The notes beneath the pieces are model-generated. The model was given only the letters and a program-made list of their open reading frames with translations. It was not told the origin of the DNA and did not search any database. Positions 1 through 64,000 of a stretch of 64,000 nucleotides of DNA are shown here, in pieces (position 1 is the stretch's first letter; each line of letters opens with the position of its first letter). The translations under genes were made by a program, and so were the position numbers. The stretch is from Bacteroidales bacterium (GTDB lineage Bacteria > Bacteroidota > Bacteroidia > Bacteroidales > WCHB1-69), in contig JAFXTS010000008.1 in the NCBI GenBank assembly GCA_017535665.1, positions 7,165 to 71,164 on the forward strand. Reading direction: 5' to 3'.

Positions 1-2
1 TA

Positions 3-821
3 GTGATTGAGGAGAAGGCCACCTTGCCGAAGCAGAGTGTGACCACCGACGAGTTGTTCACAGTAACGCATCCCGATGAGAGCGGGGTGGCGACCATCGC
101 GGTGAAAAAGGCCGATGCCCGAGAATTAGGCCCCTCGGTGCATTCCACCAAAACCACCATCCCCTTTGTGAAGAACAACGAGTTCGACTATGCGTGGTTC
201 ACGCGCTGGCTGGGTGATGAAGACGGTCGCTGGTCGTTCCTTTTCTACATTCCCATCATCATCTTCATCATCGCGGCGGTGTCGAACGGAGCCAACCTGA
301 CAGACGGTTTGGACGGTTTGGCCACCGGCACGTCGGCAACGGTAGCGGTGGGATTGGCCATACTGGCTTACGTATCGGGCAATGCCATCTTTGCCAATTA
401 CCTGAACATCATGTACATACCCAATATTGGGGAGCTGGTGATTTTCATCTCCGCGCTGGTGGGAGCCTGTATCGGTTTCTACTGGTGGAACTGTTTTCCG
501 GCGCAGGTCTTCATGGGCGATACCGGCAGTTTGACGTTGGGCGGCATCATCGCGGTGTCGTGTGTCATCATCCGCAAGGAACTGCTCATCCCGCTGCTCT
601 GCGGCGTGTTCCTCATCCAGAGCCTGTCGGTCATCATGCAGGTAAGTTATTTCAAATACACCAAAAAGAAATATGGAGAGGGACGCAGAATCCTGCTCAT
701 GTCGCCTTTACATCATCATTACCAGAAAAAAGGCATGCATGAATCAAAAATCGTTCAACGCTTCATTGTGGTAAGCATTTTATTAGTCGTATTAACATTG
801 GTAACCTTAAAAATCAGATAG
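3..821 (+). CDS. mraY: Phospho-N-acetylmuramoyl-pentapeptide transferase MraY, C-terminal ~272 aa (5' end lies outside the window)
   Basis: Motifs [23 protein letters not shown] and [11 protein letters not shown]. The Bacteroidota-type insertion [13 protein letters not shown] is present. The ORF is open to the window edge. Confidence 0.92.
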
Positions 822-823
822 TT

Positions 824-1381
824 ATGAAGAAGAGCAGAAACAGCATCAAGGGAGAATACATTTACGGAACTGGCATTTCCGGAAGCAGCGTACGGGATTT
901 CCAGCAGTTGTTGGAGTTGCGCGAAAGCCAGATGTCTGCACAAAAAGGCTTTTTCGACGGTATTGAGCATCGGATGGAGAATGTGAAGACTTTCCGTGGC
1001 GTGAATTTCATCAACGACGCCGCTTGCGAAAGCGAAAACGGCATCTATATGGCCTTGTCGAACGTGTCGAAGCCAGTGACTTGGATCACCTCTTTCACGG
1101 GCTGGGACCACATTGACGACAAACTCTTGCAGATGATCATCCGCAAAGTGAAGGCGATTGTTTTTTATGGGGAAGAGGATGAAAAGACGCGCAACTTCAT
1201 TGATGTGCTCAACATCCGCAGCGACAACAGCGAAGACATGGAGACGGCCGTACGGATGGCCTTCTATGCCAGTTCGCAGGATGACGTGGTGCTGTACTCC
1301 CCCGGAACCCCCCGCGAAGAGGGTGCTAACACGGTGGCAAAACGCGGCAATGAATTCAAAATGTCAGTAGCACAACTGTAA
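824..1381 (+). CDS. MurD-like protein of 185 aa. It has a Rossmann-like N-terminal stub joined to a degenerate MurD C-terminal domain, with no central ATP-binding domain. Possible decayed gene.
   Basis: It sits in the canonical murD slot between mraY and ftsW. IEHRMENV..GVNFINDA..VLYSPGTP..RGNEFK is colinear with the MurD C-terminal domain (HRLE..FINDSKATN..LLSPACASFD..RG..F). No GxxGKT P-loop is present. Confidence 0.6.
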   Translation: MKKSRNSIKGEYIYGTGISGSSVRDFQQLLELRESQMSAQKGFFDGIEHRMENVKTFRGVNFINDAACESENGIYMALSNVSKPVTWITSFTGWDHIDDKLLQMIIRKVKAIVFYGEEDEKTRNFIDVLNIRSDNSEDMETAVRMAFYASSQDDVVLYSPGTPREEGANTVAKRGNEFKMSVAQL

Positions 1382-1382
1382 T

Positions 1383-2558
1383 ATGGCCCTGAAACCCCTA
1401 CCATCCCTGAAATTCTACCACATCATCTATGTCTGTGTGGCGGTACTGGTGGCGGTCTCCGTCGTCGCCTCGTACAGTCTTACCGGTGAGTTGTGGCAGC
1501 CCATCCTGCAAGGCATCGGCGGGTTCGTGCTGATGATTGTCATATCGAAAATCAACTATCAGAAAATCAATCGTTTCTACCAGATATTTTTCGTATTGGC
1601 ATTGCTGCTGCTATTGCTGACGGTTATCTTTGGCAAGGGTGGTGGTGGACGAAGTCTGTCGCTCGGTTTCATGTCGTTCCAGACCTTCTATCTGGTGACC
1701 ATCCTTTATCTGTTCTATCTCTGCACCAAGTCGGCCTACGAAATGTCGAACGGCATCACCTTAGATGCGAAAAAGTCAGCGGTAAGGCTCACTGTTTTCG
1801 CCATTTTCACAGGCCTGATTGCCATGAGAAATATCTCCACCGCAATGCTGCTGTTCGGTACGGGATTGTTGGTATTGTATGTTTCAGGCATAAAACTGAA
1901 ATACTTGGGGATATTCATGCTGGCCATCATGTTAGCAGGCGGCCTCTATATTGGGGGAAGTGCGCTGAAAGACAAAGGCAAGAGTGAGCAGGTGCAGAGC
2001 GAGGAGACCAAGACCCGTGGTGGCACCGGCTACAACCGTATCAAATACTGGCTGACAGGCGAGAGTGATGTAGAGGGCTATGGTCGCCAGATGACTTTGG
2101 CACGTACTGCAGTAGCCCGCTCAGCGCATTTTCCGCAACCCGGCAAGGGCATCATCAAAGACAAGATGCCAGAAGGAGAGAACGACTTCGTATTCTCGCT
2201 CATCTGTGAAGAGTTATCTGTGGGGGTGGGCATTCTTCTTATAGTCCTCTATTTCATTATCTTTTTCAACATTACCTTTTACATCTCAAGGAAAGCGAAG
2301 GGCAATTTTGTGAAACTATACTCATTGGCGATTGCTTTGCTTATGTTGGGACAGGTGTTCATCCATATTGGCACCAACATCAACCTAATACCTGCTACAG
2401 GGCAGACGCTACCTTTTGTAAGTCGCGGTTCCACAGCTCTTTTCACCACATTTTTCATCTTCGGAACGCTGATCAACATGGGCAAACAAGTATTGATGAA
2501 CGCGGATGCTGACGACACCGAACTGAATATTGAATCACCAATTATCAATCCAAAATAA
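1383..2558 (+). CDS. ftsW: FtsW/RodA/SpoVE (SEDS) family cell-division protein
   Basis: Multi-pass membrane protein. MPEGENDFVFSLICEELS and GQTLPFVSRGSTALF match SEDS motifs but are somewhat divergent. Position follows mraY and murD. Confidence 0.8.
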   Translation: MALKPLPSLKFYHIIYVCVAVLVAVSVVASYSLTGELWQPILQGIGGFVLMIVISKINYQKINRFYQIFFVLALLLLLLTVIFGKGGGGRSLSLGFMSFQTFYLVTILYLFYLCTKSAYEMSNGITLDAKKSAVRLTVFAIFTGLIAMRNISTAMLLFGTGLLVLYVSGIKLKYLGIFMLAIMLAGGLYIGGSALKDKGKSEQVQSEETKTRGGTGYNRIKYWLTGESDVEGYGRQMTLARTAVARSAHFPQPGKGIIKDKMPEGENDFVFSLICEELSVGVGILLIVLYFIIFFNITFYISRKAKGNFVKLYSLAIALLMLGQVFIHIGTNINLIPATGQTLPFVSRGSTALFTTFFIFGTLINMGKQVLMNADADDTELNIESPIINPK

Positions 2559-2565
2559 TATTATT

Positions 2566-3540
2566 ATGAAAAAAGTCTTTACAACCTTATTCGCAGTTTT
2601 AGCCATGACCTTTGCCTTCGCACAGGTCGCAGTACCCAATGGCGGTTTAGAAGAGTGGACCGACACCCACACTCCCGTAGGCTGGAACGCCACGTTCAAC
2701 GCCTCTGTACCCGTAGATTACCTGGGATACACATTGGACGTCATCATCAATTACCAGGCGGCCACCCGCAATGCCACCGCACACTCAGGCAGTTATGCAG
2801 CGCAAATCACCACCCAGGCCGCCAATGCAACGATGGCTGGTCAAACCATCTATTCCATCAACCTGCCCGGCATCATGCACCTTGGCGAATTCAACGTGGA
2901 TGCCATCTCCACCTTGGATGTCGGATCTGTCACGGACCCCTCCAGCATTGACTGGACCCAATATCTGACGGGCGGTATCGCCTGCAACCAAGTGCCCAGC
3001 AAGGTGACCGCATGGGTGGCCTACACCACCACCGAGGACACCCTCACCGCCGGCGTTGTACTCACCCGCTGGAACAATGGTCAGCGCGAGGTAGTGGCTG
3101 AAGGACGTTATGAATACGACCAGGAAATCAGCGACTACATGCAAATTGAAATCCCTGTGACTTACAAGGACGGCATGGAAGGCGTTACCCCTGACACGCT
3201 CAACATCATTTTCGCCAACTCGGGAGGCTCCACCAACGAGAACACCCTGCTGTCAGTTGATGACGTAGAGATTGAGATGGGCGACAACATCTATGAGGTG
3301 AGCAGCCTGCCGCTGTTCAGCGTTCGCCCGAATCCCGCTACCGAAATGGTGATTCTCACCCCCTTCACCGATGAGAGCTACTCAGCCCGCATGTACGACA
3401 CCAACGGCAAGTTAGTGTGGTCGGCCGACAATGTGAATGGCGAAACCCAGCTCAATGTGAGCGAATTCACCAAGGGTGTGTATTTCCTCCAGATGAAGCA
3501 AGGCAGCAACGTGAAGAGCGAGAAGGTGATCGTGAAATAA
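2566..3540 (+). CDS. Secreted protein with a T9SS C-terminal sorting domain
   Basis: Signal peptide MKKVFTTLFAVLAMTFAFAQ. C-terminal RPNPATEMVILTP...GVYFLQMKQG..KVIVK is a typical T9SS CTD. ATG at 2566 chosen over the longer ORF. Confidence 0.75.
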   Translation: MKKVFTTLFAVLAMTFAFAQVAVPNGGLEEWTDTHTPVGWNATFNASVPVDYLGYTLDVIINYQAATRNATAHSGSYAAQITTQAANATMAGQTIYSINLPGIMHLGEFNVDAISTLDVGSVTDPSSIDWTQYLTGGIACNQVPSKVTAWVAYTTTEDTLTAGVVLTRWNNGQREVVAEGRYEYDQEISDYMQIEIPVTYKDGMEGVTPDTLNIIFANSGGSTNENTLLSVDDVEIEMGDNIYEVSSLPLFSVRPNPATEMVILTPFTDESYSARMYDTNGKLVWSADNVNGETQLNVSEFTKGVYFLQMKQGSNVKSEKVIVK

Positions 3541-3547
3541 TTCGGCT

Positions 3548-4498
3548 TTGGAAGCAAACATCACTTTCATACTCGCGCCGCTACACGGCATCACGAACTA
3601 TCATTTCAGAAACTGTCTTCACCGTCATGTCGGAGAAATCGATGTGGCGGTGACGCCTTTTTTGGCGGCGCAGGAGCTGGCGAAGCTGAACGTGCGGAAA
3701 TGGCCCGACATACAGCCCACAAACAACACTGGAATGACCATCATCCCGCAGCTGATGGGCAATGAGCCCCGGCAGATGACCGACACCCTGAAGGCGCTCT
3801 CCACGTTAGGCTACCAGCAGGTGAATTGGAACATCGGCTGTCCGTCGGCGCAGGTGGTTCGCAAACAGCGGGGCTGCGGACTGATGCCGCACGCCGACAA
3901 GGTGGAGGCGGTGGTGGCCGCCGCGAGCCGCGAGGTGCCCGAATGTCACTTCTCGGTGAAAATGCGCACCGGCTGGTCCAACCCCGCTGAGGGACTGGAG
4001 ATTATCGAGCGGCTGAACCCCTACCCTATCGACTTCATCGCCATCCACCCGCGCTTAGGCGTGCAAGAGTACAACGGCACTCCCGACTGGGAACTGTTCG
4101 GAGAGATGTGCGAGAGGACGCGCCACCGCATCGTGTATAGCGGCGACATCGTAGACCTCGACTCTTACCTACGGTTCCGAGCCTGCTTCCCGGATGTCAC
4201 CGACATCATGTTAGGGCGTGGCATTTTGAGAAATATCTTTCTGGCAGAAGAACTCACAGCCGGAGAAACCCTCCCGCTGGAGGTGAAACGCCAGCGGTTC
4301 GCCGACTTTTACCACGATTTAATAGAGACATTGGCGGAAGCCCGCGGACGGCAGCACATCCTGTCGCTGCTGAAAGAGCTGTGGCATTACTTCGCCACAT
4401 TTTACCAACTTTCACCACAAGAATTAACTAACCTGCTACGCATCACCGACATCGATGAGTTCGAGCGGCGAACAATGGAAATCGCCGGGAAGGAGTAA
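3548..4498 (+). CDS. tRNA-dihydrouridine synthase family protein (TTG start in the ORF track)
   Basis: LAPLHGITNYHFR, NIGCPS..VVRKQRGCGLM and IHPR are Dus-family TIM-barrel motifs. Confidence 0.75.
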   Translation: MEANITFILAPLHGITNYHFRNCLHRHVGEIDVAVTPFLAAQELAKLNVRKWPDIQPTNNTGMTIIPQLMGNEPRQMTDTLKALSTLGYQQVNWNIGCPSAQVVRKQRGCGLMPHADKVEAVVAAASREVPECHFSVKMRTGWSNPAEGLEIIERLNPYPIDFIAIHPRLGVQEYNGTPDWELFGEMCERTRHRIVYSGDIVDLDSYLRFRACFPDVTDIMLGRGILRNIFLAEELTAGETLPLEVKRQRFADFYHDLIETLAEARGRQHILSLLKELWHYFATFYQLSPQELTNLLRITDIDEFERRTMEIAGKE

Positions 4499-4505
4499 CT
4501 TGGGG

Positions 4506-4532
4506 ATTCCGCCGGCCTTCGGCCAGCGGAAT
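4506..4532. terminator. GC-rich hairpin between the convergent dus and tgt genes (possible bidirectional terminator; no clear U-tract)
   Basis: ATTCCGCCGGCC-TTC-GGCCAGCGGAAT, a 12-bp stem with one mismatch. Confidence 0.4.
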
Positions 4533-4584
4533 GGTGCGAGTAATTCAATGTAAATAAAAGTGTTACTTGGACTATGGCCCAAAA

Positions 4585-5718
4585 TTACAGACGGGTGGAA
4601 AGCTTCGGCACCATTTGATTCTTCCACTCGGTGAAACAGCCTCCGGCGATTTTCTGGCGGGCAACCGTCACCAATTCGAGATAGAAGTGAAGGTTGTGCA
4701 GCGATCCGATCATCTGGCCAAGAATTTCATTGGCAGTATAGAGGTGACGCAAGAAGGCACGGGTATAGAGGCGGTCGGCGGGCAGGTCGCTGTTGGCATC
4801 CAGTGGCGTAAAATCTTCCTTCCACTTTTCATTACGCATATTCAAAATGCCATCCCAAGTAAAGACCATGCCGTGACGGCCAGCACGCGAAGGCATCACA
4901 CAGTCGAACATATCCACACCGAGAGCAATGTTTTCGAGGATGTTAACCGGTGTGCCAACGCCCATGAGGTAGCGGGGCTTGTCGGCGGGGAGCTGACGGC
5001 AGCAATGGTCGGCCATCTCGTACATCATTTCAGTAGGCTCGCCTACGGCAATGCCACCGATGGCGATGCCGTCGCTATCGTACTTGACAATTTCCTCCAT
5101 GGAGCGGCTGCGGAGGTCCTTGAAGACGCTACCCTGCACGATGGGAAACAGCGACTGATAGTGACCGTATTTGGGTTCGGTCTGTTTGTAGTGCTTCCAA
5201 CAGCGATCAAGCCAGCCGAGGGTGATGTCGAGCGACTTACGGGCATACTCATAGTCGCACGGATAGGGCGGGCATTCATCAAATGCCATCATAATATCGG
5301 AGCCTATAGAGCGCTGTATGTCAATTACTTTCTCGGGACTAAAAAGGTGGCGGGAGCCGTCGATATGCGACTGGAACCAAACGCCCTCTTCGGGTTTGAT
5401 TTTACGACATTTGCTAAGGGAGAACACCTGGAAGCCGCCACTGTCGGTGAGGATGGGGCGGTCCCAGCCATTGAAACGATGGAGCCCGCCGGCGGCCTCG
5501 ATGACCTCCATACCGGGGCGCAAATAGAGGTGGTAAGTGTTACCGAGAATAATTTGGGCCTTCACACCATCGCGTAAATCATTGGTATGCACAGCTTTGA
5601 TAGCCCCCAAGGTACCCACCGGCATAAAGATAGGAGTTTGAATGGTGCCATGATCTGTGGTGATGACACCCGCACGCGCCGAGCTATGGGCATCCTTGTA
5701 TTCAATTGTAAACTGCAT
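4585..5718 (-). CDS. tgt: Queuine tRNA-ribosyltransferase
   Basis: TDHGTIQTPIFMPVGT, LGNTYHL, TDSGGFQV and MFDCVMPSR. ATG at 5718 (MQFTIEY). Confidence 0.93.
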   Translation of the reverse strand: MQFTIEYKDAHSSARAGVITTDHGTIQTPIFMPVGTLGAIKAVHTNDLRDGVKAQIILGNTYHLYLRPGMEVIEAAGGLHRFNGWDRPILTDSGGFQVFSLSKCRKIKPEEGVWFQSHIDGSRHLFSPEKVIDIQRSIGSDIMMAFDECPPYPCDYEYARKSLDITLGWLDRCWKHYKQTEPKYGHYQSLFPIVQGSVFKDLRSRSMEEIVKYDSDGIAIGGIAVGEPTEMMYEMADHCCRQLPADKPRYLMGVGTPVNILENIALGVDMFDCVMPSRAGRHGMVFTWDGILNMRNEKWKEDFTPLDANSDLPADRLYTRAFLRHLYTANEILGQMIGSLHNLHFYLELVTVARQKIAGGCFTEWKNQMVPKLSTRL

Positions 5719-5780
5719 TCTGTTAATAATTTTCGGCAAAAATAAACTAAATCTTGCAAACTTTCCAATACATTTGCAAA

Positions 5781-6947
5781 ATGTTATTAACCATCTCCAT
5801 GTTCCTGGAATCTCTACCTCTATACGTCATTATCTGCCTGATTATCTTAGGTTTTGTAATAGTCTGTCTGTTACTCTACTATCTTGCTTTTTACGGTCGT
5901 TTTGTATTTCGTAAAGAGAAGAAGCACATTTTGTCGGAGGAATACCCGCCCATCTCCATCATCATCGTGGCGCACGACGAGGCGCACCATCTCATCAAGT
6001 CGTTGCCGGAGCTGCTGACGCAGGACTATCCGAACTACGAGGTGGTGCTGGTGAACGACAACTCGACGGATGAGACGCCGCAGTTGGCCATTGAGATGAA
6101 GAACAAGTACCACAACCTGCATTATGTGAACATGACCTCCTCGGTTTCGACAATGGAAGGCAAGAAATTCCCGATGGCCATTGGCATCCAGGCGGCAAAA
6201 TACGACCTGGTGCTGATGACGGGAGCGAGTTGCATGCCGTCGAGTCCCTACTGGCTGCGCCAAGTGGCCGGGCGGTTTGTGCGCAAAACTCGCGTGGTGT
6301 TAGGGCACGCCTCTTACGGACGGAAACCCGGTCTGTTCAACAAACTGCTGCACTACGACTCGTTAGAGACCTCCGTCATCGCCTTTTCGTACACCATCAG
6401 CGGAATGCCGGTGATGGCCGATGGACATAATCTGGCCTATCACAAAGGTATTTTCTTCAAAAACAAAGAGTTATACTTCCGCCATGCGCAACTGCCCTTC
6501 GGCGAAGACTGCATCTTCATCAACGAGGCCGTACATCACGATGCATGCAACGTGGTGGCCTCGCCCGAAGCCGTCATGGAACAATACCCCATCGATTTCT
6601 CCAAATGGATGCAAATCAAGCAGTTCGCCATCATCAGCCGCAGCTTCTACAAAGTCATCCCTCGTTTCTTGCTGAAGAGTTACAACTGGCTCTGTTTCCT
6701 GTTTCATGCCGCCGCCATCGCCTGCATCTGCCTGACCATTCTTCAACACAACTGGATCATGTTGGGCATTGTGAGCGGTGCTATCTTGTTGAAAATAGGG
6801 ATGCAGTACCTTGTTTTCGCCAAGGGCGCAGGCAAGTTGGGAGAGAAATCTCTTGTGCCGGGCATCTTTTTCTATGAAATCATCCTCACGCTATTGAGGC
6901 CATGGATTTATTTGGGTTCGAAATTTGAAAAATCAAAATGGAAATAA
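5781..6947 (+). CDS. Glycosyltransferase family 2, membrane-associated
   Basis: ISIIIVAHDEAHHL...YEVVLVNDNSTDET is a GT2 DxD-type N-terminal domain. C-terminal TM helices follow. First ATG at 5781. Confidence 0.75.
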   Translation: MLLTISMFLESLPLYVIICLIILGFVIVCLLLYYLAFYGRFVFRKEKKHILSEEYPPISIIIVAHDEAHHLIKSLPELLTQDYPNYEVVLVNDNSTDETPQLAIEMKNKYHNLHYVNMTSSVSTMEGKKFPMAIGIQAAKYDLVLMTGASCMPSSPYWLRQVAGRFVRKTRVVLGHASYGRKPGLFNKLLHYDSLETSVIAFSYTISGMPVMADGHNLAYHKGIFFKNKELYFRHAQLPFGEDCIFINEAVHHDACNVVASPEAVMEQYPIDFSKWMQIKQFAIISRSFYKVIPRFLLKSYNWLCFLFHAAAIACICLTILQHNWIMLGIVSGAILLKIGMQYLVFAKGAGKLGEKSLVPGIFFYEIILTLLRPWIYLGSKFEKSKWK

Positions 6948-7534
6948 CAAACTGCACCACCGACAAGGCGAAACGCGACGCGCTACTAGTGAAAGACGCC
7001 CTCGAAAACGGCAGTCAGAAGGCCTACTCCGACCTGATGCGCTACTACCGCGACCCGCTCTATTTCACCCTGTTGAAGATGATGAAGAATCCTTATGATG
7101 CGGAAGACCTCACCATCGAGGCATTCGGCAAGGCGTTCAAAAACTTGGAGAAATACACCACCGATTATGCCTTCTCGACGTGGCTTTTCAAGATTGCCAT
7201 CAACAACTGCATCGACTACATGCGCCGCAAGAACACCTCACCGCAGTGTGTGGACGAGGACTTCTGTCTGTTTGAAAACAGCTGCGAAGGCACGCCCATG
7301 CAGTCGCAGGAGGAGACTGTGATGCAGAAGGAGCGCGCCGAGATGATGCGCTGGGCCGTGGCACAACTCCGTCCTAAATATCGCACCCTCATTGAGTTAC
7401 GTTATTTCCAAGAACTTTCCTACGAAGAGATTTCCCAAGAGCTGAACATCAGCATGAACAACGTGAAAATTCAGCTTTTCAGAGCCAAGTACATGCTGGG
7501 GGCCATCATGGAAAAAATGAAGTACGCGATATGA
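6938..7534 (+). CDS. RNA polymerase sigma-70 family (ECF-type) factor
   Basis: Region 2 (DAEDLTIEAFGKAFKNL..FSTWLFKIAINNCIDYMRRK) and region 4 (LRYFQELSYEEISQELNISMNNVKIQLFRAK). Overlaps the upstream GT2 gene by 10 nt. Confidence 0.85.
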   Translation: MEITNCTTDKAKRDALLVKDALENGSQKAYSDLMRYYRDPLYFTLLKMMKNPYDAEDLTIEAFGKAFKNLEKYTTDYAFSTWLFKIAINNCIDYMRRKNTSPQCVDEDFCLFENSCEGTPMQSQEETVMQKERAEMMRWAVAQLRPKYRTLIELRYFQELSYEEISQELNISMNNVKIQLFRAKYMLGAIMEKMKYAI

Positions 7535-8478
7535 TTTACCCGTGGGGCGACACGCGCCGCTTCAACTCATACAAACGATTTTTACAACAGCAATTCGGCA
7601 CCCGTGTGCAGAAATTGACCCTTGACGCTGGTTTCACCTGTCCCAACCGCGACGGCACGGTGGGCACAGGCGGCTGCACCTACTGTCTGAACGACGCCTT
7701 CAACCCTTCGTACTGCACCCCCAACAAGAGCGTGGAGCAGCAGTTAGCCGAGGGCATGGAGTTTCACCACAACCGTTACCGCCGTGCTGGTGCGTACCTT
7801 GCTTATTTCCAAGCCTTTTCCAACACCCACGCTCCCCTGCCCCAGCTGAAAGAAATCTACCGGCCGGCGCTACAGAACCCGCTGGTGAAAGGCATCGTGG
7901 TGGGCACCCGTCCCGACTGTATCGACGCTGAAAAACTGGACTACTTCGCTGAACTTCAGCAGCGGATGTTCGTCTCCATCGAGTACGGGGTGGAGAGCTG
8001 CAACGACACCACACTGCGCCGTATCAACCGCGGGCACGACTTCGCCACGGCGGAACGCGCCATCCGGATGACAGCCGAAAGAGGCATCCATTGTGCGGCG
8101 CACTTCATTTACGGACTGCCTGGAGAAACGCCCGACGAATGGATGAAGGAGGTCGGCATCATCAACCAGCTGCCCATCAACGGCATCAAATTCCATCAAC
8201 TACAAATTATTAAAGGCACCAAAATGCAACAGGAGTTCATAGAATATCCTGCTGATTTTCATATTTTTACTACAGAAAATTATATTGATTTCATCGTAAA
8301 AATCACCGAACGGCTCAACCCTGCCTTCACCATAGAACGCTTTGCCGGAGAGGTGCCGCCGCGGTATCTGTTTGTCAACCTCTGGGGGCTGACGCGCTAC
8401 GATGTCATTCTGCAAAAAATCGAAAAAAGAATGGAAGAGTGCGACACTTGGCAGGGAAAGGTGAGCGTGCAGAGCTAA
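7531..8478 (+). CDS. TIGR01212-type radical SAM protein
   Basis: GFTCPNRDGTVGTGGCTYC cysteine cluster with the typical family layout. ATGA start/stop overlap with the sigma gene. Confidence 0.8.
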   Translation: MIYPWGDTRRFNSYKRFLQQQFGTRVQKLTLDAGFTCPNRDGTVGTGGCTYCLNDAFNPSYCTPNKSVEQQLAEGMEFHHNRYRRAGAYLAYFQAFSNTHAPLPQLKEIYRPALQNPLVKGIVVGTRPDCIDAEKLDYFAELQQRMFVSIEYGVESCNDTTLRRINRGHDFATAERAIRMTAERGIHCAAHFIYGLPGETPDEWMKEVGIINQLPINGIKFHQLQIIKGTKMQQEFIEYPADFHIFTTENYIDFIVKITERLNPAFTIERFAGEVPPRYLFVNLWGLTRYDVILQKIEKRMEECDTWQGKVSVQS

Positions 8479-8524
8479 ATTCAATATTTTTGTAAAATCA
8501 TCCACTTCTCTCAATTAAAAATTG

Positions 8525-8532
8525 TATTTTTG
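8525..8532 (+). promoter_or_regulatory. -7 box TATTTTTG upstream of the YD-like lipoprotein gene (a second copy is at 8485-8492)
   Basis: Exact TAnnTTTG match 22 nt before the ATG at 8555. Confidence 0.4.
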
Positions 8533-8554
8533 TCCCCGTTTTCAGAGAAGCATC

Positions 8555-9430
8555 ATGAACAAGCAACTCTTTCTATATCTGATGACTGTGATATGCCTGC
8601 TGTTGGCTGGCTGTCGAGAAAAGGGTAACGGAACAGACGAAAAAACCGTTTCGGCGGCCGACCGCACCAGTCTGCACGAGAACCACCTTCTTGGAAAAGT
8701 GAAGTCAGTGACTGACACTAAATATATGATTCTCCCATTTCCCGATGGCCACGACTCGCTGGTGTTCTTCTCTACCAAAAGCGACACTTACAACCAAAAC
8801 GGATGGCTCAGCGGAAGCGTGCTGACCAATGCCGATGGCGACACCCTCTATGTGATGAAAGTGACGTTTGACGCTAAAGGACATATCACCTTGAACGAGT
8901 TTTTTGATGGGGAGGGGAATAGAAAGGAACATACTGAATATCAGTATGATAATAAAGGATTTCGCGTAAAAGAAAGCCACTATCTCAACGACTCGCTCAC
9001 CTACGAGCACGTCTGCACCAACGATCCCAACGGCAACGTGGAACAGGTCACGGTCAACCAGGGCAATGACACCTACTACATGAATTACCTCAACGACAAC
9101 AACGGACTGCCGGTGCGCATCGACTGGATTTCTCCGAAAATGGGACAGGATGCTTATCAGCAGAACACCATCGAATACGACCAGAAGGGAAATATCATCA
9201 ACCGTACTGCCACCCTCAACGGTCGCAATGTGGAGTTCTACCATGCCCAGTACAACGACCAAGGACATCTTCTCAAAGAGGTTTATCAACGCTCGGAACC
9301 CACTCGTTTAGAGGAGATTGTGACCGAATATTCTAAGCACGACTCCCACGGCAATTGGACGCATCAGGAGAATAGCAAGAATCAACAACGTCATTTCGTT
9401 ATTGAAAGAAAAATTGAATACTATCATTAA
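8555..9430 (+). CDS. Lipoprotein with YD/RHS-like short repeats
   Basis: Lipobox LLLAGC. At least five x-[YF]-[DN]-x-x-G-x repeats (EYQYDNKGF, IEYDQKGNI, AQYNDQGHL, VTFDAKGHI, DTYNQNGWL). Confidence 0.55.
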   Translation: MNKQLFLYLMTVICLLLAGCREKGNGTDEKTVSAADRTSLHENHLLGKVKSVTDTKYMILPFPDGHDSLVFFSTKSDTYNQNGWLSGSVLTNADGDTLYVMKVTFDAKGHITLNEFFDGEGNRKEHTEYQYDNKGFRVKESHYLNDSLTYEHVCTNDPNGNVEQVTVNQGNDTYYMNYLNDNNGLPVRIDWISPKMGQDAYQQNTIEYDQKGNIINRTATLNGRNVEFYHAQYNDQGHLLKEVYQRSEPTRLEEIVTEYSKHDSHGNWTHQENSKNQQRHFVIERKIEYYH

Positions 9431-9448
9431 CCATTAATATTGAAGAAA

Positions 9449-9886
9449 ATGGATTTAAGCAAAATTTTATCAATCACAGGAAAAAGTGGACTTTTCAAAC
9501 TGATTAGCAGAGGCAACAATAACTTCATCGTTGAGTCATTGGCCGATGGCAAACGCTTCCCGGCCTTCTCGCACGACGGTGTCGCCAACCTCGAAAACAT
9601 CTCCATCTTCACTGAGGATGAGGACGTTTCCCTCGAATCAGTTTTCGTTTCTATGTATAAAAAAGAAAACGGACAGCACTGCAATGTGAGCCTTACCGAT
9701 GGCAATGCCATGAAGGCCTATTTCGCTGAGGTGCTGCCCAACTACGACCGCGAACGCGTGTATGTCTCCAACATCAAGAAGGTGATTGCTTGGTATAACC
9801 AATTGATTGATCACAATTTGATTGATTTGGAAGAGAAGAAAGAAGAGGGTGCGAACGAGGAGACTCCCAAAATCGACGCTGAATAA
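9449..9886 (+). CDS. Conserved Bacteroidota hypothetical protein (DUF5606-like)
   Basis: MDLSKILSITGKSGLFKLISRG... resembles a small family conserved in Bacteroidota. Assignment is from memory only. Confidence 0.5.
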   Translation: MDLSKILSITGKSGLFKLISRGNNNFIVESLADGKRFPAFSHDGVANLENISIFTEDEDVSLESVFVSMYKKENGQHCNVSLTDGNAMKAYFAEVLPNYDRERVYVSNIKKVIAWYNQLIDHNLIDLEEKKEEGANEETPKIDAE

Positions 9887-9895
9887 TTTTTCAGG

Positions 9896-11200
9896 ATGCG
9901 CCTCACCGATAACGCCATCCGATACACCATAAGCCACCTCCTCAGGGTGGCTTTTCCGCATTCTACCCCCGACATCCGCATCGAGGAAGGGAAGACTATT
10001 GCACAGGTGGAAGGTGTTGATATTCACTTTTTTATAATGGATGAAAAAACTGCCGACACCCTGACGGCAGGCAACCTTTCCCTCCAGTCGGTCACCTTGT
10101 CGTTTGGTGTGCAGGTACCGCTCTACCAGCAGCCCGACACCGACCAGCCGTATCGTTGCGACGGTAATGCGCTCGTGCTGTGTTGCGACCTCGTCACGCT
10201 GCCCTTCCTGCTGCTGTCGCGCTGGGAGGAATATCAGGAGGGGAATGCCCGCGACGTGCACGGCCGCTTCTGCTACGCCGGTAGTCTGAACGAGCGGTAC
10301 GGCTGCATCGACCTGCCCGTCGCCGACTTCTACGGTCTCCTGCTCCGCAGCTGGGTGGTGGCCGCTCACCCCGACCTCCACGTACAGCCGCGCACCCCCC
10401 GCTGCATCAGCACCCACGATGTGGATCTGATTCAGCGGTTCGGCGGATGGCTACAGAATGTGCGTACTCTGGGTGCAGATCTCATTAAGTACCATTCAAT
10501 CAAGCTGTTCCGTCAGTCTTTCCACCAGTGTCGTGCTGCCCGGAAAGATCGCACCACCGACCCGCTGCTGCAGGCCTGTTTGCGGCTGCGGCTCTACGAC
10601 AAGGAACGCCAGCACGATAGCCTCTTCTTCATCAAGGCGCAACAGAAGGGCGAACACGACTGCGGGTACGACATCCGCAGCGCGGAGGCGGCATTTCTTG
10701 TCGGCAAGCTCCGCGACATGGGAGCGGGCATCGGGCTGCACGGCGGGCTCCATGCCGCCTATGACCCATATCTGCTCGCCACCGAGAAGCAGCGGTTGGA
10801 GGAGGTGACAGGAAGTCCCATCACCGCCGGCCGCCAACACTACCTGCGGTTTCATCCGCTGCAGACCCAGCGGGCGTGGCTACATTGCGGCCTCACCGAC
10901 GACTACACGCTCGGATTCGCCGAGCGCGAGGGCTTCCGCTGTGGCACCTGCCACCCCTATCCGCTCTACGACCTTGTCAATGACCGTGTCACAACGGTTG
11001 TCGAGCATCCGCTCATCGCCATGGACATGACCTTCATCGGCTACCGGAAGATGCAGCCGGGGGCGGCCTTGGACAGCATCCAGCGGCTGCGGTGCACCTG
11101 CGAGCAGGCCGAGGGCGACTTCGTGCTGTTGTGGCACAACACCACCGTGGGGCGCGACAGCGAGCAGTGGTTCCAACAAGTTTTCTGCAATATCGAGTAA
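9896..11200 (+). CDS. Hypothetical protein, possibly polysaccharide-deacetylase fold
   Basis: 434-aa ORF with good coding texture. STHDVDL and GLHGG..AAYD resemble deacetylase-type metal-binding motifs. Weak assignment. Confidence 0.4.
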   Translation: MRLTDNAIRYTISHLLRVAFPHSTPDIRIEEGKTIAQVEGVDIHFFIMDEKTADTLTAGNLSLQSVTLSFGVQVPLYQQPDTDQPYRCDGNALVLCCDLVTLPFLLLSRWEEYQEGNARDVHGRFCYAGSLNERYGCIDLPVADFYGLLLRSWVVAAHPDLHVQPRTPRCISTHDVDLIQRFGGWLQNVRTLGADLIKYHSIKLFRQSFHQCRAARKDRTTDPLLQACLRLRLYDKERQHDSLFFIKAQQKGEHDCGYDIRSAEAAFLVGKLRDMGAGIGLHGGLHAAYDPYLLATEKQRLEEVTGSPITAGRQHYLRFHPLQTQRAWLHCGLTDDYTLGFAEREGFRCGTCHPYPLYDLVNDRVTTVVEHPLIAMDMTFIGYRKMQPGAALDSIQRLRCTCEQAEGDFVLLWHNTTVGRDSEQWFQQVFCNIE

Positions 11201-11201
11201 A

Positions 11202-12239
11202 ATGGAAGATATCCGACACATCACAGCCGAGCAGCTGACCGACTTTCTGCTCCAGCATGGCGAGAAAAAGTTCCGTGCCGCCCAAATCCAGGAGTGGCTT
11301 TGGAAGCGCGGGGCGCAGACTTTTGGTGAGATGACCAACCTCTCGGTGGCGTTGCGCCAACTGTTGGAGCAGCATTTCACCTTCCAGTGCACGGCTATCG
11401 AGCGACGGGTACAGAGCAGCGATGGCACCGCCAAGTACCTTTTCACGCTGCACGATGGTTGTCAGGTGGAGGGCGTGTTAATTCCTTCAGGACAGCGCGT
11501 TACGGCCTGTATCTCCTCGCAGGTGGGATGCGCGTTGAAGTGCGCTTTCTGCGCCACGGGCACGTTAGGCTTCACCCGCCATCTGCATTTCTCGGAAATC
11601 TTCGACCAGTACATGCTGATGAACCGCGAGGCTGAGCAGCTGTATGGCCATGCCATCAGCAACATCGTGTATATGGGTATGGGCGAGCCGCTGCTGAACT
11701 ACGAGAACGTGATGGAGTCGGTACGGCTCATCACCGCGCCGGCGGGACCGGGGCTGTCGCCCAGTCGCATCACCCTCTCCACGGTCGGCATCGCGGAGGG
11801 CATCCGGCGGTTAGCCGACGACGGCTTCAAGCCCGAGGTGGCCCTTTCGCTGCATTGCGCCGACGAGCTGAAACGCTCGCTACGGATGCCGGTCACTCGC
11901 AGCAACAACTTCGCCATGCTGCAGGATGCGCTGCGCTACCTGCACGAGAAGACCGGCAAGCGCATCACCATCGAGTACCTGATGTTGAAGGATTGGAACG
12001 ACAGCGTGGAGGATGCCCGTAAGCTGTTCCGTTTCTGCATGCCGTTTCCCGTTAAAATCAACCTCATCGAATACAATGCCACCGACAGCGGCTATGAGAA
12101 GAGCCCCGAGGAGAATGTGCAGCGTTTTGTCGCCTTCCTCGAATCGAAAAACATGGTGGTGAACATCCGCCACAGTCGCGGGCAGGACATTGATGCCGCC
12201 TGCGGACAGCTGGCGAAAAAGGGAGAGACAAGGTTATAG
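11202..12239 (+). CDS. rlmN: 23S rRNA/tRNA (adenine-C2)-methyltransferase RlmN (radical SAM)
   Basis: SSQVGCALKCAFCATG, MGMGEPLLN and DIDAACGQL. Confidence 0.92.
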   Translation: MEDIRHITAEQLTDFLLQHGEKKFRAAQIQEWLWKRGAQTFGEMTNLSVALRQLLEQHFTFQCTAIERRVQSSDGTAKYLFTLHDGCQVEGVLIPSGQRVTACISSQVGCALKCAFCATGTLGFTRHLHFSEIFDQYMLMNREAEQLYGHAISNIVYMGMGEPLLNYENVMESVRLITAPAGPGLSPSRITLSTVGIAEGIRRLADDGFKPEVALSLHCADELKRSLRMPVTRSNNFAMLQDALRYLHEKTGKRITIEYLMLKDWNDSVEDARKLFRFCMPFPVKINLIEYNATDSGYEKSPEENVQRFVAFLESKNMVVNIRHSRGQDIDAACGQLAKKGETRL

Positions 12240-12640
12240 GAACGCCAATTCTCGATGGTGGTCTGTACTGCCCGTGGACTCTTCAAGATGGTGGCCAGCA
12301 TATAGAGGCCTTTTTCGGTGAAAGCCCTTGGCAAAACAGAGGAATGTTTCTGTTTTTCGAACCGGTCAAAATTTTTGACCAGTTCATTTTTCTCTTGATC
12401 ATCAATCGCCCAAATGTAACCTTCAGGGAATTTCTCAGGGTTATTTCTCACCGCTTGATTGATTTCTTTGGTCTCTACACCGTACAATTCGGCGACATCA
12501 CAGTCGAGGATGACCTGCTGTTTGCGCAGGGTGATGATTCCGACGAAAACCACAAACGGGCAAAAATGTGCATTTTTTGATTGTGCCAGATTTTGGCATG
12601 ATAGAAATTGATTTCGGAGAAATGTGGTAGGATTTTTCAC
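12092..12640 (-). CDS. ORF6N/KilA-N-type DNA-binding domain protein, probably a 3'-truncated remnant (GTG start)
   Basis: VILDCDVAELYGVETKEINQAVRNNPEKFPEGY...LPRAFTEKGLYMLATILKSPRAVQTTIE is a clear ORF6N core. Similarity stops at about aa 133, exactly where the ORF runs antisense into the rlmN 3' end (148-nt overlap). Confidence 0.55.
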   Translation of the reverse strand: MKNPTTFLRNQFLSCQNLAQSKNAHFCPFVVFVGIITLRKQQVILDCDVAELYGVETKEINQAVRNNPEKFPEGYIWAIDDQEKNELVKNFDRFEKQKHSSVLPRAFTEKGLYMLATILKSPRAVQTTIENWRSYNLVSPFFASCPQAASMSCPRLWRMFTTMFFDSRKATKRCTFSSGLFS

Positions 12641-12771
12641 ATAACGATTTTTACCGCGAAAGGACTCGGATTACGCGAAAATAATATGTAGTGTGTATCC
12701 CGCACGTCTTCCCCTTTGCATGTCCCTCCCACAGACTGCGGCCTGATGGCCTTGTCAGGGGTCGTTGGAAT

Positions 12772-12790
12772 ATCGTGCCTTTGGCACGAT
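12772..12790. terminator. Perfect 8-bp hairpin ATCGTGCC-TTT-GGCACGAT downstream of dcp
   Basis: Read directly. There is no U-tract on the minus strand, so the function is uncertain. Confidence 0.3.
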
Positions 12791-12830
12791 TGCCTGATAG
12801 GTATCCCTTTTCTAATAAAATTGAGAAAAA

Positions 12831-14930
12831 TCACTTCAGCCCGCTGCGTTCCAGCAGGGCGTCAATCTTGGGCTCGCGGCCACGGAACCGCACGTAGAGA
12901 TCCATCGCCTTCTCGGAACCGCCCTTCGACAGGATGTTGCGGCGGTACGACTCAGCGACTTCCTTGTTGTACACTCCCTTCTCCTTGAACAGCGAAAAAG
13001 CGTCGGCATCCAACACCTCCGCCCACTTGTAGCCATAGTACCCTGCCGCATAACCACCTGAGAAGATGTGTGAGAAGCAGGTGCTGATGCAGGTGCCTTC
13101 CACCACGGGCAGCAGCTCGGTGCGCTTGATGGCCTTGCGTTCGGCCGCCAGCACGTCGCTCACCTTGGTGGGATCACAAGTGTGCCACATCATGTCAAGA
13201 AGTCCGAAGGTGAGCTGCCTGCAGCAGGCATAGCCCGACTGGAAATTCTCGAAATCGTGAATCTTCTGCACCAGCGTGTCGGGAATCAGTTCGTGCGTTT
13301 GGTAGTGGTAGGCGAATTTCGAGAGGAACTCCTTCTCGGTGGACCAGTTCTCCAACAGTTGTGAGGGCAGCTCCACAAAGTCGCGGGGCACACTCGTGCC
13401 GGAAAGCGCCGTGTAGTGCACCTCCGACAGCATGCCGTGCAACGAATGGCCGAACTCGTGCATGAAGGTGCGTACCTCGTTGAAAGTGAGCAGCGAAGGT
13501 GCATCAGCGGTGGAAGGAGTGAAGTTCATGACCAACGATACCAGCGGACGGATGTCGTTGCCGTCGGCATCCACCGACTGCTCGCGGAAGGCGGTCATCC
13601 AAGCCCCGCCACGCTTACTCTCGCGCGGGTGGAAATCCAAATACAGCACCGCCATAAACTTGCCTTCGCGATACACCTCATACACCTTCACATCCGGATG
13701 ATAGACCTGAATCTGGTCGTTCGGCACAAACTTCAAACCGAACAGGTCGGTGGCCAGTCCGAAAACGCCATCGATCACGCTCTCCAACTTGAAGTAGGGC
13801 TTCAGCATCTCGTCGTTCACATTGAACAGCGAAGTCTTGTATTTCTCTGAATAATAGGCGAAATCCCAGCGTTGCAGCTTGCCTTGGAACCCTTGGGCAT
13901 TGGCAAACTGCTGCAGCTTTTTCATCTCTTCCTTCCCTTTCGGATAGGCATGTTTGAGCAGCTTTTCCTCCAGCTCATACACCTTCTTGGGATTTTCAGC
14001 CATGCGGTCTTCGAGCACATAGTCGGCGTAAGTGCTGTAACCCAGCAGCTTAGCCAAAGAGTCGCGCAGCAGCACGATCTCTTTCACAACTTCCTGATTG
14101 TCGAACTCGCCCTTGTAGGCGCGGGTGTTGTACTGCATGTAGAACTCGTGTCGGAGGTCGCGGTTGTCGGCGTAGGTGAGGATGGCGAGACAGGAGGGCA
14201 TGGAGAGGTCAAACAGCCAGCCCTTTTCGCCCTTGGCGGCGGCCTTGTCGCGAGCGATGGCCAGTGCGGAGGCGGGGATGCCGCTCACCAGCTTCTCGTC
14301 GGTAATCACCTTGGTATAGGCGTTCACCGCCGACAGCACGTTCTGTCCGAACTGCAGCGACAGCGTTGACAGCCGCATGCTGTAGTCGCGGAACTTCTCC
14401 TTGTCGCTGTCGCTCAGGTTGGCGCCCTGCCGCACGAAGGCCTTGTAGGTCTTCTCCAGCAACATCTTCTGCTCGGGGGTAAGGTCGCCGGGGTTCTCAT
14501 ACACCGCCTTCACACGGTTGAACAGCGCCGGGTCGAGGTAGAGGTCGTTGTAAAAGGCCGTCAGGGCGGGACTGATCTCCTGTGCAATCTTCTGCATTCC
14601 TTCGGAAGTGTTGGCTTCCAACAGGTTAAAGAAAATTCCAGAAATGGAGTTCAGCAGTCGGCCCGAACGGTCGAGGGCCTCCACGGTGTTGGCAAAGGTG
14701 GGTTTCATCTTCACCGCTTTGATGCGGTACAGCTCGTCCTTGGCCACAGCGAAGGCGTATTGGAATGCGGGGAGGTAGTGTTCCTCCTTGATTTCCTCAA
14801 AAGGTGGGGTGTTGAACGGGGTGTTCCACGGCTCCACCAGCGGATTGTTTTTCGGTTTTTCCATAGGTTGTGCGCTCATCATCAAAGAGAATACAATCAA
14901 TGACAATGATAAAAGAAAAGATTTTTTCAT
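12831..14930 (-). CDS. dcp: M3 family peptidyl-dipeptidase (Dcp-like), secreted
   Basis: HEFGHSLHG zinc motif in a long M3 fold. Signal peptide MKKSFLLSLSLIVFSLMMSAQ. ATG at 14930 chosen; the longer ORF overlaps pepP. Confidence 0.88.
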   Translation of the reverse strand: MKKSFLLSLSLIVFSLMMSAQPMEKPKNNPLVEPWNTPFNTPPFEEIKEEHYLPAFQYAFAVAKDELYRIKAVKMKPTFANTVEALDRSGRLLNSISGIFFNLLEANTSEGMQKIAQEISPALTAFYNDLYLDPALFNRVKAVYENPGDLTPEQKMLLEKTYKAFVRQGANLSDSDKEKFRDYSMRLSTLSLQFGQNVLSAVNAYTKVITDEKLVSGIPASALAIARDKAAAKGEKGWLFDLSMPSCLAILTYADNRDLRHEFYMQYNTRAYKGEFDNQEVVKEIVLLRDSLAKLLGYSTYADYVLEDRMAENPKKVYELEEKLLKHAYPKGKEEMKKLQQFANAQGFQGKLQRWDFAYYSEKYKTSLFNVNDEMLKPYFKLESVIDGVFGLATDLFGLKFVPNDQIQVYHPDVKVYEVYREGKFMAVLYLDFHPRESKRGGAWMTAFREQSVDADGNDIRPLVSLVMNFTPSTADAPSLLTFNEVRTFMHEFGHSLHGMLSEVHYTALSGTSVPRDFVELPSQLLENWSTEKEFLSKFAYHYQTHELIPDTLVQKIHDFENFQSGYACCRQLTFGLLDMMWHTCDPTKVSDVLAAERKAIKRTELLPVVEGTCISTCFSHIFSGGYAAGYYGYKWAEVLDADAFSLFKEKGVYNKEVAESYRRNILSKGGSEKAMDLYVRFRGREPKIDALLERSGLK

Positions 14931-14941
14931 AAGATGTTGAT

Positions 14942-16339
14942 TCAGTGTTTCTTGCCGACAATGGCTTCCAGTTCGGCTACCGTTTTGGGCACGGCCTGAC
15001 CGAGCACGCGGTGGCTCTTGGCGGTCACCACCACGTCGTCTTCGATACGGATGCCGCCGAAGTCGAGGTAGCTTTCCAGCTTGTCGTAGTTGATGAAGTC
15101 GGCGAGGTGTTTTTGCTTGCGCCACAGCTCGATAAGCTTGGGAATGAAGTAGATACCGGGCTCCACGGTCATCACCATGCCGGGCTCGAGGGTGCGGGCC
15201 ATGCGGAGGTTGCGGGTACCGAAGATGTTGCTGCGCTTGAACTCTTCGTTGTAGCCCACATAGTCCTCGCCGAGGCCTTCCATATCGTGAACATCGAGGC
15301 CGAGCTGATGGCCGAGGCCGTGGGGGAAGAAGAGCGCGTGAGCGCCGAGGCGCACGCCCTCCTGCACATCGCCTTTCATCAGACCGAGGTCCTTGAGACC
15401 GCGCATCACGATTTCAGCGGCGGCAAAATGCACGTCGCGATAGGGCGTGCCGGGCTTCACCTTCTTGATGCCTTCCATGTTGGCTTTTAGCACAATCTCA
15501 TAGATATCTTTCTGTTTCTGAGTAAATTTGCCGCTTACGGGGAAAGTACGCGTCATGTCGGAGCAATAGTTCATCAGCCCTTCCACGCCGGAGTCCACCA
15601 GCAGGAGCTTGCCCTTCTGCAGTTCCACGTTGTGGTCGGTGTTGTGGAAGATTTCGCCGTGCTGGGTGAGGATGATGGGGAACGAAAAACCGTTGCCTTC
15701 GCCGTTGGCGATGCCGTCGGCGATACCCACCAGCTGGTGCTCGGTGGCGCCGGGTTTGCAGTTGCGCATCACGGTGGTATGCAGCTTCCATGCCATGTCG
15801 GCAGCCTTCTCCATCTCCGCAATCTCGCGAGCCTCCTTGATGGAGCGCATGGCGATGATGGCTTTATGCAGCTCGATGGAGGCGTAGCTGTTGATCACAT
15901 TCACGCTCTTCTGCAGCAGGTTGGCGAGGGTGATCTGGAGGTCGTGGCGATAGGCCTTGGTGAAGTGGATGGTGCGCGAGGCGTTTTGGCGGAGGTAGCC
16001 TTTCAGCTTCGACATCGGCATCGACTCGGTGATGCCCACCTGTGCGGCTAATGTGCTGATGGAAGGCTGGTCGCCCACCCAGATGATGTCGTCGATGGTG
16101 AAATCGTCGCCGAAGAGGATGGTGCGGTTCTCATCGATGTCGATGACTGCGGCCAGCGACGGAGCGGTGAGGCCGAAGTAGTAGATGAAGTTACTGTCCT
16201 GCCGGAAGTTATAAGTGTTGGCGGGATAGTTCATGGGGGCATCGTTGTTGCCGAGGAAGAGCAGCAGGCCGGAGCCCATTTTGCGGGCGAGCTCCTTACG
16301 GCGCGCCACATACACAGATTTTTCAAACAAAGGATTCAT
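14942..16339 (-). CDS. pepP: Xaa-Pro aminopeptidase (M24B)
   Basis: VDSGVE..YCSDMTRTF, HGLGHQLGLDVHD, EPGIY and IRIEDDV are metal ligand motifs. ATG at 16339. Confidence 0.88.
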   Translation of the reverse strand: MNPLFEKSVYVARRKELARKMGSGLLLFLGNNDAPMNYPANTYNFRQDSNFIYYFGLTAPSLAAVIDIDENRTILFGDDFTIDDIIWVGDQPSISTLAAQVGITESMPMSKLKGYLRQNASRTIHFTKAYRHDLQITLANLLQKSVNVINSYASIELHKAIIAMRSIKEAREIAEMEKAADMAWKLHTTVMRNCKPGATEHQLVGIADGIANGEGNGFSFPIILTQHGEIFHNTDHNVELQKGKLLLVDSGVEGLMNYCSDMTRTFPVSGKFTQKQKDIYEIVLKANMEGIKKVKPGTPYRDVHFAAAEIVMRGLKDLGLMKGDVQEGVRLGAHALFFPHGLGHQLGLDVHDMEGLGEDYVGYNEEFKRSNIFGTRNLRMARTLEPGMVMTVEPGIYFIPKLIELWRKQKHLADFINYDKLESYLDFGGIRIEDDVVVTAKSHRVLGQAVPKTVAELEAIVGKKH

Positions 16340-16514
16340 ATTGATATTTTTTACAATTAATAATTTTCTACTGCATAATTTGCGGACGGCAAAAGTACTC
16401 ATTTTTTAGGTTTCAACAAAAAATTTTACACACAAAGAAGAAGTTTTTTTCATCTTTTTTGTTGTGAGGGTTCACATTCCTGCTGTGAGGGGATAAATAT
16501 CCATTAAAAAAGTG

Positions 16515-16522
16515 TACTTTTG
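16515..16522 (+). promoter_or_regulatory. -7 box TACTTTTG upstream of the DUF4153-like gene
   Basis: Exact match 25 nt before the ATG at 16548. Confidence 0.4.
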
Positions 16523-16547
16523 CGGCATCAAACAATACCCCTTTCCC

Positions 16548-18380
16548 ATGAGCAATTTCAAAAACTGGTTCAAGAACCTGCTCGTCAACTTCACGCGAGT
16601 ATTCAAGCGTTATCCGGCCACCTGCTTCTTTGCAGCCCTACTGACTTTAGTGGTATTCGACTTCATCATCACCGACAACAACGGGGAGCCGTGGCCGTCT
16701 GAACGCACACTCATTTCCTGTGGATGGGGCTGCGGACTGGCAGTGCTGCTGAGTGCCGCCTTCGAGCTCTTCTGCAACATCCGTACGGTCAAGCTGTGGC
16801 AGCGTCTCACCGGCTTGGGCGTTATTGTGGTCATCGCAGCGGCGTGCGCGTGCGGATGTCTATTCGACCTTCTCACCATGGAGGTGCTGATTGCCATGGC
16901 CTTTGCAACCGTCTTGTGTCTGCTGCTGCCCATCAGCTACAGCCGCGACCCGTACAAGGTGTGGAACTATCATGCCAAATGGGTGTTGGCCTATTTCATC
17001 ACTGGCATCCTTTGTGAAATCGTTGCCCTGAGTATCGGAGGCATCATTTTTTCCATCGAACTGCTGTTCGATCTCCAACTGAACACACTGCTTGAGATGC
17101 TGTTCACCTTTGTAGGTTTTTTCCTTGTGCCCTGCTGCATGCTGGCCCTGATACCCACCGGCGAAGAGTCCTACAGTGCACAACCCAACCCACACAAGCT
17201 GGTACGTTTTTTGGCGCAATATATCCTGCTGCCGCTCATCTGCATAGAGGGTATCATCCTGTACATTTATGGTATCACCATCCTCGTACACTGGGAGTTA
17301 CCAGAAGGCGGCATCGTCGGTTTGGTGTTCTCGTATGCTATCATCGGCTCGTTCATCTGGTACCTGCTCATGCCCTATTTCCTCTCCGAAGAGAAACAGT
17401 GGGTGCGCTTTTTCCACCGAGGCTTCTTCATCTCGCTACTGCCCCTGCTGGTCCTGCTGTTCGTGGGCCTTTTCCGCCGCATCAGCGACTACGGGCTCAC
17501 CACCAACCGTTACATCGTTTTCGTCATCAGCGCGTGGTTCGTGGTCATCTCCATTATCTTCTCTATCAAAAAAATAAAAAATGTCACTCCTCTCCTGCTT
17601 TCGCTGCTGGTGGTGACGCTGCTCACGATGTTGGGTCCCTGGAGCATGAAAAACCTGCCCGACAGAATGCAGACGGCGCGGTTTGAAAAGTTGGCCACGG
17701 AGTATGGTCTGCTGAAAGACGGACACATTGTGGCGGCCGAAAAGCCCCTCAACGAAGAGCAGTGCTATGCCATGAGCCCCTGCATTGATTATTTCACAGA
17801 CTACAACTATCGCCATACAGATGAATTTATGCAGAAGTACTTTAACATGTCGGAAGATGAGTGCAAAGAATTAGCAGAAAAAGAACAAAAAAGCGTGAAG
17901 GATATACTGATGGAGCAAATGAATGGAAGGTATATTTGGTATCGCCGATATGATGCAGAAGTAGAACGTTATTTCTGTTTTCATAAAAGTGACACGCAAT
18001 CCCATCAGTTGCTCCCCACAAAGGACTATGACTATGTCTTTGCTTTCAGCAAATATAGTGATGAAAAGCGTAGTGAAACCTTCCATGGTGATAAGCTTCA
18101 AATTGACATTACCACTGAATTTAAGAAAGACAGCTGTATCACTTTCAAAATCAATGGGGATGAATTCCGTATCAATGTGTGCGACTCTCTACAGATTGCC
18201 CAAATGCTGCCCGAAAGTTCTGATTACACTTTGAAATTCCCCACCACTACCATCCACCACGAAGGTGAGCGGGTGTCGCTACTGTTAGATGTTTCCAGTT
18301 TGAGTATTCGTCAGAAAAACGATGGAGCCATCTTCATGGATGAGATCAGCTTCACCGGATTTGTGAGAAAGAAAGAGTAG
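16548..18380 (+). CDS. Large multi-pass membrane protein (DUF4153-like) with a soluble C-terminal domain
   Basis: About 10 predicted TM helices over the first ~370 aa, then a lower-GC soluble tail. Family assignment is from memory. Confidence 0.5.
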   Translation: MSNFKNWFKNLLVNFTRVFKRYPATCFFAALLTLVVFDFIITDNNGEPWPSERTLISCGWGCGLAVLLSAAFELFCNIRTVKLWQRLTGLGVIVVIAAACACGCLFDLLTMEVLIAMAFATVLCLLLPISYSRDPYKVWNYHAKWVLAYFITGILCEIVALSIGGIIFSIELLFDLQLNTLLEMLFTFVGFFLVPCCMLALIPTGEESYSAQPNPHKLVRFLAQYILLPLICIEGIILYIYGITILVHWELPEGGIVGLVFSYAIIGSFIWYLLMPYFLSEEKQWVRFFHRGFFISLLPLLVLLFVGLFRRISDYGLTTNRYIVFVISAWFVVISIIFSIKKIKNVTPLLLSLLVVTLLTMLGPWSMKNLPDRMQTARFEKLATEYGLLKDGHIVAAEKPLNEEQCYAMSPCIDYFTDYNYRHTDEFMQKYFNMSEDECKELAEKEQKSVKDILMEQMNGRYIWYRRYDAEVERYFCFHKSDTQSHQLLPTKDYDYVFAFSKYSDEKRSETFHGDKLQIDITTEFKKDSCITFKINGDEFRINVCDSLQIAQMLPESSDYTLKFPTTTIHHEGERVSLLLDVSSLSIRQKNDGAIFMDEISFTGFVRKKE

Positions 18381-18462
18381 TATTCGCAGGCGATTCATCA
18401 TATTTTCCGACTTTTTTCAAAAAAAATGCGACCAATTGCAAATCGCATACTATTATTATTTG

Positions 18463-18470
18463 TATATTTG
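18463..18470 (+). promoter_or_regulatory. -7 box TATATTTG upstream of the FN3/T9SS protein gene
   Basis: Exact match 44 nt before the ATG at 18515. Confidence 0.4.
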
Positions 18471-18514
18471 CCGATTCTTTTTTAGAAAATCATCATTATA
18501 AAAAAAATCTCAAT

Positions 18515-20551
18515 ATGAAGAAAACTTTTACCCTTTTCATGGTCGCTATGCTGACCGTTTTGTTCAGTTTTTGGTCAGGGAATGTGATGGCGCAGTGCAA
18601 TCCGATTTCGGTAACCGTCGCTTCTCCCTACAGTGAAGACTTCACCGGCTACACTGCCGTTTCCGACGTGGCCACGGCCGGCACCATTCCCGCCTGCTGG
18701 GACTACATCTACAGCGGCACCTCTGAGAACTACGAGCCGAAGGTGTTCAACGGCACCTACACGCCCCTCGCCAGCAACAATGCCATCGAGATCACCTCGG
18801 GCGGCACCTCGTTCATGGGTTTCATCACGCTGAGTGATGCCGGCACCAACAACTATGTCATCCTGCCAGAGTTTGCCAACGGTCTCGACGAGCTGCAGGT
18901 TGTGTTCAGCACGGCCATGTCGAGCGACACGGCCGGCGCGCTCACCCTCGGTTTCATGACCGACCCCGCTGACGCCAGCACCTTCACCGACATCACCGCC
19001 GTGCCGAGCAACAGCTATATCACCGACCGTTGCGTGACGCACGCCTTCACGCTGGGCAACTTCCCGCAATGTGCCAACATGCACGCGCGCCTCGCCTTCC
19101 GTTGGACCGACGCCAGCCGGGATGCCACCTCCACCGTGTGTATCGACAACATCGCCGTGCGGATCAAACTGAACTGCGAAGACCCGAGCAACCTCTACGT
19201 TTACGGCATCTCGCCCAACAGCGCCATCCTCGACTGGATACCGGGCGCCGACCAGCAGGAGTGGGAGCTGGACTGCAACGGCACACGCCAGCTCATCACC
19301 ACCCGTCCCTTCACCCTTACGGGTCTCACCCCCACCACCGAATACACGGTGAGCCTGCGCGGTGCCTGCGCGACCAACGACAGCTCGTACTGGTGCGTGC
19401 CCGTCACCTTCAAGAGCGCATGCCCCATCAACACCGTCGATGACGACAACGCCTTCACCGAGACCTTTGCCACCAGCGACCTCGACTGCTGGATGACCGA
19501 CATCGTGTCGGGCAGCGACGACTGGGGTGTCACCAACAGCGCCCACAGTGGCACCTACGGTGTAACCTACTCCAACTCGCTGTTCGGCGACCTGATGGGC
19601 ACCGAAGAACCCAGCATCATGGATATGCTCAGCATGTTCGGCGGCATGATGGACTTCGGCACAGGCTCGTCGTACCTCATCTCCCCCATCCTCGACCTCA
19701 CCGCCCTCACCATGCCGGCACGGCTCACCTTCTACCGTCGCCAGACCTCATCGATGGTGCCCCTTACCCTGCAGGTCTATTTCCGCACCTCCCCCACCGG
19801 CAACTGGGGCTGGCTCGCCCAGTACAACACCACCTCTTCCACATGGAACCTGGAGAGCATCAGCCTCCCCAACCCCTCCGCTGAATACCAGATTGCCTTC
19901 GTGAGCCTCGTGGACATGACCAACATGGGCGACATCATGGACATGAGCAGCATGATGGACCCCAACGCCACTTTCGACCTTGCCAGTGTCATCGACCTTG
20001 ACGACATCCGCGTGGGCGCCACCACCGACTGCGACGTGCCCGCCAGCATCCTCGCCTACAACATTGGCAACAACAGCGCCACCGTGAGCTGGGTGCCCGG
20101 CAATGCCTCCTCATGGGAAATTGAGTACGGTCCGAGCGGTTTCACACAGGGCACTGGCACCACGGTGACCTCCACCACCCACCAGTACACCTTTACCGGC
20201 CTTCAACCGCAGACCAGCTACGATGTTTATGTGCGTGGCGACTGCGGCAACAGCATCATCAGCGACTGGAGCCCCGTGACCCAGTTCACCACCACCTATA
20301 CCGGCATCAACGGCTACAGCCTTAACGCCCGTGTGGTGCCGAACCCCGCCACCGACCACTGCACCGTGGAGTGCGCCGCCACCTCCGGCGAAATCACCCT
20401 CTACGATGTCTGCGGCCAGCAGGTGCTTTCCACCCAGATTACTGGCAAGAGCACCGACATCAACCTGAACAACCTCTCTGAGGGCATCTATATGCTCCGC
20501 ATCGCCGCCGATGACCACACCACCACAACGGTCAAGATCATCAAGAAATAA
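18515..20551 (+). CDS. Secreted multi-domain protein with fibronectin-III-like modules and a T9SS C-terminal sorting domain
   Basis: Signal peptide. Two FN3-like segments (PSNLYVYGISPNSAILDW..EYTVSLRG and PASILAYNIGNNSATVSW..SYDVYVRG). CTD VVPNPATDHCTVE...GIYMLRI...VKIIKK. Confidence 0.75.
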   Translation: MKKTFTLFMVAMLTVLFSFWSGNVMAQCNPISVTVASPYSEDFTGYTAVSDVATAGTIPACWDYIYSGTSENYEPKVFNGTYTPLASNNAIEITSGGTSFMGFITLSDAGTNNYVILPEFANGLDELQVVFSTAMSSDTAGALTLGFMTDPADASTFTDITAVPSNSYITDRCVTHAFTLGNFPQCANMHARLAFRWTDASRDATSTVCIDNIAVRIKLNCEDPSNLYVYGISPNSAILDWIPGADQQEWELDCNGTRQLITTRPFTLTGLTPTTEYTVSLRGACATNDSSYWCVPVTFKSACPINTVDDDNAFTETFATSDLDCWMTDIVSGSDDWGVTNSAHSGTYGVTYSNSLFGDLMGTEEPSIMDMLSMFGGMMDFGTGSSYLISPILDLTALTMPARLTFYRRQTSSMVPLTLQVYFRTSPTGNWGWLAQYNTTSSTWNLESISLPNPSAEYQIAFVSLVDMTNMGDIMDMSSMMDPNATFDLASVIDLDDIRVGATTDCDVPASILAYNIGNNSATVSWVPGNASSWEIEYGPSGFTQGTGTTVTSTTHQYTFTGLQPQTSYDVYVRGDCGNSIISDWSPVTQFTTTYTGINGYSLNARVVPNPATDHCTVECAATSGEITLYDVCGQQVLSTQITGKSTDINLNNLSEGIYMLRIAADDHTTTTVKIIKK

Positions 20552-20605
20552 TGTATTCTGGAAGCCAATCTGTACAATAAGCTTCCGTACACTTCAAAAA
20601 TAACC

Positions 20606-20638
20606 CATGGCGCATACTATATGCGCCATGTTTTCGTT
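20606..20638 (+). terminator. Rho-independent terminator after the FN3/T9SS gene
   Basis: Perfect 11-bp stem CATGGCGCATA-CTA-TATGCGCCATG followed by TTTTCGTT. Confidence 0.7.
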
Positions 20639-20649
20639 ATGGATAAATC

Positions 20650-21507
20650 ATGAAAAAGACCCTACTCCTTTTCGCCATCCTATTAGTGGTTGCAGGTACG
20701 TGTGTTTTCGCACAGCAGGACAGCACGATACAGAAATTCCCAATTCTGAAAGTAGAACTGCAACTTAGAGATTCACTGCCCACCATTCTTTCTCAAAACC
20801 AGAATCCGCCCTTATGGAAGAACCAGCACGACTGGATTTCATACCAGATGAAAGTATCGCTGAAGACCGAAGATGAAGATCTCGCATTCCAGTGTTTTAT
20901 GGTAAACCGCACCGACAGCCTCATATACTTCAACCTGCACAAGTCAGGCATTGAGCTGATGCGAGTGGTGCTCACCCCCGACTCAGTGATTCTGGTCAAC
21001 AAGTTACAGAAAGAATACTACAGAGGTAACTATCAGTTATTCAAGGCCATATTTGATATTCCGCTCACATTTTCAATGATACAAGGGATACTCAACGGCA
21101 CCGATTTTACGGAGTGCGAGGGGCGTTTCTCGACGGTTGCCGAAGAGCAGCAGATCAAGTATATCTGGCCGCAGCGGCAGTGCGGAACGATGGCGGTGAT
21201 GCAAGAGATTACAGCCGACGAGAACGGCCTGCTGCTGCGCAACGACCTCACCGAATTGAAAAGCGGCCGCGAAGTGCTTCTCACTTACAGCAGGCCTCGT
21301 CTCGAGGAGGTGAATTTCACCCCTGAAGCGACTGAGGCACAGATGAAACCTTTCGCTCTTTTCGATGGTTTCACGCTCACCATCGCCAGCGAGGAGGTGA
21401 CGTTGAAGGCCGACATCTCCAAACTGAAAGTCAACGTGCCCGGTCCCACCAGCATCAAGATTCCCGACTCATTTACACCGATGCAAAATCCTAATCCGCA
21501 GCAGTAA
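20650..21507 (+). CDS. Secreted or lipoprotein of unknown function (DUF4292/LolB-like)
   Basis: Signal peptide MKKTLLLFAILLVVAGTCVFAQ. Size and pattern FNLHKSGIELMRVVLTPDSVILVN resemble DUF4292. Moderate confidence. Confidence 0.5.
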   Translation: MKKTLLLFAILLVVAGTCVFAQQDSTIQKFPILKVELQLRDSLPTILSQNQNPPLWKNQHDWISYQMKVSLKTEDEDLAFQCFMVNRTDSLIYFNLHKSGIELMRVVLTPDSVILVNKLQKEYYRGNYQLFKAIFDIPLTFSMIQGILNGTDFTECEGRFSTVAEEQQIKYIWPQRQCGTMAVMQEITADENGLLLRNDLTELKSGREVLLTYSRPRLEEVNFTPEATEAQMKPFALFDGFTLTIASEEVTLKADISKLKVNVPGPTSIKIPDSFTPMQNPNPQQ

Positions 21508-22217
21508 TGGAAGATAGAAATAATATAGTAGCGATATTGGCAGGCGGAACGGGCAGCCGTGTGGGGGGCGAAGAGCCGAAACAGTTCTTGGACTTGGCAG
21601 GCAAGACGTTGCTGGATCGCACGATAGAAGTTTTCGAGGCGCATCCCCGCATCGACCGCATCGTGGTGGTGTCGCATCCCGACCATATCGGGCGGGTGGA
21701 GGCCATTAGGGCGAGATATCCGGGCGGAAAGTGGCGGTTGACGGTGCCGGGCGGAGCCGAACGGTACTGGTCAACGGCGGCAGCGGTAGAGGCTTGTCCG
21801 GCAGAAGGCAAGCTGCTGATCCACGATGCGGCGCGTCCCTGCGTGTCGGCAGCACTTATCGACCGGCTGCTGGATGCACTAGAGAGCCATGCAGCGGCTG
21901 TACCCGTCATCCCCATCAGCGACACCCTATTAGAAGTGGAAGATAATGGCGTAAAATGCGTACCCAACCGCCAAAACTTCCGATTTGCACAAACCCCGCA
22001 GGCTTTTCACCTCCCCTTACTCCATCAAGCCATTGCACAGTTAAAAAGCAATTCAAACTATTGTTTTACAGACGATTGCGGACTTTTCAAACATTATTTT
22101 CCAGAAATTCCTATTGCAATAGTGGAAGGAGAAATTAGTAATAAAAAACTTACATATAAAACTGATATTCAAGAATTTATAAAATATTTTCAAGAAAATA
22201 ATAAAAAAGGGTTGTAG
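21507..22217 (+). CDS. ispD: 2-C-methyl-D-erythritol 4-phosphate cytidylyltransferase
   Basis: VAILAGGTGSRVGGEEPKQFL, IHDAARP and QTPQAF. TAATG overlap with the upstream gene. Confidence 0.9.
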   Translation: MEDRNNIVAILAGGTGSRVGGEEPKQFLDLAGKTLLDRTIEVFEAHPRIDRIVVVSHPDHIGRVEAIRARYPGGKWRLTVPGGAERYWSTAAAVEACPAEGKLLIHDAARPCVSAALIDRLLDALESHAAAVPVIPISDTLLEVEDNGVKCVPNRQNFRFAQTPQAFHLPLLHQAIAQLKSNSNYCFTDDCGLFKHYFPEIPIAIVEGEISNKKLTYKTDIQEFIKYFQENNKKGL

Positions 22218-22233
22218 AAATAAAAAATAGTCG

Positions 22234-22241
22234 TATTTTTG
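22234..22241 (+). promoter_or_regulatory. -7 box TATTTTTG upstream of rpmB
   Basis: Exact match 43 nt before the ATG at 22285. Confidence 0.45.
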
Positions 22242-22284
22242 CACTCCAATTTTGAAGGAAATAAACACACAAAATTAGAGAGAG

Positions 22285-22518
22285 ATGTCAAGAGTTTGTC
22301 AAATCACTGGAAAGAAAGCCATCGTAGGAAACTATGTTTCCCATTCCAATATTAAAACTAAAAGAACCTTCAAGCCCAACCTTCACACGAAGAAATTCTT
22401 CGTTCCTGAATTGAATGACTGGGTAGTGCTGAAGGTTTCCGCCAAGGCCATGCGTACGATGAGCAAGAATGGCGTATGGAACAGCATTATTGAAGCAGAC
22501 AAAAAAGGGGTTTTATAA
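22285..22518 (+). CDS. rpmB: 50S ribosomal protein L28
   Basis: MSRVCQITGKKAIVGNYVSHSNIKTKRTFKPNL... Confidence 0.95.
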   Translation: MSRVCQITGKKAIVGNYVSHSNIKTKRTFKPNLHTKKFFVPELNDWVVLKVSAKAMRTMSKNGVWNSIIEADKKGVL

Positions 22519-22545
22519 AATTTTTGTTTGGGATTTTATGGAAGG

Positions 22546-22576
22546 ACAGCTGCTTTCGGGCGGCTGTTCTTTTTTT
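22546..22576 (+). terminator. Rho-independent terminator after rpmB
   Basis: Stem ACAGCTGC / GCGGCTGT (one G-U pair), loop TTTCGG, then TCTTTTTTT. Confidence 0.7.
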
Positions 22577-22677
22577 AAATCGATTCCTCCTGTCCGTTAT
22601 CTGCCACATTCTAAAAAACCTCCTCTCTTTTCAGCCAATCATGCAATAAAACGGCAGGAAAATAGTTATAGTTTTTT

Positions 22678-25185
22678 GTGATTGTAAAAACGAAACCTTT
22701 CTTGAGATTCAGACCCGCTACTTTATTGTGGTTGCTGCTGTTTTTCGGCATGATGCCAGCGTGGGCACAGTACACCACCCAGCTGAAAGGTCGTGTAGTG
22801 GATACCTACGGAAATCCCGTTGAAAATGTGCTGATTACAACCGCCCACAACAGCACCACCATTTTCAGCCGAGCGGAAGGAGAGTTCAGCATCACCATAC
22901 CCGTCAACCGCGAGACGGGCATTCACTTCCAGCACCCATCGTACCGCGACACGACCCTCTACGTGAAAGTGGCCCGCGGAACCGACACCAGCATCGTGAT
23001 GGTGTTGGCCACCAATGGCGAGATGCTGGACGGACTGACAGTAACCGACAAGTATGCCGACTCGTACACGCGCATCGACCCGAAGGCATCGTTCACCATG
23101 CCGACACCGAGCGGCGGTGTGGAGTCGCTCATCAAGTCGATGCCGGGCGCATCATCCACCAACGAGCTGAGCAACCAGTACAACGTGCGCGGCGGCAACT
23201 ACGATGAGAACTTGGTGTTTGTGAACGACATACAGATTTACCGACCGTTTCTGGTACGCAGTGCCCAACAGGAAGGCATGGGCTTCGTAAACCTTGACCT
23301 CGCCAAGAACGTGCGCTTCTCGGCCGGCGGCTTCGAGGCGAAATATGGCGACAAGATGTCATCGGTGTTGGATGTGGAGTACAAAAAGCCGGTGACCTAC
23401 GGCGGCGGCTTCACCCTCAGCTTCCTCGGCGCCACCGCTTACGCAGAAGGCAACGTCAACGACAAGTTCACTTTCCTCGTGGGAGCAAGATACAAGACCA
23501 ACAGCTACCTGTTCCGCTCGTTGGAGACCAAAGGCACCTACAAGCCCAACTTCTTCGACCTGCAGATGCTGCTGACCTGGAAACTGTCGGACAAATGGAG
23601 CCTCGACCTTTTAGGCAACTTCTCGCGCAACTCCTACAAATACATCCCCGAAGACCGCGAAACCAAATTCGGAACCATCTCCGAGGCGCGAAAAATCATC
23701 ATCTATTACGACGGACAGGAGGTGGACAATTACGAGAACTATTTAGGCGGCCTCACGCTGACCTTCCAGCCTAACACGCGAGACCAGTACCGCCTGATTC
23801 TGTCCTCCTATTACGCCAAAGAGACAGAGACTTACGACCTGCAAAGTCAGTACTGGCTGAGCGACATTGAGCCCGACTTGGGCAGCGAGAGCGATGACAT
23901 CGCGCAGGTAACCGACGTGCGGGGATACGGCACCTTCCTCGAACATGCCCGCAACCGCCTCACCGCCGTGGTGGCCACCGCCGACCTGCGTGGACAGCAC
24001 TCCTTCCCCAGCAACAAGATTGAATGGGGAGTGAAGGTGCAGAACGAAATCATCCACGACCATATCAAAGAGTGGAAGATGTATGACTCGAGCGGCTACA
24101 CCCTCCCCTGCCCTCCTACCATGCCGGGGGTGGAGGTAGCCTGGAACGACCCGTCGCGCATCTTGGACTTCGGCACCTTCTTCACTGCCGACAACGCCCT
24201 CAACACGGTCAGACTCAACGGGTTCATTCAATCCACATGGACGATTGACAAAGACCAGAAGTGGGTACTCAACAGCGGGTTGCGGGCACACTACTGGACT
24301 TTCAACAAGGAATTTACGGTGTCGCCACGCTTCATTCTCTCATTTACGCCCCGATGGAAGCACGAATGGGTGTTCCGCCTGAAGGCCGGCAGTTACTATC
24401 AGCCGCCCTTCTACCGCGAGATGCGCTACCAAGACGGCACCCTCAACCGCAGCATCCAATCGCAACACTCGTACCAAGTGGCCCTCTCGGCCGACTACTC
24501 CTTCCGGATGTGGAACCGTCCGTTTAAGCTTACAGGAGAGGCCTACTACAAATATCTCACCAATCTCATCTCCTATAGTGTTGACAATGTGCAGATTATA
24601 TATTCCGCAGAGAACGATGCGAAAGGCTATGCCGCCGGTATCGATATGAAACTGAGTGGCGAGTTCATCCGTGGTATCGAGTCGTGGATCTCCCTCTCGC
24701 TGATGAAAACCGCCGAAGATTTGCTCTACGACTACTATATCGACAAGAATGGTCAGTATGTGGAGCCGGGCTACATCCCACGTCCTACCGACCAGCGGTT
24801 CGCCATCAACATCTTCTTCCAAGACCACGTACCTTTTTTCACCCCGCTGCGGGTCCACCTCAACTTTGTGTTTGCCAGTGGTTTGCCCTACGGCGCGCCC
24901 AACGCACAGCGCTACCAGCAAACCTTACGTTCACCGTGGTATCGCCGCGTGGATATCGGCTTCTCGTACATGTTCCTTGAAGAAAGCCGCGACAGGATGA
25001 AACACAACAGCAAGTTCCTGCGCTCCATCAAGAATGCGGGAATCTTCCTCGAAGTGTTTAACATCCTCAACATCAATAATGTATCATCCTACCTCTGGGT
25101 TACCGACATCAACAATACCATGACAGCGGTGCCCAACTACCTCACCTGCCGCACCATCAACTTGAAGTTGGCGATGAATTTTTAG
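22678..25185 (+). CDS. TonB-dependent receptor with N-terminal CarboxypepD_reg domain (GTG start in the ORF track)
   Basis: Signal peptide ending AWAQ. LKGRVVDTYGNPVENVLI is the carboxypeptidase-regulatory fold. Plug motifs (SLIKSMPGAS, NQYNVRGG) and a long beta-barrel follow. Confidence 0.8.
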   Translation: MIVKTKPFLRFRPATLLWLLLFFGMMPAWAQYTTQLKGRVVDTYGNPVENVLITTAHNSTTIFSRAEGEFSITIPVNRETGIHFQHPSYRDTTLYVKVARGTDTSIVMVLATNGEMLDGLTVTDKYADSYTRIDPKASFTMPTPSGGVESLIKSMPGASSTNELSNQYNVRGGNYDENLVFVNDIQIYRPFLVRSAQQEGMGFVNLDLAKNVRFSAGGFEAKYGDKMSSVLDVEYKKPVTYGGGFTLSFLGATAYAEGNVNDKFTFLVGARYKTNSYLFRSLETKGTYKPNFFDLQMLLTWKLSDKWSLDLLGNFSRNSYKYIPEDRETKFGTISEARKIIIYYDGQEVDNYENYLGGLTLTFQPNTRDQYRLILSSYYAKETETYDLQSQYWLSDIEPDLGSESDDIAQVTDVRGYGTFLEHARNRLTAVVATADLRGQHSFPSNKIEWGVKVQNEIIHDHIKEWKMYDSSGYTLPCPPTMPGVEVAWNDPSRILDFGTFFTADNALNTVRLNGFIQSTWTIDKDQKWVLNSGLRAHYWTFNKEFTVSPRFILSFTPRWKHEWVFRLKAGSYYQPPFYREMRYQDGTLNRSIQSQHSYQVALSADYSFRMWNRPFKLTGEAYYKYLTNLISYSVDNVQIIYSAENDAKGYAAGIDMKLSGEFIRGIESWISLSLMKTAEDLLYDYYIDKNGQYVEPGYIPRPTDQRFAINIFFQDHVPFFTPLRVHLNFVFASGLPYGAPNAQRYQQTLRSPWYRRVDIGFSYMFLEESRDRMKHNSKFLRSIKNAGIFLEVFNILNINNVSSYLWVTDINNTMTAVPNYLTCRTINLKLAMNF

Positions 25186-25210
25186 CCCATCATTATAACC
25201 ATTACCCACC

Positions 25211-26665
25211 ATGAAAATCGTCATCATAGGAGCCGGATTAGGAGGATTAGAATGTGGATATCTGCTTAGCAAACAAGGATTTGAAGTCTGCATTTTGGAA
25301 CAAGGGAAACAGATTGGCGGCTGTTTGCAATCGTTTGAACGCAAGGGGCATCGTTTCGACACCGGTTTTCATTATGTTGGGGGAATGGGCGAAGGCGAGG
25401 TATTGTACCGCCTGTTCGAAGATTTCAATCTGCTAAACTTGCCCTGGAAAGAACTCGACAGAGAGTGTTTCGATGAGGTTTATATAGATGGGAAAAAATT
25501 CTCCTATATTAATGGTTATGAGAATTTTGCAGAAGAACTTTCACGCCAATTCCCAAACCAAAGAGAAGCCTTACATCGTTATGCCTCCATATTAAAAAAT
25601 GCACAGGAAGGTCTGCAAGATTTCAGCAAGATGGCCGACAATCCGACCTCCCGCGAACTGATGACCACCTCCGCGTATAACTTTCTGCAACAGAACTTCA
25701 GCGATGAGAAGTTGCGCAACGTACTGTCGGCCACCTCGTTAAAAATGGACCTGCTCGCAGATTCACTGCCGTTCTATCTGTTCGCACAGATCAACGGCAC
25801 GTTCATTCAGAGCGCATGGCGGTTAGTTGGGGGCGGGCAGGTGATAGCCGACAGACTAGCAGACGGAATCCGCAGTTTTGGCGGCGAAGTACGCACACGG
25901 GTACAAGTTACGGGGATGCAGGTGGACAACGAGCGGGTGAGCCGAGTCCTCATCAACGGGGAGGAGGAAATGGCTTGCGACTTAGTCATTTCCGACATCC
26001 ATCCCAATATCTTGTTCCCGCTGCTTCCAGAAGGTGCTTTACGCAAGCGTTACATTCAAAGAATCAAGAATTTACATAATAGTTTCGGCGTTTTTACCGT
26101 TCATCTTCTCCTCAAAGAAAACAGCGTAAAATACCGCAACCGCAATCTGTTCATTCACCATCAGCCCGAGTTGTGGCGCACGGTGGAGCAGCCCGTTGAT
26201 GGCCGCACCCGCTCCATCGGAGTGCATTTTTCCGTTCCCGAAGACGGCGCCGAATACACCCGCAATATCGACCTTTTCATGCCGATGTATTGGCAGGAGG
26301 TGGCAGCGTGGGCCGACAGTCAGCCCCTGCGCAGACCCAGCGACTACGAGAGTTTCAAGCAACGCCGTGCCGAAGATGCCATCGCGCAAGTGCTTCCCTA
26401 TCTTCCTGAATTAAAAGGAAATATCGAACAGATTTTCACCTCCACGCCCCTCACCTACCACGATTATACCGGCACCTACGAAGGCAGCGCATACGGCATT
26501 TGTACCGATTGCAACAACCTGATGGTCACCATGTTGCCCACCAAGACGCCCCTACCCAACCTGTTCCTGACGGGACAAAGCATCAACTTCCACGGGGTGT
26601 TAGGCGTAACCGTGACGGCCAAAATCACTTGTGAACAAGTTATTGCAACTCTTCCAACGCTCTGA
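25211..26665 (+). CDS. NAD(P)/FAD-dependent oxidoreductase, phytoene-desaturase/retinol-saturase-like family
   Basis: MKIVIIGAGLGGLECGYLLSKQGFEVCILEQ is a dinucleotide-binding fold. C-terminal LFLTGQSI matches the family. Confidence 0.8.
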   Translation: MKIVIIGAGLGGLECGYLLSKQGFEVCILEQGKQIGGCLQSFERKGHRFDTGFHYVGGMGEGEVLYRLFEDFNLLNLPWKELDRECFDEVYIDGKKFSYINGYENFAEELSRQFPNQREALHRYASILKNAQEGLQDFSKMADNPTSRELMTTSAYNFLQQNFSDEKLRNVLSATSLKMDLLADSLPFYLFAQINGTFIQSAWRLVGGGQVIADRLADGIRSFGGEVRTRVQVTGMQVDNERVSRVLINGEEEMACDLVISDIHPNILFPLLPEGALRKRYIQRIKNLHNSFGVFTVHLLLKENSVKYRNRNLFIHHQPELWRTVEQPVDGRTRSIGVHFSVPEDGAEYTRNIDLFMPMYWQEVAAWADSQPLRRPSDYESFKQRRAEDAIAQVLPYLPELKGNIEQIFTSTPLTYHDYTGTYEGSAYGICTDCNNLMVTMLPTKTPLPNLFLTGQSINFHGVLGVTVTAKITCEQVIATLPTL

Positions 26666-28220
26666 CAATCACCTTGTCGGAGGTATTGACGATGGGATAG
26701 AAGCCTTCTTCCTGATATAAATTCCTTCCGATCAAGGCCTTCAGCCACAATTTCAACTCTTGAGAAGAGGCTGCATTGAGAGAAACCGCACCTTTTTTCT
26801 TCTGATAGAAGGAGAGGAAATCCTGCACCACGGCGGCGGGAAGTTTCATGCGCTTCACATACGAATCGGCGGTCGGATAACTCTTTAGCAGCTGCTCTTT
26901 ATTCTGATTGGCAAAGTTAAAGGCATATTCTGTCAGCAATCCTGTATTAAATATCTCATTGAATACCACTGCGTTAGAATCTCTATCGAGAGGCACGAAG
27001 ATGTCGGGCATAATGCCGCCGCCGCCATACACGGTACGGCCTTTCTTAGTGGTATAATGGAGGCTCTTGTCCAACTTGATGCTGTCGGCGCTATCCATCT
27101 CTCCGTTTTCATAGCGGCGCACCAGATCTTCGTAATAATCCTCTGTGCCGGCGGAGTAGTTGCGCTGGATGCAGCGGCCGCTGGGCGTATGGTAGCGAGC
27201 CACGGTGAGGCGCACCGACGAGCCGTCGGGCAGTTCAAATGCCTGCTGCACCAATCCTTTCCCGAACGAGCGGCGACCGATGACCGTACCGCGGTCGTTA
27301 TCCTGGATGGCGCCGGCCACAATCTCGCTGGCGGAGGCGCTGAAGTCGTCAATCAGCACCACCACACGACCCTTCTCGAAACTTCCAGCCGCGGTGGCGA
27401 ATACCGCCTCTTCCTTCACATTCTTCCCTTCCGTATAGACAATCTTCTCTCCTCTCGGGAGGAACGCATCACAGATGCGGATAGCCGCGGTAAGGTAGCC
27501 TCCACCATTGCCCCGCAAGTCAAGTACTAGGTCGGTCATGCCGCGCTGCTTCAGCTTTTTAACAGCCTCGTCAAATTCGGCATCAGTCTTTTCGCCAAAC
27601 TGGTTAAGTTTGATATAACCCACATGCGAATTCAGCATATAGGCCACATCGAGGGTGGTGGTAGGAATCTGGTCGCGCACGATGGTGTATTGGGTGGTAC
27701 CTTTAGAGCCTGGGCGGAAGATGCCTACCTTGACTTTGGTACCTTTTTTACCACGAAGCGACTTAAATACCTTATCTTGTGTAACATGCACACCGGCAAT
27801 CTTCTCATCATCAACGGAAATGATGCGGTCACCGGCACGAATTCCCACCTTTTCGGAAGGGCCACCCGAAATGACCGCCACCACCATCACCGTATCATTC
27901 ATAATGTTGAACTGAATGCCCACTCCTTCGAAGCCACCGTCCAGTGATTCCATCATCTGCTTGTTCTCCTCGGCAGTTGCGTAAACTGAGTGAGGATCAA
28001 GTGTTTGCAGCATTCCCTGGATAGCTCCGGCGAAGAGTTTATCCTCGCTCACATCATCACAATAATACTGGTCGATGTAGGAGAGTACCGCATCGAATTT
28101 CTGCTTACCGCTGGACTCAGCCAGATCGTTGGTGAAGAGTTTCTTGGCGAGGAAGAGTGCTACCGCCATTCCAAACAAGAAGGTGGTAATAGGCAGCAGC
28201 CAGCGATTGACGTTTCCCAT
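26640..28220 (-). CDS. ctp: S41 family C-terminal processing peptidase (PDZ-containing)
   Basis: PDZ segment (SGGPSEKVGIRAGDRIISVD), LDLRGNGGGYL and SASASEIVAGAIQD. The ATG at 28220 shares one base with the upstream stop (TAATG). Confidence 0.88.
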   Translation of the reverse strand: MGNVNRWLLPITTFLFGMAVALFLAKKLFTNDLAESSGKQKFDAVLSYIDQYYCDDVSEDKLFAGAIQGMLQTLDPHSVYATAEENKQMMESLDGGFEGVGIQFNIMNDTVMVVAVISGGPSEKVGIRAGDRIISVDDEKIAGVHVTQDKVFKSLRGKKGTKVKVGIFRPGSKGTTQYTIVRDQIPTTTLDVAYMLNSHVGYIKLNQFGEKTDAEFDEAVKKLKQRGMTDLVLDLRGNGGGYLTAAIRICDAFLPRGEKIVYTEGKNVKEEAVFATAAGSFEKGRVVVLIDDFSASASEIVAGAIQDNDRGTVIGRRSFGKGLVQQAFELPDGSSVRLTVARYHTPSGRCIQRNYSAGTEDYYEDLVRRYENGEMDSADSIKLDKSLHYTTKKGRTVYGGGGIMPDIFVPLDRDSNAVVFNEIFNTGLLTEYAFNFANQNKEQLLKSYPTADSYVKRMKLPAAVVQDFLSFYQKKKGAVSLNAASSQELKLWLKALIGRNLYQEEGFYPIVNTSDKVIVRALEELQ

Positions 28221-30373
28221 TATCGACTGATAATTAACTTCTTTAAGGCAATATCGTTGTCGTTCATGACAGAAATGACATATACACCGCAAGACAGGTC
28301 GCTAACCGACAGGACGTTCAGTTCGCTGCTGGGGTTCACGGGCAGGGTGCGCACCACACGGCCGTTCAGGTCGGCAATACGCAACTGACCATTGCGGAAG
28401 GAAGCGGGCACCAGCACGCTCACCTGTTCGTGGGCGGGGTTAGGATACACCTCCAAGGAGAAATCGTTGAAGTCAGACACCGCATTTTCTGGATCTTCAG
28501 GATCTTCTGGGTCTTGCACTTCCACACCATCAGAGTACCAAGAAGCGGCGAAACCGCTACGTTCAATATAGTTGTCGCTGATGAAACGCACGCGCATCAC
28601 ACCTGTATTACTCAGCACTGCGCTGGGAAGCGAACTTCCAGTGTAGGTACCTAACAGATGGCTATCATCTTCAGTCTCACTATTATAAATCATCACCATA
28701 TCCTCATTGCTGATGTCGAACTGCGAGAAGGTGAGACGTACGTAGGTAGCATTGTTGGGTTTAATTATCCACGAGCAGTAAGCGTCCTGCGCGTAACTCT
28801 CGTCATCGCTACCGTCTTCAAAAGTACCAGTAGGAGTGGTGAAATTGGTATTGGCAGAGCAGGTGACGAAACGCTTGCTGGTGAACCGAATTTTCCATCC
28901 AGCTGCAGTTCCCGCCCAGTCGGAAGTGAAACGCAGGTAGGCCAAAGGTCCCTGGATGTACGGACAATCGGTCGGGTTGAAGGTGTTGCCCGTATATTCA
29001 GCCACCAAGTTGCCACCGTTGTCGGGATTAGCATCATAAATACGCAGATAATCATGACCCTCTTCCAAATCCAAATCCACAATACCGATGGTGATAGACT
29101 TACCATTTTCAGGTTGGATGATATAGTTACAGGTCATATTATTCTGATAATCAAGATGACCGCTACCATCTTCTAATGAACCGGCCGAAGAGTTGACGGT
29201 CACAGTGCCCTGGCAATAGTTAGGATAGCTATTGACCGGAGGATGAATATTGTGGACTACCGTTTGCGAAGCAGAAAAACCGCCTACTGCATTGCTGCCA
29301 TTGGTAGCTACGGTATAATAGCCATTACCGGTGCCTCCCCAACCCCAGTTGAAGTGGAAAAGGTCGTCGGAGTCGTAGCCATCGCACACGAAGGCATGGC
29401 CACCTTCATTCTCTGCGTATCCACTATAAATGATGGGATAACCATTGTCGAGGTCGCCTTTCAGCAGGTCAATCCACTGCTCATCGGTATAACTGCTACC
29501 GCCCCAAGGTCCCCAGCCACCTCCACGATTGGCAACGGCGATATCGTTAGAATATTGGTAATAATCTCTCAAAGCATTCTTACAGTCAGCGGTTTGTGCT
29601 CCTGACCCTTCAGGATCAAATCCCATCTCAACTGCAATAGCACAATGGAAGATCAGCTTAGCCACCTCGTTGTTTTTCTTCGACAAAGAGTATGGCATCA
29701 CATCATAGTTGTAGTTTTGCTGGGAATAATTGACGGAGAAATAGCCGTATGAAGAATAATAGCCATGGCTACCCTGTCCGGTGGCGGGATAGCGGTAGTA
29801 GTGTATGACCGATGCCATGGCGAGTGCCACGCAGCCGCAGGGCACATGGCCGCCATAACCGAATGGTGAAGCATCATCGGCGGGACAAAGATCGTTGTAG
29901 TACTTGCTCTGGTTCCATTTGGAGGGCAGCAACGGAGCCACTATCTCGCTACGGGTGGCGCGGGCGCCGGTACCTTCAAGCTCCTGCCACTGGCGAGCCA
30001 CCTCAGCGGTAGCAGATGCGTTCTGCTGGCGGGTCTGATAGACCATTTCCTTATAGCCATCCAACCAGTACAGGGCTGCAGGCGCGGAGTTGTCGAGCTC
30101 GAAATCATCCTCCAACGAGTAGGCCAGTACTGGAGAAACGGCATCATCGGCAGACATGATGAGAAAACCACCGTTCTGAAAATGCAGAATGGCCATCAAC
30201 GTATCAGTGCCTTCGGTCAGGAAATCCACATCCTTGACGACAGCGACCTGATGGGTACGCTGCTGGAAAGCATTGCATCCCAGATGAATAACTCTTGAAG
30301 CCGGCACTCCTTCCGCAAAAATTGACAGAGGCAGAAGTGCTAAAACAATAAGGGGTAAAAGAAGTTTTTTCAT
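28220..30373 (-). CDS. C10 (streptopain-like) cysteine peptidase with two CUB-like domains and a T9SS C-terminal sorting domain
   Basis: N-terminal Spi-inhibitor-like prodomain. Catalytic region CGCVALAMA...GGHAFVCDGYD..FHFNWGWGGTGNGYY. Two CUB-like repeats (CNYIIQPENG.., CSWIIKPNNA..). CTD VYPNPAHEQVSVLV...GVYVISV. Confidence 0.85.
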   Translation of the reverse strand: MKKLLLPLIVLALLPLSIFAEGVPASRVIHLGCNAFQQRTHQVAVVKDVDFLTEGTDTLMAILHFQNGGFLIMSADDAVSPVLAYSLEDDFELDNSAPAALYWLDGYKEMVYQTRQQNASATAEVARQWQELEGTGARATRSEIVAPLLPSKWNQSKYYNDLCPADDASPFGYGGHVPCGCVALAMASVIHYYRYPATGQGSHGYYSSYGYFSVNYSQQNYNYDVMPYSLSKKNNEVAKLIFHCAIAVEMGFDPEGSGAQTADCKNALRDYYQYSNDIAVANRGGGWGPWGGSSYTDEQWIDLLKGDLDNGYPIIYSGYAENEGGHAFVCDGYDSDDLFHFNWGWGGTGNGYYTVATNGSNAVGGFSASQTVVHNIHPPVNSYPNYCQGTVTVNSSAGSLEDGSGHLDYQNNMTCNYIIQPENGKSITIGIVDLDLEEGHDYLRIYDANPDNGGNLVAEYTGNTFNPTDCPYIQGPLAYLRFTSDWAGTAAGWKIRFTSKRFVTCSANTNFTTPTGTFEDGSDDESYAQDAYCSWIIKPNNATYVRLTFSQFDISNEDMVMIYNSETEDDSHLLGTYTGSSLPSAVLSNTGVMRVRFISDNYIERSGFAASWYSDGVEVQDPEDPEDPENAVSDFNDFSLEVYPNPAHEQVSVLVPASFRNGQLRIADLNGRVVRTLPVNPSSELNVLSVSDLSCGVYVISVMNDNDIALKKLIISR

Positions 30374-30391
30374 GTTATAAATTTAAGGGTA

Positions 30392-30399
30392 CAAAAGTA
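30392..30399 (-). promoter_or_regulatory. -7 box TACTTTTG upstream of the C10 peptidase gene
   Basis: Exact match 18 nt before the ATG at 30373. Confidence 0.4.
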
Positions 30400-30470
30400 C
30401 AAAAAAAGAGCTTTGTGCGGCGATTTTTTTTCAGCGAATTTCAAAAAAACGTCAGCCATCCATGCCGATG

Positions 30471-30929
30471 TCACACCGTAGGACAAAGCTCATGGAGGAG
30501 AGCGGTACAACCGGCGGTAACATCCTCCCAGGTGGCATCGAAATTGCCTGTGTACCAAGGGTCTGCCACGTCGTGAGGGTGGTCGGTATGATCCATCAGC
30601 AGAGATACCTTGTTCTGGGAATCGGCACCGATGATGCGCTGGATGCCGCGCAGGTTGGAGTGATCCATGGCGATGATAAGGTCGTAATAGTCGTAGTCGG
30701 CACGCGACATCTGGCGGGCGGTTTTTCCCTCGCAACAGATGCCATTTTCGGCCAGCTTGCGGCGGGCGGGCGGATATACAGGATTGCCCCACTCTTCAGT
30801 AGAGGTGGCTGCCGACGCAATCTCAAACTGCTCCTCCAATCCGGCATCTTTCACCATCTTCTTCATCACAAACTCCGCCATCGGACTGCGACAAATATTG
30901 CCCAGACAAACAAAAAGTATTTTATGCAT
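30471..30929 (-). CDS. Low-molecular-weight protein-tyrosine phosphatase
   Basis: MHKILFVCLGNICRSPMAE (CX5R(S/T) loop) and DPWY. Confidence 0.9.
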   Translation of the reverse strand: MHKILFVCLGNICRSPMAEFVMKKMVKDAGLEEQFEIASAATSTEEWGNPVYPPARRKLAENGICCEGKTARQMSRADYDYYDLIIAMDHSNLRGIQRIIGADSQNKVSLLMDHTDHPHDVADPWYTGNFDATWEDVTAGCTALLHELCPTV

Positions 30930-30951
30930 TATTTTATTGAATAATAATAAA

Positions 30952-31971
30952 TTACGGAATTTCCAAAACAGAAATCACATCGTCGGCAAGGAACTTGGCA
31001 CCCGGATAATGGTCGGTATAGTCCAAATTAATCCAGATGTCACCGTAGCCGTCTTCATGGCAATAAATCTTCTTTTTTCTTGCCATTTTAGAAAACAACT
31101 GATTGCGGATCAGATTTTTAACCATCTTATAATCTTCCTTATTCTCAATCTTGAGTTCGGGATAGACATGGGTTTCCGTTCGCACCAGGCGCACAGTGCC
31201 GCCGATGGAGGTGATGCAAGCGGCCATCAGCACCGAATAGTCATCGCAGTCGCCACAGAAAGTGCCCAACGACTCCTCTGCTGGGGCGATATAATCGCGA
31301 TGGACGGGGTCGCTAACATATTTCCATTTGGAGTCAATTTCCTTATAGATAGAGAAATACTGCACATACTGCCATCCTTTGCCCTTCTGTTGTTTGGTAA
31401 AATTCTTGGTGGCAGCTTTCAACGAGTACTGCCGCACTGCGGGAGTGAAACGGGAGGCTTTCAGAAATTCGCGGTACTTGGGGAAAGGGCGTTGCAGGAA
31501 GACATCCTTCAGACTTTTCTTCTCATTGGAAACATTATACAGAAAACCGCTATAGTCGTAACCGACATCTCTGAAGGAATACTTGCCAACAAGGGTAGAG
31601 ATGGTGAGCAAAACCAGTATCACACCGATGATGGTCCAGATGGTGTATTTGATTTTTCTGAAAAGATAGAACAAACCGGAGGTACAGACAAGACCGGCGA
31701 TGCCCGGTACGATCCAACCCGTGGCGGGGAAGATTCGGCGGAGCAGCACCACAAAGGGGAAAACGAGAAAAGCGACCAAGAAGAAAAAGATGACACGGCT
31801 CACCCATGTCTGCTGTTCATGGATAATCTCCTTTGCAGTACGGGGTTTCTCGCGTCTTTCGCGTCTTCTGCGTTTCACCCGCTCCCTGCGTCTCTCCTTT
31901 GCTGACGCAGGAGTACCCGCAGCCTGTTCAGCAGCAGAATTCTGCACTATTTCCGTATTATTCTCACTCAT
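30952..31971 (-). CDS. Transglutaminase-like cysteine-protease-fold membrane protein with a highly basic N-terminus
   Basis: GDCDDYSVLMAACITSIGG is a transglutaminase-core-like Cys motif. N-terminal KERRRERVKRRRRERREKPR is followed by TM helices. Confidence 0.6.
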   Translation of the reverse strand: MSENNTEIVQNSAAEQAAGTPASAKERRRERVKRRRRERREKPRTAKEIIHEQQTWVSRVIFFFLVAFLVFPFVVLLRRIFPATGWIVPGIAGLVCTSGLFYLFRKIKYTIWTIIGVILVLLTISTLVGKYSFRDVGYDYSGFLYNVSNEKKSLKDVFLQRPFPKYREFLKASRFTPAVRQYSLKAATKNFTKQQKGKGWQYVQYFSIYKEIDSKWKYVSDPVHRDYIAPAEESLGTFCGDCDDYSVLMAACITSIGGTVRLVRTETHVYPELKIENKEDYKMVKNLIRNQLFSKMARKKKIYCHEDGYGDIWINLDYTDHYPGAKFLADDVISVLEIP

Positions 31972-33683
31972 TTTTCAGTAATCTTATTCAAATTCTCACT
32001 CAGAAAATGACCGCAATCCTCGAATGTCTTGAAGGTAAGTTCTTCAGGCACGAGGTTGGGAATCACCTTCATTTTCGTGAGCATATACATTGGCTGGGGC
32101 TGGATGATGGTCATCAGCACCGTAACGCCCTTGGCTTGCAAATCCTTGATGGCGGTCTCCATGGCATACAGTCCCGACTGGTCCATAAAAGATACGAGTC
32201 GCATACGGATGATCACGATTTTGGCATCATCGGGGATGTCGTGCATCACCTCTTGGAAACGGGTGATGGAGCCGAAGAAGATAGGGCCGTTGAGACGCTG
32301 GATATAGATTTTGCTGCGCACCTCGTCGGTCAGCACCTTCTCATCCTCCCACGGTATCTCCTTGTCGAAGGCGGTCATCTGGTCGGAGTGGTAGCCGCCC
32401 TCCACGAGGTCGCTGGCGCGTTTCATGAAGAGCACGCAGGCGATGATCATGCCGATACCCACCGCGATGAGTAAATCCACAAACACGGTGAGGAACAGCA
32501 CGGTAAGCAGCACCACAGCATCGGCGCGGGGAATCTTGAGCAGGTCTTTGAAACCCTTGACATCGATGATGCCAATACCCACAGTAATCAAGATACCGGC
32601 CAGCACCGACAGCGGCACGAATTTCACCAGTTTGCCGAGACCGAGCAGCACCGCCAGCAGGAAGATGCCATGTACAATACCCGACAACCGGTTGCGGCCA
32701 CCGCTCTTGATGTTGACGACGGTACGCATAGTGGCACCAGCACCCGGAAGGCCTGCGAACAAGCCGACCAGCATGTTACCCACGCCCTGTCCCATCAGCT
32801 CCTGGTTGCTGTTGTGCTTAGTCTTGGTGGTATTGTCGGCCACCACCGAGGTGAGCAGCGTGTCGATGGAACCCAGACCGGCCAGCGTCATCGCCGGCAG
32901 CACCGACATCTTGATGACCGACAGCCACTGCACTTGTGAGAAGTCCATGCCCTCTTTGAGGAAGAAGGGCATCGGGAAGCCAGACGGGATTTCACCGATG
33001 GTGAGTTTATCATCAAAGTGTATGCATACAGCCACGATGGTCATCACCACCAAAGCCACCAACGTGGACGGCACTTTCTTGGTAATGAGCGGGAAAAGAT
33101 AGATGATGGCCACTGTGCCGAGTCCCAACAGCAGCGCGGCCAGGCTGAAACCGCTGATATGCGAAGGCAGCTGGGTGATCATATCCACAATCAGCACCGG
33201 CGACTTGAGGCCGAACAGCGGGTAAATCTGCTGCACGATGATGATGATGCCGATACCGCTCATGAAGCCGGACAGCACCGGATAAGGTATGTAGCGGATA
33301 TATTTGCCAATTTTCAGAATGCCGAACAAAATCTGGAAGAGGCCGCACAGGATGGCGGCAATGGCCATGCTGACGATGACCGTGGAGATGTTGTGCGAAC
33401 TGGCCCACACGCCCGAAATCAGCGTGGCGGAGATGACCGTCATCGGACCGGTGGGACCGCTGATCTGCGATGGAGTGCCGCCGAACAGGGAGGCGAAAAT
33501 GCCAATCATGATGGCACCGGTAAGGCCTGCCAAAGCACCGATAGCCCCCGCCCCGACATTTGGGTCATCAATCACACCAAATGCCTGAATACCAAAAGCA
33601 AGCGCCAGCGGCAACGCCACGATTCCAGCGGTAATTCCTCCAAAAATATCACCCTTCAAATTACTCTTGTCAAATATTTTCAT
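31968..33683 (-). CDS. SulP family anion permease with C-terminal STAS domain
   Basis: GDIFGGITAGIVALPLALAFG, multiple TM helices, and a STAS-like tail (VIIRMRLVSFMDQSGLYAMETAIKDL). Confidence 0.88.
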   Translation of the reverse strand: MKIFDKSNLKGDIFGGITAGIVALPLALAFGIQAFGVIDDPNVGAGAIGALAGLTGAIMIGIFASLFGGTPSQISGPTGPMTVISATLISGVWASSHNISTVIVSMAIAAILCGLFQILFGILKIGKYIRYIPYPVLSGFMSGIGIIIIVQQIYPLFGLKSPVLIVDMITQLPSHISGFSLAALLLGLGTVAIIYLFPLITKKVPSTLVALVVMTIVAVCIHFDDKLTIGEIPSGFPMPFFLKEGMDFSQVQWLSVIKMSVLPAMTLAGLGSIDTLLTSVVADNTTKTKHNSNQELMGQGVGNMLVGLFAGLPGAGATMRTVVNIKSGGRNRLSGIVHGIFLLAVLLGLGKLVKFVPLSVLAGILITVGIGIIDVKGFKDLLKIPRADAVVLLTVLFLTVFVDLLIAVGIGMIIACVLFMKRASDLVEGGYHSDQMTAFDKEIPWEDEKVLTDEVRSKIYIQRLNGPIFFGSITRFQEVMHDIPDDAKIVIIRMRLVSFMDQSGLYAMETAIKDLQAKGVTVLMTIIQPQPMYMLTKMKVIPNLVPEELTFKTFEDCGHFLSENLNKITEK

Positions 33684-33709
33684 CTCTCACTAATATTATT
33701 CAAAATCAC

Positions 33710-35233
33710 TTATTTTCTATGCAATAACATCCCTTTCGCTGCATCCCACACCTTGCGCACCAGCACACGCTCCAAATACAGCAGAACGCCCACATAAACC
33801 AGCAAGAACAGCGTATTCAGCACCAGTCTCAGCCAAGTTTTATCGGGCAGATAACCCAGCACCATCAAGTGCGAAGTCACCCTGACCAGTGCGTACACGA
33901 CGCCAGCCAGCATGAAATAGCCGAACACTACCTTCAGCTGGTAGGGCACGGGATTACGCTTTTGCCCCACCAGGTAGGAGAGCACCATGCAGATGCCATA
34001 ACCGGCGAAACCGCCCCACGCACAAGCCATGTAACCAAATTTCGGCACAAACAGGAAGTTGATGGCCAGCAGTGCGGCACACCCGATGCCCGAGAATATC
34101 GCGCCCCACCACGTCTCCTTGTTGAGCTTGTACCAGAAAGAGAGGTTGAAATAGATGCCCATGAAAATCTCGGCCATCATCACAATAGGAACCGCCTGAA
34201 GACCATCCCAATAATCGCTGCTGATGATGAACTTGAAAATGTCGAGGTAGCACACCACGATGAGGAACGCGAGCAGAGTGAAGATGACAAAGTAGTTCAT
34301 CACCACCGCCTGCGACTCCTTGCTGCCCTTTTCGCGCTGGCCGCCAAACACAAACGGCTCGTAGGCATAGCGGAAGGCCTGGGTGAACATGGCGATGATC
34401 ATGGCGATTTTGACGCAGGCGCCATAGATGCCGAGCTGCACCTCCCCTTCCGCACCGGGCACGATGAAACGGTAGCAAATCTTGTCGGCCACCTGATTGA
34501 GAATACCGACCAAGCCCAACAGCAGCAGCGGCCACGTGTATTTCAGCATCTGCTTCAGCAACTGCCGGTCAATGCCAAACCGCAGGTTCTTCATCTCGGG
34601 GATGAACCCCAAGGTGATGAGGGCTGTACACAGCAAGTTAACGGCAAAGATGTAGGCCACCTGTTGGGCGGGCTGGTACCACGCCATCAGCGACGGGGCA
34701 GACTCCTTCAAGGAGGGTGCCACGAGGAAGACGAACAGGTTCAAGCCGATATTCAGCACGATGAAGAGCAGTTTCAAAGCTGCGAACTTGACGGCTTTAT
34801 TCTGGTACCGAAGTTGGGCAAACAGGATGGCCTGGAAAGCATCGAGGGCCACCACGGTCGCCATCATCCGCAGATACTCGGGATGATTGCCATAGTCCAA
34901 AGCACTGGAAATCGGGCCTCCGAACACCATACATACAATCCAAAACAGCAGCGACACCAGTCCGACGGAATTGGCCGCGGTGGCAAAAGCCTTTTGGGCA
35001 TCCACCTCCTCGCGGTTGGCGAAATAGAAGAAGGTGGTCTCCATACCGAAAGTGAGCAGCACCAGCAGCAGCGCGGTATAGGCATACACGTTGGTCACTA
35101 TGCCGTAGCCCCCCGACTCAGCCGCCATCTTGTATGTGTATAACGGCACCAGCAGGTAGTTCAGAAACCTTCCGATAATACTGCTCAGTCCGTAAATGGC
35201 CGTTTGACCGACTAATTTTTTAAGCGAAGGCAT
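33710..35233 (-). CDS. MOP/Wzx-type oligosaccharide flippase family protein
   Basis: About 14 TM helices. N-terminal LVGQTAIYGLSSIIGRFLNYLLVPLYT is typical of polysaccharide biosynthesis (PST) proteins. Confidence 0.75.
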   Translation of the reverse strand: MPSLKKLVGQTAIYGLSSIIGRFLNYLLVPLYTYKMAAESGGYGIVTNVYAYTALLLVLLTFGMETTFFYFANREEVDAQKAFATAANSVGLVSLLFWIVCMVFGGPISSALDYGNHPEYLRMMATVVALDAFQAILFAQLRYQNKAVKFAALKLLFIVLNIGLNLFVFLVAPSLKESAPSLMAWYQPAQQVAYIFAVNLLCTALITLGFIPEMKNLRFGIDRQLLKQMLKYTWPLLLLGLVGILNQVADKICYRFIVPGAEGEVQLGIYGACVKIAMIIAMFTQAFRYAYEPFVFGGQREKGSKESQAVVMNYFVIFTLLAFLIVVCYLDIFKFIISSDYWDGLQAVPIVMMAEIFMGIYFNLSFWYKLNKETWWGAIFSGIGCAALLAINFLFVPKFGYMACAWGGFAGYGICMVLSYLVGQKRNPVPYQLKVVFGYFMLAGVVYALVRVTSHLMVLGYLPDKTWLRLVLNTLFLLVYVGVLLYLERVLVRKVWDAAKGMLLHRK

Positions 35234-35236
35234 TTT

Positions 35237-36325
35237 TTAGATATATTTTTCTCCAAAATCAAGCTCCACATCGTTCACATACTGGCGAATCTGCTGTTCG
35301 CTGTTTTTCTTGCAAATCAGCAGCACATTGTCGTTGTCCACCACAATATAATCCTCCATCCCTTGCAGGACGACGGCCTTATTTTTCGGCACATTGATAA
35401 TACATCCCGTTGTGTTGTAAGTTTTCACCTTATTACCTGCCACCACATTCTGTTGTTCATCTTTTTGACTCACTTCATAAAGAGAGCCCCATGTGCCGAG
35501 GTCTGACCAGCCGAAGTCGGCGGCGTACACGCACACATTCTTGGCCTTCTCCATGATGCCATAGTCAACCGATATATTCTTGCAAACGAGATAGATAGAT
35601 TTGATAAACTCATCTTCGGCGGGGGTGTTGTAGATTCCCTCACCGCGCTTGAAGAGTTCGTAAACCTCGGGAAGATGGGTCATGAAGGCTTTCTCGATTT
35701 CGGGAAGCGACCACATGAAGATGCCGGCGTTCCAAAGGAACTCGCCACTCTCCACAAACTGGCGGGCGACCTCCAGCTCCGGTTTCTCGGTGAAGATCTT
35801 GACATCGTAGATGGAAGTGCCCTCGTACTGGCGATCCTCGTTGTACTGGATGTAGCCGTAGCCCGTGTTGGGCGATGACGGCCGGATGCCGATGGTGAGC
35901 AGCTTGGGATTGTCTTTCACGAACTGAAGTCCAGTAGTGATCACCTCGCGGAACACCTCCTCTTTGAGGATGACATGGTCGGACGGGGCCACCACCACCA
36001 CGGCGTTAGGGTTGCGCGCCTTGATCTTGAAGTTGGCGTAGGCGATGCAGGGGGCGGTGTTGCGACGTGCCGGTTCGAGCACCACTTGGTCGTCATTCAG
36101 CCCAGGAATCTGCGCCCGCACCTGTTCGGCGTAGATGGCGTTGGTAATGATATAGATATTTTCACGCGGACAAATCTGTGCGAAACGGTTGAAAGTTTTT
36201 TGAATCAAAGAACTTCCATCATCCAGTATATCAATAAATTGCTTTGGTTTGTGAGAACGGCTCATGGGCCAGAAACGGGCGCCCACGCCGCCTGCCATTA
36301 TTACACAAAAAAGGTCATGGTTCAT
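35237..36325 (-). CDS. manC: Mannose-1-phosphate guanylyltransferase
   Basis: VIMAGGVGARFWPMSR..PKQF nucleotidyltransferase motif. Size is about 360 aa. Confidence 0.85.
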   Translation of the reverse strand: MNHDLFCVIMAGGVGARFWPMSRSHKPKQFIDILDDGSSLIQKTFNRFAQICPRENIYIITNAIYAEQVRAQIPGLNDDQVVLEPARRNTAPCIAYANFKIKARNPNAVVVVAPSDHVILKEEVFREVITTGLQFVKDNPKLLTIGIRPSSPNTGYGYIQYNEDRQYEGTSIYDVKIFTEKPELEVARQFVESGEFLWNAGIFMWSLPEIEKAFMTHLPEVYELFKRGEGIYNTPAEDEFIKSIYLVCKNISVDYGIMEKAKNVCVYAADFGWSDLGTWGSLYEVSQKDEQQNVVAGNKVKTYNTTGCIINVPKNKAVVLQGMEDYIVVDNDNVLLICKKNSEQQIRQYVNDVELDFGEKYI

Positions 36326-36353
36326 ACTATTCTTTCATCTTAAAATAAGGCTG

Positions 36354-36361
36354 CAAAGATA
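36354..36361 (-). promoter_or_regulatory. -7 box TATCTTTG for manC (divergent promoter region)
   Basis: Exact match 28 nt before the ATG at 36325. Confidence 0.4.
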
Positions 36362-36383
36362 CAAAAAATTCGGCATTTTCTCG

Positions 36384-36391
36384 TACTTTTG
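36384..36391 (+). promoter_or_regulatory. -7 box TACTTTTG for cinA (divergent promoter region)
   Basis: Exact match 29 nt before the ATG at 36421. Confidence 0.45.
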
Positions 36392-36420
36392 CAAACGCAT
36401 TTTTTAACCGAGAAACTATT

Positions 36421-37680
36421 ATGAACAGCAGCCTTATCAATATCGGCGACGAGCTCCTGATCGGGCAGGTCGTCAACACCAACGCGGCCAAGATGTCGCA
36501 AATGCTTGGTGCCGCCGGCATCGAAGTCGCACAAGTCATCACCATCGGCGACGATGCCGAAGCCATCCGCACCGCCCTCACCGATGCTCTGAGAACCAGC
36601 GAGATTGTACTCATCACCGGCGGACTCGGTCCCACCAAGGACGACATCACCAAAAAGGTGCTGTGCGACTTTTTCCACAGCGAGCTGTACGAAGATGCCG
36701 AGGCCTTGGAGAATGTGAAAAGGCGCATGGCCGCCCACGGCCGCGAGCTCACCGACATCAACCGGCAGCAGGCATGGGTGCCCCGCTGCTGCACGGTGCT
36801 CAACAACCCGCTCGGCACCGCGCCGGGAATGTGGTTCGACACGCAGGACGGGAACGGGCGCCGGCAGGTGGTGGTGTCGCTGCCGGGCGTGCCCTTCGAG
36901 ATGGTGGGACTGATGGAGAACGAGGTGGTGCCGCGCCTGCGCGAGGCTTTCCATACCGGCCATATCCTGCACCGCACCCTGATCACGCAAGGCATCGGCG
37001 AGTCGTTTCTCAGCGACCTCATCGAGCCATGGGAGCTGGCGCTGCCCCGCAACATCCGGCTCGCCTACCTGCCCCAGCCCGGCCTCACCCGTCTGCGGCT
37101 GACCGCCCGCGGCGACGACCCGGCCGTTTTGCAGCAGCAGGTGGAGACCGCCGTGCAAGGACTGATGCAGATTGCCGGCCAGTACATCCTCTGCGATGGC
37201 TTCGACACGCTTCCCGAGTTCATCGCCCACACCATGGTCACCGCAGGCCTCACCCTCGCCACGGCCGAGAGCTGCACCGGCGGCGCAGTGGCCTCGCAGC
37301 TGACGGCCCTGCCGGGGGCTTCCGAGTACTATGTGGGCGGTGTGGTATCATACAGCAACGATGTGAAAGAAAGCGTATTGCAAGTTTCGCACGACACGTT
37401 GGTCACCCACGGAGCTGTAAGCGAGGAGACCGTCATCCAGATGGCGGAGGGGGTGCGCCGGCAGCTTCATGCCGACTTTGGTATCGCCACCACCGGCATT
37501 GCCGGACCTGGGGGCGGCACGCCCGAGAAGCCGGTCGGCACGGTGTGGATTGCCGTGGCCTCAGAGCACGGCACCATTACCCGCAAGCTGTCCATCCCAC
37601 GCCAGCGCGCGCAGGTGATTGAAGGCACCTGGCAGCAGCTGCTCGGACTGCTGGGGAAGTGCTTGAAGGAGAGGACATAA
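36421..37680 (+). CDS. cinA: CinA family competence/damage-inducible protein (nicotinamide-nucleotide amidohydrolase)
   Basis: INIGDELLIGQVVNTNA, ITGGLGPTKDDITK, and the C-terminal PncC domain ATAESCTGG..GIAGPGGG. Confidence 0.9.
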   Translation: MNSSLINIGDELLIGQVVNTNAAKMSQMLGAAGIEVAQVITIGDDAEAIRTALTDALRTSEIVLITGGLGPTKDDITKKVLCDFFHSELYEDAEALENVKRRMAAHGRELTDINRQQAWVPRCCTVLNNPLGTAPGMWFDTQDGNGRRQVVVSLPGVPFEMVGLMENEVVPRLREAFHTGHILHRTLITQGIGESFLSDLIEPWELALPRNIRLAYLPQPGLTRLRLTARGDDPAVLQQQVETAVQGLMQIAGQYILCDGFDTLPEFIAHTMVTAGLTLATAESCTGGAVASQLTALPGASEYYVGGVVSYSNDVKESVLQVSHDTLVTHGAVSEETVIQMAEGVRRQLHADFGIATTGIAGPGGGTPEKPVGTVWIAVASEHGTITRKLSIPRQRAQVIEGTWQQLLGLLGKCLKERT

Positions 37681-37688
37681 AGACAAGA

Positions 37689-38504
37689 CTAATCTGGCTG
37701 ATATTTAGAAGGCGCCCACGCTTGAAGCTGGCTCAGAATATCAACCGAGTTGTTTTGCTGTATTGGGAACTCCTTCATCATATTATGGGCAACCACACGA
37801 ACGGTGGTTTCATTGTAGGTTTCAATCACTGAGTAGGCAACAATGGCACTTCGATTGATTCGGATGAACCTATCGGAGGGCAAATGTTCTTCAAAATATG
37901 CGAGGGAAGAGTAGGTGTAAACACGTGGAGCAGTTTTGCGAACAATGGTGACTCGCCGCTTTTCATACGTCAGATAAGCTATGTCATCCATCGCCAACAG
38001 CGCGGTCATTTGGGATGGAAGGTCAACAAAAATACAGCCATCATTCATTTCAATAGCGGCTTTATTTCTCTGTTGCAATTGTATGGCCTGTAGTTCGCAC
38101 AATTTCGCAATATCGCCGACAATAATGAAGCACGCATTCCGTAAACACAGGAAAAATATTATATTCAATCGAAGTTTTACGTCAAATGCAACTCCATCTA
38201 TCTGGCTATATATAGCCATCTCATTTTTCTCCACCATACAAAATTCCGCATACCCGCTCAATAGGACAAGTAGAATCGTACAGACAAAGAAGAGCACAAA
38301 GCGTCTGCTTATCAGCAATTTGGGCACAAGAACAAAGTATGTCACATAAAACGACACTACCATGCAAAGCAGTGCACACAGTTCCACCCATAACGAGGGA
38401 TGCATAAGGCGCAGAAAGGAATTCTCCAAAAACAGATAGCCCACAACTGCCCAGAACAGCAGATGAACGATGACAAGAATGATTTTTTTAATGCGAATGG
38501 ACAT
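37689..38504 (-). CDS. Membrane-anchored LytTR DNA-binding domain protein (about 4 N-terminal TM helices plus a C-terminal LytTR domain)
   Basis: C-terminal IAYLTYEKRRVTIV...LAYFEEHLPSDRFIRINRSAIVAYSVI is a LytTR signature. Hydrophobic N-terminal half. Lower GC than the flanks. Confidence 0.8.
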   Translation of the reverse strand: MSIRIKKIILVIVHLLFWAVVGYLFLENSFLRLMHPSLWVELCALLCMVVSFYVTYFVLVPKLLISRRFVLFFVCTILLVLLSGYAEFCMVEKNEMAIYSQIDGVAFDVKLRLNIIFFLCLRNACFIIVGDIAKLCELQAIQLQQRNKAAIEMNDGCIFVDLPSQMTALLAMDDIAYLTYEKRRVTIVRKTAPRVYTYSSLAYFEEHLPSDRFIRINRSAIVAYSVIETYNETTVRVVAHNMMKEFPIQQNNSVDILSQLQAWAPSKYQPD

Positions 38505-38524
38505 TGTGATGTGGTATGGTTTTT

Positions 38525-38620
38525 GTTGGTTTGTTGAATCGTTGATTTGTTGATGCGTTGATTTGTTGAAGGTAATTTTGAGTTAAGGAGTTAAGGAGTT
38601 AAGGAGTTAAGAAGTGAAGA
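38525..38620. repeat. 96-bp array of 12 strictly phased 8-nt units: GTTGGTTT GTTGAATC GTTGATTT GTTGATGC GTTGATTT GTTGAAGG TAATTTTG AGTTAAGG AGTTAAGG AGTTAAGG AGTTAAGA AGTGAAGA
   Basis: Read directly from the sequence. Lies 21-116 nt upstream of the LytTR gene start (38504, minus strand). Confidence 0.9.
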
Positions 38621-38672
38621 GGGAGTTGGCGGCGTTCATCTTTTCATCCCCTCCTCACATCCTCCCCCACTC

Positions 38673-39731
38673 TCAGTAGTGCACAATCAGCTCCAGTATC
38701 AGGCGGTCGTCTTTGTAGGGGGAGCCGGCGTGGACGAAGAACTTCTCGTAATTGAGCCGGATGCCCGTGCGCACCGGACGGCTGATGAAGTACATGGTGA
38801 AGCCGGCGGTGATGCGCTGCCGGTAGTCGCTCCACTCGTAATCGCCCGAGTCTGAAAGCATGCCGTTGCAGTTGGCTGTGATGGCATCGTAGCGCAGCGC
38901 CAACGAGATGTCATCAAGCCACGGCTTGCCGATGCGGAAGGTGTAGCAGGCGAAGCCCTCAAAGGCATGCGTGGGCTGGAGACTCTTGTCGGAGTAGGCC
39001 TTATAGATGTACTCCGCATCGAGGTGCAGTCCGCCGATGTCGTACATCATGCCCACATCGAAGTTGTGCATCCGGATGGTCTCGTACTTCACGGCGGCAT
39101 AGTTGAGGGTGAGCTCAAAGCCTTTGAAGAAGCGGAAAGCGCCGCGTGCCACGTAGTTGAGCGATTTCTGGAACTGCATCTGTTTGCTGAAGCCGCCGCT
39201 GTTGAACACCCCCGCCTTGATGGAGAAGGGCACGGTTTGGTCCCACGCATACTCCACCACGGCGCCCACATCGCTCCAGGCGGTGAGCCGCTGGGTGAGG
39301 AACGACTTGTCGGAGAAATAGTACTGCCACGGAGAGAGCAGGTTCTCGTTGCTGAAAGGCATCTTGTCGTAGCCGATGAGGAACGACAAGCCCTTCACGG
39401 GCTTGAACTTGGCGAAAATGGCCACAGGTGAGAACTTGCCGCCGTAACTCAGGTCAACCAATGCCATATAGGAGAACATGCTGTGGAGGTCGCCCGACAC
39501 GCCGATACGGGTGTGGCGCAACTCGAAGTGGTGGGTGTTTTGCTGGGTGTTGTACTCATAGCGTCCCAACACGGTGGCGGTGAACTTGGGGATCATCTCC
39601 TGACGGGAAAGTTTGTGGGCCCACGGCTGGCGAACCACCGTATCGGGAGCGGTGGCGACAGAGTCAACCGTCTGGGCGGAGACGGAAACCACCAGCAACA
39701 GACCGCAAAACATCAACCAAAACCTCTTCAT
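38673..39731 (-). CDS. Outer-membrane porin (phosphate-selective porin O/P-like)
   Basis: Signal peptide MKRFWLMFCGLLLVVSVSAQ. Alternating beta-strand pattern. C-terminal ...ELIVHY with an aromatic end. Confidence 0.6.
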   Translation of the reverse strand: MKRFWLMFCGLLLVVSVSAQTVDSVATAPDTVVRQPWAHKLSRQEMIPKFTATVLGRYEYNTQQNTHHFELRHTRIGVSGDLHSMFSYMALVDLSYGGKFSPVAIFAKFKPVKGLSFLIGYDKMPFSNENLLSPWQYYFSDKSFLTQRLTAWSDVGAVVEYAWDQTVPFSIKAGVFNSGGFSKQMQFQKSLNYVARGAFRFFKGFELTLNYAAVKYETIRMHNFDVGMMYDIGGLHLDAEYIYKAYSDKSLQPTHAFEGFACYTFRIGKPWLDDISLALRYDAITANCNGMLSDSGDYEWSDYRQRITAGFTMYFISRPVRTGIRLNYEKFFVHAGSPYKDDRLILELIVHY

Positions 39732-39776
39732 CTTCCCTTCTGCGTCAATGATGGATAAAGATTACGCATTTCGCTC

Positions 39777-42551
39777 TCACCCGCCGCACTTGGAGTAGGA
39801 GCAGTTGGTGCATACCAGGCAGCCCTCCTTGAACTCCATGGTGTTCTCGGCACCGCAGTGGGGACAAATCACACCCTTGGCCTTGGTGCCGTCCTTGATG
39901 AACTTCTTCAGGGCGCGGATGACGCCGTTCTTCCATGAGTTGATGGTCTCTTCGCGGAAGTTGAGCCCGCCGACAATGTCGCATACATTCTCAATCGGAA
40001 TGCCGTGGCGCAGCATAGCGGAAATCATCTTGGCATAGTTCCAGAACTCCGGATTGAAGCAGCGGTTCAACCCGCTGATAATGATGGGATATCCGTCGCA
40101 ATCCTCATACTTGAAGTCGTAGCTCTTGGTACCATCCTCAAAACGGTTCTTGATGATAACGCCATGGGTGACACTCTTCGGCATGGGCATTCGTTCCTCA
40201 TCGCTCTTGCCGGTGAAGACCTCATAGGGGGTACCGTCGGCCCGCAAGCCCACCAGCGCCACCCACGCCTCGTTGTTGTTGCGGAAACGAATCACTTCGG
40301 CATGCAACTCTTTGGGGCGTTTCAAGTTAACGGCAGGTTTCTCCTTCTCCTTCGGCTTTTCGGAGGTGGACACCAGCACGCCGTCGCGCGAACCGTCGCG
40401 ATAGACCGTCATGCCCTTGCAGCCGCACTCCCACGCCTTCTGGTAGAGCGCGCCCACCATCTCCTGCGTCGTGTCTTTCGGCAGGTTGATGGTGACCGAG
40501 ATGGAGTGGTCCACCCACTTCTGCACCATCCCCTGCATCTCCACCTTCTTGATGTAGTCGGTGTCGTTGGCCATCGCCTTGTAGTAGGGCGACTGCGCCA
40601 CAATGTTGTTGATCTCGTCATCGCTCATGCTGGAGAAGGTGCTGACATCGTAGCCGTTCACCTCCGCCCATTTCAGGAACTTCTGGTGGAAGACCAAATA
40701 CTCTTCGAAAGAGTCGCCATTCACATCCTTGACAATGGTACGGTGGTTGTCGATGTCGTTGGGGTTGACCTTTCTTCTACGCTTGTACACCACATTGAAG
40801 GCGGGCTCGATGCCGGAGGTCGTCTGGGTGCAGATGCTCACGCTGCCGGTGGGGGCGATGGTGAGCAGGGCGATGTTGCGGCGGCCGTAGCGCACCATAT
40901 CCTCATAGAGCTTCTCGTCGGCAGCCTTCACGCGCAGGATGAAGGGGTTGTTAGCCTCCTTGACGCTGCTATAGACGGGGAAGGCACCACGCTCTTTGGC
41001 CATGGTGACAGAGGAACGGTAGGCGGCGAGCGCCAGCTGCTTGTGGACCTCGGCGGAGAAGGCATTGCTGTGGTCGGTGCCATAGCGGATGCCGAGGGCG
41101 GCGAGCATGTCACCCTCGGCGGTAGTACCCAGACCGGTACGGCGTCCCTTCAGCGACTGGTTGCGTATCTTCTTCCACAGCTCTCTCTCCACACGTTTCA
41201 CGTCGTCGGGCTCCGGGTCGGAGTCGATCTTCTTGAGGATGGCATCCACCTTCTCGATTTCGAGGTCGATGATGTCGTCCATCATACGCTGGGCGTAAGC
41301 GACGTGCTGTTTGAAGAGGGGCATGTTGAAGCTCGCTTTGTCCGTAAAAGGTTGATCTACGTAACTGTACAGGTTAATGGCTATCAGACGGCAGCTATCG
41401 TAAGGACAAAGCGGAATTTCGCCGCAGGGGTTAGTGGATTCGGTAAGGAAGCCATCGGAGGCGTAGCAGTCGGGCACGGCCTCGCGGTGGATAGTGTCCC
41501 AGAAGAGAACACCCGGTTCAGCGGATTTCCAGGCGTTATAGACGATTTTGGTCCACAGTTTCGCGGCGTCCACCTGCTGCACCACCTTGGGGGTGTCGGA
41601 GTGGATGGGATACTGCTGGGTGTAGGGCGTGCCGTTTTTGACACACTGCATAAACTCGTCGTCGATACGCACAGAGACGTTGGCACCGGTGATGCGCCCC
41701 TCGGTCATCTTGGCGTCGATGAACTTTTCGGCATCGGGGTGCTTGATAGAGATGGTGAGCATGAGGGCACCTCTACGGCCGCCCTGCGCCACCTCGCGGG
41801 TGGAGTTGGAGTAGCGCTCCATGAAGGGAACGATACCCGTGGAGGTCAGCGCGCAGTTCTGCACGTTGCTGCCCGTGGGGCGGATGGCCGACAGGTCGTG
41901 GCCGACGCCGCCGCGGCGTTTCATCAGCTGCACCTGCTCCTCGTCCATCTGCATGATGCCACCATACGAGTCGGCATTCTCGCCGTTGCCGATGACAAAG
42001 CAGTTGGAGAGGGAGACCACCTGGTAGTTGTTGCCGATACCGGCCATCGGACTTCCTTGCGGAACGATGTATTTGAAATCCTTCATCAAGCTGAAAATCA
42101 GCTCCTCACTCATCGGATTCTTGTATTTCTTCTCGATACGGGCGAACTCGCGAGCCAGACGGTGGTGCATATCGTCGGGGGTATGCTCCACCAACTCGCC
42201 CTGGCCGTTGCGCAACGCGTATTTGTCCACCCATACGCTGGCGGCCAGCTGGTCGCCATGGAAATAGTCCACCACATCCTGGAAGACCTCCTCCTTTGTG
42301 TAAATACGTGCTGGTTCTTCAGCCGCAGCCAAGGTCTCTTCCACACTCTCTGGCTGCTCCACACTTTCGTCCAAAGCAGCGAAGAGATTTCCCTCCTCAT
42401 TATGGCTTTTCTTCCCGTTTTTCGGCTCCGCTTCGTTGGCGGACATTTGGCTCAATTGCTTCCCACGCAACGCCACCAGATTGTCTTCCTTTTTCTGCAT
42501 AGTTTCCTCGGTCATTTGGAATGAATCAAAGAGAGATAAAGTATCTTCCAT
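39777..42551 (-). CDS. nrdJ: Class II (adenosylcobalamin-dependent) ribonucleotide reductase with an acidic N-terminal extension and a C-terminal Cys4 finger
   Basis: SNCFV, NPCGEIPL, TIAPTGS and a long RNR barrel. The tail CPHCGAENTMEFKEGCLVCTNCSYSKCG is the typical NrdJ zinc ribbon. Confidence 0.9.
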   Translation of the reverse strand: MEDTLSLFDSFQMTEETMQKKEDNLVALRGKQLSQMSANEAEPKNGKKSHNEEGNLFAALDESVEQPESVEETLAAAEEPARIYTKEEVFQDVVDYFHGDQLAASVWVDKYALRNGQGELVEHTPDDMHHRLAREFARIEKKYKNPMSEELIFSLMKDFKYIVPQGSPMAGIGNNYQVVSLSNCFVIGNGENADSYGGIMQMDEEQVQLMKRRGGVGHDLSAIRPTGSNVQNCALTSTGIVPFMERYSNSTREVAQGGRRGALMLTISIKHPDAEKFIDAKMTEGRITGANVSVRIDDEFMQCVKNGTPYTQQYPIHSDTPKVVQQVDAAKLWTKIVYNAWKSAEPGVLFWDTIHREAVPDCYASDGFLTESTNPCGEIPLCPYDSCRLIAINLYSYVDQPFTDKASFNMPLFKQHVAYAQRMMDDIIDLEIEKVDAILKKIDSDPEPDDVKRVERELWKKIRNQSLKGRRTGLGTTAEGDMLAALGIRYGTDHSNAFSAEVHKQLALAAYRSSVTMAKERGAFPVYSSVKEANNPFILRVKAADEKLYEDMVRYGRRNIALLTIAPTGSVSICTQTTSGIEPAFNVVYKRRRKVNPNDIDNHRTIVKDVNGDSFEEYLVFHQKFLKWAEVNGYDVSTFSSMSDDEINNIVAQSPYYKAMANDTDYIKKVEMQGMVQKWVDHSISVTINLPKDTTQEMVGALYQKAWECGCKGMTVYRDGSRDGVLVSTSEKPKEKEKPAVNLKRPKELHAEVIRFRNNNEAWVALVGLRADGTPYEVFTGKSDEERMPMPKSVTHGVIIKNRFEDGTKSYDFKYEDCDGYPIIISGLNRCFNPEFWNYAKMISAMLRHGIPIENVCDIVGGLNFREETINSWKNGVIRALKKFIKDGTKAKGVICPHCGAENTMEFKEGCLVCTNCSYSKCGG

Positions 42552-42790
42552 GATAGGGTGTATGGTTATTTGTTAAAAATCGTTAATCGCAATTTTAGGG
42601 TGTTCCAATGCTGGGCATCAATTTCTGTCCAAGAGTTAAATTAGTAATTATCAGAAACTTGCGCTGTCCGATTATGCGTCAGGCAGGCATCACGAAAATA
42701 GTTTTTTAAGTCTGAATGATGTTCTAAAAATCAGATTTCTTTTCAACAAATTTTCGTTGATATTTTTTCTTTCTGATAATTAAACTTTTA

Positions 42791-42839
42791 CAAAAAAAAG
42801 TAAAAAACCTGCATTTTTTTTGTGAAAAAATACAGGTTT
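42791..42839 (-). terminator. Rho-independent terminator after the 838-aa barrel gene
   Basis: Minus strand reads AAACCTGTATTTTTTCACAAAAAAAATGCAGGTTT followed by a long T-run. Confidence 0.6.
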
Positions 42840-42878
42840 GGCACGATAAAAAATAGTCTGAAAAAACGGGGGTGCGAA

Positions 42879-45377
42879 CTACCGCTGCTGACCGCCTGAC
42901 TGCTGGCTCTGAGCGCCCGACTGGCCGCCGTTGCCACCCGAACTTCCGCTACCCATACGGTCGAACTCGTCGTCGTGACCCTTGCGCTGCTGCATCTGGA
43001 TACGCTGCTTGCCGAAACGGTAACTGAGGTCGATACTCACCCCAATGCCGCCGCTCATCCAGCGCGAATTGCTGACGGTGCCGTCAGGATAGACATCGTG
43101 GTTCACCCACTTGCTCGAATTGAAAAGGTTGCGCATGCCCAACCGAACGGTGAAAGAGTCTTTGAACATGCTCGCCTTGAAGCCTGCCCATGAATAGACG
43201 GTTCCCTTCGAACTGCCGAACGTGTTCCTCGACAGCGGCATCCACCAAAGTCCGAAATCGATGGAGTAATGCTTGCAGAAGGTGAAGGTGTGCATGGTGA
43301 AAAGCTGCAACGAACTCACGAGACTCTTCTCTGTACTACTCTCATAATCAAAGGTTTGCTGTCCTAACGAATAGTTCACATTCCACATCATCATCCACCA
43401 CTTCCCTATCGGGATGTTGGCGAACAGAGAAGCGCGCATGCCGTGCATCTTGCCGATATTCTCAGGACGGCTCAACGCCACATTGGTCAGTTTGTCGATA
43501 TACAACATATCTTCCACACCGCCCCGCATGAACTCATAGCCCAAAGAGGCGAACAGCATGTAATGCCACGAGTAATCCACGGTAGCCGTGTAGGTGTATT
43601 CGGGCGCAAGATAAGGATTACCCGTTTGGATATTATACTCATCCTCAATGTCCACAAAAGGATTAAGACTGCGGTAATCGGGACGGGTGATGCGCGACCG
43701 GAGGGCGAAGGAGAGGGTGTTCATCTTGGGCAGCTGATAGTCGATCTGCAGGGAGGGGAACACATCGAAATAGTCCTGCTTGTTGAACTCGTCGGTCGTG
43801 AGCAATTTTCCCGTGATATGCGCATACTCGGCGCGCAAACCGGCCTGCACGGTGAGCATCGGGGTCGGTTGGAAATTGCCCTGCACGTAGGCCGCAGAGA
43901 TGCTTTCACTATAGACAAAATGGTTACTCTGCGACTCCATCAAACTATCATTCAGATAGTTATTATTGATATTGAGATTTCTGATAAAGCTGGTTTTCAC
44001 ACCACACTCCAGCGTCAGCATGGGGTTGACCGGAATTTCCAAATCGATTTTGGCGGTGGCCACGTGCATTCTGCCGGGGCGCTTGATTCCTTTATAATAA
44101 CTATTGTAAAGCGGGGTGACGAACTCGTCGGCGAAGAAGGGCTGCTCGCGGTCGGTCAACGAACGGTCGTGCGCGAACGAGTAGGTGACATCGGCGTACA
44201 GCGTGGTGCCGAGGGTGTCGAAACGATGCTTGAAGTTGACATTGAACTGATGGTTACCATGGAACGAATTGCTGCGCGAAACATCCCGAAAGGCGGTGGT
44301 CAGCTCATCATTGCGGTAGATACGGTTCGCCGACAAGGCCGTAAAATGGGCATCAAACAGCTGGGCGCGGTAGGCGAAACTGAGCGTGTTGACCGAGTCG
44401 ATATAGCAGTCGGCGGCAAAGTTGATGCCATGGGAGCTGAAATTGTTGTGGCTGTTCCAAAGCTCTTCGGCCTTCTCGTTGGTGGTCTGCCGAATGGTGT
44501 CCCCTCCGATAAAGGAGGTGCGGTCTGAGTCGAAGCCAAACTTCGACTGGCTATACATATAATAATAGCTGCCGTTGAGCACCCACTTGCCAGTGCGGCC
44601 GGTCAGGTTGAAACCCTCGTTGGTGCCCCAATCGCTCTCGTAAGAGACTCCCGCCCACACCGAACCGTTGATGCCGTTGGTGCGCACATGCTTGGTGACG
44701 AGGTTGATGATGCCCGCCGTGCCTGCAGCGTCGTACCGCGCCGACGGGTTCTTAATCACCTCCACCCGCTCGATAGAAGTGGCCGGCATGCTCTTCAGAA
44801 AGTTGGTGAGGTCGTCACCACTGAGGTGCGGATCCTTGTCATCCAGCAGAATCAGCACACCCGACTTGCCCTGCAACGAGATGTTGTCGCTGTTGTCCAC
44901 CAACACACCGGGCATCTTGCGCAGCAACTCCAACACATTGTCGCCCGCCGCGCTGGGCTGCGACTCCACATTCATGATGGTCTTGCCCAACTTCTGCTCA
45001 AAAAGAGGCTTCTTGTACACCACCTCTATCTTTTCCAGCATCTCCACCAACTCTCCCAACACGATGGTTCCCATGTCGTAGTCTGCCTTCCCGATTTCTA
45101 TTTCTTCACTGATAAATTCCTTATAACCTACATAATAAATCTTCACGAGATATTTTCCGGAAGCCACTGCGTCGAAAGCAAATACCCCGTCCTTATCGGT
45201 CATCTGGGTGTTGACTACCGACGAATCTGCAGACTTGAGCAGTCCCACGCTGGCATACACCAACGGGGCTTTCTTCTCGGGTTCCACCACACGTCCGGTA
45301 AGCGTTCCCCTTTGCGCCAGTCCCATCACCACCTGGCTTATCATCAATGCGAAAATGATTATTTTCTTCATCATCAT
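42879..45377 (-). CDS. Outer-membrane beta-barrel / TonB-dependent-receptor-like protein with CarboxypepD_reg domain and a Gly/Ser/Gln-rich C-terminal tail
   Basis: Signal peptide MMMKKIIIFALMISQVVMGLAQ. LTGRVVEPEKKAPLVYASV, plug-like LELLRKMPGVLVD and a long barrel. Ends ...GSGSSGGNGGQSGAQSQQSGGQQR. ATG at 45377 chosen. Confidence 0.75.
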   Translation of the reverse strand: MMMKKIIIFALMISQVVMGLAQRGTLTGRVVEPEKKAPLVYASVGLLKSADSSVVNTQMTDKDGVFAFDAVASGKYLVKIYYVGYKEFISEEIEIGKADYDMGTIVLGELVEMLEKIEVVYKKPLFEQKLGKTIMNVESQPSAAGDNVLELLRKMPGVLVDNSDNISLQGKSGVLILLDDKDPHLSGDDLTNFLKSMPATSIERVEVIKNPSARYDAAGTAGIINLVTKHVRTNGINGSVWAGVSYESDWGTNEGFNLTGRTGKWVLNGSYYYMYSQSKFGFDSDRTSFIGGDTIRQTTNEKAEELWNSHNNFSSHGINFAADCYIDSVNTLSFAYRAQLFDAHFTALSANRIYRNDELTTAFRDVSRSNSFHGNHQFNVNFKHRFDTLGTTLYADVTYSFAHDRSLTDREQPFFADEFVTPLYNSYYKGIKRPGRMHVATAKIDLEIPVNPMLTLECGVKTSFIRNLNINNNYLNDSLMESQSNHFVYSESISAAYVQGNFQPTPMLTVQAGLRAEYAHITGKLLTTDEFNKQDYFDVFPSLQIDYQLPKMNTLSFALRSRITRPDYRSLNPFVDIEDEYNIQTGNPYLAPEYTYTATVDYSWHYMLFASLGYEFMRGGVEDMLYIDKLTNVALSRPENIGKMHGMRASLFANIPIGKWWMMMWNVNYSLGQQTFDYESSTEKSLVSSLQLFTMHTFTFCKHYSIDFGLWWMPLSRNTFGSSKGTVYSWAGFKASMFKDSFTVRLGMRNLFNSSKWVNHDVYPDGTVSNSRWMSGGIGVSIDLSYRFGKQRIQMQQRKGHDDEFDRMGSGSSGGNGGQSGAQSQQSGGQQR

Positions 45378-45404
45378 AATTTTAATGAAAAACAAAAGTT
45401 GCCT

Positions 45405-45491
45405 CTACGCCAACAGGCACCAGAATAAGATTTCAATCACGAAAAATGCGACAATAGCGCCCAGCATGATTTTATTGGTATATTTTTTCAT
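45405..45491 (-). CDS. Small hydrophobic peptide, 28 aa (MKKYTNKIMLGAIVAFFVIEILFWCLLA), not in the supplied ORF track
   Basis: Hand-translated. The ATG is 2 nt after the GntR stop and the TAG is 27 nt before the barrel gene ATG. One predicted TM helix. It sits inside a tightly packed operon. Confidence 0.4.
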   Translation of the reverse strand: MKKYTNKIMLGAIVAFFVIEILFWCLLA

Positions 45492-45493
45492 AA

Positions 45494-45856
45494 CTATTGA
45501 TTTTCAATGTTTTGACAAATGGACACAATTTCTTCCTTACTGATATTTAGCAGTTTCGCTTTCTTCAACAGCGAAGGAAGCGTATGGCACAACAGGTACT
45601 GCCGGTGCTCCTCCTGAATCAGTTCAACAGCGTTGGCGGTCACATAGAACCCGATGCCGCGCTTGTTTTCGATGACATGCTTGTCGGAAAGCTCCGTATA
45701 GGCCCGCTGCACCGTATTGGGGTTCACCTCCACTTGGGCTGCCAGTTCCCGCACCGAGCACAGCCGCTCGCCCTGAGGCCACTTGCCCGACAGGATTTGT
45801 TCGCAAACGTAATCCTCTATTTGCAAATAGATCGGTTTTTCTTCTTTGAAATTCAT
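45494..45856 (-). CDS. GntR family (YtrA-like, short) transcriptional regulator
   Basis: CSVRELAAQVEVNPNTVQRAYTELSDKHVIENKRGIGFYV is a winged-HTH. The protein is only 120 aa, as in the YtrA subfamily. Confidence 0.88.
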   Translation of the reverse strand: MNFKEEKPIYLQIEDYVCEQILSGKWPQGERLCSVRELAAQVEVNPNTVQRAYTELSDKHVIENKRGIGFYVTANAVELIQEEHRQYLLCHTLPSLLKKAKLLNISKEEIVSICQNIENQ

Positions 45857-45857
45857 C

Positions 45858-46607
45858 TTATACCTCCGTTTCTCTTAATCTCAACCACGTCATAAACCAG
45901 AAGAACAATGTGACGAGAGAAAATATCAAATAATAGATGGCCTCAGCTGCATCGTGAGACAAATCCCAAATTCTCTGCATATTGCCACCACCCATAGAAG
46001 AGATGACGACGTTAATGACAATGGTGACAAAAAGCACAGCCACTCCGATGAGGAAGCTCCACAGAAGCGCCAGCTTTTTAAAATATACCGAAGCAAACAG
46101 CATGGCGGCAGCACCGGCTGTAAGCAGGATTGCAAAACTTCCGAATGACCACCAATTAATAAATTTGAAACACACAAAAACATTCTCTGATGGGTACATG
46201 GGGGCCAGCATGCATAGGCACAAGGCATATCCCGCCAGTCCGGAAACTACCAGCAACACAAAATAATACACATTGACCAGCAGAATGTTCACCATCACCT
46301 TCTCAAGGGTGCTGGCCGGCAATGTGAGGTACATGATGCCAGAGGCAGAATTCGACAACCTCCTGAATGTGAGGCTAGCAAGAACCATTAAAGTGGCTGC
46401 GACTGCAAAATTGATGGGAAGATATTGTATAACCAAACCCGAAACAAAATCCGCATCACCACGCCAAATTATTATACAGGAAAGCCATTTCCATATTGCC
46501 ATACCTCCCATCATGCACAGGAAGATACAAAGGTCCTTCTTCCAATTTTGCAGGAACATGTTTTTCATCAGTAGTCCTATGCGATGAAATGAAAACGATT
46601 CGTTCAT
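45858..46607 (-). CDS. Integral membrane protein (putative permease partner of the adjacent ABC ATPase)
   Basis: About 6 TM helices and no recognisable motif. Located 1 nt upstream of the GntR gene and 12 nt downstream of the ATPase gene. Confidence 0.6.
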   Translation of the reverse strand: MNESFSFHRIGLLMKNMFLQNWKKDLCIFLCMMGGMAIWKWLSCIIIWRGDADFVSGLVIQYLPINFAVAATLMVLASLTFRRLSNSASGIMYLTLPASTLEKVMVNILLVNVYYFVLLVVSGLAGYALCLCMLAPMYPSENVFVCFKFINWWSFGSFAILLTAGAAAMLFASVYFKKLALLWSFLIGVAVLFVTIVINVVISSMGGGNMQRIWDLSHDAAEAIYYLIFSLVTLFFWFMTWLRLRETEV

Positions 46608-46619
46608 AGTGCTTCAATT

Positions 46620-47459
46620 TTAAAGTGAGAAAATTTCTTTGATTTTAGTACGATTGCCCAAAGCCGCATTGAAGAGCAACTCGATGTCCATTTTGCTCTC
46701 CTCGTGGGCAGTGTTCTCCGATACAGTATAGATACCCCGAAGCGTATCTTCCTTGTACAATGCATCTTGAGCCTCTTCTTCCGTCTCCACGACCCCGAAT
46801 CTCAACTTCTCGGTAATCTGGTCCACCGAAGCGTTGAGCAGAATTTCACCTTGGTCCAGAATCAGAATCGTGTCGATCAGACTGTGCAAATCGCGTACCT
46901 GATGTGTGGAGATGATAATCTGCCGATGCTCATCCGCCGCGGAGGTCATCACCTTGCGGAAAATGCTCTTGGAAGGAATATCCAATCCGTTGGACGGCTC
47001 ATCCATGAAAATGATGCCGCAGTTGGTGGCCAACGCAAACGCAATCAGCACCTTCTTTTTCTGACCGTGCGACATTTTCTTCATGTTCTGCTGAAAATCC
47101 ACAATTTCGAACATTTCCATGTACTTGTGGAACTGTTCAGCACTGAACCGCGGGTAAAAAGGAGCATAAACGGTTTCGAATTTTTCAATGGTAATAGAGG
47201 GGACATACATCTCTTCGGGAAGGAAGTAAATCTCTTCCAGCATTTTAGGCTTTCTCAGATAGGCTTTTTCTCCCGAGGTCTCTATCGAACCTTCCTGCGC
47301 GAAAAGCAAGCCGCTCATCAGTTTCATGAGCGTGGTCTTGCCTTCCCCATTCTTCCCTAACAAACCATAAATGTGATTGCCCTCAAGCTCTAAACTCAGA
47401 TCCGCGAATACAGGTTTCCGGCGCGGATAATGAAAAGTAACATTTTTTAACTGTATCAT
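46620..47459 (-). CDS. ABC transporter ATP-binding protein
   Basis: Walker A GLLGKNGEGKTT, signature SHGQKKK and Walker B IIFMDEPSNGLD. Confidence 0.9.
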   Translation of the reverse strand: MIQLKNVTFHYPRRKPVFADLSLELEGNHIYGLLGKNGEGKTTLMKLMSGLLFAQEGSIETSGEKAYLRKPKMLEEIYFLPEEMYVPSITIEKFETVYAPFYPRFSAEQFHKYMEMFEIVDFQQNMKKMSHGQKKKVLIAFALATNCGIIFMDEPSNGLDIPSKSIFRKVMTSAADEHRQIIISTHQVRDLHSLIDTILILDQGEILLNASVDQITEKLRFGVVETEEEAQDALYKEDTLRGIYTVSENTAHEESKMDIELLFNAALGNRTKIKEIFSL

Positions 47460-47490
47460 TTTTTGAGGTGTTTGAATGAATGAATACTTT

Positions 47491-47514
47491 AGTGTAGTAG
47501 TTAACTAATACACT
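47491..47514. promoter_or_regulatory. 24-nt near-perfect palindrome AGTGTAGTAGTTAACTAATACACT (22/24 symmetric; core TAGTTAACTA is perfect). Candidate operator of the operon-encoded GntR/YtrA regulator.
   Basis: Lies between a minus-strand TACTTTTG -7 box (47516-47523) and the ABC ATPase ATG (47459). GntR-family operators are GT..AC-type palindromes. Confidence 0.55.
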
Positions 47515-47515
47515 G

Positions 47516-47523
47516 CAAAAGTA
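47516..47523 (-). promoter_or_regulatory. Bacteroidota sigma-A -7 box TACTTTTG (consensus TAnnTTTG) for the ABC/GntR operon
   Basis: Exact consensus match 57 nt upstream of the ATG at 47459. Confidence 0.45.
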
Positions 47524-47639
47524 AATGGAATATCTTTACGATGAATCAATTATTTTAAAATTTTTCTAATTGATAATCAATAAGATATGATTTTATTAAA
47601 GAAAATAATGGATTTTGGGGTGATGTTTTTGGAAGAAAA

Positions 47640-49181
47640 TCAGTGGGAAATGGCAGATTTCGTTTTGGGCTTATTGAGGGAGATGCGCATGGTGGTGCCC
47701 TCCCCTACTACCGAATTTTTCACGAAAAGCTTACCCTTGTGGTACTCTTTAATGATGCGGCGAGCAAGCGTCAGTCCGAGTCCCCAGCCCCTACTCTTGG
47801 AGGTGTAGCCCGGGTTGAAGATGGTTTTCTGTTTCTTGGGCGGGATGCCCTTTCCCGTATCGGTGATGTCGATATGCACATGGCGCGGCTCGTCGGTCAC
47901 CACAATGGTAATGGTGCCGCAGCCGTCCATCGCATCCACAGAATTCTTGCAGAGGTTCTCAATCACCCACTCAAAAAGATAGCGGTTCAATGGGATGATG
48001 ATGTCGGGCGTGTTCTCCGAATCAAAAATGATACTCACTTTGGACGAGATGCGGGTACGCAGGTAGGAGGTGAAATCGCGGATGACCACCACCAGGTTCT
48101 CCTCCTTCAGCTCGGGCACAGAACCTATTTTCGAGAAACGCTGCGCGATGGTGTCGAGGCGTTTCACATCCTTGTCAATCTCATCCACCATAGTAGGATC
48201 CACCTCGCTCTCGCGTAGGATTTCCGTCCAGGCCATCAGCGACGAGATGGGGGTGCCCAGCTGGTGGGCGGTCTCTTTCGACATGCCCACCCACACGCGG
48301 TTCTGCTCCGACCGGCGGGCAAAACTGAACAACAGATAGGCGACAATGACAAAAACAAGGATTATAAACAACTGAATGTAAGGGAAATACCTCAATCTTA
48401 CCAATACTGGCGACTCCTCATAGAACACGAAGCAGCGGCCATGCTCAGGCAGCACCACCTCAATCGGCTGGTTCTTGTTCTTCATGCGGTTGAGCATTTC
48501 CGACAGGCCTTCACCACTGCCCAGTTCTTTTGCATCAATATTGCCCGACAGAATCACTTCGTCCATCGCCTCGTTGGTCACCAGTACGGGAAGGGAGGCT
48601 GTATTCGACACAATTTCTTGAAAGAAAGAACTTTGCAAAGTGTCCAACGCCCCTTTCAAATCGGTGTAAACCTGCGACTGTTTGAAGAAAATCGTCACAT
48701 ACGAAGTGGGGTCGGCAGGGTCGTAATGCAACACTATGGAGTCGTACTCCATCAGGCGTTCGCCCAACTGCTCCACATTGCGCATCTGCTCCACCTCCGG
48801 CGTCTCATTGACCGTATAGGCGATGCTGCCATCCGGAGAGGCCAATATCAAAGGGAACTTATTATTCTTTTTATTATTCTCTATTTCAGAAAGATAGGAA
48901 TTGATTTCCGCACTGGTAGAAGCCTCATTCAGCTTTTGAAACACCTGCGCAAACTGCTGCGCACGCTTGCCTTCCTCCTGCTTGATTTCGTTGAAAAACT
49001 TGTTGGTAGAGTTGACCAACTCGGCCTTGTGTTTCACCGCCTTTGCCCAAAGCTCCACCTTGTTGCGCTCCTCCTGCGCGATGCCCTTCAGCAAAACGCT
49101 GGAATAATAGAGGATAGCCACAAAAGCAGCGAGTGCTAATGCGAACAGCAACCAAGTCCAATATCTTTTCTGGGTTAACAT
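47640..49181 (-). CDS. Sensor histidine kinase (two TM segments, periplasmic loop, HisKA plus HATPase_c)
   Basis: H-box ETAHQLGTPISSLMAW, N-box NLCKNSVDAM, G-boxes DTGKGIP and GWGLGL. ATG at 49181 preferred to the TTG at 49232. No response regulator is adjacent. Confidence 0.85.
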   Translation of the reverse strand: MLTQKRYWTWLLFALALAAFVAILYYSSVLLKGIAQEERNKVELWAKAVKHKAELVNSTNKFFNEIKQEEGKRAQQFAQVFQKLNEASTSAEINSYLSEIENNKKNNKFPLILASPDGSIAYTVNETPEVEQMRNVEQLGERLMEYDSIVLHYDPADPTSYVTIFFKQSQVYTDLKGALDTLQSSFFQEIVSNTASLPVLVTNEAMDEVILSGNIDAKELGSGEGLSEMLNRMKNKNQPIEVVLPEHGRCFVFYEESPVLVRLRYFPYIQLFIILVFVIVAYLLFSFARRSEQNRVWVGMSKETAHQLGTPISSLMAWTEILRESEVDPTMVDEIDKDVKRLDTIAQRFSKIGSVPELKEENLVVVIRDFTSYLRTRISSKVSIIFDSENTPDIIIPLNRYLFEWVIENLCKNSVDAMDGCGTITIVVTDEPRHVHIDITDTGKGIPPKKQKTIFNPGYTSKSRGWGLGLTLARRIIKEYHKGKLFVKNSVVGEGTTMRISLNKPKTKSAISH

Positions 49182-49264
49182 ATAATATATAGTATGCCCT
49201 TTGTGGAAAAATAGGATAGTCTCTTCCAGCAAGGCTATCCTATTTTATTCTGATTATCAAATTA

Positions 49265-49939
49265 TTAAAAATGGAAACCCACCTTGAAGGCCACCTGTCC
49301 CACTTTCATCTTGTTGGGGATGACGTAAGTCTCGTCATAGGTCACACCATCCACTTTCACGCTTTGGCGACCGAGCCAGTAATAGTGGATCCCCACGCTG
49401 ATAAGGTCAATGAAAGTAACACCTAAGCCCGCTTCAGCGGCAAAGGCGGCGTTCATATTATACTTGATAGTACTATTGGACCAACCTTCCTGCGTCTTCA
49501 GGAACAGGTCGCAACCGATACCGGCCTCAGCCCACAAATCCACAATATCACTAAAATCGGTAATGTAGTTGACACCCACAATAATCGGCACGTTCACATA
49601 CATAGGCTTGGTGCAAGAAGCATTGTTATATACCTCACGCACACTCTTGTTCACCATATTACACATCAGGTCGGCAGATGCGAAGACACCCAGACCGAAG
49701 TCGAACACGTAGTTGTATTTCAGGCCGAGGGATGCTCCGAAGGTGGCACCGCCATGGCGGTCGAAGTTGCGAGAGTTGACACCCGGCACCACATAAGCAG
49801 GGGTGTTGTGGAACTCATGCACGGGCATAATGCCGCCCACATGCACGGAAATACCGTGATGATCTGTTTTTTGTGCGGAAACACTCATCACTCCACCCAT
49901 CAGCAGAGCAATTAATAATACCAAACTAAACTTTTTCAT
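49265..49939 (-). CDS. Small outer-membrane beta-barrel protein (OmpW/OprF-N-like)
   Basis: Signal peptide MKKFSLVLLIALLMGGVMSVSAQ. About 8 amphipathic strands. C-terminal ...VAFKVGFHF. Confidence 0.6.
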   Translation of the reverse strand: MKKFSLVLLIALLMGGVMSVSAQKTDHHGISVHVGGIMPVHEFHNTPAYVVPGVNSRNFDRHGGATFGASLGLKYNYVFDFGLGVFASADLMCNMVNKSVREVYNNASCTKPMYVNVPIIVGVNYITDFSDIVDLWAEAGIGCDLFLKTQEGWSNSTIKYNMNAAFAAEAGLGVTFIDLISVGIHYYWLGRQSVKVDGVTYDETYVIPNKMKVGQVAFKVGFHF

Positions 49940-49967
49940 AATCAATTATTTAAAGTTAATATCAATA

Positions 49968-50465
49968 TTACTTTCTACTATTTTTCACCTCTTCCCACAG
50001 GTCGCGCACCGACTCATAACTGTTGCGGAGTTTGTCATCCACCTCCACTATCGGCACCCAAACGGCCTGTGCGATATCCTCTTCCGACTGCGGTGCCAAC
50101 TGCTGGCCGGGCAGAGCCTGCATCTCAAACCAAACAGTCTCCTTGAGCATGGGCGTTCCGTAAGTGCTGTAGGTATGGTAACGGAAGAACTTCCTCTCCC
50201 CCATCACCTCGGCACTCACACCCGTCTCCTCCTTCACTTCCCGCAAGGCGGCGGTCACCACATCTTCACCGGCTTCTACCTTCCCTTTCGGCAGATCCCA
50301 CTTGCCACGGCGGAAAATCATCAGCAGCTCATTAGCATCGTTAAACACCAAGCCGCCAGCGGCACGGATATAGGTAAACTGCTCCAGCAAAGCCTGATAC
50401 TCCTGCTCATTATGCACCAACTGGAAACGATCGGCCGTGAAAACTTTGATGGGAAATTCGGGCAT
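49968..50465 (-). CDS. NUDIX hydrolase
   Basis: Nudix box GKVEAGEDVVTAALREVKEETG. ATG at 50465. Confidence 0.88.
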   Translation of the reverse strand: MPEFPIKVFTADRFQLVHNEQEYQALLEQFTYIRAAGGLVFNDANELLMIFRRGKWDLPKGKVEAGEDVVTAALREVKEETGVSAEVMGERKFFRYHTYSTYGTPMLKETVWFEMQALPGQQLAPQSEEDIAQAVWVPIVEVDDKLRNSYESVRDLWEEVKNSRK

Positions 50466-50476
50466 GGGATATGGAT

Positions 50477-51640
50477 TTATCGTTGGGAAAATGCTTTCAA
50501 CAACTTGAAATAAAAATCGGTGAACAGAATTTTCGCGTTGGCATTGCGCTCGAGGTGGTAGAGCGCGTCGCTGCACTCTTGCAGCAGTTGCGAAGAGTCT
50601 TTGAGGGTAAAAAGCATCCGGAACTCATCGAGCACCTTCCACTCTTCAGAGGTGGCGCGCACCAGCGAGTTGTTGCCCGTATTGAGGAGCAGACTGTTGC
50701 GGAACATGCGGAGCGTGTAGTTGAGGAAGCGCTTCTGCATCTCGCGACCGGCCTGGGCGAGTTCGGTGAGCACGTCCTGCGTCTGCAGATAGTTGATACG
50801 CGCCAAGTCCTTGGCATTCTGGAGGTAGGCGGCGATGCTTTTCATGATGATGTTGTAGTTGGTGAGCAGATGGTGTATCTCGGCGCTATCGTGCAACATG
50901 TTGAGGGCGCGCACATAGCTTCCATCGGAAACTGCGGCGAGGTCGGCGGCCTCCTGCTCCGTCACCCCCTCGCGCTCCACCAGCTGCTGGCGGATCATGG
51001 CCTCCGACAGCGGCGGAATCTTCACCAGCTGCGTACGCGACAGGATGGTGGGCAGCATCTGGTCGCTGCTTTCCGCTATCAGGATGAACAGCGATTGGCT
51101 TTCTGGCTCTTCCAAAGTCTTCAGCAGTTTGTTGGCCGCCGCAATCTGGATTTTATCCGCCATCCACAAAATATAAATCTTATACCCATTCTCATACGAA
51201 CGGATACTATTCTGCATCAAGATATTAGCCGTATCACGGATATTGATAACGACCTGCTTGCGCTCGCTTTTCAGGTGTTTCACCCACTCGTTGTAGTCGA
51301 GGTGATAATCATTTGCAAAGACAAAATCGCGGAAGTAGCCGGCCAGTTTCTCCGAGTCGGGATCCTTATCCACCTCCTCAAAGGTGCAGTTGGGGAAGAT
51401 GAGATGGAGGTCGGGGTACTGCAACTTCTCGAACATCTTGCACGAGTGGCACTGTCCGCACGAGTCGCCGTCGTGGCGGTCGGTGCAGCAGATGTACTGA
51501 GCGAAGGCAAGGGCGAGGGCGAAACTATGGCTGCCGTTGCGTCCTAAAAAGAGCTGCGCATGACTGATGCGGTTCTCATCGGCGAGAGCCACCAGCTGAC
51601 GTTTCAACTCTTCATCTACCAGTACATCTTTGAACAACAT
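50477..51640 (-). CDS. holB: DNA polymerase III subunit delta-prime
   Basis: ISHAQLFLG..GSHSFALALAFAQYICC...CGQCHSC and KTLEEP clamp-loader motifs. Confidence 0.85.
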   Translation of the reverse strand: MLFKDVLVDEELKRQLVALADENRISHAQLFLGRNGSHSFALALAFAQYICCTDRHDGDSCGQCHSCKMFEKLQYPDLHLIFPNCTFEEVDKDPDSEKLAGYFRDFVFANDYHLDYNEWVKHLKSERKQVVINIRDTANILMQNSIRSYENGYKIYILWMADKIQIAAANKLLKTLEEPESQSLFILIAESSDQMLPTILSRTQLVKIPPLSEAMIRQQLVEREGVTEQEAADLAAVSDGSYVRALNMLHDSAEIHHLLTNYNIIMKSIAAYLQNAKDLARINYLQTQDVLTELAQAGREMQKRFLNYTLRMFRNSLLLNTGNNSLVRATSEEWKVLDEFRMLFTLKDSSQLLQECSDALYHLERNANAKILFTDFYFKLLKAFSQR

Positions 51641-51642
51641 AA

Positions 51643-52620
51643 CTATGCGTGCATCAGTTTGTTAATAATATCTTCGATAGAAATGCCTTCCGCCTCAGCC
51701 TTGTAATTTTTAATGATACGGTGGCGGAGGATGTTGACGGCGACGGCGCGCACGTCCTCGATGTCGGGCGAGTACTTGCCGCTAAGCACGGCGTGCGTTC
51801 TGGCACCGATGATGAGGAACTGCGAGGCACGCGGACCAGCACCCCATGCGAGGTAGTCGTTGGCCCACGGGTGAGCACCCGCCGTGTTGGGACGCGTCAT
51901 GGTGGCCAATTTCACCGCATACTGATATACATTGTCGGAAATCGGAATCTTCTGCAACAACTTCTGGTAGAAGATGATCTCCTCCATGGTAAGCACCTGC
52001 TCGGGTTCGGCCATAGCGCCATGGATGGTTGATTTCACGATGTTCACCTCATCGTCGAAGCCCGGGTAGTCGAGCATGATGTTGAACATGAAACGGTCCT
52101 GCTGGGCTTCTGGCAGTGGGTAGGTACCCTCCTGTTCGATAGGGTTCTGGGTGGCCAGCACGAAGAAAGGCTCCGGCAGCTGGTAGGTCACACCGTTCAT
52201 ACTCACCGAACGCTCCTGCATGGCCTCCAACAGTGCGGACTGCGTTTTCGGAGGCGTACGGTTGATCTCATCTGCCAGCACGATATTGGCGAAGATGGGG
52301 CCTTTCACGAACTTGAACTTACGGCTCTCGTCGAGGATTTCGGTACCCATAATGTCCGACGGCATCAAGTCGGGGGTGAACTGTATTCTGTTGTATGATA
52401 AGCTGATAGACTTTGCTATCGTGGTAATCATCAAGGTCTTGGCCAGTCCGGGCACACCAATCAGCAGGGCGTGGCTACGGCTGAACATCACCATCAGGAT
52501 ATTCTTGATGATTTCGTCCTGGCCGACAATCACCTTGCCGATTTCGCGGCGCAGCTGTGCATATTTTTCTACAAACGCCTCAATGGCTTCCACATCATCC
52601 TTGAAATTCAAATCTGCCAT
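51643..52620 (-). CDS. MoxR-family AAA+ ATPase
   Basis: LLIGVPGLAKT (Walker A), VLADEINRTPPKTQSALLEAMQE and ATQNPIEQEGTYPLPEAQQDRF. Confidence 0.9.
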   Translation of the reverse strand: MADLNFKDDVEAIEAFVEKYAQLRREIGKVIVGQDEIIKNILMVMFSRSHALLIGVPGLAKTLMITTIAKSISLSYNRIQFTPDLMPSDIMGTEILDESRKFKFVKGPIFANIVLADEINRTPPKTQSALLEAMQERSVSMNGVTYQLPEPFFVLATQNPIEQEGTYPLPEAQQDRFMFNIMLDYPGFDDEVNIVKSTIHGAMAEPEQVLTMEEIIFYQKLLQKIPISDNVYQYAVKLATMTRPNTAGAHPWANDYLAWGAGPRASQFLIIGARTHAVLSGKYSPDIEDVRAVAVNILRHRIIKNYKAEAEGISIEDIINKLMHA

Positions 52621-52635
52621 AGTACAATAAAGTTT

Positions 52636-53988
52636 TTATTCTGTGATGCCCCACTCTTTCAGGAAGGGGCAGTTCCGATAGTTTTCGTTGATTTTGATAT
52701 TGGTAACAGCGACCTTCTCTTTCAGCCACTTGTCGATAAGGCTCTGCTTTTTCTCTTCGAGGGCGGCACCTTTAATCAGGTCGTAATCCTCGCGGAGGTT
52801 GGGCTTATGGGCGGCCACCTTATTTTTCAGATATACAATACGATAGGCCATCTTGCCATCCTCGTTGACATAGGCCACCGGCTGTGAGTACTCGCCGGGG
52901 ATGAGTTTGCTGACGATGGCGAAGGTGCTGGCATCGAAGGCCTCCTTCTCAAACTTGTAGGAGTTAGTGTAAGGGTTCACCACCCAGCCGCCGCTGTTCT
53001 TGTTCATGTCGTCGGAGAATTCCATGGCGGCCTTGCTGAAGTCCATCTTCTGGTCGATAATCACCTGGCGCACGCTGTCGAGCCACTCGATGGCTTTCAC
53101 CTGCTCCTCGGCAGAGGGCTTGGGTTGCAGAAGGATATGCGCCACATTGATCTTGTCGCCGCGCCGCTCAATCATCTGGATGATGTGGTAGCCGGCCTTG
53201 GTCTGCACGATCTGCGACACTTCGCCGCTCTTGAGGTTGAAGGCCACCGCCTCGAACTCGGGGTAGAGGGTGCCGCGTTCCACGAAGCCGAGTTCACCGC
53301 CGTTGGAGGCAGAGCCTTGGTCGTCGGAATAGAGGCGTGCCAGCATCGAGAACTTGTCGCCGCGCAGCACACGCTCGCGGAAGCCGAGTAACTTCTCTTT
53401 GATGGTAGCAATCTCCTCTTCGCTCACCGGCGGCAGTTTCACAATGTGCCCGATTTCATACGTGGGCTGGATGGTGGGCAGACTGTCGTAAGGAATTTTG
53501 TCGAAAAACTTCTTCACCTCGGAAGGCGTAATCACCACATTTTCAGTGATATTCTGCTGCACACGCTCGGTCATCATCTGGTCGCGCATCACCGGACGCA
53601 TGTCCTTCTTGATCTCGTCGATGGTCTTGTTGTAGGCCTCCTCAATGATCTTGGGATTGCCGCCCACCTGCGCCAACCAATAGTTGAATTTGTAGTTGAC
53701 CTGCGCGTCCACCTCTGCATCGGTGAACTCGATACTGTCGAGTTGCGCCTGGTGGATGAACAGCTTCTGTTTCAGCATGTGCTCGAAAATCAGCATCCTC
53801 GTCTCTTCCTCGTTGTCAATGTCCTTGAGTTGGGCCGCATAGTTGGCATACTCCGCCTCTAACTCCGACTTGGTGATAATCTCCTTGCCCACAACGGCAA
53901 TAATCTCATCAATCGTGCCAGACGATTGCGCCCAAGCTATCTGCAAGCAGTTGATGCAAAAGAGGATGACGATAAAAATCTTTCTCAT
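52636..53988 (-). CDS. SurA-like periplasmic peptidyl-prolyl isomerase (parvulin domain)
   Basis: Signal peptide, a SurA_N-like helical region, and parvulin FSMLARLYSDDQGSASNGGELGFVERGTLYPEFE. Confidence 0.82.
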   Translation of the reverse strand: MRKIFIVILFCINCLQIAWAQSSGTIDEIIAVVGKEIITKSELEAEYANYAAQLKDIDNEEETRMLIFEHMLKQKLFIHQAQLDSIEFTDAEVDAQVNYKFNYWLAQVGGNPKIIEEAYNKTIDEIKKDMRPVMRDQMMTERVQQNITENVVITPSEVKKFFDKIPYDSLPTIQPTYEIGHIVKLPPVSEEEIATIKEKLLGFRERVLRGDKFSMLARLYSDDQGSASNGGELGFVERGTLYPEFEAVAFNLKSGEVSQIVQTKAGYHIIQMIERRGDKINVAHILLQPKPSAEEQVKAIEWLDSVRQVIIDQKMDFSKAAMEFSDDMNKNSGGWVVNPYTNSYKFEKEAFDASTFAIVSKLIPGEYSQPVAYVNEDGKMAYRIVYLKNKVAAHKPNLREDYDLIKGAALEEKKQSLIDKWLKEKVAVTNIKINENYRNCPFLKEWGITE

Positions 53989-54018
53989 TCAGCAAATGGA
54001 TTTGAGGTTGCGAAATTA

Positions 54019-54058
54019 CAAAAAAAAAGAAGACAAAGCCTGCCTTCCTTCTTTTTTT
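54019..54058 (-). terminator. A/T-flanked hairpin downstream of rpmH
   Basis: Minus strand reads AAAAAAAGAAG-(15 nt)-CTTCTTTTTTTTT. Confidence 0.4.
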
Positions 54059-54079
54059 GCCTCAGAAAATTTTTCTCAA

Positions 54080-54238
54080 CTATTTTCTGCCCATGCTTTC
54101 GTCAGAAACGGTGAGTTTTTTTCTCCCTTTTGCACGACGAGCGGCCAACACTCTGCGACCATTAGCGGTGGACATTCTTTCTCTGAAACCATGTTTGTTT
54201 TTGCGTCTTCTGTTGGACGGCTGGAATGTTCTTTTCAT
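54080..54238 (-). CDS. rpmH: 50S ribosomal protein L34
   Basis: [44 protein letters not shown]. Internal ATG at 54238 of the longer ORF. Confidence 0.93.
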
Positions 54239-54276
54239 CTTATTTTGGCTTTTGTTTCTCTTAAATTTTGGGGCTG

Positions 54277-54284
54277 CAAAAATA
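54277..54284 (-). promoter_or_regulatory. -7 box TATTTTTG for rpmH
   Basis: Exact match 38 nt before the ATG at 54238. Confidence 0.45.
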
Positions 54285-54400
54285 CAACTTTTTTTGAAAC
54301 CTACAACATCCTTTAAAAAAAAATCTTTCAACAGCCATTTTTAAATGCGAAAACTCCATTTCTTTTTACCTCTCCCCTGCCCTCATATTGATTTTTTGAC

Positions 54401-54408
54401 TACTTTTG
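54401..54408 (+). promoter_or_regulatory. -7 box TACTTTTG for the DRTGG-PHP-ATPase operon
   Basis: Exact match 60 nt before the ATG at 54469. Confidence 0.4.
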
Positions 54409-54468
54409 CAAATGCATTCATTAGGGCAATAAAATTTTTATCTTGTTCATTATTAATAATTTATAAAA

Positions 54469-54804
54469 ATGACAGTAAAAGAGTTAGTAGAAAAAATGAA
54501 TCTGACCGTCTTCTGCGGACAGGACAATTTGGATCGTGAAATCAAAGGCGGTTATACCTCCGACCTCCTCAGCGATGTGATGGGCTTTGCCCGCGAAGGT
54601 CAGGTGTGGATCACCCTTCAGACGCACAAGAACGTGCTGGCCATCGCCTCCCTCAAGGAGCTCGCTGCCATTCTGCTCGTAAAGGGCAACAAGCCCGAAG
54701 AGGATATGCTGGAACAGGCTATCGACGAGGGTATTCCGGTTCTTGGCACCGATGCCCAGACCTTCGAGACTACCGGCACTGTTTACCAACTGATTAACCA
54801 ATAG
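54469..54804 (+). CDS. DRTGG domain protein
   Basis: GGYTSDLLSDVMG..GQVWITLQTHKNVLAIASLKELAAILLVKG..IPVLGT. 111 aa. Confidence 0.8.
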   Translation: MTVKELVEKMNLTVFCGQDNLDREIKGGYTSDLLSDVMGFAREGQVWITLQTHKNVLAIASLKELAAILLVKGNKPEEDMLEQAIDEGIPVLGTDAQTFETTGTVYQLINQ

Positions 54805-54806
54805 CC

Positions 54807-55556
54807 GTGAACCTCTTCAAGGCCGATTTGCATAACCACACGCTGCTGTCGCCGTGCGGTGACCTCGACATGACGCCCGACTTCATCATCGAGGAGGCGA
54901 AGCGGAAGGGTATTGACGTGATTGGCATCACCGACCACAACTGCACCCGCCACTGCCGGCTGGCCGAGCACTACTCGCACAACCGCGACATCTTCGTGCT
55001 GTGCGGTGCCGAGGTCACGACCAAGGAAGAGGCGCACTGTCTCGCCTTCTTCGAGAACCACGAAACCCTCGACCTCTTCCAACAATTTCTGGACGAGCAC
55101 CTGCCCGACATCCCCAACGTGCCGGACGTGTTCGGCGACCAGGTGCAGATCAACGAGGAGTTTGAAATCGTATATGAGGAGCCCAAACTGCTCACCTCTG
55201 GTCTCGACGTGCCTATCGAAGGCATCGCCGCCAAGGTGAAAGAACTCAACGGCATCTTCATCCCCGCCCACATCGACAAGATGAAAAACAGCGTCATCTC
55301 GCAGCTCGGCTTCATCCCGTTCGACCTGCCCTACGACGCGGTAGAGCTGTCGAAACACGGCGACAAGGACAAAATCCTGCAGCAACATCCCTACCTCAAA
55401 GACAAAACCTTTACCCGCGCCTCCGACGCCCACCTGCCCGATGTGATTGCCACCGCCCCCTGCTGGTTTGAGATGGAAACCCGCAGCTTCGACGAAATCC
55501 GCAAGGCACTCCATCAGGAGGAAGGGAGGAGGGTACTGCTGGAAATTGAAAACTGA
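54807..55556 (+). CDS. PHP (polymerase/histidinol-phosphatase) domain protein (GTG start 3 nt after the DRTGG stop)
   Basis: ADLHNHTLLSPCGDL, GITDHN and IPAHID metal-binding histidines. Confidence 0.82.
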   Translation: MNLFKADLHNHTLLSPCGDLDMTPDFIIEEAKRKGIDVIGITDHNCTRHCRLAEHYSHNRDIFVLCGAEVTTKEEAHCLAFFENHETLDLFQQFLDEHLPDIPNVPDVFGDQVQINEEFEIVYEEPKLLTSGLDVPIEGIAAKVKELNGIFIPAHIDKMKNSVISQLGFIPFDLPYDAVELSKHGDKDKILQQHPYLKDKTFTRASDAHLPDVIATAPCWFEMETRSFDEIRKALHQEEGRRVLLEIEN

Positions 55557-55572
55557 GGAAACTTAGAACTAA
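55539..55572. repeat. Heptad units CTGGAAA TTGAAAA CTGAGGA AACTTAG AACTAAA spanning the PHP TGA stop and leading into the 24-nt repeats
   Basis: Read directly. The stop codon at 55554-55556 lies inside the third unit. Confidence 0.7.
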
Positions 55573-55667
55573 AAACTAAGAAGTTAAGAAACGAAGAAAC
55601 TAAGAAGTTAGGAAACGAAGAAACTAAGAAAATAAGAAATGAAGAAACTAAAGAATGACGAACGAAC
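55573..55667. repeat. Four tandem 24-nt (3 x 8) purine-rich units: AAACTAAGAAGTTAAGAAACGAAG / AAACTAAGAAGTTAGGAAACGAAG / AAACTAAGAAAATAAGAAATGAAG / AAACTAAAGAATGACGAACGAAC
   Basis: Read directly. Lies between the PHP stop (55556) and the ATPase start. Confidence 0.9.
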
Positions 55668-55675
55668 TATTATCG

Positions 55676-55737
55676 CTTAACTTCTTAACTCTAAACTATA
55701 GGCTTTTAACTTGATTAACCTGATAAACTTGCAACTT
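55676..55737. repeat. 8-nt phased pyrimidine-rich array (CTTAACTT CTTAACTC TAAACTAT AGGCTTTT AACTTGAT TAACCTGA TAAACTTG). Its first 12 nt are the exact reverse complement of TAAGAAGTTAAG at 55577-55588.
   Basis: Read directly. It ends at the ATPase ATG. Confidence 0.8.
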
Positions 55738-56277
55738 ATGAAAGATCTTTCAATGCATATCATGGACATTTTGCAGAACTCCACCCGCGCCGGTGCCACC
55801 GAGGTGACATTGGAGGTGATCGAGAATCCTGCTGCCGACACCCTCACCATCCGCTTCATCGACAACGGCTGCGGAATGGATGCCGAAACCGTCCAGAAGG
55901 TTATCAACCCGTTTTTCACTACCCGTACCACCCGCAAGGTGGGCCTCGGACTGCCGTTGCTGAAGCAGAACACCGAGCAGACCGGCGGCAGCCTTGACAT
56001 ACAGTCAGAAAAGGGCAAGGGCACCACCGTGACCGCTGTCTTCGGCCTCACGCACCTCGACCGTCCGCCGATGGGCGACCTCGCCGGCACCGTCGTCCTC
56101 ACCGCCTCTGCCTACCCCGACATCCGCTTCATCTTCCACTACCATTCCGACCAAACCGACTACGTGTTCGACACCGACGAGGTGAACGAAGCCCTCGACG
56201 GGATGTCCATCCAAGAACCGGAAATCGTACAGTATCTTATTGAGATGGTGAAGGAGAACATCGGAAACGTCAGTTGA
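55738..56277 (+). CDS. GHKL-type ATPase (anti-sigma-factor/serine-kinase-like ATP-binding protein)
   Basis: N-box MDILQNSTRAGA, G1 IDNGCGM and G2 KVGLGLPLL. ATG at 55738 preferred to the TTG at 55711. Confidence 0.78.
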   Translation: MKDLSMHIMDILQNSTRAGATEVTLEVIENPAADTLTIRFIDNGCGMDAETVQKVINPFFTTRTTRKVGLGLPLLKQNTEQTGGSLDIQSEKGKGTTVTAVFGLTHLDRPPMGDLAGTVVLTASAYPDIRFIFHYHSDQTDYVFDTDEVNEALDGMSIQEPEIVQYLIEMVKENIGNVS

Positions 56278-56300
56278 AACTGAAAACTGGAAACTAATCT
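56274..56300. repeat. Heptad units TTGAAA CTGAAAA CTGGAAA CTAATCT spanning the ATPase TGA stop
   Basis: Read directly. The stop codon at 56275-56277 is part of the first unit, and a second in-frame TGA follows one codon later. Confidence 0.75.
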
Positions 56301-56307
56301 TCCGCTA

Positions 56308-57357
56308 ATGCGCTGTTATAGAATTCTTTTCATATTGATAGCAAATCTATTAGTCCTCCACTATTCTGGTTTTTCGCAGCGTGGAGACGAAAGGAAGTAT
56401 AGGAGTTTCCAAGGCAGTACGCTCATTTTCTACAACGACAGTACATACAATTACTATTATTCTCCCGGATGTGATATTTGTCCAGAACTGCCAGTTAATG
56501 CTTATAATACAGGAATATACGTCAAACATAAAAAGAGGGCATATTATTTGTACACTAACCCTAATCTGAATCCGTGTAAACCTGTTTACCTGTCGGGAAA
56601 AGAAGCCCAAACATCAGATTCTTTGTTCCATCTGACCATCGTTGATTCTATTAAAATAAGCAGCGAAGACGTTTGGACAGGCTTTGATGATATTCATGAC
56701 CATCGAAATTATTACTATTTGGTGAAAATATTGTATTCCCACGACTCTCTTGATTCTGTAAAACAGATACAAAGAATGGAACTTTATGGTCAATACTATC
56801 ACGATTCCAAATTTGATGTTGAAGTTTACAAACAAGACTCAATTTTAGCAATGAAATTCAAAAAGGAGGATGAACAACGTGGACTCACGGTTGTGAATGG
56901 AACCTATTTCCAACAATTCATCTGTTATGACCAGCAATTGGATTTTGTGCCTGTCAAGGGACTTCCCATCCGGTCCATTGAAATAGAGATTCATCCATTT
57001 TACCAGGATCACTCATTATCTAACTATACCGATGGCTTTGCAAAGTGTTCTTATCCTGTTCAAAATGAAAATAGTTCTCATTTCACCCTAGCGATACCTG
57101 AAGAAGCGTATCAGAAGATTCACAATCCCTTTTATTATCAATGTATTGCAGAAATCGTAAATCAGAGAACTATCATTTTTGACCGTCAGGTATTTTTCAA
57201 ATTGCCAAAAAATGAAAAGAATTACAATCGTTTGCGAAAAAACGGCAAACCTCCGAAACTACGCAATTCCTATGGCTCTTTCTATGGATACAGACGATTA
57301 CTAATATTTGAAAAACGACACAAAATTTACGACCCATATAGACATAACAACGACTGA
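56308..57357 (+). CDS. Hypothetical secreted Tyr/Asn-rich protein, in an AT-rich island
   Basis: N-terminal hydrophobic signal (ILFILIANLLVLHYSGFSQ). I recognise no motif. Clearly lower GC than neighbours by eye. Flanked by repeat arrays. Confidence 0.55.
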   Translation: MRCYRILFILIANLLVLHYSGFSQRGDERKYRSFQGSTLIFYNDSTYNYYYSPGCDICPELPVNAYNTGIYVKHKKRAYYLYTNPNLNPCKPVYLSGKEAQTSDSLFHLTIVDSIKISSEDVWTGFDDIHDHRNYYYLVKILYSHDSLDSVKQIQRMELYGQYYHDSKFDVEVYKQDSILAMKFKKEDEQRGLTVVNGTYFQQFICYDQQLDFVPVKGLPIRSIEIEIHPFYQDHSLSNYTDGFAKCSYPVQNENSSHFTLAIPEEAYQKIHNPFYYQCIAEIVNQRTIIFDRQVFFKLPKNEKNYNRLRKNGKPPKLRNSYGSFYGYRRLLIFEKRHKIYDPYRHNND

Positions 57358-57432
57358 AACGCGCTACAACACAGAGACGCGCTACAGCACGTCTCTACAA
57401 CATAAAACTGAACCCTGTCCCCTGAACCCTGT
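57354..57432. repeat. Short direct repeats after the orphan gene stop: ACGCGCTACA twice (18-nt spacing) and CTGAACCCTGT twice (14-nt, i.e. 2 x 7, spacing). Contains the hairpin AGAGACG-N10-CGTCTCT.
   Basis: Read directly. The region begins with CTGAAAC, which contains the TGA stop at 57355-57357. Confidence 0.7.
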
Positions 57433-57498
57433 GTTCTTCCCTTTTACGAAACAATCGATCAGCCGCCATACTATGACGGCTCTACCGAATAAGAACCA

Positions 57499-57565
57499 TT
57501 AACTCCTTAACTTTTTAGTTCCTTAACTCCAAACTATTAACTATTAATTATTAACTCTTAACTTG
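57499..57565. repeat. 8-nt phased array TTAACTCC TTAACTTT TTAGTTCC TTAACTCC AAACTATT AACTATTA ATTATTAA CTCTTAAC. TTAACTCC is the reverse complement of the GGAGTTAA word found at 38581-38620.
   Basis: Read directly. Lies 18-84 nt upstream of the MATE start. Confidence 0.85.
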
Positions 57566-57582
57566 AAAAAACCGTAACTACC

Positions 57583-58917
57583 TTGCTCCCGTCGAATTAC
57601 ACCACCCGCAGCATCATCGCCCTTGCCTTGCCGATTATGGCGGGGAATTTGGCGCAGACGATCATCACGTTTGTGGATACGGCGTTTCTCGGTCATCTCG
57701 GACAGGTGGAGCTTGGGGCGGCCATGATGGCGGGACTCTACTACTACGTCTTTTCGACGCTGGCGTGGGGCTTCGCGACGGGCATCCAGATTATTGTGGC
57801 GCGGCGGTTCGGGGAGAACAATCTCAAGGAGGTCGGGGCGGTGTTCAAACACGGTCTGCTGGTGGTGGCGGCCCTGTCGGTGCTGCTGTTCCTGCTGCTG
57901 CACTATGGCACCGACATTTTCCTGAAAGGCATCATCACCTCCCCCGACATCCTGAAAGTGTCGGAAGAATTTATGCAGTACCGCCACTACGGCATTATTT
58001 TCGTATGCTTCAACTTCCTGTTCCGCTCGCTGTATGTGGGACTTTCCGATACGAAAATCATCATTTACACCACGTTCCTGATGGCGTTGGTGAACATCTT
58101 TTTCGACTACGGTTTCATTTTCGGGAACTGCGGACTGCCGGAGTTAGGGGTTTCGGGCGCGGCGATTGCCTCCGTGCTGGCCGAAATATCGGCGTTCATC
58201 TTCTTCATTTTCTATACGCTGTTCCGTCTTCCCACCAGAAAGTACGGCATCTTCCCCATCAAAAAGGTGCGGATGCCGTTGGTCAAGTCCATCGTGGGGC
58301 TGTCGCTGCCGACGATGGGCCAGCGCTTGGTATCCTTCGGGGCGTGGTTTGTGTTTTTCGTGATGATTGAGAGCACGGGCGAGCTGGCCGTGGCGGTGTC
58401 GGGCATCGTGCGCAGTGCCTATATGATTATATTGGTGCCGGTGTTCGCCTTCTCTGCTGCCGCCAACACGCTCACCAGCAGGATTATCGGCGAGGGCTAT
58501 GCCGACAAGGTGGGACTTTTGCTTCGTAAGATCTTGAAAATCTGTCTGATATTCTTGGTGGTACTGGTGGCAGTATGCGCTATCATACCCGACACGATAG
58601 CCACCATCTACACCGATGATGCGGCGTTGGCGGCGGCCTCGGTGCCGTCGTTACGGGTGGTGTGCGTGAGTGCCCTGCTGATGAGCGGTGCCTGCATCCT
58701 CTTCGAGGCGGTGTCGGGCACGGGCCGGACGATGGTGGCCTTCATCCTTGAGTCGGCCATCTTGGTAGCTTATATCGGTTATATCCTGCTGGTTACAAAA
58801 GTGTTCCCGATGCCCGTCGAGGTGATTTGGGTGGCAGAAATCCTGTACGCCACCCTGCTGGGAGTGGTGTCGTGGGGATATTTAAAGAAGGGGAATTGGA
58901 GGGAGAAACGGATTTAA
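57583..58917 (+). CDS. MATE family efflux transporter (TTG start in the ORF track)
   Basis: 12 TM helices. N-terminal IIALALPIMAGNLAQTIITFVDTAFLGHLG is the MATE signature. Confidence 0.85.
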   Translation: MLPSNYTTRSIIALALPIMAGNLAQTIITFVDTAFLGHLGQVELGAAMMAGLYYYVFSTLAWGFATGIQIIVARRFGENNLKEVGAVFKHGLLVVAALSVLLFLLLHYGTDIFLKGIITSPDILKVSEEFMQYRHYGIIFVCFNFLFRSLYVGLSDTKIIIYTTFLMALVNIFFDYGFIFGNCGLPELGVSGAAIASVLAEISAFIFFIFYTLFRLPTRKYGIFPIKKVRMPLVKSIVGLSLPTMGQRLVSFGAWFVFFVMIESTGELAVAVSGIVRSAYMIILVPVFAFSAAANTLTSRIIGEGYADKVGLLLRKILKICLIFLVVLVAVCAIIPDTIATIYTDDAALAAASVPSLRVVCVSALLMSGACILFEAVSGTGRTMVAFILESAILVAYIGYILLVTKVFPMPVEVIWVAEILYATLLGVVSWGYLKKGNWREKRI

Positions 58918-59348
58918 AAACCTCCCTCAAATCGTTCCACCTTTTCCTTATACATCGGATTGATGGGAATGGAACGCTCGGTCTGCCGGTCGAAACCTGC
59001 CAACACGCTGTGACATACGGTTTTCACGGCATTCGTTTCGGCGCAACGCAGCCGCTGCACCATCTTCATGCTTTTATTGCCAAAGGCATAAATGGCGGTC
59101 TCACACACTATATGGTCATGAATCTTAATGGGTTGCATGAAGTCCATGTCCACATGCACCAGCACGAGGTCCATCTTCATCCAGTCGATTTTTTCTCCGA
59201 AAACCTCCTCGAAATACTGGCTTCTCCCATAATCGAAATAGTTGCACTGCACGCCGTTGTTCACATGCGCAAAGGGATCCAAATCGCACATCTTGATTTG
59301 GATAGGAGCTGAAAAATGGAATTGCACCTGACTTTCTTCCATTACCAT
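58914..59348 (-). CDS. Hotdog-fold acyl-CoA thioesterase (4HBT family)
   Basis: IQIKMCDLDPFAHVNNGVQCNYFDYGR. 144 aa from the ATG at 59348. Confidence 0.75.
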   Translation of the reverse strand: MVMEESQVQFHFSAPIQIKMCDLDPFAHVNNGVQCNYFDYGRSQYFEEVFGEKIDWMKMDLVLVHVDMDFMQPIKIHDHIVCETAIYAFGNKSMKMVQRLRCAETNAVKTVCHSVLAGFDRQTERSIPINPMYKEKVERFEGGF

Positions 59349-59365
59349 AATAAAATTAGAAATTG

Positions 59366-59995
59366 TTAGAAAAGAGTGGGTTCCCAATTGAAAAAGCCCT
59401 GTATTTTGCGGCCCGACCGCGACTCGAAGTTGAGTAGCAGCAGTTTGAGGTCCACGCCCCAGTGGAAGCGTCCCATCTTGCCAGAGGAGCATATCACGCG
59501 GTGACAGGGGATGAGATAGATGACGGGATTGTTGCCCACGGCGTTGCCCACCGGCCGCAGCGAGCGCGGCCTACCGATGTTGCGGGCAATCTCGCCGTAG
59601 GTCGAGACCTTGCCGACCGGTATCTTGAGCAGCTCCTGCCACACCGCCATCTGGAAATCGGTGCCGCGCACATAGATACGGATTTTGCCGACATGTTTCC
59701 AGTCCTTCATCAGGAAGTGGCGCACGTTCTGGTGCTCGGGCATGGTCTGCCGCTTGAACTCGGCGTTGGGGTAGCGGGCACGCATCTCGCCCATGCACAC
59801 GTCATCCTCGTCCATCACGCCCATAAAGCAGATGCCGCCATCCACCGAGCCGATGAGCATACGGCCGAACGGGGTATAGATGATGCTGTGGGTGATGAGC
59901 ATCCGTTTCCGACGGCGGCCCCACACCGAACGGGGCATCTGTTCGATGCTGATCATTTCAGCCGGCACGCGCCCCAGGTTCTTCAACTCTTTCAT
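59366..59995 (-). CDS. ogt: Methylated-DNA--protein-cysteine methyltransferase
   Basis: Active site IPCHRVI, VSTYGEIA and VGNAVGNNP. ATG at 59995. Confidence 0.88.
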   Translation of the reverse strand: MKELKNLGRVPAEMISIEQMPRSVWGRRRKRMLITHSIIYTPFGRMLIGSVDGGICFMGVMDEDDVCMGEMRARYPNAEFKRQTMPEHQNVRHFLMKDWKHVGKIRIYVRGTDFQMAVWQELLKIPVGKVSTYGEIARNIGRPRSLRPVGNAVGNNPVIYLIPCHRVICSSGKMGRFHWGVDLKLLLLNFESRSGRKIQGFFNWEPTLF

Positions 59996-59996
59996 G

Positions 59997-60992
59997 TTAT
60001 TCAAAAATGTGATTCGACAAAATTTCCTCCTTCAGCCGCTGCAACGGGATGGGAGTCACGCCGCTGTATTCGCACACGATGCCGCCGGCGAGGTTGGCAA
60101 TCTGCGCCGTCTGCTCGGGCTGCAAACCTGCCAACAGACAGAGTGTGGCCACCGAGATGACCGTGTCGCCCGCCCCCGACACGTCGCTAATGCGCCGCAG
60201 GTAAGCAGGTTGCGTGAAGAAACTATCACGCTCGCGGTCGTACAACGCCACCCCCTTTTCCGACATGGTGGTGAACAGATAGCGGATACCACACTTTTGT
60301 GCGAAGTCGCGCATCAGCTGTTCCACCCGTTCCATCGGCAGCTGCTGGGCTTTCATCTCCAGACCGTCGGCCAGCTCCTTCAGGTTGGGCTTGAACATGT
60401 CAACCCCTTGATAATGAGCAAAGTTGCGTTTCTTCGGATCCACCGTCACGATGATGTTTCGCTCTTTGGCCCAGGCCACCACCTGCGCAATCAGCGGGGC
60501 GGAGATCACGCCTTTGTCGTAATCCTCAAAGATGATGGCATCCACCTTGCGGCTATTCATCACCTGCTGGAGCATGGCGAGGAAAGCCTTCTGCTCCACC
60601 TCATCCAACAAAAAACAGTCTTCATCGTCCACGCGAAGCACTTGGCGGGCATTGGCGATGATGCGGTATTTGATGGTGGTTTTGCGATAGTCGGAGTGAT
60701 AGAGACAGTCGGTGGCAAGGCCGTGTTCCTTCATCAGCGAGAGGAACTCGTGGCTCTTTTCATCGTTTCCGATGACTGAGCACAGCAACGGGGTGGCACC
60801 CAACGACTGGAGGTTGATGGCCACGTTGGCGGCGCCGCCCAGCCGGTAATAGCGCTCCTCCACATCCACAATCGGGACCGGCGCCTCGGGCGAGATTCTT
60901 CCCACGCTGCCCTTCAGATAAGCGTCGATCATCACGTCCCCGATTACGAGAACCGTGGATGACGCGAATTTATTTATCAGTTGGTTGATCAT
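59997..60992 (-). CDS. PfkB-family sugar kinase, RfaE domain-I-like (D-glycero-beta-D-manno-heptose-7-phosphate kinase)
   Basis: VLVIGDVMIDAY..G.V.RISPEAPVPIV, GGAANVA and DVSGAGDTVI. Confidence 0.8.
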   Translation of the reverse strand: MINQLINKFASSTVLVIGDVMIDAYLKGSVGRISPEAPVPIVDVEERYYRLGGAANVAINLQSLGATPLLCSVIGNDEKSHEFLSLMKEHGLATDCLYHSDYRKTTIKYRIIANARQVLRVDDEDCFLLDEVEQKAFLAMLQQVMNSRKVDAIIFEDYDKGVISAPLIAQVVAWAKERNIIVTVDPKKRNFAHYQGVDMFKPNLKELADGLEMKAQQLPMERVEQLMRDFAQKCGIRYLFTTMSEKGVALYDRERDSFFTQPAYLRRISDVSGAGDTVISVATLCLLAGLQPEQTAQIANLAGGIVCEYSGVTPIPLQRLKEEILSNHIFE

Positions 60993-61031
60993 CTTGTAAT
61001 TGAATATGCCAAAATATGACGCTGCGGAAAT

Positions 61032-61427
61032 TTAGTGGTGGTGACCACAGCCGCCACAGCCACCGGTACTGCCATGACCACCACAGCCCTGACCCTTTTG
61101 TGCTTGTGTGCAGCAAGAAGGAAGCTTGGCACGCGCCTCGGCATTGGCCTTCACATTGTCGGCATCGTAGCCCAACTGGCTGATGCCCTGACGCAAAGTC
61201 TCGGGAGAGGTCTTCTGGGGCTGGTAGGTGATGGTAACTTTCGCCGTTTTCAGGTCGTAGGTGCACTTCTCCACGCCTTTCCATTGCGGCACGTTGTCCA
61301 TCATCACTTTCTTGCAATGCTCGCAGGTGCCATTGGTCTGTATGGTAATGGTTTGAGTTTCAGCTTTCTGTGCAAAAGCGGTCATACCCATCAGGGCGAC
61401 AACCAGAAAAGTAAGCAGTTTTTTCAT
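61032..61427 (-). CDS. Secreted heavy-metal-associated (HMA) domain protein with a Cys/Gly/His-rich tail
   Basis: Signal peptide. GTCEHC metal-binding loop. Tail SCCTQAQKGQGCGGHGSTGGCGGCGHHH. Confidence 0.75.
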   Translation of the reverse strand: MKKLLTFLVVALMGMTAFAQKAETQTITIQTNGTCEHCKKVMMDNVPQWKGVEKCTYDLKTAKVTITYQPQKTSPETLRQGISQLGYDADNVKANAEARAKLPSCCTQAQKGQGCGGHGSTGGCGGCGHHH

Positions 61428-61456
61428 TTTCCAATAATTATTACAAAAATCGGCAA

Positions 61457-61464
61457 CAAAATTA
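61457..61464 (-). promoter_or_regulatory. -7 box TAATTTTG for the HMA protein gene
   Basis: Exact match 29 nt before the ATG at 61427. Confidence 0.4.
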
Positions 61465-61514
61465 CAACTTTTCCGTATAACTCAGTTAATCGGAGAAAAA
61501 TAGACTCTTTTTTT

Positions 61515-62048
61515 ATGAAAAAATGGGGATTGACAGGCGGTATCGGAACGGGTAAAACCTTTATTTCCAAGACTTTCTTGAAAAAAGGCATTCCTGTATT
61601 CTATGCCGACGACGAGGCCAAGAAACTCTACGCTGATGCAGAAGTGTTGCAGCAACTTCGGGAGGTTTTCGGTGAAAAAGTGTTTGAAAATGGCAAACCC
61701 AACTTCCGGAAACTGGCGGATTTGGTTTTCAACAACCACGATGCCCTCGAAAAACTGGAGGCCATTCTCCATCCTCGTGTGATGGGAATGTTCGAGCAGT
61801 GGGCGACACAGCAGCACAGCGAAATCGTCATCATGGAGTCGGCCATTCTCTATGAGGCTCATTTAGAGCACTATTTCGACAAGGTGATGGTCGTCAATGC
61901 TTCCGTAGGCAAGCGCATAGAACGCATCAAGCGGAGAAATCCCGAGCTGACAGAGGCGGAAATCATGGCGCGGATCAACCGGCAGATGTCGCAGGAAGAG
62001 AAGTGCGCCCTCGCCGATGAGGTCATCGAGCACGAGGAAGACTGGTGA
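61515..62048 (+). CDS. coaE: Dephospho-CoA kinase
   Basis: GLTGGIGTGKT P-loop at the N-terminus, about 177 aa. ATG at 61515 inside the longer ORF. Confidence 0.88.
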   Translation: MKKWGLTGGIGTGKTFISKTFLKKGIPVFYADDEAKKLYADAEVLQQLREVFGEKVFENGKPNFRKLADLVFNNHDALEKLEAILHPRVMGMFEQWATQQHSEIVIMESAILYEAHLEHYFDKVMVVNASVGKRIERIKRRNPELTEAEIMARINRQMSQEEKCALADEVIEHEEDW

Positions 62049-62049
62049 A

Positions 62050-62084
62050 CTGAAAATTGAGAATTGAAAATTGAAAACTGGGAG
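62050..62084. repeat. Five 7-nt units CTGAAAA TTGAGAA TTGAAAA TTGAAAA CTGGGAG immediately after the coaE TGA
   Basis: Read directly. The last unit plus the following TTTT forms a small hairpin, AAAACT-GGG-AGTTTT. Confidence 0.85.
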
Positions 62085-62087
62085 TTT

Positions 62088-62519
62088 TTATACAAACTTT
62101 ACGTTCTGCAACTCTCTTCCAATAGTATGCAATCCTTCAATGATGCGTGCGCATTGCTCCGGACGTGGTTTGGAAACAGCATTGGCATAGTGAGAGAGTT
62201 GAGCATGGCGGATGCCAGTTGCGCGGCTTAATGCTGCCAACGTGGTAAATTGCTGAGCCTCATGCAGGATAGCACTTACTCGCTTTTCATATACCAATTC
62301 ATAATTTCCATTTTTTATATCTTCCGAAATAGGGTCTCCGTCATTGATACATCCTTCCAAGTGGAACTGCAACCCCTCTTCGGTCTCCTTGCGCAAATCT
62401 TCGAAAGTTCTACCCGTTGAGATCACCAACCCATTAATGCGGGGGTCGCTAATATAGGATGCGTAATTTTTGCCGCACCAATCTACTTTTACAATAATTC
62501 TTTCCATAACCATTCGCAT
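62088..62519 (-). CDS. hicB: HicB-family antitoxin with a C-terminal HTH
   Basis: HicB-like N-terminal fold plus HTH TLAALSRATGIRHAQLSHYANAVSKP. Immediately downstream of hicA. Start is ambiguous (ATG at 62519, 62513 or 62507, or GTG at 62540). Confidence 0.78.
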   Translation of the reverse strand: MRMVMERIIVKVDWCGKNYASYISDPRINGLVISTGRTFEDLRKETEEGLQFHLEGCINDGDPISEDIKNGNYELVYEKRVSAILHEAQQFTTLAALSRATGIRHAQLSHYANAVSKPRPEQCARIIEGLHTIGRELQNVKFV

Positions 62520-62530
62520 TGATACAGTGA

Positions 62531-62725
62531 TTATTTCCACCCTGCTTGTTTGATAATACTATCTAAAAGGTCTCCGTCTAAATCATCCGACAACTTCTTG
62601 TTTACCGTTACCTTGCCTTTCTTTGTCGGATGCTTAAATTGTCTATGATCACCTTTTGTATAGGCGAGAAACCAGCCATCGTCTTTCAGCATCTTGATTA
62701 CATCTCTTACTTTCTTAGTCTTCAT
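62531..62725 (-). CDS. hicA: HicA-family mRNA interferase toxin
   Basis: KKVRDVIKMLKDDGWFLAYTKGDHRQFKHPTKKGKVTV is the YcfA/HicA signature. 64 aa from the ATG at 62725. Confidence 0.85.
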   Translation of the reverse strand: MKTKKVRDVIKMLKDDGWFLAYTKGDHRQFKHPTKKGKVTVNKKLSDDLDGDLLDSIIKQAGWK

Positions 62726-62752
62726 AGTAGTGGGAGAAACGATTTGAGGGTG

Positions 62753-62760
62753 CAAAAATA
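62753..62760 (-). promoter_or_regulatory. -7 box TATTTTTG for hicAB
   Basis: Exact TAnnTTTG match at an appropriate distance from the ATG at 62725. Confidence 0.45.
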
Positions 62761-62780
62761 GTATTATTTTTAATACTATT
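62757..62780. promoter_or_regulatory. Perfect 10-bp inverted repeat AATAGTATTA-TTTT-TAATACTATT, candidate HicB operator
   Basis: Overlaps the minus-strand -7 box TATTTTTG (62753-62760), which is 27 nt upstream of the hicA ATG. Confidence 0.5.
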
Positions 62781-62834
62781 CAAAAATTTTGAAAAAAAAT
62801 TTTTTAGAAAAAAAAAGACAAAAAGTCTCTCCCC

Positions 62835-63467
62835 CTACTCGTTGAAGGTGCCAGCGGGTAACGTGATGTTTTTCTGATGGTTGGAGAATTTGATGGTGGT
62901 CACGTCGCCGTTTTTGTCCGTCATCTTCACCTGCGTGGCCAAATAGGTGGTGGGATTGAGGTACACCTCGATGCTCTGGTACATGTCTTTCACGCGCTTG
63001 CTCTTGGGAGAAAGCATCACCAGTACGTCTTTCCCTTTGTAGAAGGTGGCGTCGAAGTCGGCACTGCTGGTGAGCCCCGAGCCGCTGATGGTTTTCAGAA
63101 TCATGCCGGCCATCTCGCCAATCATTTTGTTCTGGGTGGAGCCCTTGGCGGTTTTCAGATAGGCTCCTTTTTTGTTTAAGATGATGGAATAAGCCTTCGG
63201 AGAGGTGTAGGCCCAGCAGAGCAGGTCGGGCTGTTGGTACGAGAGCGTGCCTTCCGACTTGGCGGGCGTGGTGAAGGCTTTGGAACTCTTCTCCTGCGTG
63301 AAGTTCACCTTCAGCGACTTCAACTGTGAAGAGGCCGTGGAGATGCTTTTGGTCAATGCTGTTTGTGCATCGCCGCTCTGCAACGTGTAGCCGGAGGGTT
63401 GTGCCACGGCCATTACTACTGATAACACACTGACAATCAGGATTGAGAGGAACTTTTTCATCATCAT
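62835..63467 (-). CDS. LolA-like outer-membrane lipoprotein carrier/sorting protein
   Basis: Signal peptide. About 210 aa. The LKSLKVNFTQEK...G.LSYQQPDLL pattern is typical of LolA-like proteins. Confidence 0.65.
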   Translation of the reverse strand: MMMKKFLSILIVSVLSVVMAVAQPSGYTLQSGDAQTALTKSISTASSQLKSLKVNFTQEKSSKAFTTPAKSEGTLSYQQPDLLCWAYTSPKAYSIILNKKGAYLKTAKGSTQNKMIGEMAGMILKTISGSGLTSSADFDATFYKGKDVLVMLSPKSKRVKDMYQSIEVYLNPTTYLATQVKMTDKNGDVTTIKFSNHQKNITLPAGTFNE

Positions 63468-63496
63468 TTTTATCTGAAATAAACGAGCATTAAGAA

Positions 63497-63529
63497 CGAT
63501 GGAAGATTAAAAAGTTTAATCTTCCATCG
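63497..63529 (-). terminator. Strong hairpin downstream of ahcY
   Basis: Perfect 15-bp stem CGATGGAAGATTAAA / TTTAATCTTCCATCG with a 3-nt loop. On the minus strand it is followed by TTCTTAAT. Confidence 0.55.
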
Positions 63530-63551
63530 CAGTTTATTGATTTACAATATT

Positions 63552-64000
63552 TTAATATCTATAGAAATCAGCTTTGAAAGGACCGTTGACGGGCACACCG
63601 ATATAGTCGGCCTGCTTCTGGGTGAGCTGGGTGAGTTTCACGCCGATCTTGGCCAGATGGAGGCGTGCCACCTCCTCGTCGAGGTGTTTGGGCAGGCAAT
63701 AGACGCCGATTTTGTAGTCGTGCTGCCAAAGCTCAAGCTGGGCGAGGGTCTGGTTGGTGAAGGAGTTGCTCATCACGAAGGAGGCGTGACCAGTGGCGCA
63801 GCCGAGGTTCACGAGGCGGCCTTCAGCGAGGATGAAGATGGAGTGGCCGTCGGGGAAGATATACTCATCGACCTGCGGCTTGATGTTGCGTTTCACGATG
63901 CCGGGAGTCTTCTCAAACTCAGCCACTTGAATCTCATTATCGAAATGACCGATGTTGCAAACGATGGCCTGGTCTTTCATCTTTTTAAGATGGTCAGCGG
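63552..64000 (-). CDS. ahcY: Adenosylhomocysteinase, C-terminal part (5' end lies outside the window)
   Basis: [35 protein letters not shown] and C-terminal ...YRY. Confidence 0.92.

Follow-up and report, generated by a model that had tools for sequence, protein, structure and literature searches.

A conserved stand-alone MurD C-terminal-domain protein in the murD position between mraY and ftsW of uncultured Bacteroidales

The MurD step of peptidoglycan synthesis is considered essential, universal and the work of a single chain; MurD is also seen as an antibiotic target, and it is one of the GTDB bac120 marker genes. What, then, is the much shorter gene that stands in the murD position of a Bacteroidales genome, and where is the ligase? 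The window (the whole stretch of 64,000 nucleotides that was analysed here) starts inside mraY, whose 3' part (positions 3–821, + strand) matches TIGR00445 (E 3.4e-70, positions 135–321 of 321) and PF00953 (E 2e-23); in sister contigs MraY is full-length, with 427–429 amino acids (AAs). It is followed by a 185-AA ORF at 824–1381 (+ strand, including the stop codon) and then by ftsW at 1383–2558 (+ strand, 391 AAs; PF01098 E 3e-34, TIGR02614 E 1e-39). The original prediction of an intact ORF in the murD slot, spaced 2 nt from the mraY stop and 1 nt from the ftsW ATG, is confirmed by these neighbours and by direct reading of both + strand junctions, TAG TT ATG at 819–826 (mraY stop codon TAG at 819–821, short-ORF ATG at 824) and TAA T ATG at 1379–1385 (stop codon TAA at 1379–1381, ftsW ATG at 1383). 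The 2-nt gap after mraY is identical in 10 of 12 related loci, and the gap before ftsW is 1–2 nt in all 14 loci in which it was read. No terminator-like site was seen between mraY, the short ORF and ftsW, and promoter, terminator and composition scans of positions 1–4000 gave no signal above chance. Pfam annotation of 44 window proteins finds mraY and ftsW but no further mur or fts genes, and murG, murC, ftsA and ftsZ are all absent from the 64-kb window; the dcw cluster of this lineage ends with ftsW, and the next genes encode a T9SS-sorted protein, dus and tgt. Two antisense ORFs in the same region (755–1111 and 862–1044) were set aside because the codon-level constraint fits the + frame.

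The short ORF is not an assembly artefact, because the exact window protein turns up in the index of 190 blocks of the assembly collection and the same gene order (mraZ-rsmH-ftsL-ftsI-murE-mraY-ORF-ftsW) is found in eight contigs of up to 781 kb from different assemblies and assemblers (ENA, NCBI and JGI). Nei-Gojobori estimates from six species pairs (identity ≥79%, dS about 0.6–1.4) give it a dN/dS of 0.041–0.110, and the same contigs give 0.029–0.058 for ftsW and 0.012–0.058 for mraY; the short gene is under strong purifying selection, similar to that on ftsW. A broken murD that decays neutrally and whose protein is no longer needed, one of the two origins first proposed for the ORF, would account for the lost catalytic-site motifs, for a Mur_ligase_C match below the Pfam threshold (both described below) and for the label "hypothetical protein" that NCBI gives to the homologues. 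Such a relic should, however, show a dN/dS near 1. Instead the value in sister genomes is 0.04–0.11 at a dS of about 1, the ORF is intact in 19 of 19 loci checked, and the short form is shared by 13 GTDB species and a large number of metagenome clusters (50–97% identity), with a length of 173–186 AAs down to 50% identity and with 43 columns invariant across 23 homologues, some of them at former active-site positions. The pseudogene reading is already refuted by these selection and conservation data, and we leave it next to no probability. The ORF might instead be a translated spacer that only couples ftsW translation or expression to mraY and whose amino acid sequence is irrelevant. The conserved 1–2-nt junctions on both sides and the lack of promoter or terminator signals above chance between the genes are what such a spacer would predict, but it would not hold a dN/dS of 0.05–0.1, 43 invariant residues and a well-predicted fold, and copies that lie beside an intact murD (below) are constrained as well; we judge it extremely unlikely.

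The protein itself consists very largely of the MurD C-terminal domain. TIGR01087, the murD equivalog model, aligns residues 44–182 with its positions 301–439 of 441 (E 2e-19), so the body of the ORF is colinear with that domain, as was originally read from the sequence; the score of 69.9 bits for the whole protein is under the model's curated cut-off of 211.95. Searches with Pfam models gave the predicted outcome of a weak Mur_ligase_C match (PF02875, 18.3 bits vs a gathering score of 28.4, a threshold that less degenerate clades of the short family do pass in the precomputed PF02875 column) and no match to Mur_ligase_M (PF08245). The N-terminal UDP-MurNAc-binding Rossmann-like domain (PF21799/PF21377) likewise has no match in the short ORF, its sequence contains no P-loop (GxxGK[TS]), which had been noted at the outset, and a profile of 150 MurD N-terminal plus central domains finds nothing at the window locus. 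Alone, the short protein cannot be a ligase. A profile of the family searched against the PDB hits MurD chains only (e.g. 4buc residues 290–440). With 23 sequences AF2 yielded a pLDDT of 54, which is too poor for use, and with 128 sequences it yielded the model used here, which has a pLDDT of 82. In that model residues 1–21 are disordered (pLDDT <50) and are followed by a helix (residues 21–44) and then by an α/β domain, with a pLDDT >90 across most of residues 51–160. The 33 best Foldseek matches of the model in the PDB are all MurD (139–151 aligned columns, TMq 0.57–0.66), for example 3lk7 with E 5e-10, TMq 0.65 and an rmsd of 2.8 over 141 columns, and the protein is predicted to have a six-stranded α/β fold that can be superposed on solved Mur ligase C-domains. 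From the comparison with 44 full-length MurDs, the clade-invariant columns and the pLDDT, the C-domain proper is placed at residues 48–185 (965–1378, + strand).

Residues 1–27 (824–904, + strand) form a clade-specific N-terminus in which M1, K3, R5, S7, K9, G10 and Y12 are near-invariant. The first ~30 residues, with the string IYGTGISGSS, had been taken for the start of the MurD Rossmann fold, and this does not hold: the GxGxxG pattern is not conserved even inside the window clade, a 30-AA N-terminal mini-profile has negative bit scores everywhere against 150 full-length MurDs, including their N-termini, and in colinear alignments residue 1 falls at about model position 258–262, at the end of the central domain. 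By position the segment would rather be a remnant of the last strand and helix start of the MurD central domain, and it is predicted to be disordered. MAFFT aligns Met1 with the Met of '..FTMTLEELALQGKHN..' and G10 with the Gly of the 'G.HN..N' motif, which puts Met1 exactly 9 residues ahead of that Gly; among full-length MurDs that carry the motif, a Met is present at this position in 112/112 Flavobacteriales-like and in 11/31 diverse sequences. TIGR01087 coordinates of other short proteins (residues 6–179 to positions 266–439 for P0368, 23–184 to 279–440 for P0025) agree, and P0368, P0025, P0339 and P0356 share the model coordinates of the short ORF. The earlier suggestion of an in-frame internal deletion therefore has to be replaced, since alignments, mini-profile, Met position and model coordinates all indicate that the missing part is the 5' ~260 codons. 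The colinear coordinates and the aligned Met show that the short gene descends from murD by loss of its first ~260 codons, with a start at a Met that was internal in the ancestor.

A signature table was made of 18 scored positions with the 44 full-length MurDs as the reference; we take the E. coli numbering and the ligand roles of these positions to be those known from MurD structures. In the full-length proteins H301, R302, N316, D317, K319, T321, G344, G345, K348, the S-P pair, S415, D417, R425 and G426 vary little or not at all. The window clade retains H301, R302, N316, D317, S-P and R425-G426, visible in the window ORF as the hinge motif EHR(L/M)E, the ND pair and the C-terminal RGxxF, and H301, R302, N316, D317, R425 and G426 are conserved in nearly all short forms. 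On the other hand K319 has become A67, T321 has become E69, G344/G345 have become S90/F91 and K348 has become W94, and the S415–D417 stretch is variable in the window clade. Alignment and table bear out the degraded motifs of the original prediction (NDSKATN to NDAACES, GGxDK to SFTGW and SPACASFD to SPGTPREE). A67, S90, F91 and W94 are themselves invariant within the window clade, and therefore the substitutions look like a new constraint rather than drift or simple loss; the other short clades differ in their degenerate signatures, and each signature is conserved internally. In MurD, H301 and R302 lie in a hinge loop and R302 contacts ADP (PMC4816537, our source for the R302 contact and for the domain boundaries). 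The retained hinge and nucleotide-side residues may point to some remaining nucleotide binding, or to docking of the protein on a central domain. They are also what would be expected if MurD were split into two pieces that assemble non-covalently, and the poor prediction of the N-terminal 44 residues alone would fit a segment that depends on a partner. We consider a split MurD unlikely, however, since K319, T321, K348 and S415 have all been replaced in the window clade.

How widespread is the short gene? Thirteen GTDB species representatives carry it, all of them MAGs of rumen or hindgut Bacteroidales (one is labelled Lentimicrobiaceae), and the RGIG6723 protein is identical to that of the window. 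A first profile search of 1.8 billion representatives returned 5,424 matches, and many of the best 150 are 165–200 AAs long; a second returned 1,298 proteins at E ≤ 1e-5, and 119 of the 120 matches listed are 135–215 AAs long, the odd one (P0360, 280 AAs) being a contig-truncated full-length MurD. We define the short family here as proteins of 165–215 AAs that start near MurD position ~260, have no N-terminal or central domain and are encoded in the mraY-short-ftsW slot. The window ORF, with 185 AAs, residue 1 at position ~258, its mraY/ftsW slot and purifying selection, belongs to it, and judged from the profile matches the family appears to comprise ~1,300 clusters from uncultured Bacteroidales and Lentimicrobiaceae. 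The short gene directly follows mraY in every context read (including those of P0025, P0029, P0095, P0356, P0339, P0368 and P0374), and the next gene is ftsW wherever the contig extends that far (about 25 loci). The complete order was found in L001–L018, L022, L025–L030, L032–L034 and L116–L123; L019–L021 cover the mraY side only and L023 the ftsW side only. Distant clades with 30–40% identity use the same slot. In the P0356 clade, as in the window clade, ftsW is the last gene of the dcw cluster. The P0339, P0368 and P0374 lineages continue with murG and murC, and the first two of them also have ftsQ, ftsA and ftsZ. The 23 homologue clusters, at 50–97% identity, have 173–186 AAs apart from three entries of 135–172 AAs, which look like truncated calls.

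The short-only state does not appear to be the property of a single lineage. In a neighbour-joining MraY tree (made without bootstrap) the window clade groups with the P0356 and P0339 lineages, and MraY identity is 69–96% inside this group and does not exceed 68% with loci that have a full-length murD. L028 (P0368) nests among the full-length loci, with a MraY 83% identical to that of L036, and L034 (P0374) nests elsewhere in the tree, with 75% identity to L043. FtsW identities agree: L028 is 50% identical to L031, which has a full-length murD, vs 26–31% to the window clade. This nesting and the FtsW identities indicate three or more independent origins of the short-only state in the Bacteroidota, each with the same start Met. 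L028 and L034 still have the full-length residues at 18/18 scored signature positions. The 27-codon central-domain remnant of L028 has a dN of 0.29–0.41 vs 0.08–0.11 among full-length relatives (3–4 times faster), and its C-domain proper has a dN of 0.19–0.24 vs 0.16–0.21, which is no faster, so the C-domain stays constrained after truncation. Early short forms may still bind ligands; for this, and for the 18 retained positions and the C-domain rate of L028, a pure scaffold would be a poorer explanation than an enzyme that is split or acts in trans. The central-domain remnant, including 'G.HN..N', is nevertheless what degenerates first, even in L028, which speaks against the split.

Free C-domains are also found where murD is complete. 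A scan of JGI metagenomes with the full-length relative P0360 as the query gave 80 Bacteroidota loci with an intact murD, and 14 of these have the order mraY-murD(full)-[165–190-AA MurD-C ORF]-ftsW. These tandem ORFs (L042–L094) have partly degenerate conserved residues and a dN/dS of 0.06–0.23. Like the window ORF they are stand-alone MurD C-domains of 165–190 AAs, immediately upstream of ftsW and under purifying selection; unlike it they accompany an intact murD, start ~15–20 residues later and carry no central-domain remnant. The window protein scores 84 bits in BLAST to full-length C-domains vs 66 bits to the tandem ORFs, and in such comparisons the short-only proteins are nearer to the full-length C-domains than to the tandem copies, although both are fast-evolving branches and similarity does not decide orthology. 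The tandem ORFs are proof that selection maintains a free MurD C-domain even beside a normal MurD, and such a domain therefore has a use of its own. They also weigh against a split MurD, since complementation is unneeded at such loci.

Where, then, is the ligase of the short-gene lineages? We looked for a full-length murD, or for an ORF with N-terminal plus central domains, in the 64-kb window and in flanks of at most 10 kb to the left and right of over 20 related loci. The search took all six-frame ORFs, with phmmer and a 150-sequence profile, and covered <3% of any genome; it found neither. Apart from murE and murC it matched only a Rossmann-type amine oxidase at 25199–26662, and that weakly. 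P0036 is the full-length MurD nearest to the family profile, and as a database query it returned marine Flavobacteriales only. The clusters of sister contigs contain intact murE and ftsI; with these genes intact and mraY and ftsW constrained, the pathway must run and needs UDP-MurNAc-L-Ala-D-Glu. We infer that a full-length murD is encoded elsewhere in the genome. The failure to locate murD in the window and flanks would suit a split or trans-acting enzyme too, but a split also calls for an N-terminal plus central ORF, and none was seen at any of these loci. A more radical possibility is that there are no MurD-type N-terminal and central domains at all and that the C-domain acts in trans with MurC or MurE, or that the dipeptide is made by some other route. 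The Mur ligases of the window and flanks are indeed only murE, plus murC where the cluster is complete, and at least three origins of the short-only state in the Bacteroidota suggest that the loss is easily tolerated. Against this, murC and murE are ordinary in length and domains, the window clade has lost MurD residues that are invariant in full-length proteins, the absence is seen across <3% of any genome, and we know of no bypass of MurD alone; we find it very unlikely.

We therefore favour, with slightly more confidence than doubt, the reading that the ORF is translated and kept by selection, and that its product, derived from murD, is a non-catalytic accessory protein of the MraY/FtsW/Mur machinery, with MurD itself encoded elsewhere. 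This is in essence the second of the original proposals, a repurposed non-catalytic MurD C-domain at the division locus, and the kept fold, the new invariant residues and the conserved mraY/ftsW coupling support it. The protein would be co-expressed with MraY and FtsW through the 1–2-nt gene junctions and would probably be an accessory subunit, an adaptor or regulator, of the cytoplasmic and membrane peptidoglycan-precursor machinery; it would have kept the docking surfaces and hinge residues of MurD and dropped the conserved active-site residues. Since the short protein is non-catalytic, the D-glutamate-adding reaction would have to be carried out by a gene outside the mraY-ftsW locus. Such a role is made plausible by the conserved gene coupling, by the tandem copies and by two published properties of MurD, the existence of natural MurD-FtsW chimeras and the sub-micromolar affinity with which it binds MurE-MurF (PMC10214165). 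A quite unlikely variant is that the short-gene Bacteroidales radiation has no conventional MurD and that a composite enzyme, a free C-domain docked in trans on N-terminal and central domains of a partner, adds D-glutamate. The partner would be a separately encoded half-MurD, or MurC or MurE, and the window clade would stand at a later stage, after a change in the ligand or role of the C-domain.

In the literature searched we found neither a MurD C-domain that exists as a free protein nor a short gene in place of murD; the short family is undescribed and recurrent. The window protein shares with the MurD ligase the homology and fold of the C-domain, the mraY-ftsW slot, EHR(L/M)E, ND and RGxxF; it differs in having neither the N-terminal UDP-binding domain nor the P-loop ATP-binding central domain and in the replacement of K319, T321, G344/G345, K348 and the S415 region. 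The plant plastid MurE-like protein PAP11 (8ras_Q and 8r6s_Q, one chain with 539 residues) is among the Foldseek matches at E ~1e-4. It is a subunit of the plastid-encoded RNA polymerase, presumably a structural, non-ligase one, and a parallel case of a Mur-ligase relative in a non-Mur complex, although it is MurE-derived and eukaryotic and that complex is unrelated to cell-wall synthesis. MurT of the MurT/GatD amidotransferase (6h5e), a weak structural match, likewise has a Mur-ligase fold with a different cell-wall job and works only in a complex with its partner; it differs in being catalytic and in keeping the ATP-binding central domain, and its C-domain binds GatD. The MurD-FtsW fusions of Proteobacteria and Actinobacteria (PMC10214165) resemble the window arrangement in placing a MurD C-terminal domain beside FtsW, which supports a functional link, but these are covalent and contain a complete catalytic MurD, whereas in the window a free non-catalytic C-domain is linked to ftsW through translational coupling alone.

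The Bacteroidales of gut, rumen and digesters thus include a major group in which the murD slot is occupied by a conserved derivative reduced to one domain, an arrangement that arose repeatedly. Should a normal murD be present elsewhere, we have here a clean case from nature of an enzyme domain that became a selected non-enzymatic partner within the division operon, and it offers a handle on the physical organisation of the Mur ligases, MraY and FtsW. If there is no normal murD, abundant, uncultured gut bacteria have a variant of the textbook pathway, and the composite enzyme, if real, would have no natural precedent as a Mur ligase in two pieces or with a shared module. Automatic annotation is inconsistent: NCBI names the proteins of Bacteroidales and Lentimicrobiaceae MAGs hypothetical proteins (one is a "cyanophycin synthetase"), JGI automatically names them MurD, and no NCBIfam model specific to the short family was found; pathway reconstructions may therefore score murD wrongly as present or absent. 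Among the 182-AA database matches with intact motifs, P0368 and P0374 are true short genes after mraY, as checked in the DNA, and others, such as P0091 with its intact HN..N, may be gene-calling fragments.

Short genes occupy the murD slot in two other loci, L028 (10001-10549, the locus of protein P0368) and L034 (3805-4353, the locus of P0374), whose surrounding dcw clusters are complete apart from that slot. The C-domains encoded by both have the full-length MurD residues at 18 of 18 scored positions. Judging from MraY similarity, the two genes were truncated independently, each within a group of lineages whose murD is full-length.

Free-standing C-domains also occur beside intact murD genes. 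Fourteen of 80 metagenome loci of other Bacteroidota with an intact murD have an additional 165-190-aa MurD C-domain ORF between murD and ftsW (L042 6883-7389, L043 3969-4475, L045 5024-5515, L081 6856-7344, L084 1582-2148 and nine others). These additional ORFs have dN/dS values of 0.06-0.23 and so are under purifying selection; we found no description of such an ORF in the literature searched.

All of the short genes that replace murD in its slot start exactly at a position that is often a methionine in full-length MurD, nine residues before the G of the "G.HN..N" motif at the end of the central domain. Among the full-length MurDs P0036-P0290 that carry the motif, every one of the 112 Flavobacteriales-like proteins has this methionine, as do 11 of the 31 diverse ones. 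It could be a structural residue; alternatively it could be an internal start, in which case a free C-domain would already be made from intact genes.

The short proteins are automatically named "UDP-N-acetylmuramoylalanine--D-glutamate ligase" by JGI, whereas NCBI calls them hypothetical proteins or, in one case, cyanophycin synthetase. Because these names conflict, automated pathway calls of murD presence or absence in these MAGs are not dependable in either direction. Another database protein, P0028 (303 aa), begins with the ~100 N-terminal residues of a short MurD-C homologue and is tyrosine-recombinase-like in its C-terminal half; it could represent an integrative element inserted in a short MurD-C gene, or a chimeric assembly.

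In the window ftsW is the last dcw gene, and it is followed by genes for a T9SS-sorted protein (2530-3540), dus (3548-4498) and, on the minus strand, tgt (4585-5739); no murG, murC, ftsQ, ftsA or ftsZ was found across the whole 64 kb. The cluster is broken at the same point in the P0356 short-gene lineage, where rpoC and rpoB come next. FtsW is highly divergent in the window and L034 lineages: the window protein (1383-2558) reaches 136.5 bits with TIGR02614, whose cut-off is 337.5, and the ftsW position of L034 (4625-5827) holds a 400-aa gene with no Pfam match on record. In the P0025 short-gene lineage the dcw cluster is split between murE and mraY by KilA-N, ORF6N, RhuM-like and MntP genes (L019 1450-5346; L020 483-2369), which look like mobile-element cargo.

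After tgt, a sister species (79% identity) has a phage-like island (L001-L003, about 15000-20500) with AlpA/HTH_17, SSAP_Sak and N6_N4 methyltransferase genes; at this point the window (5754-9430) instead carries genes for a GT2 glycosyltransferase, a sigma-70 factor and a radical SAM protein. Elsewhere in the window, the minus strand at 28220-30373 encodes a 717-aa secreted protein with a Spi inhibitor-like prodomain, a C10 (streptopain-like) peptidase, two CUB domains (E 2e-31), which to our knowledge are unusual in bacteria, and a T9SS sorting tail.
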